Positions 1 through 64,000 of a DNA stretch of 64,000 nt are shown here, in pieces; the first letter of the stretch is position 1; the number at the start of each line of letters is the position of its first letter. A program made the translations under genes and the position numbers. The notes beneath the pieces were generated by a model, which did no database searches, was not told the DNA's origin, and was given only the letters and a program-made list of their open reading frames with translations. Source of the stretch: Macrostomum hystrix (Eukaryota > Animalia > Platyhelminthes); the NCBI GenBank assembly GCA_950097015.1, contig CATNEN010000034.1, positions 2,170,001-2,234,000 on the forward strand, written 5' to 3'.

Positions 1-164
1 ATCTACAATAAGAAGTTTTTTAAATTAGAAGAACCATATAATAAAGGGCTAATTTTAGCTGGGGCTCAAGAGAAAGGTAAACACCGAAGTACTACGCGCT
101 CTCCAATACTAATTCCACATTTCAGATCTGGGATATGAGCCCATAGGAAGGTCACCAATCCCAC

Positions 165-3100
165 CTGATTAAACACCCTATAGAATTCCCGCTGGGTATT
201 GCGGGATTTGCGCCCTACTTCGTGCACTCTGTCCTTCTCGTCCATTTCGCGCCTCCGTCGCCAGGCCTGCAGATGAGAGTGCGTTGCCAAGGATAAATAA
301 CAGAATCGCCATGGCAACCACTCGCCAGTGGTTGTGTAGAAAGACAAAGGTTAGCTTTCCACACTCACCCCGCATAGAATGGCTATCACAAGAGCTAGGA
401 TTCCGATAAAGTACAGCACAGCGAATCCAATGATGGCGTACTTCTCGTTGCCATACAAATCGTGGGGGCTAGTTATGGAGTGCCAAATACTCAGCAGTAC
501 CAAGAAGATCAGGTTGAAAAGTACTGCCTTGTCCTGAAAGTTAGTCGGATTATACCAGATAAACAGACAGTGACACAACTGCAGCTATCGTGCTGCCCAT
601 CTAAGAGATGCGTACAGCTGCTCAGTCCATGGACTGGGTCGGGCGCCATACCCGCATACCTTAATTTCTACTCCATGTAATTTCTACTACACCTTAATTT
701 CTAGACGATATTACAATAGCAAACATATAACATCAAATTCATAACACAAGCAGAAAAGATCAATCAGAAACGCGCACACATGGCCTTATATATATTGAGC
801 CCTGACAACTGCTTTTGCTTCAATTGTAATCAGAGAACACGAAGAATTTAAGCGAATTGTGCATAAAGGTAGCAGGTATGTAAGCTTTTTACTCGTATGT
901 TAACGCTATAATTTTCAGACGATAAAGTAATGCGAGAAGGCAGCTAAGACCAATGGCCCCTAGAAGAAGAAAGACGGGACGCTTCGTTTCTTGGAAAATT
1001 TATTAAAGGCAGATTTTTCACGGAAATGCACTAGCACCATAGGAATTTTTTTCACGTTTTCACATTAAAATGTTAATAGTTTAATATACGAATATCTTGC
1101 AAAACATGTTGCTAAAACGAATTTTGGAAAACTTTATTCATGGATAATTTATTTTTATTTTATTTTTGTTTATTTCTGATGAAGCACACAAGTCAGTCAA
1201 TAGCTATCAAGTGACTAACTCAATTTTATAGTCACTTTCTAATCAAGTATAAGTTTAGTACGAGAATTATGCAGTATGTTTTCATCAAGAAATGAGTAGG
1301 CCAGGCTATTCGCAAAGTATTTGTCTACTTGGTTGCTATTGTGCTGCATGATAAATAAAGAAAATAAAATGAAGATCAATTTTTAATGAATGAAGATTTC
1401 TAAAAGTCGCTGAAGCAACATGTTTTCCGAGTTTTTTTAAGAACAGTAATTGGATCCGCTCCTAATAAAAAGTTATCTACATTTTTTGTGAAAGAAAACT
1501 TGAAAAAGTTACTATCTCGCTTGTGCATTTTCCGTGAAAATCAGCCTTTAATAAATTTTCCAGGAAACTAAGTGTCCAGTCCTTCTTCTAGGGGTCCTTG
1601 GCAAAAACTCACCAGAATTGTTAGATAGGAGATGCGCGGAATGCTGTTCGTGACCACAAACTTGAATGTGATTGTGGTGAGCAGTAGGATGAAGGACAAC
1701 TGCAGCCGGCCCTGCAGATTCAACCGGTCGATGGCGAACACGCACATGGCCAAGGCGCACAGGATGAAGGACACGAACCAGATGTTCACCATATAGAACA
1801 TGGACCTGCGCGTTGCCCTGGTCGTGAAGTTCAGAGCTGGCCTCTGCCGCGGTCCGATGTGGCTATCAGAAATGATCGACGTGTTAGTAGTTTCAACGTG
1901 CGTGTGCAGTCGCCACTCTTGAACGTCCATGAAGGTGCTGGTGAGGACGCGACAAGGCCGGTCTGGCATCACCTGCAGGTCGATGGCCCAATTAGGCAGG
2001 TTTGAGCACACGGTAGCTGTCAAATCCTGTAAATGGAAACAAATTAGTGAAAGTATTGTGAAACAACAGTTTATTTAGTCCTCAGATAAGCGTTTATAGC
2101 CTAGTGGTTAAAGCGTCGGACCCGTGACTAGAAGTTCGGGGGGTTCGATTACCGACCCTACTTGAACAGATTTGTGTCCTTTAGCAAGAAATTAATCTTT
2201 GCATTGCTGAAGTTCACCCAGCTGTTTAATAGGTACCGACCAGCATTAGCTGGGGTAATTGAGGGTAATAGAAGTTAAACGGGAGGCAGTGTGAAATGTG
2301 TCTGGAGTCTCTGTGATGGTGACGTGACCCGACTGTGTTTCTAACTCCTTCCAGCATTTCATCAGGCGTCCGTCATGGAGGCTCCCTGCCGCTAAGTCAA
2401 GTAAGTCAAAGCATTTCATCAGGTGAACTTGCTGAGGATAATTGTGAAACTTACCTGCGTATCAAACGGGAAGTGCCAGAGCTCCATCTGCTCGTAGAAC
2501 TTTCCTCGAATGCTGTGCTTCTCCTGCACGAAGGTTGCCCCGGAGTCCAGCCGTACAATCTCAACCTCTTTGCGGTGCTTGACTTCGCCGATGCTGTTGT
2601 CAATGTACAGGTCCGGGTGCCACATGCCAGATGTTTCGACGGTGTTTACAACGTCATCCAGAAGTGGCTCGCGCCATCGCGCTTCAAGGTAGAGCGAGGC
2701 ATCGAAGCACTCGCGCACCGTGTCGATGTCGCCAATCTTTGTGAACATCAGCCGGAGTTGGACTTCTCGCTGTAGCGAAAAATTCGGACAATATAATGAA
2801 CACTAAATAGAACCAAAACTTGAATTATAACAACAATTGTCACGCTTTTTGGTTTCACAGCAGCAAGACGAGAAAGCAATGCATTCTTTTTGTGTTCCCG
2901 TGGTGTTTCAAGTCTGAACATTTGAATGTGATTAAAATCAAAGAACGAGTGCGTTCTCGTTAGTGCAGGTTCGACGTCGTTAGTGCAAAAATGATATCTA
3001 TTTTTTTACTGTAATCTAGTAAGAAACATTTTTTTGACGGGCTGCACGCACTCTGTGGCGTTGTTTGGTGAGAGTGGACCCAAGGAGCTCGGCTATTCAC

Positions 3101-3329
3101 CCCCTACAAATACAAGGTAGAACTAACAACAAATACCCGAAGAGACAGGACGTAAATTCACCTTCTGCGGAGAATTCAGATTCACCGGCTGATTGTCGGG
3201 GTCCACAAGGTCCAGGTCAGCATCGCTGCGGTTGGCCAGGATCTCGATGGACACATTCTGTCTGGTGGCTGGCGATCCGTGCGACTGATTTGCAGAATTC
3301 GCTGCAACCACTGCTGCGGAGTTGCCCAT
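165..3329 (-). CDS. Cys-less (Pro-loop) pentameric ligand-gated ion channel subunit, spliced; 3' end uncertain
   Basis: Exons 3329-3162, 2769-2455, 2026-1613, 533-369, 266-165; all GT-AG, all phase 0. Motifs: KIGDIDT, LEARW, loop A WHPDLYIDN, Pro-loop FYEQMELWHFPFDTQD (no cysteines), four TM helices, M2 GRLQLSFILLLTTITF, M2-M3 PRISYLTILDK. After 165 the gene either splices out of the window (CAG|GTGGGA) or reads through to TGA at 66-68. Confidence 0.88.
545..665 (-). mobile_element. Truncated tail of SINE family 1
   Basis: GCAGCTAT...GCGTACAGCTGCTCAGTCCATGGACTGGG closely matches 4785-4890, the tail adjoining the SINE head at 4890-5047. Confidence 0.5.
951..1600. mobile_element. MITE with long (about 150 bp) imperfect TIRs, CAAGG-ended family (P- or hAT-like)
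   Basis: 951-1100 is the reverse complement of about 1480-1600 (CAA(T)GGCCCCTAGAAGAAG...TTGGAAAATTT / CTTCTTCTAGGGGTCCTTG). Degenerate 8-bp TSD GCTAAGAC/GCAAAAAC. Lies in a channel-gene intron. Confidence 0.75.
2090..2330 (+). mobile_element. tRNA-derived SINE, family 1
   Basis: A-box TAGCCTAGTGG, B-box GGTTCGATT, then a central GTGTCCTTTAGCAAG...CACCCAGCTG...TAGGTACC block (V/Meta-SINE-like by recollection). An inverted copy lies at 4785-5047. Confidence 0.75.
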
Positions 3330-4070
3330 TGTTCGCGAAGTTATTCCCAACTAAGAATACATTTCCATGCGAAAGAGACTTTTTGAGTTTTTATTCTACT
3401 TTTTATGCGGTGTTTGGCGAGACTGGGATGCTGTTGGGATTCAAAATTTTCACTATACTGGAGGAAAGTTTGCGAGGCGGATAGCGTCACCACGGGGTTG
3501 GTGGCCAGCCACGGCCAATGCTGAGCCGCCTCAGAAGCAGAGGGGAGGTATGGACGGTTCGCCATTCGCCTTGAAGAAGAACACCTGGTCGGCAGGTATA
3601 CACCATGCAGGGGAGCTTTGTGGATTCAGGGCGGATCTGACTCCCTCCACTTCGCGTCTCCACCCCCTCCTCGGCTCCCCACTCCGCGCCCCTTCGGCTG
3701 GTTTCAACTGCTTCTCCCGCACGCAATGAGTTGGGGGGGCTGAGCAGACGGGACTGGGTTAAACTGGAACTCGCTGAATGGCTGAGCAGGAAGGCTAATT
3801 TCCCACCTTGCAGGCTGCGTAGATTAGATCCCAGCTAGCATAGCTAATTATCCCCTATCCCCTACCCGACACTTCTCATCTGCTCGGATTGACATTTACA
3901 ACTCAGGTAGCAGCAATTTTTTGTTTTTCTTTGGTGCCTAATAAAATAGAGCGCAGGAACTACGGATGTACTCAACTAGCAACGTTTTTTAATTACTCCT
4001 TACCTCCGCATATTAAAGCCATAGACATTATCTCTGCTCTTGTAAGTTATTTGGGCCTTTAAACAATAGA

Positions 4071-4622
4071 ACTACCAAGGGTGGACTTCCCCACCTTGAC
4101 ATTTTTTGTGCTGCACCCGAACGGAGCTACGCAAGCACACGAAACAAGCCAACTTGTTTGCGCATCTTCCGAAACAAGAATAAAGTTGCCAGCTCTTCAG
4201 ACCGTCGAGATATTCAATGTTTCTGGCCGAAGGTCAGATTTTCCCATAAGCGCTAGTGTATTTCATACACCCCTATACACGAATTAGCACTGCACCTCAG
4301 TGCGGCGACTGATGCCAACCTTCAAAATTGATCAGCATGTCACCCGAATGTGCCTGCATCATCTCCGTCTTTGGTGGTCGCCTACCGTTATCTAGACGGA
4401 TTTGCTGGACCTTCAAGGGCTACAACAGGTGGAAATAGGCCACTATGGACACCCTGACGCGAATTTCTCAATGTCACTGATCAAGCCTAAATATTTGGCG
4501 CAGCTCAACCACAGTACACCATCGACTAGTCTGTCAACCAATCAGTCACCACACAACACTAAAAATCTGGGGTGGGGGAATCCCCCTGGGTATAAAAACG
4601 GGCGGCAAAATGGCTTGGTAGT
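4071..4622. mobile_element. Non-autonomous TIR element (MITE-like), family shared with 33602-33909
   Basis: Terminal ACTACCAAG (4071) / CTTGGTAGT (4614-4622) and subterminal TTCCCC..../....GGGGAA inverted motifs. Internal blocks GCTGCACC.GAACGGAGC and CTAGACGGA..TGGACCTTCAAGGGCTACAACA recur at 33.6-33.8 kb. Confidence 0.6.
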
Positions 4623-4784
4623 CCAACTGTTAATAAGTGTCGCAGAGAGATATACTGTAAAATAGGTGCATTATGCATTAGCAAATAATATTTTCCTGCC
4701 ATTATTGATATCCTGTCATTAAACTAATGTGATATTGATAAAAATAATTAATAATAATTGATTACACCTGCCCTAATCGGGTCA

Positions 4785-5047
4785 GATGTGCAGACGACAG
4801 CACAGCCGCAGCTATTGCGCGGCGCATCTGAAGGCTGCGTACGGCTGTTCAGTCCATGGACTGGGGGGACGCCACACCCACCTTCAATTATCCCAGCTAA
4901 TGCTGGTACCTATTTAACAGCTGGGTGAACTGAAGCAATGCAGAGTTAAGTGTCTTGCTAAAGGACACAAATTGTTTAAGTGGAGACGGGAATCGAACCC
5001 CCGACCTTCAAGTCGTGAGTCCGACGCCCTAAACACTAGGCTACAAC
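4785..5047 (-). mobile_element. tRNA-derived SINE, family 1 (inverted copy)
   Basis: Reverse complement reads GTAGCCTAGTG...GGGTTCGATTCCCG...GTGTCCTTTAGCAAGACACTTAAC...CACCCAGCTGTTAAATAGGTACC; homologous to 2090-2330. Confidence 0.78.
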
Positions 5048-5511
5048 CTCTTTGTACAGACTTTGTATTGATAAAAAAGAAAGAAAAATAAATGATTATA
5101 TTAAGTACCATGAAAAGCAATATGATGATTTGCACTCCGATTAAATTGCACCGTCACTGCATCAGCACGACTGCAACAATTTCTGCCTCAGTTTTTGTTA
5201 TTTGAGCATTCGTCTTTTATATTCTGACAAGAGCATTTAAATCAGCGGAATGATTTGCATCATTTTAACTCGTAGTTCTTCAATGACACAAAGCACTATG
5301 CGCCTGCGCCTGTGACAATGCAAGTTAAAAATATAACCCATCACAATAACCCAGTCTCAGCTAGCCTGCATCTTTCATTTTCAATTCAATTTTACATTTT
5401 TCATTTTCGTTTTGAAATACAGCATCAGCTGAACTAGCAATCGCCAATCTAATTTAAGGGGCCGGTCTTTACCAAAGCTCGGTGATCTGTCATTCTAATC
5501 TGTGCGTATCA

Positions 5512-6712
5512 GGATAATCTCCCGTGGATAATCTCTCCTGGAGAATCTCCTCAGGAGAATCTTCCCTATAGAATCTCCTCGGGAGAATCTTCCCTATAGA
5601 ATCTCCTCGGGAGAATCTTCCCTATAGAATCTCCTCGGTAGAATCTTCCCTATAGAATCTCCTCGGTAGAATCTTCCCTATAGAATCTCCTCGGGAGAAT
5701 CTTCCCTATAGAATCTCCTCGGGAGAATCTTCCCTATAGAATCTCCTCGGGAGAATCTTCCCTATAGAATCTCCTCGGTAGAATCTTCCCTATAGAATCT
5801 CCTCTGTAGAATCTTCCCTATATAATCTCCTCGGTAGAATCTTCCCTATAGAATCTCCTCGGGAGAATCTTCCCTATAGAATCTCCTCGGTAGAATCTTC
5901 CCTATAGAATCTCCTCGGGAGAATCTTCCCTATAGAATCTCCTCGAGAAAATCTTCCCTATAGAATCTCCTCGGGAGAATCTTCCCTATAGAATCTCCTC
6001 GGTAGAATCTTCCCTATAGAATCTCCTCGGGAGAATCTTCCCTATAGAATCTCCTCGGGAGAATCTTCCCTATAGAATCTCCTCGGTAGAATCTTCCCTA
6101 TAGAATCTCCTCGGGAGAATCTTCCCTAAGAATCTCCTCGGTAGAATCTTCCCTATAGAATCTCCTCGGGAGAATCTTCCCTATAGAATCTCCTCGGTAG
6201 AATCTTCCCTATAGAATCTCCTCGGTAGAATCTTCCCTATAGAATCTCCTCGGGAGAATCTTCCCTATAGAATCTCCTCGAGAAAATCTTCCCTATAGAA
6301 TCTCCTCGGGAGAATCTTCCCTATAGAATCTCCTCGGTAGAATCTTCCCTATAGAATCTCCTCGGGAGAATCTTCCCTATAGAATCTCCTCGGTAGAATC
6401 TTCCCTATAGAATCTCCTCGGGAGAATCTTCCCTAAGAATCTCCTCGGTAGAATCTTCCCTATAGAATCTCCTCGGGAGAATCTTCCCTATAGAATCTCC
6501 TCGGTAGAATCTTCCCTATAGAATCTCCTCGGTAGAATCTTCCCTATAGAATCTCCTCGGGAGAATCTTCCCTATAGAATCTCCTCGTGAGAATCTTCCC
6601 TATAGAATCTCCTCGGTAGAATCTTCCCTAGAGAATCTCCTCGTGAGAATCTTCCCTATAGAATCTCCTCGGTAGAATCTTCCCTATAGAATCTCCTCGA
6701 GAAAATCTTCCA
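5512..6712. repeat. 28-bp minisatellite (dimer of 14-bp AGAATCT-containing monomers)
   Basis: Unit GGAGAATCTTCCCTATAGAATCTCCTCG, about 40 copies. Confidence 0.97.
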
Positions 6713-6894
6713 GATCTTCAGACCTTGGCTCGCTCTGCCCGGCCATTCCTAAGTGTTATTCTTCTTCACCTTCAAAAGAGCATCACCTGCACTTTGTTCC
6801 CCAGCTCTCGTCGCCCGCCGTACCTTCTGCCCCACACGGGAATCGGTCCGCACAGTTGCGGGTCCCCACGTTGAAGTCCCCCGTAGTCGCCCTA

Positions 6895-6930
6895 TTCGCC
6901 ATAGCAACGGACTAACAACAGCCAGTGAGT
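6895..6930 (+). promoter_or_regulatory. Candidate RFX X-box-like site plus splice donor of a putative non-coding first exon of the DYRK gene
   Basis: TTCGCCATAGCAAC (6895-6908) is followed by CA|GTGAGT at 6925. A strong orphan acceptor CCTAAC...TTTGCAG ends at 10112, upstream of the DYRK ATG. Confidence 0.35.
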
Positions 6931-7092
6931 ATTTGTTCAGGCAATACTCAACGGAGATATACTTTGTAGAGCACTACGTTCTCTAAAAGGACAAAATTGT
7001 CCTGCCCAAATAAAATCAGAGAGAAAGAGAGAGAGAGTAATGTCTACTGTAAGTTAGTCTGTCTCATTTTTAGGATTCATGTCGGTCTAGTG

Positions 7093-7607
7093 CAGGGGTA
7101 GGCAAACTTATTTGCTGGCGGGCCAAAGAGAGAACCTAAAAGACGACAGCGAGCCGCATTGACTGTAAAAATATGAGATAGAGGAGAGATGAGACACGGG
7201 AGAGATGAGACACGGGAGAGATGAGACACGGGAGAGATGAGACACGGGAGAGATAGGACACGGGAGAGATAAGACACGGGAGAGATGAGACACGGGAGAG
7301 ATGAGACACGAGAGCGATAGGACACGGGAGAGATAAGACACGGGAGAGATGAGACACGGGAGAGATGAGACACGAGAGCGATGAGAGACGGGAGAGATTA
7401 GACACGAGAGCGATGAGACACAGGAGAGATGAGACACGGGAGAGATTAGACACGGGAGAGATTAGACACGGGAGAGATTAGACACGGGAGAGATGAGACA
7501 CGAGAGAGATGAAACAGGACACTGTAGATGTCAGAAGGGGCAACGGGCCGGATTTGGGAGCTTCAAGGGCCGCATCTGGCCCGCGGGCCGGAGTTTGCCG
7601 ACCCCTG
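7093..7607. mobile_element. Non-autonomous hAT (Charlie-like) transposon carrying an internal minisatellite
   Basis: TIRs CAGGGGTAGGCAAAC / GTTTGCCGACCCCTG; perfect 8-bp TSD GTCTAGTG (7085-7092 and 7608-7615); subterminal GGCCCGCGGGCC motifs. Confidence 0.92.
7186..7512. repeat. 16-bp minisatellite inside hAT MITE
   Basis: Unit GAGATGAGACACGGGA, about 20 copies. Confidence 0.95.
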
Positions 7608-10154
7608 GTCTAGTGCAAGAAGACAGCTTTGCATCCTAAGAAAGCAGAGGGCAATGCAGGCACCGCAAAATTTCCTGAAAGCACAGGAAATCTGGTTCAG
7701 CAGCTTCCACGGCTTCAGCAGCAAAGGCAACTCAAAATTTGATAGGGACTAGAGAAGCTGCTATGCTACGTGTATAAGAACACATTTTTTTGTTTTTTGT
7801 TGTATTTATAGAAAGGTTCTTGTACATACTCTTTTACATACAAAACAATTGTCATATTTACACTGGTGCTTCAGGCCATAGTTACTGATAGTTACTAAGT
7901 GCACTCTGCAAACAATTTACCTGCGAGCACAATAATGAAATTATGCGCACCCGCATCGGTTCAGGAAACGCTAGATGCAAATGGCTCTTTGTATTTACAA
8001 TGTTCTCGGATGCCTGAGTGCTTGAGGAAAAACAGTTTTTAGCCACCCCATTTGCAATCCTGCATTCTCTAGCCGTGTGCTCATGTAGATCCCCCCAGAC
8101 TGCATTCATTGTTTCTATGCTATGTATAGGAAAATTGCTGCTATAATATCCTGCCGCTATAGATCTGCAGAGTTTTTTTAAGACACTTTCACATTTGTAA
8201 CTTCTATGTATCTATAGTCAGTTTAGTATTCTGCTAGCAGGATAATTCTATTATCCTGCCTCATGAGAAATTGTTTCGAGTGAAATGGCTTACTTTTGAA
8301 ATATGGGATAACAAATGAATTGCTTAAGACTACAATAAATTTATGCGTATGGATCGAAACAGTGATTTGTGAAATCCTCCTTATGTATCCCCATTATGTG
8401 GGCCACCGAATTAGAATTTGTTTTTCATTTACTTTTATACAACATTTTTTCTGTAATAAGTATTATTTAAAATAAATGAATAACAATTATAAATCGAAAA
8501 AAGAGTTGAAGCGCAAGGCAACAGTAGAGGAAAAAAAAATAAGAATTCTCTTACTTTTTAAGAAAAAAATTAAATGGTCGCATCAACACATTATTTTCGT
8601 TTAATAGTGACTGCATTGTCGCATTAATCATAAATATTATGGATTACTGTATATATATCAGATTTATTACTGTAAACGCTTTTACGAAGAAACTTTAAGA
8701 ACGTTAAGTACGGTTGGAATGTTAAAGGTTAAAAGGTTAAAATCTTTAAAACTCGTATGATTCAAGAAATAATAAGCAAGTATTTGTAACTACCATACAA
8801 GCGTACTCGTGAAAATATTCAAAAGCGGTTATTCTCGAGCAATATAAAATAAGAAATCAAAAATCATTAACGAATGTTAACTTATTATTTACATTATTTG
8901 CATGTAAATAGCTTGAGTTACTCAACACTGATGTCTGGTAGGCATGCGCATAAAAAATAAAAAAACTGAATAGAAAACGATTTGCTTACACAGAATGTTG
9001 GGTCGTTTTAATGCACTTTGAACGGTAGTAAAAAACGGCACGGTTTGCGCGAGTTTATGACTTTTTGTGAAAACAATTATAACAATAGTTCGCTGTTTTA
9101 GTTCGATCACTGATAAAACTACAGTGTATTTTTCGTCACGAATACAGTTATATTTTATCTTTTTATTTTCGTGTTCGATATTACATATTTGTGGTGTATT
9201 TGGAACTAATAAACGTTTTAAATGCGGTTGCCAATCTGGATTTTTCTCTGCATACCATCGGTATGGGCATACGTAAATTAAACTTCTTATTGTCATTTTA
9301 AGCGTCAAATATATGGATTATTTACAGCAAAAAGTGCATGCTTAACTAAATGATCAAATCGTTTCTCCTTTGCTAGTCGCTAGCTAACCTTTATTATGTA
9401 TTTTTATCGCCTGAAAGCAGTTTTCAAAACATGTCATTATCTAATATGTTTAATATTGGGAGATTTATATTGCTAAATAATTTTAGCTAATCTGAATATA
9501 TTATATATTTAAATTCAGAGAATTGATTGAATTTTTGTACATTCTAAGGCCATTTAATTGGTAACTTTTTATATAAATATTATATCCAAATATTAGATTC
9601 TAAAGACAGTAATAGTCTTGGCGTACTTGACTTATTAGTACTAGTAAAACACTAGTAGTACTAGTAGTTGATCTTTAACCAAGATATAAAAAATTATTAT
9701 TATTTTTATATCTAATTATCAACCGTTTACAACGGTTTTTGTTGGACAGAGCATCAAATCTAATATACGTTAAAGTTGTAACAATACATTTACATTAGCT
9801 TGCATGTTTTTCTATGACTGGAAAAAAACATAGTAAATCACAATTGAATTGACAAACGCTTACTAGTGAATTTGGCTTACATAGATATCCTTAGTATGAA
9901 TAAAGGATATGAAAAAGTTTGCACATTGCTTACATGTGAGATTTGAAAACTTTTATAAACAGTCCCAAAAGTTTTTCATATGAAATTCTCACTTAGACAT
10001 TATTTATTTTAGATTAGCAATATTCCAAGAAATATTATTTTAAAATGAAAGTAGATGGTTTTACTCGGGACTGATCCGAGAAATTCGCATACCTAACCTA
10101 GGCCATTTGCAGCTGGATTCATCAGCGCCAGCAGCAGCAGCAGCATCAGCACGA

Positions 10155-13716
<3,562 letters not shown>

Positions 13717-13893
13717 CCAACTCCCAAACTTCCTCTAACGCCATAGAATTTACAGATTTATTTTCAGTTTTAGATTGACCGCCTTTGATAGATTTCAATT
13801 TAGGAGTCCCGATAAGACATGTCTTTGCACTGTAAAATTACTAACCAAAAACACTTCATGCTGTTCTTAGCTAAAAACTTGACTAATGCATGC

Positions 13894-15016
13894 GAACAGA
13901 TCCTGTTAGACAGATTGAACAGATCTTGTTAGACAGATTGAACAGATCCTGTTAGACAGATTGAACAGATCCTGTTAGACAGATTGAACAGATCCTGTTA
14001 GACAGATTGAACAGATCCTGTTAGACAGATTGAACAGATCCTGTTAGACAGATTGAACAGATCCTGTTAGACAGATTGAACAGATCCTGTTAGACAGATT
14101 GAACAGATCCTGTTAGACAGATTGAACAGATCCTGTTAGACAGATTGAACAGATCCTGTTAGACAGATTGAACAGATCCTGTTAGACAGATTGAACAGAT
14201 CCTGTTAGACAGATTGAACAGATCCTAGTTTGACAGATTGAACAGATCTTGTTAGACAGATTGAACAGATCCTGTTAGACAGATTGAATCAGATCTTGTT
14301 AGACAGATTGAACAGATCCTGTTAGACAGATTGAACAGATCTTGTTAGACAGATTGAACAGATCTTGTTAGACAGATTGAACAGATCCTGTTAGACAGAT
14401 TGAACAGATCCTTGTTAGACAGATTGAACAGATCCTGTTAGACAGATTGAACAGATCCTGTTAGACAGATTGAACAGATCCTGTTAGACAGATTGAACAG
14501 ATCCTGTTAGACAGATTGAACAGATCCTGTTAGACAGATTGAACAGATCCTGTTAGACAGATTGAACAGATCTTGTTAGACAGATTGAACAGATCCTGTT
14601 AGACAGATTGAACAGATCTTGTTAAACAGATTGAACAGATCTTGTTAGACAGATTGAACAGATCCTGTTAGACAGATTGAACAGATCTTGTTAGACAGAT
14701 TGAACAGATCTTGTTAGACAGATTGAACAGATCCTGTTAGACAGATTGAACAGATCCTGTTAGACAGATTGAACAGATCCTGTTAGACAGATTGAACAGA
14801 TCCTGTTAGACAGATTAAACAGATCCTGTTAGACAGATTGAACAGATCCTATTAGACAGATTGAACAGATCCTGTTAGACAGATTGAACAGATCCTGTTA
14901 GACAGATTGAACAGATCCTGTTAGACAGATTGAACAGATCCTGTTAGACAGATTGAACAGATCCTGTTAGACAGATTGAACAGATCCTGTTAGACAGATT
15001 GAACAGATCCTGTTAG
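13894..15016. repeat. 23-bp minisatellite just 3' of DYRK stop
   Basis: Unit GAACAGATCCTGTTAGACAGATT, about 48 copies. Confidence 0.97.
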
Positions 15017-15952
15017 TGTCTCTTGTCATTGATAGAAACAAGAGCCTTTTTTTGCTAAACTGTGGTGGCTTTGTGTGTTACTATTGCATGTCTTTGTCAT
15101 TATATCGCTCTTAGAGTGATCACACTTTTAAACAGAAAAGCTCGATGACAAACTGCATACTCTGCGATTTGCCTATGAAGATAATAGCTAAAAATAGCTT
15201 CAAAAACTAATGATTTTTATGGACAATAATTGTATTTTTTCTAGCATTATTTAAACCAATAATCGAACAACTGTGGTTTTTCTTTGTACTTTATACTAAA
15301 AAAAGTTTTTCTATAATGGTTTTATTATTGCTTTTAGTTTTTAGTGCGGTCTCAAACACAGAATTTGTTGTAAGTCACCCAATCACTTGAGTTCAACATA
15401 CTCAATTTCGTACATTTTCTAGAGTTTAAAACTAAACATTGGTTCCAATTCCTATTGTTGTGCCTTTTGTGTGCTTGTTTGTGAAATCGTTTTGTAACTT
15501 TAAAACTTTGTTTCTCTAAGTATCTCATTGTCTGCTTTCACAGAGAAAATTATATTGTTATGCTTTTTTAGGCGCGAATTTAAACAGCGAATTGAATTAT
15601 GCACTGATTTAGTTTTGTCTGTAAAATTCAGAGTAACTGTTCATCAGAATAGAGTGTTTGAGCTATGTTTGATTCAACAGATTTGTTTGCTTCTCAGATT
15701 TGTATTTGAAGGATATTTTTTCTCCTAAGAATTCCCTTTTATTTTCGTTCATTTAAAATAACAGAATCCACAATGCGTCATTGTAGAAATCAATGTTTTT
15801 ATTACTTCCCTTCCCCCATTGTAATAATAATTATAACGGAGGCAAATCACTCAACGATACACAAATAATCAGCGCTATATTTTCACCTGTTTGTTCAGCG
15901 AAATAATTATATAAATATTAAATATTATTCATCATGGCTTAAGTGAGTCATG

Positions 15953-16840
15953 AGTCTGTCTGTGCTGGGTGTCTGTGCTGGGTGTCTGTGCTGGGTGTCT
16001 GTGCTGGGTGTCTGTGCTGGGTGTCTGTGCTAGGTGTCTGTGCTGGGTGTCTGTGCTGGGTGTCTGTGCTGGGTGTAGTGCTGGGTGTCTGTGCTGGGTG
16101 TCTGTGCTGGGTGTCTGTGCTGGGTGTCTGTGCTAGGTGTCTGTGCTGGGTGTCTGTGCTGGGTGTCTGTGCTGGGTGTAGTGCTGGGTGTCTGTGCTGG
16201 GTGTCTGTGCTGGGTGTCTGTGCTGGGTGTCTGTGCTGGGTGTCTGTGCTGGGTGTCTGTCTGTGCTGGGTGTCTGTGCTGGGTGTCTGTCTGTGCTGGG
16301 TGTCTGTGCTGGGTGTCTGTCTGTGCTGGGTGTCTGTGCTGGGTGTCTGTGCTGGGTGTCTGTCTGTGCTGGGTGTCTGTGCTGGGTGTCTGTCTGTGCT
16401 GGGTGTCTGTGCTAGGTGTCTGTGCTGGGTGTCTGTCTGTGCTGGGTGTCTGTGCTGGGTGTCTGTCTGTGCTGGGTGTCTGTGCTGGGTGTCTGTCTGT
16501 GCTGGGTGTCTGCTGGGTGTCTGTCTGTGCTGGGTGTCTGTGCTAGGTGTCTGTGCTGGGTGTCTGTCTGTGCTGGGTGTCTGTGCTGGGTGTCTGTCTG
16601 TGCTGGGTGTCTGCTGGGTGTCTGTCTGTGCTGGGTGTCTGTCTGTGCTGGGTGTCTGTGCTGGGTGTCTGTGCTGGGTGTCTGTGCTGGGTGTCTGTGC
16701 TGGGTGTCTGTCTGTGCTGGGTGTCTGTGCTGGGTGTCTGTCTGTGCTGGGTGTCTGTCTGTGCTGGGTGTCTGTGCTGGGTGTCTGTGCTGGGTGTCTG
16801 TGCTGGGTGTCTGTGCTGGGTGTCTGTCTGTCTGTCTGTC
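15953..16840. repeat. 13/17-bp minisatellite
   Basis: Unit TGTGCTGGGTGTC, with or without an extra TGTC. Confidence 0.97.
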
Positions 16841-16849
16841 CGTCATTCT

Positions 16850-17115
16850 GGGAAGATTCTCTAAGGAAGATTCTCTGGGGAGATTCTCTGAGGTAGATTC
16901 TCTGAGGGAGACTCTCTGTGGTAGATTCTCTGAGGGAGACTCTCTGAGGAAGATTCTCTGAGGGAGACTCTCTGAGGAAGATTCTCTGAGGGAGACTCTC
17001 TGAGGTAGATTCTCTGAGGGAGACTCTCTGGGGTAGATTCTTCAAGGGGGACTCTCTGAGGTAGATTCTCTGAAGTAGACTCTCTGAGGGTCTCTTGCAG
17101 GAGAGATTCCCTGAG
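16850..17115. repeat. 14-bp-monomer AGAATCT-family repeat (inverted relative to 5512-6712)
   Basis: Reverse complement reads AGAATCTTCCTCAG AGAGTCTCCCTCAG. Confidence 0.85.
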
Positions 17116-17182
17116 ACAACCTTTACGATTATTGAATAGAGAGCATTTGAGAACTGTATCTTTAAGTTTTTCTGGAACATTC

Positions 17183-17410
17183 CTAAATCCCTCTTCCCCA
17201 AATCCCTCTGCCCTAAATCCCTCTTCTTCACATCCCTCTTCCCCATATAATTCTCCCTAAACCCCTATCTTTCCCACATATCATTCTTCCAAACTAATAT
17301 TTCCCCAAATTCAAACTTCCCCACATCCCATCTTTCCCATATTCCCCGCTGCCTAACTTCCTTTTATCCCCTTCCTCCCCACATCTCCTAGTCCCGACTT
17401 CCCTTCTGTA
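17183..17410. repeat. Degenerate pyrimidine-rich repeat of about 15 bp
   Basis: AAATCCCTCTTCCCC-like units. Confidence 0.7.
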
Positions 17411-17572
17411 TCTTCTCTTCCACTCTTCCCTAAACGTCCATCGGGTCTAGATACAAGTCACAAGCGACAAACTTGCCTCGCAAAATGGGCGATAAAGTGA
17501 AATCGGAAGCGAAAAGCTTAGAGGAAAACAAGGGAAAATAGCGGTAGAATTTCACCAGGAATTTTGTTTGAT

Positions 17573-20500
17573 ATGCACAGTAAGGCAGGTAAACACGGTG
17601 TAAAAATAGAATAGCTCTGCCAAGTAATACGATATCATGAAAAATGTTAAAATCAGTGATGTGTCACTGCATGAATGCACCGCTGCTCATTTCCGACGTT
17701 GTAAACAAACAGAGAACTGTATAAAAATGATTCATGAAATACTGAATCTGCGGGTAGATCAAATTTGCTGGTTCACTTTCGCAAAAAAAGAAAATGTTTT
17801 TAAGTTTGAGTAAAAACCTAGCGGCCTCCACGAAGAAGCTGCTGCTGCTGATGCTGCTGCTGCTAGTCGAGTTGTTTCAAAGGACAAACAACGCAGGGCA
17901 CTACTGGAATAGTATCAGGGTTCTGCACAATGGTGTCGAGTTCACGTTTAGCCTACCCTTGAGTCTGAGCACAGGAAAACTGTTTGAGGATGATTCCTAC
18001 TCAAACCTGGCTAGCGAATGCCGAGCTCTGACAGTTCAGTCACTGAATGGCCAGCGCATCAATGAGCCCCTCAATGATACTCGAGCTGCTGAAGCCTTCT
18101 CCGCCGCTGTTGCTGCGAAGTGAGTCAGTGAGAACCGGTTAGACTCGTAAACCTACTATTGAACTCACAAGTGAGAACTCACTCATGAGATCGCTCATTA
18201 ATTCACTCATGAACTCACTCATGAACTCACTCATGAACTGACTCATGAACTCACTCATGAACTCACCCATGAACTCACTCATGAAATCGCTCATTAATTC
18301 ACCAATGAACTCACTCATGAACTGACTCATGAACTCACTCATTAACTCACTCATGAACTGACTCATGAAATCGCTTATGAACTCACCCATGAACTCACTC
18401 ATGAACTCAATCACGAAGTCATTTGGCATTTTAATATTGATATTTTAATTAGTTCGTTGTTGGTTGAGCTTTTTGTCGTTGGGTGAGTTTTGAGTACTGT
18501 TGAAAGTTGAGCTCAGACAAGCCGATTATTATCGACCGCCTCCAGTCGCACTCTGAGCCGACTGGTCAACCGTAAGAGGCTTTGCACAGCCTGGTCCTAC
18601 GCGCCAGTGAACTCAGCGACAACCAGCATTGGTCTAGCTTGGAACCTGTTCCTGCCACTGGTCGACACCAATCAGTCATTCTGGAAGCCGCCTTCCGTAA
18701 TGAGCGGAGACAATCTCATTGTGATCAAGAAGGAAAATTCTGAGCTGAAGCTGTCCACTGTAAAAACTAATCGGCTGCTTCATCCCATCTGCGAATTCTT
18801 CCCAACCAGTGAGTTTAACAAGAGTACAGGTGATTTGTCAGACAGGTAGGTTTTCAGACACGTAGATTGTTGGATGGGTAGATTGTCAGACAGGTAGATT
18901 GTCAGACAGGTAGATTGTCAGACAAGTAGATTGTCAGACAGGTAGATTGTCAGACAGGTAGATTGTCAGACAGGTAGATTGTCAGACAGGTAGATTGTCG
19001 GACAGGTAGATTGCAAGACAGGTAGGTTGTCGGACAGGTAGATTGTCAGACGGGTAACTTGTCAGACACGCAAATAGTTAGATGGGTAGATCGTCAGACA
19101 GTCAATTAATGATCATAATTGTTGGTCATAAACTCTAATCCACCCGCCAAATTGCCAGCGAATGTCGGGCCAAATCCTAAAAATGCTGTCTGCTCCGAAA
19201 TTAGCTCAGTTCTCACAGAGGAAGGCAGCGGAAAGGAAGTGAATCAGAGCTACTGTCTCCACAAAAGCGCAATGACTGTGACTGAATCACACAAACAGCT
19301 GTTCTGCGAGAGTCTCAATGGACGATTGGCACAGGCTGAAAGCTTGCAGAAGATGACTAAGCTAAGGTGAGTTGTGAGTTGTCTTAGCCAAATAAGGTTA
19401 TATAAAAATGAATAAAAAGTATGAAATACATCCACAGGTCGTTCCTAGATGAGAACACCAAAAATAATGACTGTCTATTGCTAGCGCTAACTGTGGACAT
19501 CGGCTTTCGCAACTGGCGGCGCCAGAGCCTGTGCCTACCTGGAAAGCTGTGCAGGTCCAGCATGCTTGGTTCGATAGTGAAGCAGGACAGGTCCAATGGC
19601 ATTGTTGTGTACTACGTTTGGCAAAACCAGCTGCCTAAGATTATTAGAGCAATTCCCTATGCTCAAAACTGTGCCGTCCTCTGCACGGGTGAAAATTGGA
19701 ATACATTATGGAGGCATTCTTTACTCACTTAGGAAAGACTGTTTCAGCTGTAATGTGCCTGGAGGCACGAGGGCGTGAGGTGGCTGCAGGAGGACCGAGG
19801 GTTCGACGAAGGACAGGGTGTGAAGTGGCTGTAAGAGGAGAGAGAGTACGAAGAAGGACAGGGTGTGAGGTGGCTGTAGGAGGGAGAGTACGAAGAAGGA
19901 CAGGGTGTGAGGTGGCTGTAGGAGGATGGAGGTTTCGCAGAAGGTCAGGGTGTGAGGTGGCTGTAGGAGGAGGGAGGGTTCGCAGAAGGTCAGGGTGTGA
20001 GGTGGCTGTAGGAGGAGGGAGGGATCGCAGAAGGTCAGGGTGTGAGGTGGCTGTAGGAGGAGGGAAGGTTCGCAGAAGGTCAGGGTGTGAGGTGGCTGTA
20101 GGAGGAGAGAGGGTTCGCAGAAGGTCAGGGTGTGAGGTGGCTGTAGGAGGAGGGAGGGTTTTCAGAAGGACAGGGTGTTAGGTAGCCAGTTGTAGAAATA
20201 AAAGAAATATTGTTTAACTTTAAAGACTATATATATATATTTCTCAGTGTCAACTTGAGTTTACTTGCAACATGCACCGCAGCCATCTCGTGCCCGGATC
20301 CGCACAGCGAGTCGCAACTGACAGCCGCCCACCTGAGCTGTCCAGCCTGGAACTCTAGCGTGCCTGAGGAGGCGCGTCACAGACTGAAGATGCCAGGCGC
20401 TAGTGGCCACATCGAGTACTTTTGCGCTGAGGGATTCAAGCCAAGTGACTCCTCTATCGGAGTACTGCAAAAGCGTCGATGCAGCAGAGACGGCACGTGG

Positions 20501-23500
20501 TCATCTTCACGTTGGCCTCCGATTACATGCGAGCCTGTACCGTGCACCGAGACACCAGACAGTCTCAACTACACGGGGGGCAGTCTAACTGCCGTGGGCC
20601 ACTTCCACGGCCCCGATTGGATCTTTGAAGCCATTGACAATGCCAAACTGAAGCATCGCCTTGCGGAAGGTTCCATCAGACCTGCCGACCGGATTGTGCT
20701 TGCCTGCCCATCGCCACTCATGGGAACATGGCAGGTGAGACATTGTAGGAAAATCTCGCCTAGTACACAACCGTTTCATCTTAGCTCCTACCAAACCTCC
20801 CTACTCCGTTGCTTAGGAGCTGATCTGCCTCGAAGGTGGCGGTTGGCAGGCGACGCCTACCTCGCTGGATGCAGCCGATAAGTGCATCCTAGCCTACTGC
20901 AACAACTCTATACAGATGCCACAGGTGCCGAATGCTGAGCCTATGCTAGCCAGTTACTTAACGCCTAATGACACCTGGGAGGGTCGCAGCTTTGTTTACA
21001 GTTGCTATGGCAACCACACAATTGGCGGAGCAATAAACGGCTCCAGAAGCTTTTCGCTGAGCTGTCTAAACGGATTCTGGACGAGCAAGGACATGGAGAG
21101 CGGCTGTCTGCCCACCGCCTGCGGCGACCTGCCGACCAAAATGACTGTCAGTTCGACTGTTGCCAAAGCGTACGGCGCTGCTGGAGCACCTGTCGGCTCC
21201 CAGATCGATGTCGACTGCTTGCCCGGCTTAGTCGGCAAGACCCAGCGGTTCAGATGTCAGTTTGGCGGGGCCTGGGTTCAGCTGGATGACTCCTCTGGCG
21301 ATTCTTCAGCTGGGGATTGTCAGCCAATGAACTGCAGCCACCCGGAGGAGCTGCAACTGCTACCGCCGGGAGCCGTGCGAATCGAACGCGTCAACTCCAG
21401 CTACCAACCAATCGGGGGAGGGGATGATTATCACTACGGCACTCTGGTGCTGCTGGAATGCGTGCCGCCGTATTTTGGGGGCCGATCAAGCAGAGTGCTG
21501 CTGGCTTGCGGCCTGCTGGCTGAGGGCGCAGTCGGATGGGTCGAAGCCGACCCTGCGAGCAATGCGGGCATGGCCTTCGGCTGCCACAGTGAGCTTGAGA
21601 CACCATTATTTTACTGGCAGAAATATCTTTCTTCCCTATTGAAAAACCATGATAATACTGATAGAAATGACTGGGCGGCCGGCACAACCGCCCAAATACC
21701 TACCCCAGCTAATGCTGCTACCTGCCATTCAGTGCGGAGCGGGTAACACATACGACCTGACACTGAAGCCCCTCTCACACTGAAGCCCCTCTCACACTGA
21801 AGCCCCTCTCACACTGAAGTCCCTCTAACACTGAAGCCCCTCTCACACCGAGGTCCCTCTCACACTGAAGTCCCTCTAACACTGAAGTCCCTCTTACACT
21901 GAAGCCCCTCTCACACTGAAGCCCCTCTCACACTGAAGCCCCTCTCACACCGAAGCCCCTCTCACACCGAACTCCCTCTCACACTGAAATCCCTCTCACA
22001 CCGAACTCCCTCTCACACTGAAATCCCTCTCATACCGAAACGCAAAACTTCAGAGTACTGCAACAACTCCCAGCTTACGGAGCTGGTTGGTCTCGGCCTA
22101 GTAAACGATTTGCAAACGCCATCAGGCGGTTTCACGTCTCCCGAAGCTGACCAGGTGAATGTGACCTGCCAGCCAGGTGCCAGCGTTGTAGGCAACGGCT
22201 CAAGCTACGTGATTGTCGCCTGCATCGACGGTGAATGGTGGCTAACCAGTCCGATGGAGGAAGACGAGAGCGCTCGAGTTGGTCCCGTGGACAAAGTCAT
22301 ATGCCTACCAGGTGGGTCACAGCTAGAATATAGCTTTCCATATGCATTCTTTAGATCATATATTAATTCATATCAAATCTAAATCTAATTATGCTTGGAT
22401 GCCACACGAGACTAAAAAAGGGATTCCTAAACAGCAAAGAGGAAATCAAAGTGACCGCTAGCAACACAGGTAATTAGCTACTATGCTGTGATTTCTTGCT
22501 ATATTATTGTCACTACCTGATAGAATAAACCTGCATTCTAAGAATTTGGAATTAAGAAGTTACTTTAGGTTAGGGCTGGGAGCAGAGGCATAGGACTGTG
22601 AGGGTAGAGGCATAGGACTGTGGGAGAAGAGGCATAGGACTGTGGGAGTTGAGGCATAGGACTGTGAAAGTAGAGGCATAGGACTGTGGGAGTAGAGGCA
22701 TAGGACTGTGGGAGAAGAGGCATAGGACTGTGGGAGTTGAGGCATAGGACTGTGAAAGTAGAGGCATAGGACTGTGAAAGTAGAGGCATAGGACTGTGAA
22801 AGTAGAGGCATAGGACTGTGGGAGTAGAGGCATAGGACTGTGAAAGTAGATGCATAGGACTGTGGGAGTAGAGGCATAGGACTGTGGGAGTAGAGGCATA
22901 GGACTGTGGGAGTAGAGGCATAGGACTGTGGGAGTAGAGGCATAGGACTGTGGGAGTAGAGGCATAGGACTGTGGGAGTAGAGGCATAGGACTATGGGAG
23001 TAGAGGCATAGGACTGTGGGAGTAGAGGCATAGGACTGTGGGAGTAGAGGCATAGGACTGTGAAAGTAGATGCATAGGACTGTGGGAGTAGAGGCATAGG
23101 ACTGTGGGAGTAGAGGCATAGGACTGTGGGAGTAGAGGCATAGGACTATGGGAGTAGAGGCATAGGACTGTGGGAGTAGAGGCATAGGACTGTGGGAGTA
23201 GAGGCATAGGACTGTGGGAGTAGAGGCATAGGACTGTGGGAGTAGAGGCATAGGACTGTGGGAGTAGAGGCATAGGACTATGGGAGTAGAGGCATAGGAC
23301 TGTGAAAGTAGATGCATAGGACTGTGGGAGTAGAGGCATAGGACTGTGGGAGTAGAGACATAGGACTGTGGGAGTAGAGGCATAGGACTGTGGGAGTAGA
23401 GGCATAGGACTATGGGAGTAGAGGCATAGGACTGTGGGAGTAGAGGCATAGGACTGTGGGAGTAGAGGCATAGGACTATGGGAGTAGAGGCATAGGACTG

Positions 23501-24793
23501 TGGGAGTAGAGGCATAGGACTATGGGAGTAGAGGCATAGGACTGTGGGAGTAGAGGCATAGGACTGTGGGAGTAGAGGCATAGGACTGTGGAAGTTGAGG
23601 CATGGAGCTTAAGCACCGGTTTCTGAGGCTATTTATTACTGGATTTTATCACCCAAGAAGAATTTATTTATTACACATATTACTTACTCATCGGTACTAT
23701 TTTACAATATAAGTTGTAATGAAAGGTAAGGTTTAGTGGTAAGTTTATTATTTCGCACGACATATAGTAATTTAAAATGTGTAGCTCTGATTTCCAAGCT
23801 AATTAATGGAGTTTTTAAAACATGTAGATCTAGGGAGATTTTTCAACGCTATTTTTAAACTTTTCAAACTGTTTTTAAAGTAAATTTCATGCACCAATTT
23901 CTGTTCACTTCGGAATAAAACTAGAATTCAATGCCTTGTCGTCTTTTCGCTTTTATTACACGTATTTTTACTTCGATTTGTGCCACAACTTTTCCTGTAT
24001 TGCTATCAGAAGAATTGGTACAACTGTACAGACTGGATTAGTATGACTGTACAGACTGGATTAGTATAACTGTACAGACTGGATTAGTATGACTGTACAG
24101 ACTGGATTAGTATAACTGTACAGACTGGGTTAGTATGACTGTACAGACTGGATTAGTATTACTGTACAGACTGGATTAGTATGACTGTACAGACTGGATT
24201 AGTATGACTGTACAGACTGGATTAGTATAACTGTACAGACTGGATTAGTATGACTGTACAGACTGGATTAGTATGACTGTACAGACTGGATTAGTATGAC
24301 TGTACAGACAGGATTAGTATGACTGTACAGACTGGATTAGTATGACTGTACAGACTGGATTAGTATGACTGTACAGACTGGATTAGTATGACTGTACAGA
24401 CTGGATTAGTATGACTGTACAGACTGGATTAGTATAACTGTACAGACTGGATTAGTATGACTGTACAGACTGGATTAGTATGACTGTACAGACTGGATTA
24501 GTATGACTGTACAGACTGGATTAGTATAACTGTACAGACTGGATTAGTATAACTGTACAGACTGGATTAGTATGACTGTACAGACAGGATTAGTATGACA
24601 TTTGACAGTTAGTACAGAATGCATGTGGGAAGGCCAACCGATATGAAAACATGAATGTGTACAAATATATAATCCCAACAGTTACCAGTTTTTTGCACAT
24701 AAAATAAATACAAACAATCATGAATAAATTGTTGAGTTAATCGAATACTCAGTTTCACCTGATGGCGAAGGCACAGCATTTGTTCATTGTTGA
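17573..24793 (+). CDS. Secreted selectin-like protein: signal peptide, 2 divergent C-type lectin-like domains, 6 CCP/sushi domains (about 849 aa; first and last exons tentative)
   Basis: Exons 17573-17579 (tentative; alternatively ATG 17794), 17822-18119, 18546-18808, 19159-19366, 19438-19688, 20283-20734, 20817-21588, 22054-22311, and tentative 24753-24793 (TGA followed by AATAAA at 24801). Phases are all compatible. Hydrophobic KKLLLLMLLLLVELF; CTL cues SIGL..W..PICE and CESLNGRLA; six C..C..W..C sushi patterns (e.g. YFCAEGF..RCSRDGTWS..ITC). Confidence 0.78.
18165..18415. repeat. 12-bp minisatellite (intronic)
   Basis: Unit CATGAACTCACT. Confidence 0.92.
18838..19100. repeat. 16-bp minisatellite (intronic)
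   Basis: Unit GTAGATTGTCAGACAG. Confidence 0.92.
19775..20180. repeat. About 45-bp purine-rich minisatellite (intronic)
   Basis: Unit GGGTGTGAGGTGGCTGTAGGAGGAGGGAGGGTTCGCAGAAGGTCA, about 9 copies. Confidence 0.93.
21759..22038. repeat. 17-bp minisatellite (intronic)
   Basis: Unit CACTGAAGCCCCTCTCA, ending about 15 nt before the acceptor at 22053. Confidence 0.93.
22575..23625. repeat. 22-bp minisatellite
   Basis: Unit GTAGAGGCATAGGACTGTGGGA, about 47 copies. Confidence 0.97.
24022..24600. repeat. 23-bp minisatellite
   Basis: Unit CTGTACAGACTGGATTAGTATGA, about 25 copies. Confidence 0.97.
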
Positions 24794-25296
24794 GTTCTCA
24801 AATAAAAATGGCGAGTTTAATTCTCGTACATATAGGCCAGAACTGTTATTGAACAAGGGTCAGTTGTGAAACAAATTTGCTGAGATAGTAAAAGTCGGAG
24901 CAATAAAGCCAAGAAAAGCAAGATAGCAAAGGAATGCTCAGCTACAATCTTTTTATCTTCTGTCACAATTCTAAAATCAAAATTATAGGCCAATTTTACA
25001 GAACAACGCAAACACTTATAACACTACTCGAAGAAAGTAGTTTCTAAAGATAATTTAGGCTTTCCAAAATTGACTATTTATGAAGATTCATAAAGTGATC
25101 AATAATTTACCTTAACCTTGATACTAATTGTTAATTATTATAACAAAACCAAAAGGCCAGTGAGTAACATAATGACGCAATTTGTGCTGCAATGCTGCAA
25201 AACAAAACAGGTAAGTATTGATTCGAAGCACGACACAAAATAAGCAAAATGGTCACTTTTTGTTCCGTGCTTTGGTTAAAAATAAACTAAAAATTA

Positions 25297-28200
25297 TTAG
25301 TCGTCACTGTAGGCCAAAATGGTGCCTAGTTGACGTTCGGCCTCCTCAACACTGATGTCTTTGCGGCTGGCGTAGTCTTCGACCTGAGGAGGGAGGTAGC
25401 GTGAGATTCGGATTAGAACATTTAAGAAGTAGAGGTTAGAGGTTAGAAGGGAGACTTTAACAGCCGACAGTGAGAAGTAGACAATAAGATTGATTATGAG
25501 TGACAGTGAGAAGTAGACAATAAGATTGATTATGAGAGACAGCGAGAAGTAGACAATAAGATTGATTATGAGAGACAGTGAGAAGTAGATAATAGATTGA
25601 TTATGAGAGACAGTGAGAAGTAGATAATAAGATTGATTATGAGAGACAGTGAGAAGTAGACAATAAGATTGATTATGAGAGACAGTGAGAAGTAGACAAT
25701 AAGATTGATTATGAGAGACAGTGAGAAGTAGACAATAAGATTGATTATGAGAGACAGTGACAAGTAGACAATAAGATTGATTATGAGTGACAGTGAGAAG
25801 TAGACAATAAGATTGATTATGAGAGACAGTGAGAAGTAGATAATAGATTGATTATGAGAGACAGTGAGAAGTAGACAATAAGATTGATTATGAGAGACAG
25901 TGAGACGTAGACAATAAGATTGATTACGAGTGACAGTGAGAAGTAGACAAGATTGATTATGAGAGACAGTGAGAAGTAGACAATAAGATTGATTATGAGA
26001 GACAGTGAGAAGTAGACAATAAGATTGATTACGAGTGACAGTGAGAAGTAGACAATAAGATTGATTATGAGAGACAGTGAGAAGTAGACAATAAGATTGA
26101 TTATGAGAGACAGTGAGAAGTAGATAATAGATTGATTATGAGAGACAGTGAGAAGTAGACAATAAGATTGATTATGAGAGACAGTGAGAAGTAGATAATA
26201 GATTGATTATGAGAGACAGTGAGAAGTAGACAATAAGATTGATTATGAGAGACAGTGAGAAGTAGATAATAGATTGATTATGAGTGACAGTGAGAAGTAG
26301 ATAATAGATTGATTATGAGAGACAGTGAGAAGTAGACAATAAGATTGATTATGAGAGACAGTGAGACGTAGACAATAAGATTGATTATGAGAGACAGCGA
26401 GAAGTAGATAATAGATTGATTATGAGAGACAGTGAGAAGTAGACAATAAGATTGATTATGAGAGACAGTGAGAAGTAGATAATATATTGATTATGAGAGA
26501 CAGTAAGAAGTAGAAAATAAGATTGATTATGAGAGACAGTGAGAAGTAGACAATAAGATTGATTATGAGAGACAGTGAGAAGTAGACAATAAGATTGATT
26601 ATGAGAGACAGTGAGAAGTAGACAATAAGATTGATTATGAGAGACAGTGAGAAGTAGACAATAAGATTGATTATGAGAGACAGTGAGAAGTAGATAATAG
26701 ATTGATTATGAGAGACAGTAAGAAGTAGACAATAAGATTGATTATGAGAGACAGCGAGAAGTAGATAATAGATTGATTATGAGAGACAGCGAGAAGTAGA
26801 TAATAGATTGATTATGAGAGACAGTGAGAAGTAGACAATAAGATTGATTATGAGAGACAATGAGACGTAGACAATAAGATTGATTACGAGTGACAGTGAG
26901 AAGTAGACAAGATTGATTATGAGAGACAGTGAGAAGTAGACAATAAGATTGATTATGAGAGACAGTGAGAAGTAGACAATAAGATTGATTACGAGTGACA
27001 GCGAGAAGTAGACAAGATTGATTATGAGAGACAGTGAGAAGTAGACAATAAGATTGATTATGAGTGACAGTGAGAAGTAGACCAACGGGATGTCTACTAG
27101 ACAGTGAGAAGTAGACAATGAGATTGAATATGGGAGATTGCGAGAAGTATACAATGAGATAGACTAAGATCTTGTGAGATAAAGAGATTAGGATTATGAC
27201 AAATGAGTAGCTAGAGCCCTCTAAAATTGTATTTTGCAGAACGCCGCGACATAAAAATGAAGGGCATTAAAAGTGTTTAAGAGCGCCAACTGAAATTTTC
27301 ACGGCCAGAAAAACTTGGAATCGCAAATCGCGAACTGGCGAGGGAATTTCCAGCATTCCTAGAATTTCCAGAAATTTGTACAGACCGAGATTAGACTGGA
27401 ATCAGTCTTATCTGCAATCATGCACACCGAATGCGGGCCTTGTAAAATGGAAAATTCTAACGTACACAAAACACCTGTCTACCGCACACTACACCACGCA
27501 TAGAGACGGAAAATTCCACAACCAACTGGGGCAACCCCGCTTATAAACGAACAGGCTGATAGAACGACTGTACAGATTGTATTTTGAGCTCTATTAAAAC
27601 TGGCTTTCTTTTCACTGCGTCAAGAGCGAGAGGAAATCTTGGTCATTGTGAATGGAAAATAAGTGTGTGACATAATTTCTGTTGTTGTGCACGAGGAAAA
27701 AAAAAAGTTACGAGTAAGAATTAAGCATGGTATTATAAATATATTAGGCCTAAAAATTCTAACTATAAGGGTCGATTCTAAACCCGGCCAACATTTTAGA
27801 ATTCTGGCTCTGATCAGGGAAAGTGACAGCTCAAACTGACAGGATCAGGGAAGGTGACAGCTCAAACTGACAGGATCAGGGAAGGTGACAGCTCAAACTG
27901 ACAGGATCTGAGGTGGTGACAGCTCAAACTGACAGGATCTGAAAAGGTGACAGCTCAAACTGACAGGATCTGAAAAGGTGACAGCTCACACTGACAGGAT
28001 CTTAGATAGTGACAGCTCACACTGACAGGATCTGAAAAGGTGACAGCTCAAACTGACAGGATCTGAGATGGTGACAGCTCAAACTGACAGGATCTGGGAT
28101 GGTGACAGCTCAAACTGACAGGATCTGAAAAGGTGACAGCTCAAACTGACAGGATCTGGGATGGTGACAGCTCAAACTGACAGGATCTGAAAAGGTGACA

Positions 28201-31200
28201 GCTCAAACTGACAGGATCTGAAAAGGTGACAGCTCACACTGACAGGATCTTAGATGGTGACAGCTCACACTGACAGGATCTGAAAAGGTGACAGCTCAAA
28301 CTGACAGGATCTGAGATGGTGACAGCTCAAACTGACAGGATCTGGGATGGTGACAGCTCAAACTGACAGGATCTGAGATGGTGACAGCTCAAACTGACAG
28401 GATCTGAAAAGGTGACAGCTCAAACTGACAGGATCTGAAAAGGTGACAGCTCAAACTGACAGGATCTGAAAAGGTGACAGCTCAAACTGACAGGATCTGG
28501 GACGGTGACAGCTCAAACTGACAGGATCTGAAAAGGTGACAGCTCAAACTGACAGGATCTGAAAAGGTGACAGCTCAAACTGACAGGATCTGAAAAGGTG
28601 ACAGCTCAAACTGACAGGATCAGGGAAGGTGACAGCTCAAACTGACAGGATCTGAAAAGGTGACAGCTCAAACTGACAGGATCAGGGAAGGTGACAGCTC
28701 AAACTGACAGGATCTGAAAAGGTGACAGCTCAAACTGACAGGATCTGAAAAGGTGACAGCTCAAACTGACAGGATCTGGGATGGTGACAGCTCAAACTGA
28801 CAGGATCTGAAAAGGTGACAGCTCAAAGCGAGAGGATTTGAACAGAGGAAGGTAGTTGTATGTGCCGTACCTGATCCTTCTCAATCTTGCCAACAGCGAA
28901 ATAGTAGGACTGCGGGTGTGCCAGGTAGACACCAGAAACGGAGGCGGCGGGCATCATGGCCAGGGTGTCGGAGAGCTCAATGCCGACCTTCTCCGGCTGG
29001 GCCAGCTGCCACAGGGTTCGCTTCTCGGTGTGATCCGGCTGGGAGGGATAGCCGGGAGCCGGGCGAATGCCATCGTAACTGCGATTCGGGCGAATGAAAA
29101 CTAATGGCTGATGAGCATGGACTCAGGTCAAAGACAATCAGTGAGTTCTTAGAGGACAATCAGTGAGATGTCTCAGGACAATCAGTGAGATGTCTCAGGA
29201 CAATCAGTGAGATGTCTCAGGACAATCAGTGAGATGTCTCAGGACAATCAGTGAGATCTTAATTTACATTTTAAGTAAATTAAAGATCATTGGTAACGCA
29301 GCAAGGTGTGAAGGCGGCTGTTACTCACTGCTGCCTGAGTAGTTCCTGAGCAGCCTCGGGTGTTAAATTGTCCAGCTCGGTTTCTGGCACGTCATTCTCG
29401 CATTCAGCTGAGTAGCCCCAGAGTCGGTGCCGCACCAGTAGGTGAAGCCGCTCAGCCAAGGCCTCGGCTAGGCGGTCGGCCAGCGCCTTGGCCATGATGC
29501 TGCTATAGTCATCGCCTGCCGCTTCGAAGTCTGCGCAGAGCTTGTCGCAGCCCAGGCCGGCTGTAACAGCGAAGATGCCGACGTAGTCTAACGGCTCGGA
29601 GCCCGACGCGGGCGGGCCTAAGGGAGCAGTTTGAAAAAATCTAACTAAGACAAGAAGTCAAGAAGACAAGAGAGCTTGTAGACCAATGATTAGAACTTAT
29701 GAATTCTGAACGAGAAGCCCTAATTACTCCAGTGACAGTACATCTAACTAAATGCAATTTATATCAATCTATGCCCAGTTGATAGATACTTTAAACAAAC
29801 TAACCAGGCCGGACAAAGTCGCTAATGCAGGCGCAATGGTCGTGCTGCTCCCGCACCGCCTGCTGACGGAGGCCACGCAGGGAGGCCAGTCGACGCCCGG
29901 TGTCATCCGGCTCAGTCAGCACAATGTCGTCGCCCTCGGAGTAGGCAGGATAGAAGGCCACGCTGGCGGCTGCGCGAAGTTGCTTCTCTTTGATGATGCG
30001 CGATAACATGGCCTGCGGAGTGCATGGTGAGTCGGGTGATACTGGAGTGTGTCAGGTGACACAGGAGTGAGTCAGGTGATACAGGAGTGAGTCAGGTGAC
30101 ACAGGAGTGAGTCAGGTGACACTGGAGTGAGTCAGGTGACACTGGGGAAGTGACACAGGAGTGAGTCAGGTGATACTGGAGTGAGTCAAGTGACACAGGA
30201 GTGAGTCAGGTGACACAGGAGTTGAGTCAGGTGACACTCACCTGAGCCTCATCGAACACCTGCTTGGCCTGTGCGCCAACCCGGGCGTCCTTGAAGATGG
30301 CCGGATAGCCTCTGTTGGGATAACGACCGCGCAGCTGCCAGACGTCAAAGAAAGGCTTCCAGTCGATGTAGGGAACCAGCTCAGACAGGTTCCAGTCGGA
30401 CCAATGGCGCACGCCGAGGAAAGTTGGTCGAGTAGGCGAATGAGAGTGCCAGTCAATGACCGGCTTGCGAGACCGGGCCTCCTTTAGACTGTAGTAGCGC
30501 CTCTCCTGCAGATAATATATTTTGATTATTTCATCATAAATTCTCTGCGATTGCGTTGTTCGTTAAGCCTAATTCACTGCTGCTCCCAAACCAAATGACC
30601 GATTTAAGTGAATGTCCACCATCTGAATCGACGCCCTTAACGATGAGCTACTTATCAAAGCCGTACGAGTCAGTATCGTCGAGATATCCGAGATATTGTC
30701 GGAGACACTGGTGACAAGGACAACTAAGATTGCCCTGCATAAGCCTCTATGGCGAACCCATATCGGTTTGAAAATGAAAAAATTAAATATTTAACCAATC
30801 TAAAATATCCTATATTGGTTATTTCTGCCACCAGCCACCCCGACAAGAATCGTTGAATATATCGACGATGGCGATGTTTAGTGATTCTGGAAGTTGTTTC
30901 ATCCGATGGAGAGGAAACTTTAGCCCGTGTTCTTGATTTTCATTGGTTGAATATTTCAGAAGATACAGAAAAACATTGTGAATTGTTAAAGACCCCATGG
31001 TCTACTGTTAATCGACCACAGTTCCGTCAGTACAATCACCTGCAGTCCGGCATAATGTTCTTCGCGAATGACAGCGTACTCCTCCGCTGTCTCCTCAGAG
31101 AAGTCGGCGCTGAGCCGACTATCCAGCAGGGCGCCAACTACCACAACCGCCTTGGAGGCGTCCGCAACGTGCACAACAGGTGAAGCGGTGTACCGCGGCG

Positions 31201-31986
31201 AAATCTTCACCGCCGTGTGCTGCCTACTGGTGGTGGCGCCGCCAATTAGTAGCGGCGTCTTCATGCCGCAACGCTGCATCTCCCTGCGAAATGAGCACGA
31301 ACACGAAGTGTATGAGCAATCACTGACTGAGGCGCAGTACAAATGTGTCAGGTAAACAAAGATGACACCCACCTAGCTACGTGAATCATCTCGTCCAGCG
31401 ATGGCGTAATCAGGCCGGACAATCCAATAATGTCGGCTTTCTCGTTTAAGGCCGTCTCAAGGATCCGCTCGCATGGCGTCATAACGCCCAGATCCACAAC
31501 TCGATAATTGTTGCAGCCGAGAACAACGCCGACAATATTCTTGCCAATGTCGTGCACATCGCCCTTGACCGTGGCCATGATCACAGTGCCGGCGAACTTT
31601 GGCTGCCCGTCATCAGCGGTGCCGTTCGCGGCGCACGCGGCCAATCGTTCGGCTTCCATGAAGGGCACCAGGTGACAGACGGCTTTCTTCATAACGCGCG
31701 CCGATTTGATCACCTGAGGCAGGAACATGCGGCCGGACCCGAATAGGTCGCCTACGATTGACATGCCGCGCATCAGGGGGCCTTCGATGATGTGCAGCGG
31801 CCTCGGATATCTGGAATGTGGATATATGTTCCAGGTGTGACAGATAGACAGACAGACAGCCACACAGTCAGACAGACCGACAGACAGAAGGACAGACAGA
31901 CACACAGACAGACTGACAGACAGACTGACAGACAGACAGACAGACACACAGACAGGCAGGCAGATAGACAGACAGACAGACAGAAG

Positions 31987-32046
<60 letters not shown>

Positions 32047-32049
32047 GTC

Positions 32050-32084
<35 letters not shown>

Positions 32085-32089
32085 GAGGC

Positions 32090-32138
<49 letters not shown>

Positions 32139-35100
32139 GGCAGGCAGATAGACAGACAGACAGACAGGCAGGCGGGCAGGCAGGCAGAAAGACGGACAGA
32201 CACACAAACATACAGATAGGCCAAAAGAACAGGCAAAATTGACAGACGGACAGACATACATAAGGACAAACAGACACAGTCAGGCAGTCAGACATACTGA
32301 CAGAAGGACAGACAGACAGACAGACAGGGATAAAACGCACGCACTTCTCTGTGCACAGGCGGGCCTCTTCAACATCCTGCACCACGTATCGGTCGATGCC
32401 GTGCACCAGGGCGTGCTCCAGCCTCGCTTCGACATCGCCGGCGCGCCAAGCCTCGGCGGCGTTGTCATCCTCGCGACGCGACCCAGCGCCGGCCTGGAGG
32501 CTCTGGGCGTAAGTCAGCATTCGCTCGGTGGCTTCGGGCCGCCTATTCAGGATGAGGTCCTCGCAGAGCTCCAGCAGTGCGGGCTCGATGTCGCTATAGA
32601 GCGGCAGGCAGCCGGCATTCACGATGCCCATGTCCATGCCAGCGGAGATTGCGTGATACAGGAACACAGAGTGCATGGCCTCGCGAAGGCTCTCCTTGCC
32701 GCGGAAGCTAAAGCTCAGGTTGGAGACGCCGCCACTGACGCGAGCACCGGGTAGGTTGGACTTGATGAAGCGGCAGGCGCCGATGAAATCCATGGCGTAG
32801 TTGTTGTGCTCGTCCATGCCCGTGGCGATGGTCAGGATGTTTGGGTCGAATATTATGTCGTTCGGGTTGAACTTCACCTGTTCAGATTCAGGTAGAGTTC
32901 ATGTCAGAAGGGTTCAGGTAGAGTTCATGTCAGAAGGGTTCAGGTAGAGTTCATGTCAGAAGGGTTCAGGTAGAGTTCATGTCAGAAGGGTTCAGGTAGA
33001 GTTCATGTCAGAAGGGTTCAGGTAGAGTTCATGTCAGAAGGGTTCAGGTAGAGTTCATGTTAGAAAGTTACCTATGGTTCAGGTAGAGTTCATTTTAGAG
33101 GGTTGCTGGTAATTTAGTTTGGAATTCATGATGAGGCTACATGGAATTAAAGCTAACAAGCTAAGAAGTTTTAAAGCGAAACCAACCTTCTCAGTGAGCA
33201 GCTGGTATGACCGCTGGCAGATCTCCACCTTCCTGTCCAGGTCGGCAGCTTGGCCCTGCTCGTCGAACGCCATGACAACCACGGCGGCTCCGTAGCGTTT
33301 GACAAGGGTGGCCTTGCGCAGAAAGTCTTCCTCGCCCTCCTTCAGGCTGATGCTGTTAACAATGCACTTGCCCTGGCAGCAGCGCAGGCCGGCCTCAATA
33401 ACAGAGAAGTTGGAAGAGTCTATGCACAATGGCAGGCGGGCCACGTCTGGCTCGGAGGAGATGAGATTCAGGAAGCGAGTCATGGAGACCGGGCCGTCCA
33501 GCATACCGTCGTCCATGTTAATGTCCAACACCTGGAACGATTTATTTTTTTCGAAACATATCGGCTAATTAGAAAAAATTTAAAGAGATCTTTTTAGCAG
33601 TAGAACTAGCCATTCCCCCCTGACAATTTTTGCTGCACCTGAACGGAGCATCGCAAGCACACGAAACTCAAGAACACGGGCCTACTTTTTTGTGCATTTT
33701 CTGGAACACTAATCATCTAGACGGACTGTTGGACCTTCAAGGGCTACAACATGTGGAACACCCTAGGCCAACATCGACACCCTGACGCGAATTTCTCCAA
33801 TTTCACTGATCAAGCCTAAATTGATCTTTGATCACAAACCAACACTGTTAGCATTCAGGCGCTAAAATTTTTTTCAGGGGGAATCCACCCGGATAACAGG
33901 CTTGGTAGTAATCCTACTGTTAAGTAGCATTTTGTAACGAATAAATAATATGCAAACTCACCTGGGCGCCATTTTCCACCTGCTCCTTGGCGACGCTCAG
34001 AGCCTCATCGAAGGCGCTAGTTTTAATTAGGCGACAAAATTTCCTACTGCCAGCCACGTTGCAGCGTTCGCCAATGTTTAGAAAATTGGTCTCCTTGGTG
34101 ACAATGCTGGCTTCGAGGCCGGACAGAACCAGAGCGTTCGGATGCGGATTCGGTCGAGTCCTGGGCCGATGCGGCCGCACAGCCTCGGCAATGGCCTGGA
34201 TATGAGCTGGAGTGGTGCCGCAGCAGCCGCCAACCATATTAACAAGGCCGTCGCGCGCAAACGCCTCCATGTGCGCGGCCATCATCGCTGGCGACTCGTC
34301 GTACTCGCCAAATGTGTTTGGCAGGCCGGCGTTAGGATAGCACAGGACAAAGGCGGGCGAGGCCAGGCCCAATCGTTCAATGAATGGCCGCATCTCGGAG
34401 GCCCCGAGGGCGCAGTTAAGGCCCAGGCAGAGCGGCCGTCCATGTGAGACGCTGGCCACGAAGGCCTCAGTGGTCTGCCCAGACAGGGTCCGGCCGCTGC
34501 GGTCCACGATAGTACCGGACACGAACAATGGCACCCTTTCGTAGGCTCCCGAGTCGAAGAGTGCCTCGATGGCGAAGATTGCAGCCTTGGCGTTGGCCGT
34601 GTCGAAGACGGTTTCAACTAGGAGCAGGTCGGCTCCGCCATCCAACAAGCCGCGAGTCTTCAAACAGAAAACAATTCGTCTTATAACTTAGATGAAATAG
34701 CCAGCGACGAGGCAATTATGCCTTTTCCGCTAAATCCTGAGCACACACGCACTCAGATAATGCACACTGGCACACGCTCACACAGGGTGTGTACATCTGC
34801 CCTAACTTTCTCATCGTCATGCAGTGTACACTCTCACTGTGCCTTGGAGCTGGGCCCTCAAGGAATCAATTGCACGACCACAAGCTAGACTTCTCTCCGT
34901 GGCTGCGCCCCAAATGAGTGTGGCCTCGCCGCGGAATCGAGCCCAGGGACCTTGGTGAAAGAGGCAAACGTGTTTCACCGCTCTGCCACTCCTCTCCTTA
35001 GTTACGGTGACACTCTACTCTGCATTCGTGCAATAGATTGCTCACCTGATCCGAGTAGGCCTCAACCAACTGTTCGAATGTGACATTGCGAAAATCTGGC

Positions 35101-35688
35101 CGCTCCACAGACGGCGAAATTGACAGCGTCCGATTGGTGGGACCGAGAGCTCCGGCTACGAAGCGAGGCCGGCGCGGTCGACCAGCCGCAGCGTCGGCGG
35201 CTTCAACATCGTCGCAGGCTCGCCGGGCGATGCGGGCCGACTCAGCGTTGAGCCTGTAGGCCAGGTGGGACAGTTCGTAATCTGCCTGAGCGATCGACGT
35301 GCCCGAGAAGGTGTTGGTCTCGATGATGTCCGAGCCGGCTTCTAGATATTGCTAGCAGTTTAGGATTTGGGGATTAAAGTTTATGGTCACATCACATTTT
35401 TATGATTTTAGATATCTCTTGGTAAGATTTTTATGTTTCAGAAAGAAATGAGCTACATTGAACCAAAGCCAAGTTTCTCACCTTGTGAATGTCATAGATG
35501 GCATTAGGTTTTGTCAGTGTCAGCAGATCATTATTACCCTTCAGTGGCTTTGGATGATTGGCAAACTCTGTGCCACGAAAATCGTCCTCTTCCAAATGCA
35601 GGCGCTGCACCATGGTACCCATGGCGCCATCCAAGATTAGAATGCGCTCATCTAGAGCTTCCTCAAGTAAAGTGGCAATTTTTCCCAT
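25297..35688 (-). CDS. MTR: Cobalamin-dependent methionine synthase (MetH/MTR), 12 exons, 1274 aa
   Basis: Exons 35688-35482, 35351-35046, 34657-33962, 33531-33187, 32877-32345, 31810-31373, 31283-31040, 30505-30242, 30012-29805, 29617-29329, 29078-28871, 25383-25297 total 3825 nt. Hcy domain ([26 protein letters not shown]), pterin domain ([21 protein letters not shown]), B12 motif [11 protein letters not shown], AdoMet domain ([17 protein letters not shown]), C-terminus [25 protein letters not shown]. Confidence 0.97.
25465..27165. repeat. 36-bp minisatellite in last MTR intron
   Basis: Unit GACAGTGAGAAGTAGACAATAAGATTGATTATGAGA, about 47 copies. Confidence 0.97.
27812..28827. repeat. 31-bp minisatellite in last MTR intron
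   Basis: Unit AAGGTGACAGCTCAAACTGACAGGATCTGAA, about 32 copies. Confidence 0.97.
29133..29258. repeat. 22-bp minisatellite (MTR intron)
   Basis: Unit GGACAATCAGTGAGATGTCTCA. Confidence 0.9.
30028..30240. repeat. 20-bp minisatellite filling an MTR intron from donor to acceptor
   Basis: Unit GGAGTGAGTCAGGTGACACA; the intron is 30013-30241. Confidence 0.93.
31838..32328. repeat. (GACA)n microsatellite filling an MTR intron
   Basis: Direct reading of sequence; the intron is 31811-32344. Confidence 0.97.
32885..33090. repeat. 26-bp minisatellite (MTR intron)
   Basis: Unit GGTTCAGGTAGAGTTCATGTCAGAAG, abutting the acceptor at 32878-32879. Confidence 0.93.
33602..33909. mobile_element. Shorter copy of the 4071-4622 MITE-like family (MTR intron)
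   Basis: Shares GCTGCACCTGAACGGAGC..GCAAGCACACGAAAC and GGACCTTCAAGGGCTACAACA blocks; ends in CTTGGTAGT. Confidence 0.65.
34681..34998 (-). mobile_element. tRNA-derived SINE, family 2 (MTR intron)
   Basis: Reverse complement: GGAGAGGAGTGGCAGAGCGGTGAAACACGTTTGCCTC...GGGCTCGATTCCGCGGCGAGGCC...GGGCAGATGTACACACC. Confidence 0.8.
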
Positions 35689-36392
35689 GCTTTCAAATAA
35701 TTAATTTTCTGGAATGTGTGAAGTAGTCAAACCTAATGTAGTTATAGTTTAACTAGCTATTACATGTGTATCAATTGAAAATATGCTTTGACTAGTTAGA
35801 GTACATAAAAAAAATTTGCAAATACATTTTAGAACTCACATTTTTTAGTTTAAAAATTATATATTTTTCAAAAAATACCTGATAGATCATTTTTTTAATT
35901 TATACTTTTATTTGCAATTAATTGTAGGTAATTAGCTTTTTTTAGTTAGCTAAATATAAAGAAATTAGCTAAAAGAGTATTTTCAATTAGATCTCTAAAC
36001 AAAAAGCCCAGTTTAGTCTCTTTAACTAAGATACATGTTATTATTGTTACAAGTGATCTACACTATAGTCATAGATTTCGGCCATAAATAATACTAGTCT
36101 AGAAAACAGTCAGTCTTGTGTCTATAAGATGTCTATAGATTATTTGTCTTCATCCAATCTGATTATTAAAAAACAAATTATCACAATTAGAAAATATAAA
36201 ATTAGGCAATCTTTCAGTTCTAGACTTTTAATTCTAAAATATTTTATAATGTCAATTTTAATGACTTTGAGACTTTATAACAAAATATACAATAAATGAC
36301 TAATGAACAACAAACAATAAACAAGCCACTTAGATGTTATAGTAGCACACACACTCATAACAGTGTAGGTAGTGTGCCACCCAGAAATTAAT

Positions 36393-36407
36393 GTTGCCAA
36401 AGGTAAC
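36393..36407. promoter_or_regulatory. Candidate RFX X-box upstream of MTR
   Basis: GTTGCC-AAA-GGTAAC fits GTNRCC(N0-3)RGYAAC; about 700 bp upstream of the MTR ATG. Confidence 0.3.
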
Positions 36408-36930
36408 AAGGCAAGGCAAGAAGCTAAAGCCTAACAAGTGAAAGCAACATAATTAAATGTGCAAAACTTAAAACTAGGTTTGCCAAAAATTGTAGTATTG
36501 CACTATTCACCAATCAGTAGGCGTCTAAGTCAAGGGACTAATGTTATCATACTTATACATAGAAACACCAAAATATATTACTACAATGTTGTATTACGAC
36601 AACGAATTTTATTTGTGCTTATCAAAAAATTGTAATAATTCGTTAGAAAATGATCCGCAAAACAATATTCCGATTAAGACTAACAATAAATGGCGAAGGC
36701 ACGTGGCGAGACATTCGATAAATAGTGACTTCGCTTCTATATATACACTTTTTTGTTGCGATTTCGAAGAAAATAGAGATAAACAAATTTACTGTAAAAA
36801 TGAATCGAATTTGCGTATAATTGTTAAAATTAGCTACATAAAATGAATTAAATTTAATTATCGTTTTACAAAATTGAAAAACGAATTAATGTCTTATCTT
36901 CTTCATCTAACGATTTAACAGGCTGTCAAT

Positions 36931-36980
36931 CAAGGACCACTAGAAGAGTATTCGTTAAGTTCTTCTTCTAGTGGTCCTTG
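36931..36980. mobile_element. 50-bp minimal CAAGG-family MITE (TIR ends only)
   Basis: CAAGGACCACTAGAAGA...TCTTCTAGTGGTCCTTG, a 17-bp perfect inverted repeat; flanks CTGTCAAT/TCGTCAAT (degenerate 8-bp TSD). Confidence 0.8.
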
Positions 36981-37050
36981 TCGTCAATATTGGTCCTGCT
37001 ACTTGGACGCGTAATATAAGAAGTAATAAAACTTTAAGATAACTTTCAGT

Positions 37051-37330
37051 CAAGGACCACTAGGAGTAGAAGGACGGGAAACTATGTTTCTTGGAAAAAA
37101 TGGAGGCAACAAAAAATCCTTCGCGAAAAAATACACTACGGAGATAGAAAAATTTCACTTATTTAGATTAAAATGTTGAGACTTTTTGATCATTTTGATC
37201 ATTTGACCATTTAAATCTGAAAAGGTAAAAGTTTCCTATCTCCGTAGTGTATTTTTTTTCGCGAAAACCGGTCTTCAAATTTTTTCCTAAGAAACATATT
37301 TTCCCGTCCTTCTACTCCTAGTGGTCCTTG
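37051..37330. mobile_element. 280-bp CAAGG-family MITE with perfect 8-bp TSD
   Basis: TIR CAAGGACCACTAGGAGTAGAAGGACGGGAAA... / ...TTTCCCGTCCTTCTACTCCTAGTGGTCCTTG; TSD CTTTCAGT on both sides. Confidence 0.92.
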
Positions 37331-38126
37331 CTTTCAGTATGTCACTATTGCCACGATTTATCGAGAATAATGTGAATGATAGTGCATGAATGCTGCATGT
37401 ATTACATAATACATCCGATAATACATAATACATGAATTTCAGAACTAGCCAAATTTCCCTAACGGAATTTCGATTCGCTCTCTTTCAAAGGAATTTTGAT
37501 ACTACCGCTGGCCTTGACGGAGTCCTAACTAGCGTCCTGAAGCTGCCGTTCCTGCAGCCTGCTAAACAAAAACTCCCCGATCGCTGGCGGATCCTAGCTC
37601 TCGCTCGCCAGACTCTTGGAGGCTATCAAAAATCGTGGCTATACCAAAAATTAAGGACCATCTACTATAGCCTTGATAACGATCGTGGGATCGCTCTGGA
37701 GTGCACTCTACCGAAGCTCCTAAACTAGATTCTTAGAAACCGTCTACTGCCCAAACTGGACCTGCTGCTCCTTAGCATCCAAAGCGGCTTCCGACCGGGT
37801 AGATCGACGCTCGAGCAGATTGCAAACGTCCGGAGTATTGTGGAGACACAATTCACCAGAAGTGTGCTTGTGGCGCCGTCGGTCTATCGCGGCCAGGCGC
37901 ATGGATAGCCTGAGCGTGGGCGGGCGCGGGGCCGCCAATGTCCTTTAACTCTTCGCTAACTTATTAATGTACATGCCTAGGGCGTGGCACGTTGCCACCG
38001 CTCAATAATATCGCACGTTGTACTTGTGTTTCGCGTTCTATATAAGTGATGTGACTGATGCACAAATATAATTATCTTGTTCGCTCTAAACTAACAAACA
38101 TATGAGTCTCTCTAAACGACACGACA

Positions 38127-40610
38127 ATGGCATCGCGAGCAGACGACCTGCCGCTGGACGACCCCGCAACGACGGAGGCCTGGTTGAGGAGCTTCGCCGC
38201 CCTGAGCCGCAATAAGAAATTGAAGGACACGGCAGAGGAGAGACAGGTGACGGACTTGTTCCTTGCCAGGGCAGGCGTAAGCGCAGTTCGTGTTATAAGT
38301 GTGATGGCGAGACCAAAAGAGCTGGAGGAGATGAACTTCGAGGACATCAGAAAGATGATCTTGGAAAAGGTTCGCCCAAAGAAGAAGCTGGTCATCGCCG
38401 AGCGCTCTCGGTTATTGTCCCTGCGCCAAGAAGCAACTGAGTCAGCACAAAATTTCGCCCAGAGACTTCGAGAGGCCGCTCGCTTCTGCGAATTCGACAA
38501 GCTGAACGCCGAAGACAGCAAACAGTCAGCAGAGGACGAGCTCATTCAGACAATGCTGGTCAGTGGCCTACACAATGCACAGCATCGCAGCAAAATTCTT
38601 GAGCACATCCAGAGCTCACAGCAACAGGTGACGCTCGAAAACAGCGTGGAGTTTGTCCAACAACTCGAGCTCATCCAGCAATACAGCGGAGCAGAAAGAC
38701 AGAAGGCACCGGAGCCAGCGACGATCGAGCCGGCGTCCATCGCCAGCGTGGACAAAAACCGCGGGGGCCCGAAGACCGCCTGCAAAGCCTGCGGCCTACA
38801 GCACCAGCCTGACCGCTGCCCAGCTTGGGGCAAAACCTGCAACAAGTGCCGCAAGCGAAACCATTTCGCGGTCGTGTGCAGATCCGGGACCAAGGCAGCG
38901 CATGAAGTCACGGAAACAGCTGGGGCCGACACTGTCTTCACAGTCAGCAGCACTCATCAGCAGAAGACCAGCAGCCTGAAGACAGTGCTGATCGAGGGTC
39001 AACGCATGGAGATGCAGCTGGACTCCGGCTCTGATGCCAGCATCATCCCGAGAAATTTCTGGCAGCAACTGGGTGAGCCGAAGTTGCGGAAATGCCCCCG
39101 GCAACTCAGGCAGTTCGACGGATCAGCCATCAAAACCCTCGGCAGCTTCACAGCGGCTGTCGAGCTAGAAGACAAGGTCGCCTGCGTGGACATCATCGTT
39201 GCGGCCTGCAACAAGACACACGGTCTGCTGGGCACCGACTTGCTGCAGTTCGACCTGGACGGCGTGTCCCTGCACAACGTCGAGGAAGCACCGGCAGTCA
39301 CGCTAGGAAAGCTTCGCGGATTCCGGGCCCGCATCGTTCTGAAGGACCAGGCCCGGCCTAGCTACTTCGAGGCTCGACCTGTCCCGATCCACCTGAAACC
39401 GCTGGTCATCGCTAAGCTCAGGAAGCTGATCAATGCCGGAATCCTGGAGACTGTCCGCCCCGGAGGCAGCCAGTGGGCATCCCCTATCGTCATCGTGAGG
39501 AAACCGGACGGCGACTTGCGGATCTGCGCCGACTACAAAGTGAGTGTGAACCCGCAAATTTGCGCAGACTCGTACCCGCTCCCGAACATCGAGACAGCCT
39601 TTACAGAGCTGTCAGGGATGTCCCACTTCGCCACGGTTGACCTTACGAACGCCTACAACCAGATCGAGCTAGACGAGTCGGCCAGGGAAATCCTCACTAT
39701 CAACACCCCGATCGGTTTGCTGCGCTGGACGAGGATGCCTTACGGCGTGAAAACTGCGAGCGCGCAGTTCCAAGCTGCCATGGAAGCCACGATCGGCGGT
39801 CTGGTGACGAACCAAGTGATCTATCAGGACGATGTATGCATCGGCGCCCGGACAGCAGCTGAACTGGACGCAAAAGTCGAACAACTGCTAGCCAAGCTGA
39901 GCAAGTCAGGGATGGAGATCAACGAGAAAAAGTGCGTCTTCAGGAGCACCGAAATATCCTTTCTGGGATACCGAATCTCTGCCGAAGGCATCCGGCCGGA
40001 CACCAAACTGGTGGAGAAAGTGCTGCAAACCAAAGCGCCAACGTGTCGGAAGGAACTGGAGTCATTCCTAGGGCTGACGAACTACTACGCCCGCTACATC
40101 CAGGCCTACTCCGAGCGAGTCGAGCCGCTGACTGCCTTAAGGAGTCGCCAGACACCGTTCAAATGGGGCCCGAACCAGCAGAAGAAGTTCGACGAACTTA
40201 AACGGGCGCTGGCGGCCTATCCGGTGATTCGGATCTTCGACCCGACGAAGCGCACGACTCTGACTACGGACGCTAGTGAGAAGGCGGTTTCAGCCATCCT
40301 CACGCAAGACGGCCATCCAGTGCTCTACCTCTCCCGGCGGCTGACGGCAGCCGAGCAAAACTATTCCAACATCGAGAGGGAGGCTCTGGCAATCGTGTGG
40401 GCGACACAGCGAACGAGTGCACATGGACCACGCGCACGTGCCTGGTGTCGGCTATCTGTTGATCGTCGTGGACGCGTTTTCTGGCTGGCCGGAGGCGGTT
40501 CGAGTACCAGACCGGAGCGCCCAGACAACTTTGCGCACTCTGCGGGCCATCTTCTCCAGGCTGGGTGTCCCGTGCACGCTGGTCTCGGACAACGCGGCCG
40601 AATTCTGTGA
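38127..40610 (+). CDS. Gag-Pol polyprotein (Gag, CCHC knuckles, protease, RT, N-part of RNase H); frameshifted after about 40412
   Basis: CNKCRKRNHFAVVC zinc knuckle, protease LDSGS, RT WASPIVIV...DLRICADY...YPLP...YQDD, RNase H TDAS...YSNIEREALAIVWA; unrelated sequence follows after the deletion junction. Confidence 0.9.
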   Translation: MASRADDLPLDDPATTEAWLRSFAALSRNKKLKDTAEERQVTDLFLARAGVSAVRVISVMARPKELEEMNFEDIRKMILEKVRPKKKLVIAERSRLLSLRQEATESAQNFAQRLREAARFCEFDKLNAEDSKQSAEDELIQTMLVSGLHNAQHRSKILEHIQSSQQQVTLENSVEFVQQLELIQQYSGAERQKAPEPATIEPASIASVDKNRGGPKTACKACGLQHQPDRCPAWGKTCNKCRKRNHFAVVCRSGTKAAHEVTETAGADTVFTVSSTHQQKTSSLKTVLIEGQRMEMQLDSGSDASIIPRNFWQQLGEPKLRKCPRQLRQFDGSAIKTLGSFTAAVELEDKVACVDIIVAACNKTHGLLGTDLLQFDLDGVSLHNVEEAPAVTLGKLRGFRARIVLKDQARPSYFEARPVPIHLKPLVIAKLRKLINAGILETVRPGGSQWASPIVIVRKPDGDLRICADYKVSVNPQICADSYPLPNIETAFTELSGMSHFATVDLTNAYNQIELDESAREILTINTPIGLLRWTRMPYGVKTASAQFQAAMEATIGGLVTNQVIYQDDVCIGARTAAELDAKVEQLLAKLSKSGMEINEKKCVFRSTEISFLGYRISAEGIRPDTKLVEKVLQTKAPTCRKELESFLGLTNYYARYIQAYSERVEPLTALRSRQTPFKWGPNQQKKFDELKRALAAYPVIRIFDPTKRTTLTTDASEKAVSAILTQDGHPVLYLSRRLTAAEQNYSNIEREALAIVWATQRTSAHGPRARAWCRLSVDRRGRVFWLAGGGSSTRPERPDNFAHSAGHLLQAGCPVHAGLGQRGRIL

Positions 40611-41229
40611 CGGCGAGCTGCGCGACTGGCTGCGGAGAATCGGCTGCTCGCAGATACACTCGCCACCGTACCACCCGGAGTCCAACGGCCTAGCAGAGCG
40701 GATGGTCCAGACTGTCAAACGGGGTCTGGTGGCATTTCCGGTGCATCGCGGATCTTTTGATGCGTATCTGGCCAAGTTGCTGTTGAACTACAGGGCGACT
40801 CCGAGGAGCGACGGCCGAGGCAGTCCGTCAGCGCTGATGGGCAGACAACTGAGGAGCCCACTGACCCTGACGTTCAGTGTCGATGCGCCTGTCATCTACC
40901 AGGCTCGTGCCGGCAGCCCTACGGAGTCTGCGCGTTTCGTGGTACAGGCTGGGCACAACACCGCCGTGGTCACCCGAGAGGATGGTCGGCCGGTGCTCGC
41001 TCATCGGGATCAGATCCGCCCACTACCTGACGGCAATGAGCAACCAGCTGGTCACTTGCCTGGGAGGGACGACGGAGAAAAAGATTCCGCCTCTGAGGTG
41101 GCTTCACTCCCGGGTTCTGAGGTGCAGGACGGTCCAGCTGGCAGCTTTCAGACAAATGCAACTCCGGTGCCCAGACGAAGTGAGCGCAGCAACAAGGGTG
41201 TTCCACCCGATCGTCTGGTCCTCCGTTGA
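40411..41229 (+). pseudogene. Integrase catalytic core (DDE) lacking its HHCC N-terminus, out of frame with pol
   Basis: ERVHMDH...VVDAFSGWPE...LVSDNA...YHPESNGLAERMVQTVK; ends RRSERSNKGVPPDRL*. Confidence 0.88.
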
Positions 41230-41689
41230 CGGGGAGATGTGGCGCCGTCGGTCTATCGCGGCCAGGCGCATGGATAGCCTGAGCGTGGGCGGGCGCGGGG
41301 CCGCCAATGTCCTTTAACTCTTCGCTAACTTATTAATGTACATGCCTAGGGCGTGGCACGTTGCCACCGCTCAATAATATCGCACGTTGTACTTGTGTTT
41401 CGCGTTCTATATAAGTGATGTGACTGATGCACAAATATAATTATCTTGTTCGCTCTAAACTAACAAACATATGAGTCTCTCTAAACGACACGACAGTGCT
41501 ATCATCATCTTTATCGACTTTTAAAAAGCTTTTGATTCTGTGTCCTGCCTTGCTCTCAGATGGATCCTTGCCTACTACGGAGTTCCTCAAATTCTTTTTG
41601 CGGCTCTTAAATGGATCTCTACAAAAACACCCGTGCATTTTCCCTGACGAAAGAGAACCAAACAAATGTCTTCAAAACCATTTACTACT

Positions 41690-41722
41690 ACTATTACTAC
41701 TACTAATACTACTACTACTACT
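41690..41722. repeat. (ACT)n microsatellite, possibly LINE tail
   Basis: TACTACTACTATTACTACTACTAATACTACTACTACT. Confidence 0.7.
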
Positions 41723-41821
41723 AAACAGCTCGACAAGAGGTTATATATTTCTATTTTAGTAGAAACAAAAGTTTTCATGCTTTTTTCCTGCTCTGACATA
41801 AGAGGCTTTAACAAAGAGACT

Positions 41822-42615
41822 TTCAATCCTCGGCTGCTTTTTTCAATCAGCATGATACAATCCTCCGCTGCTTTTTTCAATCAGCATGATACAATCCTCC
41901 GCTGCTTTTTTCAATCAGCATGATACAATCCTCCGCTGCTTTTTTCAATCAGCATGATACAATCCTCCGCTGCTTTTTTCAATCAGCATGATACAATCCT
42001 CCGCTGCTTTTTTCAATCAGCATGATACAATCCTCCGCTGCTTTTTTCAATCAGCATGATACAATCCTCCGCTGCTTTTTTCAATCAGCATGATACAATC
42101 CTCCGCTGCTTTTTTCAATCAGCATGATACAATCCTCCGCTGCTTTTTTCAATCAGCATGATACAATCCTCCGCTGCTTTTTCAATCAGCACGATACAAT
42201 CCTCCGCTGCTTTTTTCAATCAGCACGATACAATCCTCCGCTGCTTTTTTCAATCAGCATGATACAATCCTCCGCTGCTTTTTTCAATCAGCATGATACA
42301 ATCCTCCGCTGCTTTTTCAATCAGCATGATACAATCCTCCGCTGCTTTTTTCAATCAGCATGATACAATCCTCCGCTGCTTTTTCAATCAGCATGATACA
42401 ATCCTCCGCTGCTTTTTTCAATCAGCATGATACAATCCTCCGCTGCTTTTTTCAATCAGCATGATACAATCCTCCGCTGCTTTTTCAATCAGCATGATAC
42501 AATCCTCCGCTGCTTTTTCAATCAGCATGATACAATCCTCCGCTGCTTTTTTCAATCAGCATGATACAATCCTCCGCTGCTTTTTTCAATCAGCATGATA
42601 CAATCCTCCGCTGCT
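41822..42615. repeat. 33-34-bp minisatellite
   Basis: Unit AATCAGCATGATACAATCCTCCGCTGCTTTTT(T)C, about 23 copies. Confidence 0.97.
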
Positions 42616-43269
42616 TTTGTTAATTGCTCAGAGAATTAGCCCAATGCCTGTAGTAGGAGCTGGGTGCAACAAACAGATAAAAATAGGCAACTGCAGGTAC
42701 AGTTGCATGCGCCTGCTGGTGGGCGGCATTTTTGGTCAGCCAGAAAACGACAATTCCTGTCTTTCCATTTTGTCTGACAAGTTAGTTGTACTTTTACTTT
42801 ATTGCTAAAAACTGTATATCGGAGACAGCAGTTTTTCTAATTCTGTAGCGTTTTTGCTGCGTGCATGCCAACACAACATGGATTTAGATTTTTTTAGCCT
42901 TGCTACGCGTAAAGAGAATAATTTACGAGCAGTTCATTTCATTCTGAGCAGTCCACTAGAAAACCTGCTGGTTAAAGCTACTGCATGAAGATATGGGCTT
43001 CCATACATACATGATGACGAATAATATCAAACTTATGGACACTTTTGTTTAGGGAAGCTTCCATAGTCTCTATTTACATTTTATTTATTTATTTACAAAC
43101 AAACTTCATGCAGAATAGCCGGGGAATCAGGATTGCCTGGGCAACTATGATACGCAAGATCAACTTTATGACATAATAAACTTAATTAAAAAAACTCCGA
43201 ACTTTGCTTGTCTGACAGCAGAAGATAAATCATTTACTCGTAATTTAAATTGAAAATTTCCAACTCGGG

Positions 43270-43375
43270 GTAGCTGTAAGGAATTATGTGTCCTGATCAA
43301 GGACACAAATCCTTTAACTTGTGCTATGATTCGAACTCATGACCTCTCTGTTAGAAGTCTAAGCAGAAGGCTGCT
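43270..43375 (-). mobile_element. Degenerate tRNA-SINE head fragment
   Basis: GTGTCCTGATCAAGGACACAAAT...GATTCGAACTCATGACCTC resembles the reverse-strand SINE family 1 head. Confidence 0.45.
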
Positions 43376-44764
43376 ACCTCTTCTATCATTCTGTACGATA
43401 ATTGTGTACTTGCCTTTGACTCCGACGTGCTCGAAGTCACCAAATACGGAGTCGCCAAAATAACTCTAAAAAAAAAACTTTTTTTGACGCATCTGAAGCA
43501 TTAATTAGGAAGACATTTATGGTGCTGCTTTCTACTGGCTATACACAGCATTCTCACATGGCCTCCCGTCGTCGCAATGTCGCCCAATGCATTAGAGAAA
43601 CATGCAATTTAATCAAGGCCCTCAAGGACGTCCATTGCTGATTCTGAAGGCATGACAACGCAACATTCTCGCAGCACCGCTATTGTCTCAGTTGATTGCC
43701 TTGAAAAACGGTCCCGTAAACCGGTTTGGGCTATTGTCACTTAATGAGGCTGAGGATCTTGTGTTGAATCTGGGCTAGACAAAACTTGTGCAGTGCAAAT
43801 GCAATCAGTTTATCTCTTTGTGGTTGCTATTTTGGAATCCTGACTCACAGGTGCAACTTCTGAGTTCTAGTTGGCTATTGATTGTGAGTCATCTGAGATA
43901 ATTTGTAGCTAGTAGCTGGTCCCATATATCCCACAGGGTACCTTGGGTCGACTGGATCGAGCAGCAACTGATTTCAGTCGGTTTGGTTTGAGGATGGACC
44001 TGAGGCTCCATTCTAGAGCCTTAATTTGACATCCACTTTAGACTTTTTCGACCATTTTTAGTTTTGAACAGGTGGTAATTCAGGCTATGCCGCTTGTATT
44101 CGCCAGGTTGAATCAAGGTCGCACTCGGGTTTAGATCCTAAAGAATCTAAAAATTCTTGTCTTAATAAACTGTCTACTTTCCCTTCAAGTTGAAGAGCTT
44201 CTCGTGGAGCGGTTCTGTTAGATACTCCCACTGAGAAGAGTCCTGATGAGGCTCTCTGCAGAACGGAGCAAGGTTGAAATTTTGTAGACGCATTGCCAGT
44301 GTTTCTTGTTTCACAACTTTAATTATTCAATTGCTGCAAAACTCCTGCAGAAATGCTTCATCAAATTGCGCCTCCCCTGTGGTGCCAGCGGGAAGTTTGA
44401 ATAGCCTGGCAGGTAGTTTCTCTGCTATTGGTCGCTCCATCAAACCATCTTCTTTAAATGGGGTTGGCGACAAGCAAGCCGTAGGAGAGTTGCCAATGGC
44501 AATACAAAACACCCTATGTTTTGCTAGTCTATTACTCTACTATACAGAAGAGTATTTTACAGTTCCTTCAAGAACTAGCCAGCCGAGAAGGCGAGATCTT
44601 GCTCATTATTCGAACCTGAAGAAGCCAAAGTCAGGTAGCAGTGTTTGGCTGCAGGTATTTGTTCAAGGCGACGAGCGGTCTATCAGCACTGCGAAGCTGA
44701 AACTAATTAAGCTTAATATACGACCTATTTTTTTAAATCAAAGAATATGCTGGACTTTCAGTTC

Positions 44765-47700
44765 ATGAAAAATGCACAACCAATTAGTTGGTTTTGGCTC
44801 TGTCTTTTTGCACTGCTGTCGACTGGAAATGGTAAACGATTAATTTTATAGCTTCAACTTTCTATTGCTTCCTACTATCTATTGCTGCACGGAGCATCTC
44901 GGCTGCTTAAGCAAAGTTTTTAATTTCTAACCCAGAATTACCCAAGGGCTTGAATGCATTTCAATTACAGTTCAATTTCGTAATACTCCAAAGGGATCAT
45001 TTTCGAAACCAAAGGCAAATTAGCAAAAGAAAGACAAATCTATAAGCTATGCACTAAAGCGGTACCGTCTCAGAGGATCTACGAGCGTAGTTTAAGGGAG
45101 TGGTCGCGTTTCTCATTTAAATTATATAGCCCTCTTTAAGTGTCACAAAGTCAGTGCCTAATTTTTCTTACACATGCATATTAACACCAACATGAGCAGT
45201 TAGCAAAAGATTAACTGTGAGAGCAAGCTGTTGACCCTGTAAAGCGACTAGGTCAGGGTTCTCGGTTGAAGGTACAGTCGTTACAGCATAGTCAAGACAC
45301 GGGTGGTCGACATGCAGTTCCATCAAACAAGGGTCCACTCCGAAGTGGGTGGGCCGTCTGCAAGTTTGACGGCTCTTTTTCTGCAAAAGCTAATTATATT
45401 TGTTCCCTTCCCTTACCCCTTCACCTTGTGGAGACTAGACAGCTAGAATAAAAAACAAATGCAAAATGGAAAAACTACACTGCCAGTTCTCTTTTAGTTT
45501 GTTATTAGTCATCAGGTAGTGAGTTATTTCTTCACCAATTAGTGCCAATCTGCAAGATCGAGTTGCGGAGGCAGGAAAAAACGGAACGATATTCTAAAGC
45601 CCTTCAGTCCCTCGATCTATTTGTTGGACGAACTAACGTGCATCGAGCAAGGTCCACCATCACGAAAGTCAGGGTGGATGTAACGGGTTACAGAGTACTG
45701 TGTTAGTGTATGCTTACGATCGAATTACGAATGAATGACCTCCTCGATGGCTAGAAGTCGATTGTGCATCATTACCCAGAGCTACCCAACCATTTATCAT
45801 TAACATTATAAATAGGCACAACAATCGACACTGAAAATTCCTCGCAATAATTATTTTCAGCCAGCAACGTTTGTCCGCCGCTGAGCTTTGACCCAGCAAA
45901 AGAGATCTTTCATCTGGTGCCTCACGATGGATCGCCTGCGTATTTGCTGACAAACAGCTCGTTCAGCAACTACCAGCCGGGCGACAGTGTGCAGATGCAG
46001 TGCGCTGACGGCTACGTTGATTCGCGAACAATGCAACGTATGTTGTCACAAACTTCCATAGTCTGCCGGCTTCCGAGCCCAGGTGGAGTCACCACAACAA
46101 CTGCAGCAGTTCCAGCACCGGTATGGAGCAACTCGTCGCTTTCCTGCATGGGTGAGTGCAAACTTGAACTTAATATGTTTCATAGAGTTTTACGAACTAA
46201 TACTGCAGGAAAATCCTATTTCATTTAACGGCTTCGTAATCGCAATTATTTTCTTTCTAGAAGCAAAAAGAACACCAAATTGTATAGAATAAAAGCTATT
46301 TTCTTCGAGCTGTCTGGATTAAGTTCGCCAAACCAACTCGAATTCCACAGTTCACATATGTCCAGCAATCTCAGCGACAGACTCCTCGTTGAACAAGTCA
46401 GTTCTAGCAGCCGGTCTTGACCCGGCGAATCCCACATCCTATAGTACCAGCGTCGTGGTGCGGTGCATCCCATACGGTTACATACTACCTGGAAATCAGC
46501 GCGAGGCGGATACAGCAACCCTCAGGTGCGGCTACACAGGCTGGGATCTGACCTACTCCATTGAGTCCGTAGGTCGCAGTTTTCAGGTCTTCCCGGTCAT
46601 TGTTGCCGTGTCCGGCGCCCCAGCACCTACGTTCGGCGCATGCAACCGTGAGTCAAACCGTTTTTTAAAGGTCGCTATCACTGATTCTCTCTAGTGCAAG
46701 CAATCAACACTAAGCAATAGGAATAATTTTTCAGCGCTGGTGTGCACAAGCTTTTCAATCAATACGGCACAGCACAGGAAGCTGTCTACAAATGGCATTA
46801 CATCTAACGAATTCTCATTGAATTCGGAGCACAACATCACGTGCAAAAACGGTGTCGGCTATTTATTTGCTAACTCAAGCGAAGCCAACTGGCTGAACTT
46901 GCAGTGCAACTTTCTAGGCTGGAAAGCAACATTCTACATCGAAGGCGACGGTCGAGCAACCTCGTGGCAGACAAGCGTTCAGTTGAATCGCACGGCCACA
47001 TTGACGATTCCATCATGCTTTGGTAATTTCTTTTTTATGCGAAGCAAGCAAAGCAAGTGAATTGCTCCTGAAAGTGAAAAGTGAAAAGTAGCTAATAAAG
47101 CATTAGAAGCATCATTTTTCAGCATTTCAGTGTTCGATCCCAGTGGTTCTTGCAAATCCATCGCGAACTGTGAACAAGCCAGGCATTTCTACTAGTGACA
47201 TTACCTCTTTCGGAGCGAACATAACTTACAAGTGTCCAACAGAGTATGGACACAAATTTGCGAATAATTCTAACGAAGCTGACACTGTAAGCTTGGAGTG
47301 CACATTCTCTGGCTGGAAGACTGTCTACTCGATTCAATCAGAAGGCCGAATTCCAAATACGTTTTCTATGAATCTTCTGCCTCGACCTACTCAACCGGTA
47401 ATTGGAGCTTGCGACGGTAAGTGAAATTCCGTCACACATTGGGACGATAAAAGTTCCTGGAGAAGTTTTACTCGGTTGGTTCGTGGTGAAGCAATATAAT
47501 CCAAACAGAGTTTACAAAGCTTAAAACTTGAGTATAAGTTCAACTACTCAAACAAGTTAAAGAATGAATGAAGAAAAGAAAACCTTTGGGAGAAAAAGCA
47601 ATCGGCAATTCTTCCCTGTCATCTGATTACATTTCCTATGAATTGACCCAGTCATGCCTTGACTTATGCCATAGAAACCAAGGATTTTGTTCAAAATAGC

Positions 47701-50700
47701 AGTCAGCATGTATGAATTCCGGAACATGAACCTACCGTAAAAATGTTTTCCAGAACACTTATTGTATTTCCTGGGCAAAACAGGTGACACAAAGCTAAAG
47801 AGGGATGAATTATGCGCATTCAGTGAAAATTTTAATTTGAGCCGAGCGAAAATTGTGCTTAGATTAGAACGAAAAAACGGCCTTCAATCAAAATCTACAC
47901 GAATCGGTCATTTTTTCGTCCTAAGTGTTTAGTAGCCCCCCGGCGTGTGCGACATAATCTATTCGGCACATAATATTACATATTGTCGGATTTATAATCC
48001 TCCGTTTCTTAGTCTTGCGTTCCTTATTTACTTTCAGTCAATATGTCCTTTTAATCTAACACTTCAGCGGTTCTCTGCCACACTCCCATAAATTGGGACC
48101 CAGCAACACAGACTCAGAATGTAACTTTCCCTGGCGTTGATGCATTGAATAACCAGTCCGTTGACACTGTGCTGACTGTCTTGTGCAAGAACCAGTCCGA
48201 GGAATTCTACAAATACCGAAGCGAAAATCCAGCAAACAAAGCCGTCATTACTTGCTTGCCGTCTGGCAGATGGCTTGTGGAGCTTTATGCTATGGGTACT
48301 GGCTTCAGTCCCAAATTAAATGGACCATGGTGGTACATATCGTCAAATGTTCAACTGAATCCATGCCGTGGTAAGTTGATCAGAGCTTTAAATCGCGTCT
48401 TCAACCTTTGTCTTTTGACGCCTTTCTTCTACTTCAGTTGCTTTTTGAACTCGCAATTGTCGTATTCGTACTTTTTGGTTTCATTTGGCACACAGACAAA
48501 TAAGCAAATAGTTTCTATCTATAAACTAAATAAACTAAACGGTGGTGTAGTAAGAGGTCAGTTGTATGTTTTTTTTCTAGCCAAATACCTGTTTATATTG
48601 AAAGGATCAAAGCTCCTCGTTTCTAATCCTCTTATGATAGATCGAATATGTTGGGGAGACTTCTCATATCCGGGCACGCAATCAGCCTTGATCTCAACGG
48701 GGCCAAGCATTCATCGATATGAAGTGGTGAACGGCTGGTCAGTTCAGTTCAGGTGCCTCAGCGGATATCGAGGCGTCAATTTCCAGCTGGTTGTTAGCAA
48801 CGCCTGCAGTGTTGGTCTCGACTGGCAACAGTAAGGGCTGCAGGCAGTGTTTCTTGTTTGTATGCAATTTCGCTTTGGCGGAAATTGGTAGACTAAAGAA
48901 AAAAAGCTTTGTAATTTCAGAAAACTGGTGAAAGTCTGGAACAAAAACGCTGAATTCGACAATGGAAAAAACATTTGCAAATGTGAGGCCCTATAAAAGT
49001 ATTTAACAAATTTTCACGAAATCTCATTAAAATGCTTCCAAAAAACTTCAGATCAAAACTACTACCGCGGATGCTTCAAAATGAGCGAGATAGACAGTCA
49101 ACTAAATGGCGGCTTTAAGGAATTGATACCCACCAGCGCAAACACAGTTGATGCTTGCAGAGGCGAGTGCTACACGCGCAATTACACCCTGGCTGTTAAG
49201 AACTCCACCAGCTGTATGTGCTTGCAACCGAACACTACTGGTGCAATCGCTGACTTGAGTGACAATGCCACCCAGATTCTGCCATTCGTGCTTTCTACTG
49301 CGACTCGCGAGAAAAAAAACTACAACTGCATGGCTCAGTGCTCAGATGGCGAGTATTGTGGCGGTCTGAATGCAACCAGTGGTGACGCATTTTATTCGGT
49401 GTTCGATTCCTTTGGTAAGTGTATCGTTTGTGTGCTTTGTGCTTTGCAATTTAGACTGTCTAATAATTAATTACGCATGATTACGAGCTCGTAGAGTGTC
49501 CAGTGATTAAAAAACCTATTGTTTAAAAACCTAATGGGCCTGCTCATATATAGATGGGATGCAGCTGGGATGTTATTTAAAACAGGCAAATTATTCATTA
49601 AAAACTCATTTTTAGACGGTTGCTATCAGGTGAACGAAATTGATGCCCGCAAAATAGTCGACAATGTTACGATGGAGCTAATTGGTTCTTCGGCTTGCAA
49701 AGCGCATTGCAAACTGTTCCCACTTGCCGTGTATGCTGTCCTGCGGCTAAGCACATGCACCTGCCTTAGTGATGTGCTGGACAATGCTGTGGTGGCCCTC
49801 CCAGGTGGAACTACTTGCAATGTGTCATGCCCAACGACAGACGAGACCTGTGGAGGCACTGTCAATTATTATAACATCTACGCACTGTCTACCTACACGG
49901 ACAAGCCGCAGTCTTGCTATGAGTACAATGCTAAAAGGAAGATTTTCCAGTCTGGAAAGTACTTAGTCTACGGTAACATCAATACTACGACGGCTCCTGA
50001 CTTACCGAATGCGCTGTATTGCTATATGGTTGGTAAGTTTTGAGAACTGATCGACATAATTTGGTCACAGACTGCACTGTAGGTAGCCCCTCCTACTTGC
50101 CATCACTATAGATATGTAGCTCATGTGTGTTCGAAAATACTTTGCATGAGCTGTTCGAAACAAAAATACTCAGTTAAAAATTATTAAGGAAAGATAGCTC
50201 GTAGGACGAAAAACTTAGTTCTCATGAAACGAGTTGTTGATTTATTTAAGATATTGAACAACTGATTCATAAATTATATGCGCTCTTTTCATCTAAATGT
50301 GCTCGCTCCGTTAATATAAACTTTCCTAGAATAGCTCGTTACTTTCTTCGAGTCTTACTCGTATATAGACTTTTTAACTTAAAAAAGGTTAAAGTGTGTC
50401 GCCGCCATGTATCATAAAAATAACCAGATTGCTTAAATTAAGCTTTTTAGTGACCTACACAAAAGTGAGCAAATGTTTTAACCAACAGACGGCACAGCAT
50501 GCGAGTCTGGCTGGGTCGGTTTTCAGGGCTCATGCTATTCGTTGAACTTCCGTCCCGAAGAGCTGTGGAGTTTTGAAAGTTCTGTGGAGAACTGCGCGGC
50601 TAAGAACTCCGTGCTGTGGGCCCCGGATACATTGGACTATTTCTTCCTGTATTCAAACTTCTTAAAAAGTGAGTGCGGCAGTAACTTACTTCGAGTATTA

Positions 50701-53700
50701 GTACGAGCTATATTAAGTATTAAGTAAAGTTGAATACATTGGGGTGAAAAAAACAAATAACTGCTTGAAGACTGTTGTATACTATAACCACAGTGTCGTG
50801 GTTGAAAACCCATGAAAGGGATTATGCTATTGCTTACATGTTTTCACTGGACCATTGTTAACGTCTAAAACTAGTATTTCATTTTCAGCGTTTCATAAGT
50901 ATGACCCTTGGTAGCAGCATTGCGTAGCAGCAATGCATGAAGTTAAGTGAAAGACAAATGGTTTAAGCAGCAGCGGATATCCAAAAAGTGGTTCCGTACC
51001 CACTGGCCCAGGCCTCCGTATAAAAATAGCTTTATAAGACGGCTAGCTAAACTACAAATGTTTTCAGACAAGGATTTTTTTATTAATCATAAGTAGGCGC
51101 AGCAGTGCTGCAGCAGTTGCTCTGGCAGCCTGTCTATGGCTCGGACTGTGGCAAACCTGCATTCTATTTAATCATAAGTAGGCGCATCAATGCTGCAGCA
51201 GTTGCTCTGGCAGCCTGTCTATGGCTCGGACTGTGGCAAACCTGCATTCTATTTAATCATAAATATGATATCCAAAATATCCAATATCCAAAATATCCAA
51301 AATATCCAAAATATGATATCCAAAATAGGATATCCAAAAAGTGGTTCCGTACCCACTGGCCCAGGCCTCCGTATAAAAATAGCTTTATAAGACGGCTAGC
51401 TAAACTACAAATGTTTTCAGACAAGGATTTTTTCGGTCGGGAATGGAACATTGGACTCCACAGCTGGAAAGGCTTAATTCCAATAATGTTGGATGGCAGC
51501 ATCGCAGCCGCGAACTATGAGAATATTTACAATAAGATGTCGGCTCGGACGCTAAGTGGTCTGCACTGCTTCATATACGATGTCAGTTTTACGAATAAAA
51601 ATCTTCTATATAACGAGAAAGTAGAAGTCGGTATACTCTTCCACCGAATTAACTGCACCATGCATGTACCCAGACGGTCTATCTGTGTGAGACGTGAGTG
51701 CCTCTGCGTTTTTGTCTTAGTTTGGTAATATAGCTTTTTGCAGCCTAGTCAATCATAAGTACAGATTGATTGAATATTGCTAGTCACAATTTAATCATAA
51801 GTAGGCGCATCAATGCTGCAGCAGTTGCTCTGGCAGCCTGTCTATGGCTCGGACTGTGGCAAACCTGCATTCAATTTAATCATAAGTAGGCGCATCAATG
51901 CTGCAGCAGTTGCTCTGGCAGCCTGTCTATGGCTCGGACTGTGGCAAACCTGCATTCAATTTAATCATAAGTAGGCGCATCAATGCTGCAGCAGTTGCTC
52001 TGGCAGCCTGTCTATGGCTCGGACTGTGGCAAACCTGCATTCTATTTAATCATAAGTAGGTGCATCAATGCTGCAGCAGTTGCTCTGGCAGCCTGTCTAT
52101 GGCTCGGACTGTGGCAAACCTGCATTCAATTTAATCATAAGTAGGCGCATCAATGCTGCAGCAGTTGCTGAGGCAGCCTGTCTGTGGCTGGACTGTGGCA
52201 AACCTGCATTCAATTTAATCATAAGTAGGCGCATCAATGCTGCAGCAGTTGCTGAGGCAGCCTGTCTGTGGCTGGACTGTGGCAAACCTATATTGAAAAT
52301 ATAGAAGTCTTACTATAATGAAAGAATCTGACTGCTATTGCGCAAATTCGGCACGTTATTCTCAGTCATACCATCTCGCATGTTGCATTAGATGTAAGAT
52401 GTGGTACAAGTATGTCAGAGCACAGCTTCACAATGCATGCTGCGAAGTTTCATGACAGAAGAGGACAAAGAAACAATTTATAGGACAGAATTGCCAATAT
52501 TTGCGCTTCTAATTTTGGCTTCAACTCGCCAAACCGAAAAAATATTGGCTTCGTATCTTTAAACAAAAAAATTTAGGCAAAAGTTTTCCTGGCTGTCACA
52601 AGTACAACACGGCACTCAAGGCTCGGCTGTACGAGGCAGGTAGCTCTTTTGCGATGCAAACACGCACGCTGCAAGAGTGTCAGCAGGTGTGCAATCATCT
52701 CAGGCTTGCTGCTGCCATTGTTGAGGGACCAAATTGCACCTGCATTGACAATGACTCGCTGATGGAGAATTTCGAGCTGGTAAAGAGCGAGTCGGAAATT
52801 CGTACCCAATGCATGGTGAAGTGTCGCCCGGACTCTTACCAGTTCTGCGCCGGCACACAGCTGGGCAGTTTCTCCTATGCCTACGTCATCCTCAGTAAGT
52901 TTCGCACAATCTAAGAACTACTTTTGTCATTTTGCGGTGCTTTTTATCAAATATTTAGATGCATAGTCTAAATGAACTACTATAAAAGTTACAATGTTTG
53001 ATAGAGCGCTGAGTATAAGCTCATCACAAGCATTCCCAATGAACAAAATAGGACCAAATACCAGAGCATTTCACGTTTATAGTTAAAGCCTGGTCGCTGA
53101 TAGCCCGTGTGGAAAACAAGGCACCGGTGCTGCCGGGAGAGGCAATAAAATCTGTGTACGACATGCTGCTAAACTCTGCCCAGACATTTGGTACGAACAA
53201 TGACGCTGGCGAAAACCGCATGTACGGCGCCAGGTCGCCGCTGATTCTGTTGCCATGGCAGCCATTAAATTTGCCGAACCGAAAGTTTTTGTACGATAGA
53301 CCCGATATGAACATGAACTATTTCAACTTTATGTGGCGTCAAATGAACACTGGGAGTCGCAACATAACCGAGCTTGTTAACGTTACATTTGTAAATAATG
53401 ACGGCACAACTAGCTGGCTGCTGTTCGATGCGATCAACAAGACGTACTATAACTTCTTCACATCCGGCTCCCTCGTGAACACGTCTAGCGGGCCATTGGA
53501 CTCGTCGTACTCAGTCAACCAAAAGTCTGGAAACACTAAGTGAGCTTACGAGTCGCACTCTCTTACAATCTCTTACACTCTCTTACAATCTCTTACAATC
53601 TCTTACAATCTCTTACAATCTCTTACAATCTCTTACAATCTCTTACAATCTCTTACAATCTCTTACAATCTCTTACAATCTCTTACAATCTCTTACAATC

Positions 53701-56700
53701 TCTTACAATCTCTTACAATCTCTTACAATCTCTTACAATCTCTTACAATCTCTTACAATCTCTTACAATCTCTTACACTCTCTTACAATCTCTTACAATC
53801 TCTTACAATCTCTTACACTCTCTTACACTCTCTTACACTCTCTTACAATCTCTTACAATCTCTTACAATCTCTTACAATCTCTTACAATCTCTTACAATC
53901 TCTTACAATCTCTTACAATCTCTTACAATCTCTTACAATCTCTTACAATCTCTTACAATCTCTTACAATCTCTTACAAGCTCTTACAATCTCTTACAATC
54001 TCTTACAATCTCTTACAATCTCTTACAATCTCTTACAATCTCTTACAATCTCTTACAATCTCTTACAAGCTCTTACAATCTCTTACAATCTCTTACAATC
54101 TCTTACAATCTCTTACAATCTCTTACAATCTCTTACAATCTCTTACAATCTCTTACAATCTCTTACAATCTCTTACAATCTCTTACAATCTCTTACAATC
54201 TCTTACAATCTCTTACAATCTCTTACAATCTCTTACAATCTCTTACAATCTCTTACAATCTCTTACAATCTCTTACAATCTCTTACAATCTCTTACAATC
54301 TCTTACAATCTCTTACAATCTCTTACAATCTCTTACAATCTCTTACAATCTCTTACAATCTCTTACACTCTCTTACACTCTCTTACAATCTCTTACAATC
54401 TCTTACAATCTCTTACAATCTCTTACAATCTCTTACAATCTCTTACAATCTCTTACAATCTCTTACAATCTCTTACAATCTCTTACAATCTCTTACAATC
54501 TCTTACAATCTCTTACAATCTCTTACAATCTCTTACACTCTCTTACAATCTCTTACAATCTCTTACAATCTCTTACACTCTCTTACACTCTCTTACAATC
54601 TCTTACAATCTCTTACAATCTCTTACAATCTCTTACAATCTCTTACAATCTCTTACAATCTCTTACAATCTCTTACAATCTCTTACAATCTCTTACAATC
54701 TCTTACAATCTCTTACAATCTCTTACAATCTCTTACAATCTCTTACAATCTCTTACAATCTCTTACAATCTCTTACAATCTCTTACAATCTCTTACAATC
54801 TCTTACAATCTCTTACAATCTCTTACACTCTCTTACAATCTCTTACAATCTCTTACAATCTCTTACAATCTCTTACAATCTCTTACAATCTCTTACAATC
54901 TCTTACAATCTCTTACAATCTCTTACAATCTCTTACAATCTCTTACAATCTCTTACAATCTCTTACAATCTCTTACAATCTCTTACAATCTCTTACAATC
55001 TCTTACAATCTCTTACAATCTCTTACAATCTCTTACAATCTCTTACAATCTCTTACAATCTCTTACAATCTCTTACAATCTCTTACAATCTCTTACACTC
55101 TCTTACAATCTCTTACAATCTCTTACAATCTCTTACACTCTCTTACACTCTCTTACACTCTCTTACAATCTCTTACAATCTCTTACAATCTCTTACAATC
55201 TCTTACAATCTCTCGATACAATTCATAAATGTCGTTAAAATGAATCGCTCTTTACTTTTTCAGCGAGAAAATCTTCGGGATCACTAAAGGCACGTCTAGC
55301 GCAATCACATGCGATGGTAACAGTCCAGTCTCCGATCAGTCTTTTCCATTGGTTTACTTCGGTATCCTAGACAACAGGCTATCTCAGCTGTGCCTGAACG
55401 CATCAGCGTATTCTAAAAGCCCTCCCCTACCACTGCTGTTCTCAAGCTTTACTTCGCCCCAGGCCTATTCTGATGCGTCAACAGCCACGGCCGCAAGCAT
55501 GATGGTGTTCGCGAAAGCTTATTTGTACCAACCGTCGACTAGGGCCTCCTTATCCTGTGCTGAGGCAAATGTGTTACAGTTCTCCGCACCCAATGTCACC
55601 GTTGTGGCTGCGTACGGCACAGCTGTCACAAGTGTGCCCTGCCTGACTGCCACTGGTGAGAAGCATGTCTAGATTCATATTTTTATTCGCTCTTTATGAA
55701 TCAAGAAATGCAATAGCGGCCTTATCATACTGCGCTGGTTCAGCTAGATCTCGTTCTCGTAGTTTTGTCGAAACTCTAGGTTTTAATTTATTCATTGTGC
55801 AAACAAACGCTCATAATTTTCTTCTAACTTTCAATTACGAGTCTAAGTTCTATTGGCTACCAAATGAGTAATTCTCATGAAAGCAACCAAAAAATGAGAT
55901 GGGGCACTCAAACAAACTTGGATGCTTTCTGTAGACCTAGTCCTTTACTCTAGAACGAGTGCAAAGTGGATCTAATAGTGTGGAGAGCGAGGTGTGAAGA
56001 AAGTGGGTGGGGAGACGGAAAGATGTTTGGAGTGTACATAGACATCGACTGGTTGCTAACTTTTGAGGTTCCTTAATCAAAATGGGACATGTTGATAATT
56101 GCTTTTTTCGATCCACAATAGAGAAACTGCGAGCTGTGGGCCTGTTGCGCGCGAATTGGTTCTCTCATATTGACTTCGTTCTTAAATCCAAATTTAGTAC
56201 CAGTCCATCGCAGGTACTGATCCAAAATTCATTGGCAAACATCTTTCCTGCCACCGAAATTCAATTAAGTATAAAGTTCTGCTGCTTTTACAAGCTATTG
56301 TGGCACAAAATGCACTTTGGCTTTTGGGCAAGCAAGAAGAATAGGCAACAAGCTTCAAAATATGAACAGTCATACGTACATCAAAAAACTGTATTTTGTG
56401 GATTGTCCAAATGTTCACCATATAGACTTTTTAAGAGCTTTTGAAGTTATTAAAAGTAGCTATATTATTATCACTATTGTTATTATTATTATTCATATAT
56501 TATTCTTATTTTACATTGATTTCGATGTAAAATAGTTCGCTTTTATACCTCAGGCACGCCAGTAGAGCCTCCAACAGAGCCGAATGCGACTTGTGAATTC
56601 GGCTGGCTGAACGTAAATGGCACCTGCTTCCAGTTTACCGCCATGGCCATGAGTTACACCGAGGCCAATGCGTTCTGCAACTACTTCAATGCAACTTTGG

Positions 56701-59700
56701 CCACGCCATCGAATCAGTTCGTGCTTCAGGAGCTGATAAGAGCTTCTCGTTTCTATGGCTACACTCGCTTTGGCGGCGCCACTCAGGGCTACGGATTCTG
56801 GGTTGGCGTGGCTGACAGAACAGGTGTAAACCAGTTCGACTCGGCCAGTGGCGCACCGGTCACCTACCTACCAATGGCCTGCGATCTGACGGTTGGCCAA
56901 TTGGACTTCCGAGACCAGAGTTCTACCATCAACTGCTTCGAGCTGTTCACCGAGTCAAACCCACAGAGTCGAGAACTAGCTATGGCAGCCAACTGTTCCG
57001 TTTACACTCGCCTCGTATCTTCCACCGCGAACAGCAGCGCGGACGGCTTCCAGATCCAAGGCACCTCCGCCTATCGGCTGCAGAAGTGCAACGAACCTCT
57101 TGCTGGCGCTCTGTGCGAGCGGCCTGCCTACAAGCCAGGTAAAAATTTCGCGCGCCTGTTGCGTCGCTATTAAGTTGTCTTGCTTATTGTTTTAAGCACT
57201 CTGATTAAATAAATGAGACAATGAAACTGTTTAAGTATCTAATTACACGCGCATTTTGAGTTAAAAAGGACCTCTACCTGATCCAAGACCAACCACAATC
57301 TAAAATGAAGCGACTCGATTTTTTGCCTAAAAATATAGTTTTCTACGGCTGCTACCACATCGACTGGAAGGCCCTCACTAATACGGACCTGCCCGAGCAG
57401 GACCAGTGGCTACACGTGCGCCAGTGCCAGGCCATTTGCTACGCCGGCTTCAAGGAGTTCGCTGCCCTCACGCCGGATCGCTGCCTGTGCCTGAGCGAAA
57501 GCCAGCTGGTGAACTCCACCTACGTGCAAAATATTGACATCGAGCTGTGTCCCAACACCTGTTCTGGCAACCGATACCAGTCTTGTGGACAGCTTGGTGC
57601 AAAGTTTAACTTCTCGGTAGTCTATGCATCAGTCTACAGGATAGGTACCAAGTTTTCGTCTTAACCTTTTAAAATTCATATTAGCATTTTTTATACTTCC
57701 GAAATGTTAGTCAAAGTTTATTTTACTCGTTCAAAAGCCTTTTTAACACGATAAGCAATAAACTGGCAGTCAGAAAAGCCATTAAGTTAATCGGAAAGGC
57801 AGAGCACGTTTGTGTGGACATGCGGCTTCCGGTCCAAGGCAGGCAATGAATGGGAAGCAGGCTGCTTTTGTTTGACATACAAGCTAATCAGAAATTGTCT
57901 TACTGAACAAAAAACATTTAATTCAACTCAAAATTGTTTGATTTTGCTTTTGCCATTTGCATTATTAATTAAATTAGCAAATGAAGAATGAAAGAAAATA
58001 AAGTTCATTGCATCAAGGAAGAAGTAAGGAAATGATGAAAATTGTTATACGCACGCTACTATCGATCAGTGAATGCACTCAACGCATGCCGCACTCAAAT
58101 CTTCAGATCCCCAGGTTCAAGAGCTGTCAGCAGCTTCCTGCCTCGCTCTGTTTACAAAAGGTTTCTATCGCTCGGGCTTCTACATTGTCAACAATGAAAG
58201 AAAGTTCTGCTATTTGGCTGGTAAGCTGTCGTTGTGGCGCTGTGATTCTGATTGTGGTCATGGGGACGCTCGCTGTTTTCTGGGTCGCTACACTTTTATT
58301 AGATCCTTTTGGTTTGAGAAGCACATGGTTGAGATCAATGAAAAATGAATTTTTTTTGTTTAGACAACACGACGGCATGCAGCACCGGCTTCGCGTTCAA
58401 CGGCTCTTGCTTCGAGTTTACATCTCAGTTGGTTCCATTTGAACAGGCCAAGAACTCGTGCGCTGTGCGCGGCGGTCATTTGGCAAGCTTTCCAAACAAT
58501 GAGCACCTGGAATTTCTAACCGCAGTCTTGTCTAGTAAGTTCCGTAGCAAGGCTGATTAAATACCTTTGAAAGGTTTCCAGTAGGGCTAAGACAAAAATG
58601 AATGATACGACTGAGTGTTGACATGAAGTGCTGAGATTAAATTAACTAAGGATTCAATAAACAACATGCTACATCATGATTATGCTTTATTGCAGACTCA
58701 TACAGGCTCACCAATGCAACTCATTGGTGGTTGGGCCTCACGGATCCGAGGGGCCTCAAAACACCAATGTGGCTAAACGGTCGGCTCTACCTGAACAGCT
58801 ATTCGACGCGAACCAACAGCTACTTTCTCTTAGTTCGAGATACGAACTTTACTGTAGTGGATGCACCCCTAAACTACACTGGCAGCGTTAGTGGCACAGG
58901 TTTTAAGCTCATCAAGGACTTGTTAATTAACACAGCAACGAAGCGCACAGTTGGTGCCTTCGCCTGTCAGGTTGATAACAAAAATCCTGGCTGCCTGCAG
59001 AAGCAATGGGATCCGCATGCCAACAACGCCAGCAGTAGGACTTTCGTGTCTAGTTTCATGACTCTCAGCATGTGCAGATACCTGTGCTTTTCTGCTGATT
59101 TCCAATATAGCTCGGTGAACAATCGCACCTGTATGTGCATAAATGAGCTTTCGAAGGTGTTCAGCAGTACTACGGCGATTAACTACTTCCGTGTGCCTGA
59201 TAACGAGAATGGTACAGTGTTTCTAAACTGTGATATGCCCTGTCCGGGTAATAACGACCAGTTCTGTGGCTCATCGGCTGGCTACTGGAATGTGCACTTT
59301 TCAGGTAAGGGGATCTTAAAAAAGGGATGTCTTTTCTGTCACAGTAAAAATGGTTGTGCCAAGACCAATTAATGATGTCGTTAAGCCTTGTCGTTATTGT
59401 GTAATAATTGTGTCTGCATTCATCTCTACCATTGTCAGGAATTAGTTATTTTTTACCATTTTCTTTAGATGTACTGGCTGCGGAGAACTGCTCAGTTCTG
59501 TACGCTAATGACATTCATTACCGGAGCACGTATAAGCTATACAATTCAACCGCAAGTTCATTTTATTATGCGGAGTGCGGTTTCACAGGTATGCATTTTT
59601 ACAAGGAAAATTTTTACAAGTAAAATGACACCTCAGGCAAACTGAGGCCGAATGACGATTTTTCTAATTCCAGACGAAACACAATGTCCGACCGCTTGGT

Positions 59701-62700
59701 ACGCATTCAACGGAGCCTGTTTCACCACCGCGAATGCGTCCATGGCAGAACAAGAGGCCTGGCGTTTCTGTATGGATAATAACAGCTTTCCGGCGACATT
59801 TCGTAACAACAAAGACTACGACTTTGTGCAGAACCTGACTTCACTCCTGCCGTATCATGCAAAATTTGCAAACTGGCTGCTTGGTTATACCAAACTGGAT
59901 CAGCCGCTTTCACAATCACCAGTCATTAGCGTCGCTGCTGACTTTGTCTTGTACGCTGGAGAGCCTGGCACAGTTGGGCAGAGTTCGTACAATCAGGGGA
60001 CGTTCGCTAGATACTACTTTTCAAATGGGTCGGTCTATAAGTCAGCTGTGACCTATAACTCAGTGCCCATTTGCTTGATTCCTTATGGTAAGTATCTTCC
60101 AGGCATTCAAAGTAAAAAATTCTGCATCTTTTGCTCACCTACTCATTGCGAAAGTGCTTATCGCACTTAGTGCTTATCGTATTATATCATAAATGGAGTT
60201 CGGCAGCATAGACTCAGGTGTGAAAGAGCTCTAGAATTTCTAAAAAAAGTATCATTGCTGAATCCTCCTGTGGCCTCTATTCAGACTTCGTCAGTTGTGA
60301 ACCTGTGTTAGACCCAGCGAACACAGTCAGCATGCCACAGCCAATGCTGGGGATCAACCTGCCCCAGACGTGCCTGCAGATGTGTCGCACCGGGGCCTAC
60401 AAATACGCGGGCCTTGCAGCCAGCCAGTGCAAGTGCACTAATGCCAGTGTGGGCGCTGCGTCCAGCGGTGCTCTGTCTCAGTGCTTGCAGAACTGCGACA
60501 GAGTCCCGTCTTCCTCTTGTGGCTCAGCGTCTGGAAACCTTTCCTGGTACAACACAGGTACGCTACCAGTAGTTAAGTTTTGTCAATGAATAATCTGTAT
60601 TGTTTTCGCATAATTAAACTCACAAATCGCTCTGTCATCGGTAGGAATCCTACAGAACGGAATGTCGAGCTCTTGTCACGACATTCTGGGGCTCTTCATT
60701 CAAACTGAGGGACCCCACCGGCTGCAGATCCGAGAGGGCGGGGCGCTCTACACTGCTAGCTGCTTTAACGATGGGTATGAACGAATAGCGTCGTCACTTT
60801 CGCACGCCTAGCTCTCACAAGCCTTCCCTGAGTGCTCTAGGCTTCGCATTTCGCATTCTCATATTTTAATATGTGGATTCGTTTCTAGCTCATTCTTGAA
60901 GATATTTACTTATTTCCATGTGAAAATGTGTTTTATTACTTCATGCATTGCAGGCTAAATACCACTTCAGTACTGATATCTGGTGAAACTGAGGTAAAAA
61001 CCTCGTTTGAAAACGAGACGGTAATCACAGGGTACATCTTTAAAGGTATGAGTTCCTCTTGAATTCTTTACAAATCGGAAATATTGCTGTGCTAAAGAGG
61101 CCAATTAAACTATTTTTTTCCAGACGATGATGCCATTAAGACAGTGCAGCTCTCATTCAGTAACTGGGTACTGCTCAATTCTACAGTGAACGTCATTGCT
61201 TTTTCTAAACAGGTCTGTTCTGCTTGGGGCCAAAAATTGCTCTTTAAACGTTCATAGCGATCTTAAATTCTACTCTATTGCTAAAATAAACCTTTCAGAA
61301 ATATCCTGAGCTCGGAACATTTTTCATGCCGAAGATGGTGCCGCTGCCAATGCCGGTCGTTACTAGATCGTGGCTTAAACTGTCAAAGCTCAGTACTGAC
61401 CAAAAATTCAGTTCCCAGGCAAAGATGACATTAATTGGATATCCGTATTCTAGGTTCAATGGTAATGGCCATGGCTTAGTTATGGTTTAGTTATGAATAA
61501 ACAAAAAACTCGAAAGGATAAAGCTGTTCTACTTGCCTTTGCCATTATATTTCAGTCACCAACAGCTACATTGGCTGTCACTACATTCAAACGGACCCTC
61601 GTGTCGTGGACACCATCATGCCCTACCTGGGGCCGCGCGGAGCTGCAGTCGCTGGAGCCAACGAGAGCAGCTGCATTGACGCCTGCAAGGAGTGGGGGCT
61701 GCCCTACGCTGTGATACAGCAGCGGCTGAGCGACCCGCTAACTGGTAAATAAATACAGTACATTATATTTTACTATGGGGATGGTGTTTTGTAGCGGAAA
61801 ATAATCGTGGGCGAAATTAATTTCAGGCAACGACGCCACGAATTTTGAGCACTGCGGCTCAACTCAGTGGAACTACCTACCGCCATTGAACGTATGCGTC
61901 ACTCTACACAAGAACATGAGGCTGGTGGAGAGCCAAAACTTGACGAGCTCCGGCCCCGGCCCGAATACTCTGACTTTCACCGCTCCTGCCCGCGCCCTGT
62001 GTCAGGAAATCGGAGGCTCGTTGCTTGTCTTGTCCGATCAAGACACGGCAATGAGCCAGATGCTCTATAGTAAGCTATTTAATCCTTCTGGTAGGTATTT
62101 TTGAAGAAAAGAAGCATTAATGTTCTGATTTTTATTATAGAGCAACTTCACCAATTCCACCGAGGACCGTGGATATTTCTGTACAGCAGCCCAGGTATGA
62201 CCAGCCTTGAAACTGAGGACATCCAATGCTGTCCCTAATTACAATTATTTATAACTTTTTAGATAACAAAGTCAGGGGGTTTTCTTCCGGTCTGAGTGGT
62301 CCGATTTTCTACTTTACCCTGACTAGCAACCCGGCACACAATCTAGACATCAGCGGTGCAGTTCTAACCCTGGTCCGGACCATATCTTACCCTGTGCTCT
62401 GCCAGAAGCGTGAGTTGCACTGCAGATGTTTTTTAAAAACAGTTTTCCCAAATCAAACTTCTCGCTAATTCTTGCGAGGCAAACGTTTCTTTCAGCTGAC
62501 AACAGCAGCGCGTACAGCCCTCTTGTGTCCAGTGCAGTCTATACAGGTGCGAATATCATGCAAACAAAGCTTTTAGCATATCTACTCGTTGTACTCATAG
62601 TAGCGTGTAACATTAATTCAGACAAGTGTTTTTGCGCCGTGGACTACGCCTATTACGGTCGGGCCCTCACAGATGAGGTCTGCTCCACTCCGTGCACGAC

Positions 62701-63074
62701 AAGTTTGGCCGAGTGCCGCAACTTCACAGCTCGCGTGCATCGGACCTGGAGTAAGAGTGGCACTCATATACTTGTATTTATTATTAGACCAAGGTCTTCT
62801 GAAACGGAATGAATCACAGAGAGACATTTCTGTAAAACTGCTCCTTCAGATTTGGCCTGCTTTAACATCCCTGTTGTTATGAATGCGAGTCTGGTTGGCC
62901 CCTCACCGCCCCACCTGCGGGTCGGCGAGACAGTCCAGATGGCCTGCGCCTACGGCTACGAGTTTCTGCCGGATGTGATAGACGTCCGAAAATACACCTG
63001 CGATCAGACTGGAAGGTTCGCTTATGTCATCGGCAGTTCATGGTTCTATGAGAAGGATGTAGACGCTTGCGCTA
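44765..63074 (+). CDS. Giant modular extracellular protein (CCP-like x7, WSC x7, C-type lectin x5, fibrinogen-like and discoidin-like modules), at least 2765 aa, continues beyond window
   Basis: 34 frame-compatible exons (8296 nt): 44765-44831 (signal peptide MKNAQPISWFWLCLFALLSTGN), 45861-46151, 46351-46647, 46735-47022, 47123-47416, 48068-48370, 48641-48830, 48921-48982, 49052-49414, 49616-50032, 50489-50668, 51421-51693, 52577-52894, 53083-53539, 55264-55655, 56554-57138, 57339-57644, 58107-58220, 58364-58534, 58696-59304, 59469-59588, 59674-60087, 60285-60557, 60645-60774, 60954-61045, 61124-61212, 61299-61461, 61556-61744, 61827-62069, 62141-62194, 62263-62409, 62496-62546, 62622-62750, 62850-63074. 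WSC cues YxGC..C...C..CxC..C...C..CG; CTL cues C..GW..F.GSCY, WIGL-like and terminal xCE/CQ. Domain calls are by eye. Confidence 0.85.
51081..51258. repeat. 85-bp satellite, 2 copies upstream of exon 12 of the giant gene
   Basis: TTAATCATAAGTAGGCGCATCAATGCTGCAGCAGTTGCTCTGGCAGCCTGTCTATGGCTCGGACTGTGGCAAACCTGCATTC(A/T)AT. Confidence 0.9.
51790..52285. repeat. 85-bp satellite, about 6 copies downstream of exon 12
   Basis: Same unit as 51081-51258; period 85 (51791, 51876, 51961). Confidence 0.93.
53557..55212. repeat. 10-bp satellite (TCTTACAATC)n, about 165 copies, filling one intron
   Basis: Lies between the donor at 53540 and the acceptor at 55263; variants TCTTACACTC and TCTTACAAGC. Confidence 0.98.
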
Positions 63075-63377
63075 GTAAGTTCTGCAATTTAGCACGCATT
63101 GAACTTCAAAATTTTCTTGGAGACTAAACAAATAATTTTTTTTAATAAAAAAGACGAGGTTGTTGAAATCAGTCTCTGTTATTGGAGAGCGTGATTACCA
63201 AAGCGTCATTTGCTGGCCCTTTTGCCAAATTGAATATTCCATAGAATCACAAGCTCTTAGACTACTCGAGTAGTACACAGGGTTCCGTATAGTGTGAACA
63301 TAAAACACGTGTGCAAGTACTTTAGTACGAGTACTTGCATAACGTGTTAAACCGACTGAAATTAAACCACCTCCGAC

Positions 63378-64000
63378 GGGAGAGCGGTAGTGGCAGAGCG
63401 GTTATCGCGTTTGCCTCTAGCACCAAGGTCCCTGAGCTCGATTCCGCGGCGAGGCCAAATTAATTTGAGGGCGCAGCCGTATAGAGAAGGCTTAGCGGCT
63501 TGTCCCGCAATTTACACTTGTGAGGTGACAACATATACAACACAGTGAAAGTGTACACAGCCTGACGATGAGAAAGTAAGGGCAGATGTACACACCTGTT
63601 TGAGTGTTTGCCTGCGTACAGTATCTGTGTGCGTAACTACATAATGGCACAAGACGATAGGGAACCACTGAAGCTAAAGCAAAGTATTTGAAGTACACAT
63701 AGAAATCTCTAAAATAGGGGAACAGCTGCCCTGAAGCTAAACGTTAAAGGATATATATTTATTTTTTTATTCCTGGCGTCCCTTGTGCTTTTGATGCTCT
63801 TACTTTTAACACCTTTGCTCTTCCCTTCCCAGCTCAATAGTTAATTCTTACAAAACTACGTTTACTTTTGTCGAGTAAAATATTGTCAGAAAATATAAAT
63901 AAAGAAGTCAGCACCCATACGAGCGTAGATGGCGTGTGCGTTTTATTAATAATAACAATAATAGCGTGTGTGCTCAGGAGTCAGCGAAATGGGCAGAATT
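63378..64000 (+). mobile_element. tRNA-derived SINE, family 2, interrupted by about 320 bp of AT-rich DNA
   Basis: Head 63378-63640 (GTGGCAGAGCGG...GAGCTCGATTCCGCGGCGAGGCC). The continuation GTGTGTGCTCAGGAGTCAGCGAAATGGGCAGAATT reappears at 63965-64000, matching 12835-12870. Confidence 0.72.

What the first reader, a model, noticed from the sequence alone, without database searches (positions are those of the whole stretch)
44765..63074. Giant (at least 2765 aa) CCP/WSC/C-type-lectin mosaic protein built from phase-1 exon modules: candidate new pattern-recognition or PKD1-like receptor
Seen order: SP-6xCCP-WSC-WSC-mini-CTL-WSC-FBG-like body-CTL-WSC-mini-CTL-WSC-mini-CTL-WSC-mini-discoidin-like-WSC(N)-CTL-WSC(C)-CCP, continuing beyond the window. 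30 of 34 introns are phase 1, so most modules can be skipped in frame. Known: WSC binds beta-glucan-type glycans in fungal sensors and occurs with a CTL domain in the polycystin-1 ectodomain; CTL and CCP are glycan-recognition and complement modules. Inference: a multivalent glycan-sensing or adhesion protein with large splice-isoform potential. I do not recognise this architecture from any named family.
Basis: partly seen in the sequence, partly recalled or inferred. Interest (0 to 1): 0.75.

Follow-up and report, generated by a model that had tools for sequence, protein, structure and literature searches.

The report
Giant secreted flatworm lectin-mosaic gene
This is a real, very long flatworm (Macrostomum-type) gene for a secreted protein of about 4,500 residues built from sugar-binding-type and complement-type modules; it belongs to a small genus-restricted family with no name and is not a polycystin-like membrane receptor.

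Summary
My own exon model gives 34 exons and 2,770 codons from ATG 44765 to 63074.

The gene runs on for 22 more CCP exons and ends about 10.7 kb beyond the window. That makes 56 exons and roughly 4,500 aa.

WSC, C-type-lectin-like and CCP identities hold at profile level. The "discoidin-like" block has lead-level support only. The "FBG-like body" is an orphan domain.

Three collinear tandem paralogs lie on another contig, at 38-51% identity. A Macrostomum lignano UniProt fragment named only "WSC domain-containing protein" shows the same layout. No other relative of the exon tested was found among 1.84 billion proteins.

No exon encodes a transmembrane segment, REJ, GPS or PLAT. Two paralogs stop right after the last CCP. 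The 7TM reading frame downstream is a separate rhodopsin-type receptor gene.

The best reading is therefore a secreted, heavily glycosylated, multivalent binding scaffold, not a PKD1-like receptor. The lectin domains lack the canonical calcium/sugar motifs.

Expression is unverified. One late exon carries a 1-nt frameshift.

The scan had already noted the nested lectin-in-WSC on this same window, and other WSC mosaics elsewhere in this genome.

The parts
44765..44831 (+). Exon 1: start codon and signal peptide (22 codons + 1 nt, phase-1 donor)
   Evidence: Read directly. A hydrophobic core follows MKNAQP, and the donor is GTAAAC. Used as the start of the model.
45861..46151 (+). Exon 2: CCP1
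   Evidence: Pfam Sushi 16.6 bits. It is part of the CCP profile that hits CR1 at 1.4e-41. Phase 1-1.
46351..46647 (+). Exon 3: CCP2
   Evidence: Conserved in paralogs. Phase 1-1.
46735..47022 (+). Exon 4: CCP3
   Evidence: tblastn against paralogs at 2e-15. Phase 1-1.
47123..47416 (+). Exon 5: CCP4
   Evidence: tblastn against paralogs at 8e-11. Phase 1-1.
48068..48370 (+). Exon 6: CCP5
   Evidence: tblastn against paralogs at 5e-8. Phase 1-1.
48641..48830 (+). Exon 7: CCP6, first part (phase 1 in, 2 out)
   Evidence: Conserved in all paralogs at 42-56% identity, E 1e-17 to 1e-22. Acceptor chosen.
48921..48982 (+). Exon 8: CCP6, last part with the fourth Cys (phase 2 in, 1 out)
   Evidence: Conserved in paralog Pc, E 5e-7.
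49052..49414 (+). Exon 9: WSC1 (with a long internal insertion)
   Evidence: Pfam WSC 20.1 bits, E 7.6e-4, over model positions 1-81. Paralogs at 35-48% identity.
49616..50032 (+). Exon 10: WSC2 followed by mini1 (about 40 aa, two Cys)
   Evidence: Pfam WSC 26.9 bits. Mini alignment A3.
50489..50668 (+). Exon 11: CTL1, N-terminal half
   Evidence: Paralogs at 39-44% identity, E 1e-13.
51421..51693 (+). Exon 12: CTL1, C-terminal half, lying between two blocks of an 85-bp minisatellite
   Evidence: Missed by the dynamic programme. Found through conservation in all three paralogs, E 1e-14 to 1e-17. Splice sites.
52577..52894 (+). Exon 13: WSC3
   Evidence: Pfam WSC 28.5 bits.
53089..53539 (+).
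   Evidence: Three paralog copies at 47-49% identity. Nothing in Pfam, PDB sequences, the atlas or the word search. AF2 pLDDT 42.
55264..55655 (+). Exon 15: orphan module X-b (130 aa, 4 Cys), phase 2 in
   Evidence: Paralogs at about 30% identity, E 1e-7. No Pfam hit.
56554..57138 (+). Exon 16: CTL2 (whole C-type-lectin-like domain)
   Evidence: Lectin_C 19.0 bits. The CTL profile hits DEC-205 at 7e-21 and PLA2R at 3e-18.
57339..57644 (+). Exon 17: WSC4
   Evidence: Pfam WSC 32.6 bits. Donor chosen.
58107..58220 (+). Exon 18: mini2
   Evidence: Paralogs at 47-54% identity.
58364..58534 (+). Exon 19: CTL3, N-terminal half
   Evidence: Pfam Lectin_C 24.2 bits, above the 22.6 cut-off.
58696..59304 (+). 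Exon 20: CTL3 C-terminal half plus WSC5
   Evidence: Pfam WSC 38.2 bits. It matches M. lignano A0A1I8IWD3 at 2e-26.
59469..59588 (+). Exon 21: mini3
   Evidence: Paralogs at 56-75% identity.
59674..60087 (+). Exon 22: CTL4
   Evidence: Paralogs at 47-51% identity, E 1e-35 to 1e-47. In profile A4.
60285..60557 (+). Exon 23: WSC6
   Evidence: Pfam WSC 30.0 bits.
60645..60774 (+). Exon 24: mini4 (phase 1 in, 2 out)
   Evidence: Conserved in all paralogs, E 1e-8 to 1e-10.
60954..61045 (+). Exon 25: discoidin-like block, part a
   Evidence: Placed from splice and coding scores. It lines up by eye with the spliced M. lignano protein.
61124..61212 (+). Exon 26: discoidin-like block, part b (phase 1 in, 0 out)
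   Evidence: Weakly conserved in Pc, E 0.002.
61299..61461 (+). Exon 27: discoidin-like block, part c (phase 0 in, 1 out)
   Evidence: Conserved in all paralogs, E 1e-5 to 1e-13. The equivalent M. lignano stretch resembles F5/8 type C models, TM 0.56-0.61, which is a lead only.
61556..61744 (+). Exon 28: WSC7, N-terminal half
   Evidence: Aligns to positions 1-46 of a 94-position HMM built from the family's own WSC domains.
61827..62090 (+). Exon 29: CTL5 (nested in WSC7), N-terminal part
   Evidence: Paralogs at 33-46% identity. Present in the M. lignano protein.
62141..62194 (+). Exon 30: CTL5, short middle exon (motif HRGPW)
   Evidence: A 12-15-residue motif is conserved in all three paralogs. 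Frame and splice sites worked out.
62263..62409 (+). Exon 31: CTL5, C-terminal part
   Evidence: Strong splice sites. Pattern shared with the paralogs and with the end of the M. lignano protein.
62496..62546 (+). Exon 32: possible 17-codon linker, the least certain exon
   Evidence: Splice scores only. No conservation found.
62622..62750 (+). Exon 33: WSC7, C-terminal half
   Evidence: Aligns to positions 48-82 of the family WSC HMM. Paralogs at 56-64% identity.
62850..63074 (+). Exon 34: CCP7, last exon inside the window
   Evidence: Pfam Sushi 17.1 bits. Paralogs at 42-51% identity.
51083..52289 (.). Intronic 85-bp minisatellite in two blocks (51083-51262 and 51787-52289) on either side of exon 12
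   Evidence: Tandem Repeats Finder.
53559..55213 (.). Intronic 10-bp repeat (TCTCTTACAA, about 165 copies) between X-a and X-b
   Evidence: Tandem Repeats Finder.
63380..64000 (.). Dispersed short repeats (MITE-like) inside intron 34
   Evidence: Dozens of copies at 78-87% identity across the genome.

Best explanation
What it is (shown). One 30-kb, 56-exon gene encodes a secreted, cysteine-rich, heavily N-glycosylated protein of about 4,500 residues. The layout is:
- a signal peptide;
- a stalk of six CCP modules;
- a central binding region of five cassettes that each end in a C-type-lectin-like domain plus a WSC domain. The cassettes are preceded by a small two-Cys 'mini' module, an orphan 280-aa module, or a discoidin-like module. 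In the last cassette the lectin domain is nested inside the WSC domain;
- a tail of 23 CCP modules, mostly in A-B-C triplets. Type A is a CCP that keeps only one of the two disulfides.

How it most likely works (inferred). There is no membrane anchor. I take it to be an extracellular scaffold or cross-linker: the CCP strings act as extended spacers, and the many lectin-like, WSC and discoidin-like heads bind several copies of a glycan-rich or protein ligand at once. Candidate ligands are mucus, gland secretions, egg or seminal material, or microbial surfaces.

Binding through the classical calcium site of C-type lectins is unlikely, because the motifs are absent.

Family (shown). It is the divergent fourth member of a family seen so far only in Macrostomum.
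For: Gene model and phases.

Module identities:
- WSC.
- CTLD.
- CCP.
- Type A CCP: folds at pLDDT 90.9, and its nearest solved folds are sushi domains (IL-15R-alpha, factor H, CD55; probability 0.94-0.98, TM 0.54-0.61).
- Discoidin-like: lead only.

Secreted, no anchor:
- signal peptide;
- no TM-like stretch in any exon, with 198 Cys and 133 N-X-S/T sequons;
- paralogs Pb and Pc stop directly after the last CCP, and nothing conserved lies downstream.

Real and constrained: 55 of 56 exons are open, all introns are GT-AG, and three paralogs are collinear exon by exon.

Same layout in a spliced M. lignano prediction.

Genus-restricted: only 5 hits among 1.84 billion representatives; the other four are poly-WSC proteins (some with PAN or thyroglobulin-1 modules) of unrecorded origin.

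Context: WSC is massively expanded in this genome. WSC proteins are known Macrostomum prostate/seminal-fluid candidates (PMC6953679, PMC4490696).
Against: - No transcript or protein from this gene exists in the collections I could search, so expression, exon usage and the true 3' end are unverified.
- Exon 54 (L005:275-491) has a 1-nt insertion relative to all paralogs. It puts a TAG at the donor.
- The last exon has lost the final Cys and the stop codon seen in paralogs Pb and Pc.
- No ligand, tissue or binding activity is known.
- The lectin domains are non-canonical.
- About 9% of the protein (modules X and D) has no securely identified fold.
Confidence: 0.6

Rival explanations
1. A soluble pattern-recognition molecule of innate immunity. 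The many lectin-like heads agglutinate or opsonise microbes, and in-frame skipping of phase-1 exons diversifies the repertoire.
For: - The module types (CCP, CTLD, WSC, discoidin-like) all occur in invertebrate immune lectins (established knowledge).
- 51 of 55 introns are phase 1 if the frameshifted exon 54 is given its family phase, so most exons could be skipped in frame.
- Four diverged paralogs exist.
Against: - No expression or induction data.
- The CTLDs lack the calcium/sugar motifs.
- Phase-1 symmetry is the norm for shuffled extracellular modules and is no evidence of alternative splicing.
- Four paralogs is a small repertoire.
Confidence: 0.2
2. A polycystin-1/REJ-like or other membrane receptor whose transmembrane part lies in downstream exons.
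For: - WSC and a C-type lectin domain co-occur in the polycystin-1 ectodomain (established knowledge).
- A 7TM reading frame lies 2.4 kb beyond the last CCP exon.
Against: - All 22 downstream exons are CCP modules.
- No REJ hit on this contig, although the genome has many elsewhere.
- No TM-like segment.
- Two paralogs stop after the last CCP, and none has a GPCR behind it.
- The 7TM frame is a rhodopsin-family gene with its own ATG immediately before TM1.
- The dynamic programme could only link to it through micro-exons of 14-46 nt with no conservation.
Confidence: 0.03
3. A recently disabled or unexpressed gene copy, that is, a decaying paralog.
For: - Frameshift in exon 54.
- The conserved terminal Cys-Lys-stop is lost.
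- No public protein or transcript.
- Repeats and minisatellites fill several introns.
Against: - 55 of 56 exons (about 13.3 kb of coding sequence) remain open, with intact GT-AG sites and conserved Cys patterns.
- The single lesion lies near the 3' end in a skippable phase 1-1 exon, and could be an assembly error.
- This copy is the oldest branch of the family, so it has been kept for a long time.
Confidence: 0.1

Closest known systems
Macrostomum lignano UniProt A0A1I8IWD3, 'WSC domain-containing protein' (779-aa fragment)
   Same: It has the same run of modules: CTL, WSC, mini, CTL, WSC, mini, discoidin-like block, WSC N-half, nested CTL. Identity to this gene is 39-63% exon by exon, and 55-68% to paralog Pa.
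   Different: It is a truncated automatic prediction that lacks both CCP regions, the orphan X module and part of one CTL. It is closer to the contig-38 paralogs than to this gene. It is uncharacterised.
Polycystin-1 (PKD1) and sea-urchin REJ proteins
   Same: An extracellular WSC domain and a C-type lectin domain in one giant ectodomain.
   Different: No LRR, PKD repeats, REJ, GPS/GAIN, PLAT or transmembrane domains. WSC and CTL are repeated five to seven times. The flanks are long CCP strings. The protein is secreted rather than membrane-bound.
CCP-string proteins with lectin domains: selectins, lecticans (G3 domain), SVEP1/polydom, complement receptor 1, factor H
   Same: Long tandem CCP arrays on phase-1 exons. 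CTLD and CCP occur in the same chain. The CCP profile hits CR1, factor H and DAF.
   Different: No EGF modules and no TM. It has WSC, mini, X and discoidin-like modules, and a recurring CCP subtype with only two Cys.
Macrostomum WSC proteins: prostate/seminal-fluid candidates such as Mlig-pro46 and RNA815_80.4, and the WSC-PAN arrays noted elsewhere in this genome
   Same: The same genus-level expansion of WSC as a secreted-protein module (PMC6953679; PMC4490696).
   Different: Those are small proteins of one to a few WSC domains with canonical sequences (60-80 bits). Here the WSC domains are divergent (20-38 bits) and embedded in a 4,500-aa mosaic.
Macrostomum adhesive proteins Mlig-ap1 and Mlig-ap2
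   Same: Giant, cysteine-rich, secreted flatworm proteins with carbohydrate- and protein-binding modules, including one C-type lectin domain in ap1 (PMC6410801).
   Different: Those proteins carry Lys/Arg-rich regions and vWD, TIL, EGF, LDLa and TSP-1 modules. The paper reports no WSC or sushi domain. No sequence relationship was found.

Membership tests
Polycystin-1 / REJ family | REJ module | tested here: not met
   A six-frame search of the whole genome with PF02010 finds 43 matches, none on contig 34 and none near the paralog cluster.
Polycystin-1 / REJ family | GPS/GAIN site, PLAT domain and multi-pass transmembrane region | tested here: not met
   All exons after 63074 are CCP modules. 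No exon has a 19-residue stretch with mean hydropathy typical of a TM helix. Paralogs end in a stop after the last CCP. GPS and PLAT models were not searched separately.
Polycystin-1 / REJ family | WSC and C-type lectin domains in the ectodomain | tested here: met
WSC domain (PF01822) | Match to the family model at or above the curated score, with the eight-Cys pattern | tested here: met
   Four domains score above 27.8 bits (28.5, 30.0, 32.6, 38.2). Two score just below (26.9, 20.1). The seventh is split, and its halves align to complementary halves of the family's own HMM.
C-type lectin-like domain (CTLD) | Sequence match to CTLD models or solved CTLDs | tested here: met
   Lectin_C 24.2 bits against a cut-off of 22.6. 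The profile of CTL2/CTL4 and their paralogs hits DEC-205 at 7e-21, PLA2R at 3e-18 and NKG2D at 1.5e-9, mainly over the N-terminal half.
Calcium-dependent carbohydrate-binding C-type lectins | EPN or QPD triplet plus WND motif at calcium site 2 | tested here: not met
   There is no QPD or WND in any CTL exon. The only EPN lies in the linker before the first Cys of CTL2.
CCP / sushi domain | About 60-80 aa with four Cys, a conserved Trp and the sushi fold | tested here: met
   The profile of 29 exons hits only CCP proteins (CR1 at 1.4e-41). 11 of 29 hit Pfam Sushi singly. The two-Cys type A folds at pLDDT 90.9, and its nearest solved folds are sushi domains, though Foldseek E is only 0.3 for so small a domain.
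Fibrinogen-related domain | Match of the 'mini' modules and the 'FBG-like body' to fibrinogen C-terminal domain models | tested here: inconclusive
   No Pfam Fibrinogen_C hit. The best PDB hits of the mini profile are the first 33 residues of the angiopoietin-1 and FGL1 fibrinogen domains, in register, but at E 0.5-2. The 'body' (X-a) matches nothing, and its model is unreliable.
Discoidin / F5/8 type C domain | Match to PF00754 or to the galactose-binding-like jelly-roll fold | tested here: inconclusive
   No Pfam hit even at E 10 in the contiguous M. lignano protein. The ESM Atlas finds F5/8 type C clusters by features (0.87) and by structure (TM 0.56-0.61 over 123 residues). However, the Atlas model of that protein has a mean pLDDT of only 0.45.

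The most novel reading that the evidence does not exclude
The family is a macrostomid invention: giant secreted recognition scaffolds whose near-uniform phase-1 exon design is actually used. Skipping or choosing among lectin-WSC cassettes and CCP triplets would generate many isoforms with different valency and reach. The lectin domain nested inside a WSC domain would form a composite binding site not seen elsewhere.
Probability: 0.07. Interest if true: 0.65.

Novelty: new variant of a known kind. Interest (0 to 1): 0.4.

Why it matters
- **A clean exon-shuffling example.** About 50 self-contained phase-1 modules of at least six kinds sit in one gene. They include a conserved domain-inside-a-domain (a lectin domain within WSC) and a CCP subtype that has dropped one disulfide yet is predicted with high confidence to keep the sushi fold.
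- **WSC beyond small proteins.** The WSC expansion of Macrostomum, so far discussed for small prostate and seminal-fluid proteins, also reaches giant mosaics.
- **A testable model.** The family is an unannotated target in a flatworm model (M. lignano) where in situ hybridisation and RNAi are routine, so its role in secretion, adhesion, reproduction or defence can be tested directly.
- **Limits.** It answers no long-standing question. Giant lineage-specific lectin mosaics are common in invertebrate genomes.

Tried and rejected
1. A purely statistical gene model missed four real exons: the CTL1 C-half, mini4, one discoidin-like part and the short CTL5 exon. It also ran on into the neighbouring GPCR through unsupported micro-exons. 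Adding a conservation bonus over-extended and fused exons. The final model was curated by hand from both.
2. A candidate TM helix just after the last CCP exon (ext 74761-74858, L005:1761-1858) was rejected. It is T-rich intron-like sequence behind a consensus donor, has basic residues on the wrong side, and is not conserved.
3. Word searches with exon 20, with exon 14 and with the M. lignano fragment found nothing new.
4. The ESM Atlas gave nothing for X-a. AF2 on X-a with four sequences gave pLDDT 42, so I ran no fold search on it.
5. Papers: no paper combines WSC, C-type lectin and sushi in one described protein. The Macrostomum adhesive proteins are unrelated in design.
7. All searches were exon by exon by reference, so whole-architecture look-ups (InterPro/CDART style) were left out.
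Full report
**Organism and place**

The window is contig 34, bases 2,170,001-2,234,000, of a 220-Mb, 42-contig assembly. The sequence is eukaryotic, with short GT-AG introns, minisatellites and dispersed short repeats. Earlier notes of this scan call the genome a Macrostomum flatworm, and one names M. hystrix. I did not test the species. The only close public relative of the gene is a Macrostomum lignano protein, which fits. Nothing suggests human DNA.

**Checking the observation**

Stop-free frames on the + strand from 44.7 kb onward hold a long series of cysteine-rich pieces.

Pfam on these pieces, by reference, gave:
- WSC at five places (26.9-38.2 bits against a cut-off of 27.8);
- Lectin_C at two places (24.2 and 19.0 bits);
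- weak Sushi at both ends;
- a sixth WSC at 20.1 bits once the exon was cut correctly.

I then built an exon model. A dynamic programme over splice-site matrices and codon usage was trained on the gene itself. I corrected it by hand wherever conservation in paralogs showed exons it had missed or mis-cut.

The curated model has 34 exons between ATG 44765 and 63074, with 8,311 coding nt (2,770 aa). It has 34 GT-AG introns, 30 of them phase 1.

**Extent of the gene**

I fetched 30 kb downstream. The gene continues with 22 more exons, each one CCP-like module in phase 1-1, up to ext 74,591 (L005:1591).
- The pattern is C, then A-B-C, then A-C, then five A-B-C triplets, then a final A.
- Types B and C have the four CCP cysteines.
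- Type A keeps only the first and third.

Whole gene: 56 exons and about 13.5 kb of coding sequence, or roughly 4,500 aa.

**Module identities**

| Module | Result |
|---|---|
| CCP (29 exons) | The profile hits only CCP proteins among PDB sequences: CR1 1.4e-41, factor H 9e-17, CR2, DAF, beta2-glycoprotein I. 11 exons hit Pfam Sushi singly. |
| CCP type A | Weak alone by sequence. With 39 copies from this gene and its paralogs, AF2 gives pLDDT 90.9. The nearest solved folds are sushi domains (IL-15R-alpha, factor H, CD55; TM 0.54-0.61; probability 0.94-0.98; E only about 0.3 for this small domain). |
| C-type lectin-like | A profile of two domains plus paralogs hits DEC-205 (7e-21), PLA2R and NKG2D, mostly over the N-terminal half. 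None of the five domains has EPN/QPD or WND at the sugar/calcium site. |
| Split WSC | An HMM of the family's own WSC domains aligns positions 1-46 to exon 28 and 48-82 to exon 33, with a lectin-like domain on exons 29-31 between them. The M. lignano protein and all paralogs share this nesting. |
| 'mini' modules (about 35-40 aa, two Cys) | Best matches are the first 33 residues of the angiopoietin-1 and FGL1 fibrinogen domains, in register, but at E 0.5-2. This is a lead, not a finding. |
| 'discoidin-like' block | No Pfam hit even at E 10. In the contiguous M. lignano protein, residues 446-600 (mini4 plus the block) resemble F5/8 type C clusters in the ESM Atlas by features (0.87) and by structure (TM 0.56-0.61), on a low-confidence Atlas model. 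Again a lead. |
| 'FBG-like body' (exons 14-15, 280 aa) | No relative in Pfam, PDB sequences, the Atlas or the word search. Its AF2 model is unreliable. It is an orphan module with a strongly conserved core motif. |

**Relatives**

Exon 14 has three further copies in the genome, all on contig 38. I fetched 160 kb there. It holds three tandem paralogs, collinear with this gene exon by exon at 35-70% identity.
- The contig-38 copies are 47-76% identical to each other.
- They are 59-64% identical to the M. lignano fragment.
- They are only 38-51% identical to this gene.

So this gene is the oldest branch. If that fragment is an orthologue of the contig-38 cluster, the family predates the split of the two species.

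A full HMMER scan of 1.84 billion representative proteins with exon 20 found five hits. One is the M. lignano fragment A0A1I8IWD3 (2e-26). The other four are poly-WSC proteins, some with PAN or thyroglobulin-1 modules, whose origin I did not look up. Within the reach of that one exon, the family is restricted to Macrostomum.

WSC itself is hugely expanded in this genome. At least 150 six-frame matches score 60-82 bits, in large tandem arrays. In M. lignano, WSC proteins are prostate/seminal-fluid candidates (PMC6953679, PMC4490696).

**Receptor or secreted protein?**

- No exon has a TM-like stretch. The exons together hold 198 Cys and 133 N-X-S/T sequons.
- In paralogs Pb and Pc the reading frame stops right after the last CCP cysteine. 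Nothing downstream is conserved among the four loci.
- REJ domains occur at many loci in the genome, but none lies on contig 34 or near the paralogs.
- The 7TM frame 2.4 kb downstream is a rhodopsin-family receptor (7tm_1, 7e-33). Its own ATG sits directly before TM1. It could be joined to the gene only through unsupported micro-exons.

The PKD1-like reading is therefore rejected. The protein is most likely secreted.

**Caveats**

Expression and isoforms are therefore untested.
- Exon 54 has one extra base compared with all paralogs, which creates a TAG at its donor. Skipping the exon would keep the frame.
- The last exon has lost the terminal Cys-Lys-stop seen in paralogs Pb and Pc. It either reads on for 34 codons or splices to unsupported micro-exons.

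**Verdict**

It encodes a giant secreted mosaic of known extracellular modules in an arrangement that has no named family, shared by four paralogs here and by at least one M. lignano gene.

It most likely acts as a multivalent extracellular binding scaffold. An immune-recognition role is possible. A PKD1-like receptor role is not supported.

It is a new variant of a known kind, of moderate interest. The main points are the nested lectin-in-WSC domain, the one-disulfide CCP subtype and the orphan X module.

Noticed in passing
window 50947-52289: Exon 12 (51421-51693) sits between two blocks of the same 85-bp minisatellite. About 100 nt just upstream of the exon, including its acceptor and first few codons, is duplicated at about 50980-51090, directly before the first block. 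This creates a decoy acceptor.
   Followed up: partly
window 53559-55213: A very regular 10-bp repeat (TCTCTTACAA, about 165 copies, 98% matches) fills most of intron 14. It is open in all three forward frames, which gives spurious ORFs of 560-600 aa.
   Followed up: partly
L005:3986-5765 (+), 13-15 kb beyond the window end: A rhodopsin-family GPCR gene (7tm_1, 7e-33) with at least one intron. Its ATG lies immediately before TM1, as in adenosine-type receptors. It is a separate gene from the mosaic.
   Followed up: partly
G000 contig 38, 12,446,001-12,606,000 (loci L011-L026, minus strand): Three tandem paralogs of the mosaic gene. Their CCP tails differ in length: I counted 13, 12 and 6 type-A modules. 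This suggests recent gain or loss of whole CCP triplets.
   Followed up: partly
window 63380-64000, and ext 66740-67100, 69000-69310, 70300-70700, 73880-74310: One family of short dispersed repeats (MITE-like, with dozens of copies at 78-87% identity genome-wide) has inserted into at least five introns of the gene. Some copies are open in frame, and they misled the conservation-weighted gene model.
   Followed up: partly
window 38127-40607 (+): Intact 827-aa pol-type ORF of an LTR retrotransposon (protease, reverse transcriptase, RNase H), 4 kb upstream of the gene's start.
   Followed up: no
window 31351-34663 (-): Exons of a cobalamin-dependent methionine synthase gene (S-methyl_trans, Pterin_bind and B12-binding domains).
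   Followed up: no
window 20916-21743 (+): A 276-aa ORF with a Sushi hit above Pfam's cut-off (22.8 bits). It may belong to another CCP-containing gene upstream in the same window.
   Followed up: no
G000 contigs 1 (8.45-8.50 Mb), 7 (5.915-5.935 Mb) and 39 (10.68-10.70 and 12.92-12.94 Mb): Very large tandem arrays of canonical WSC domains (65-82 bits each). The contig 7 array consists of near-identical units of about 1.7 kb.
   Followed up: no
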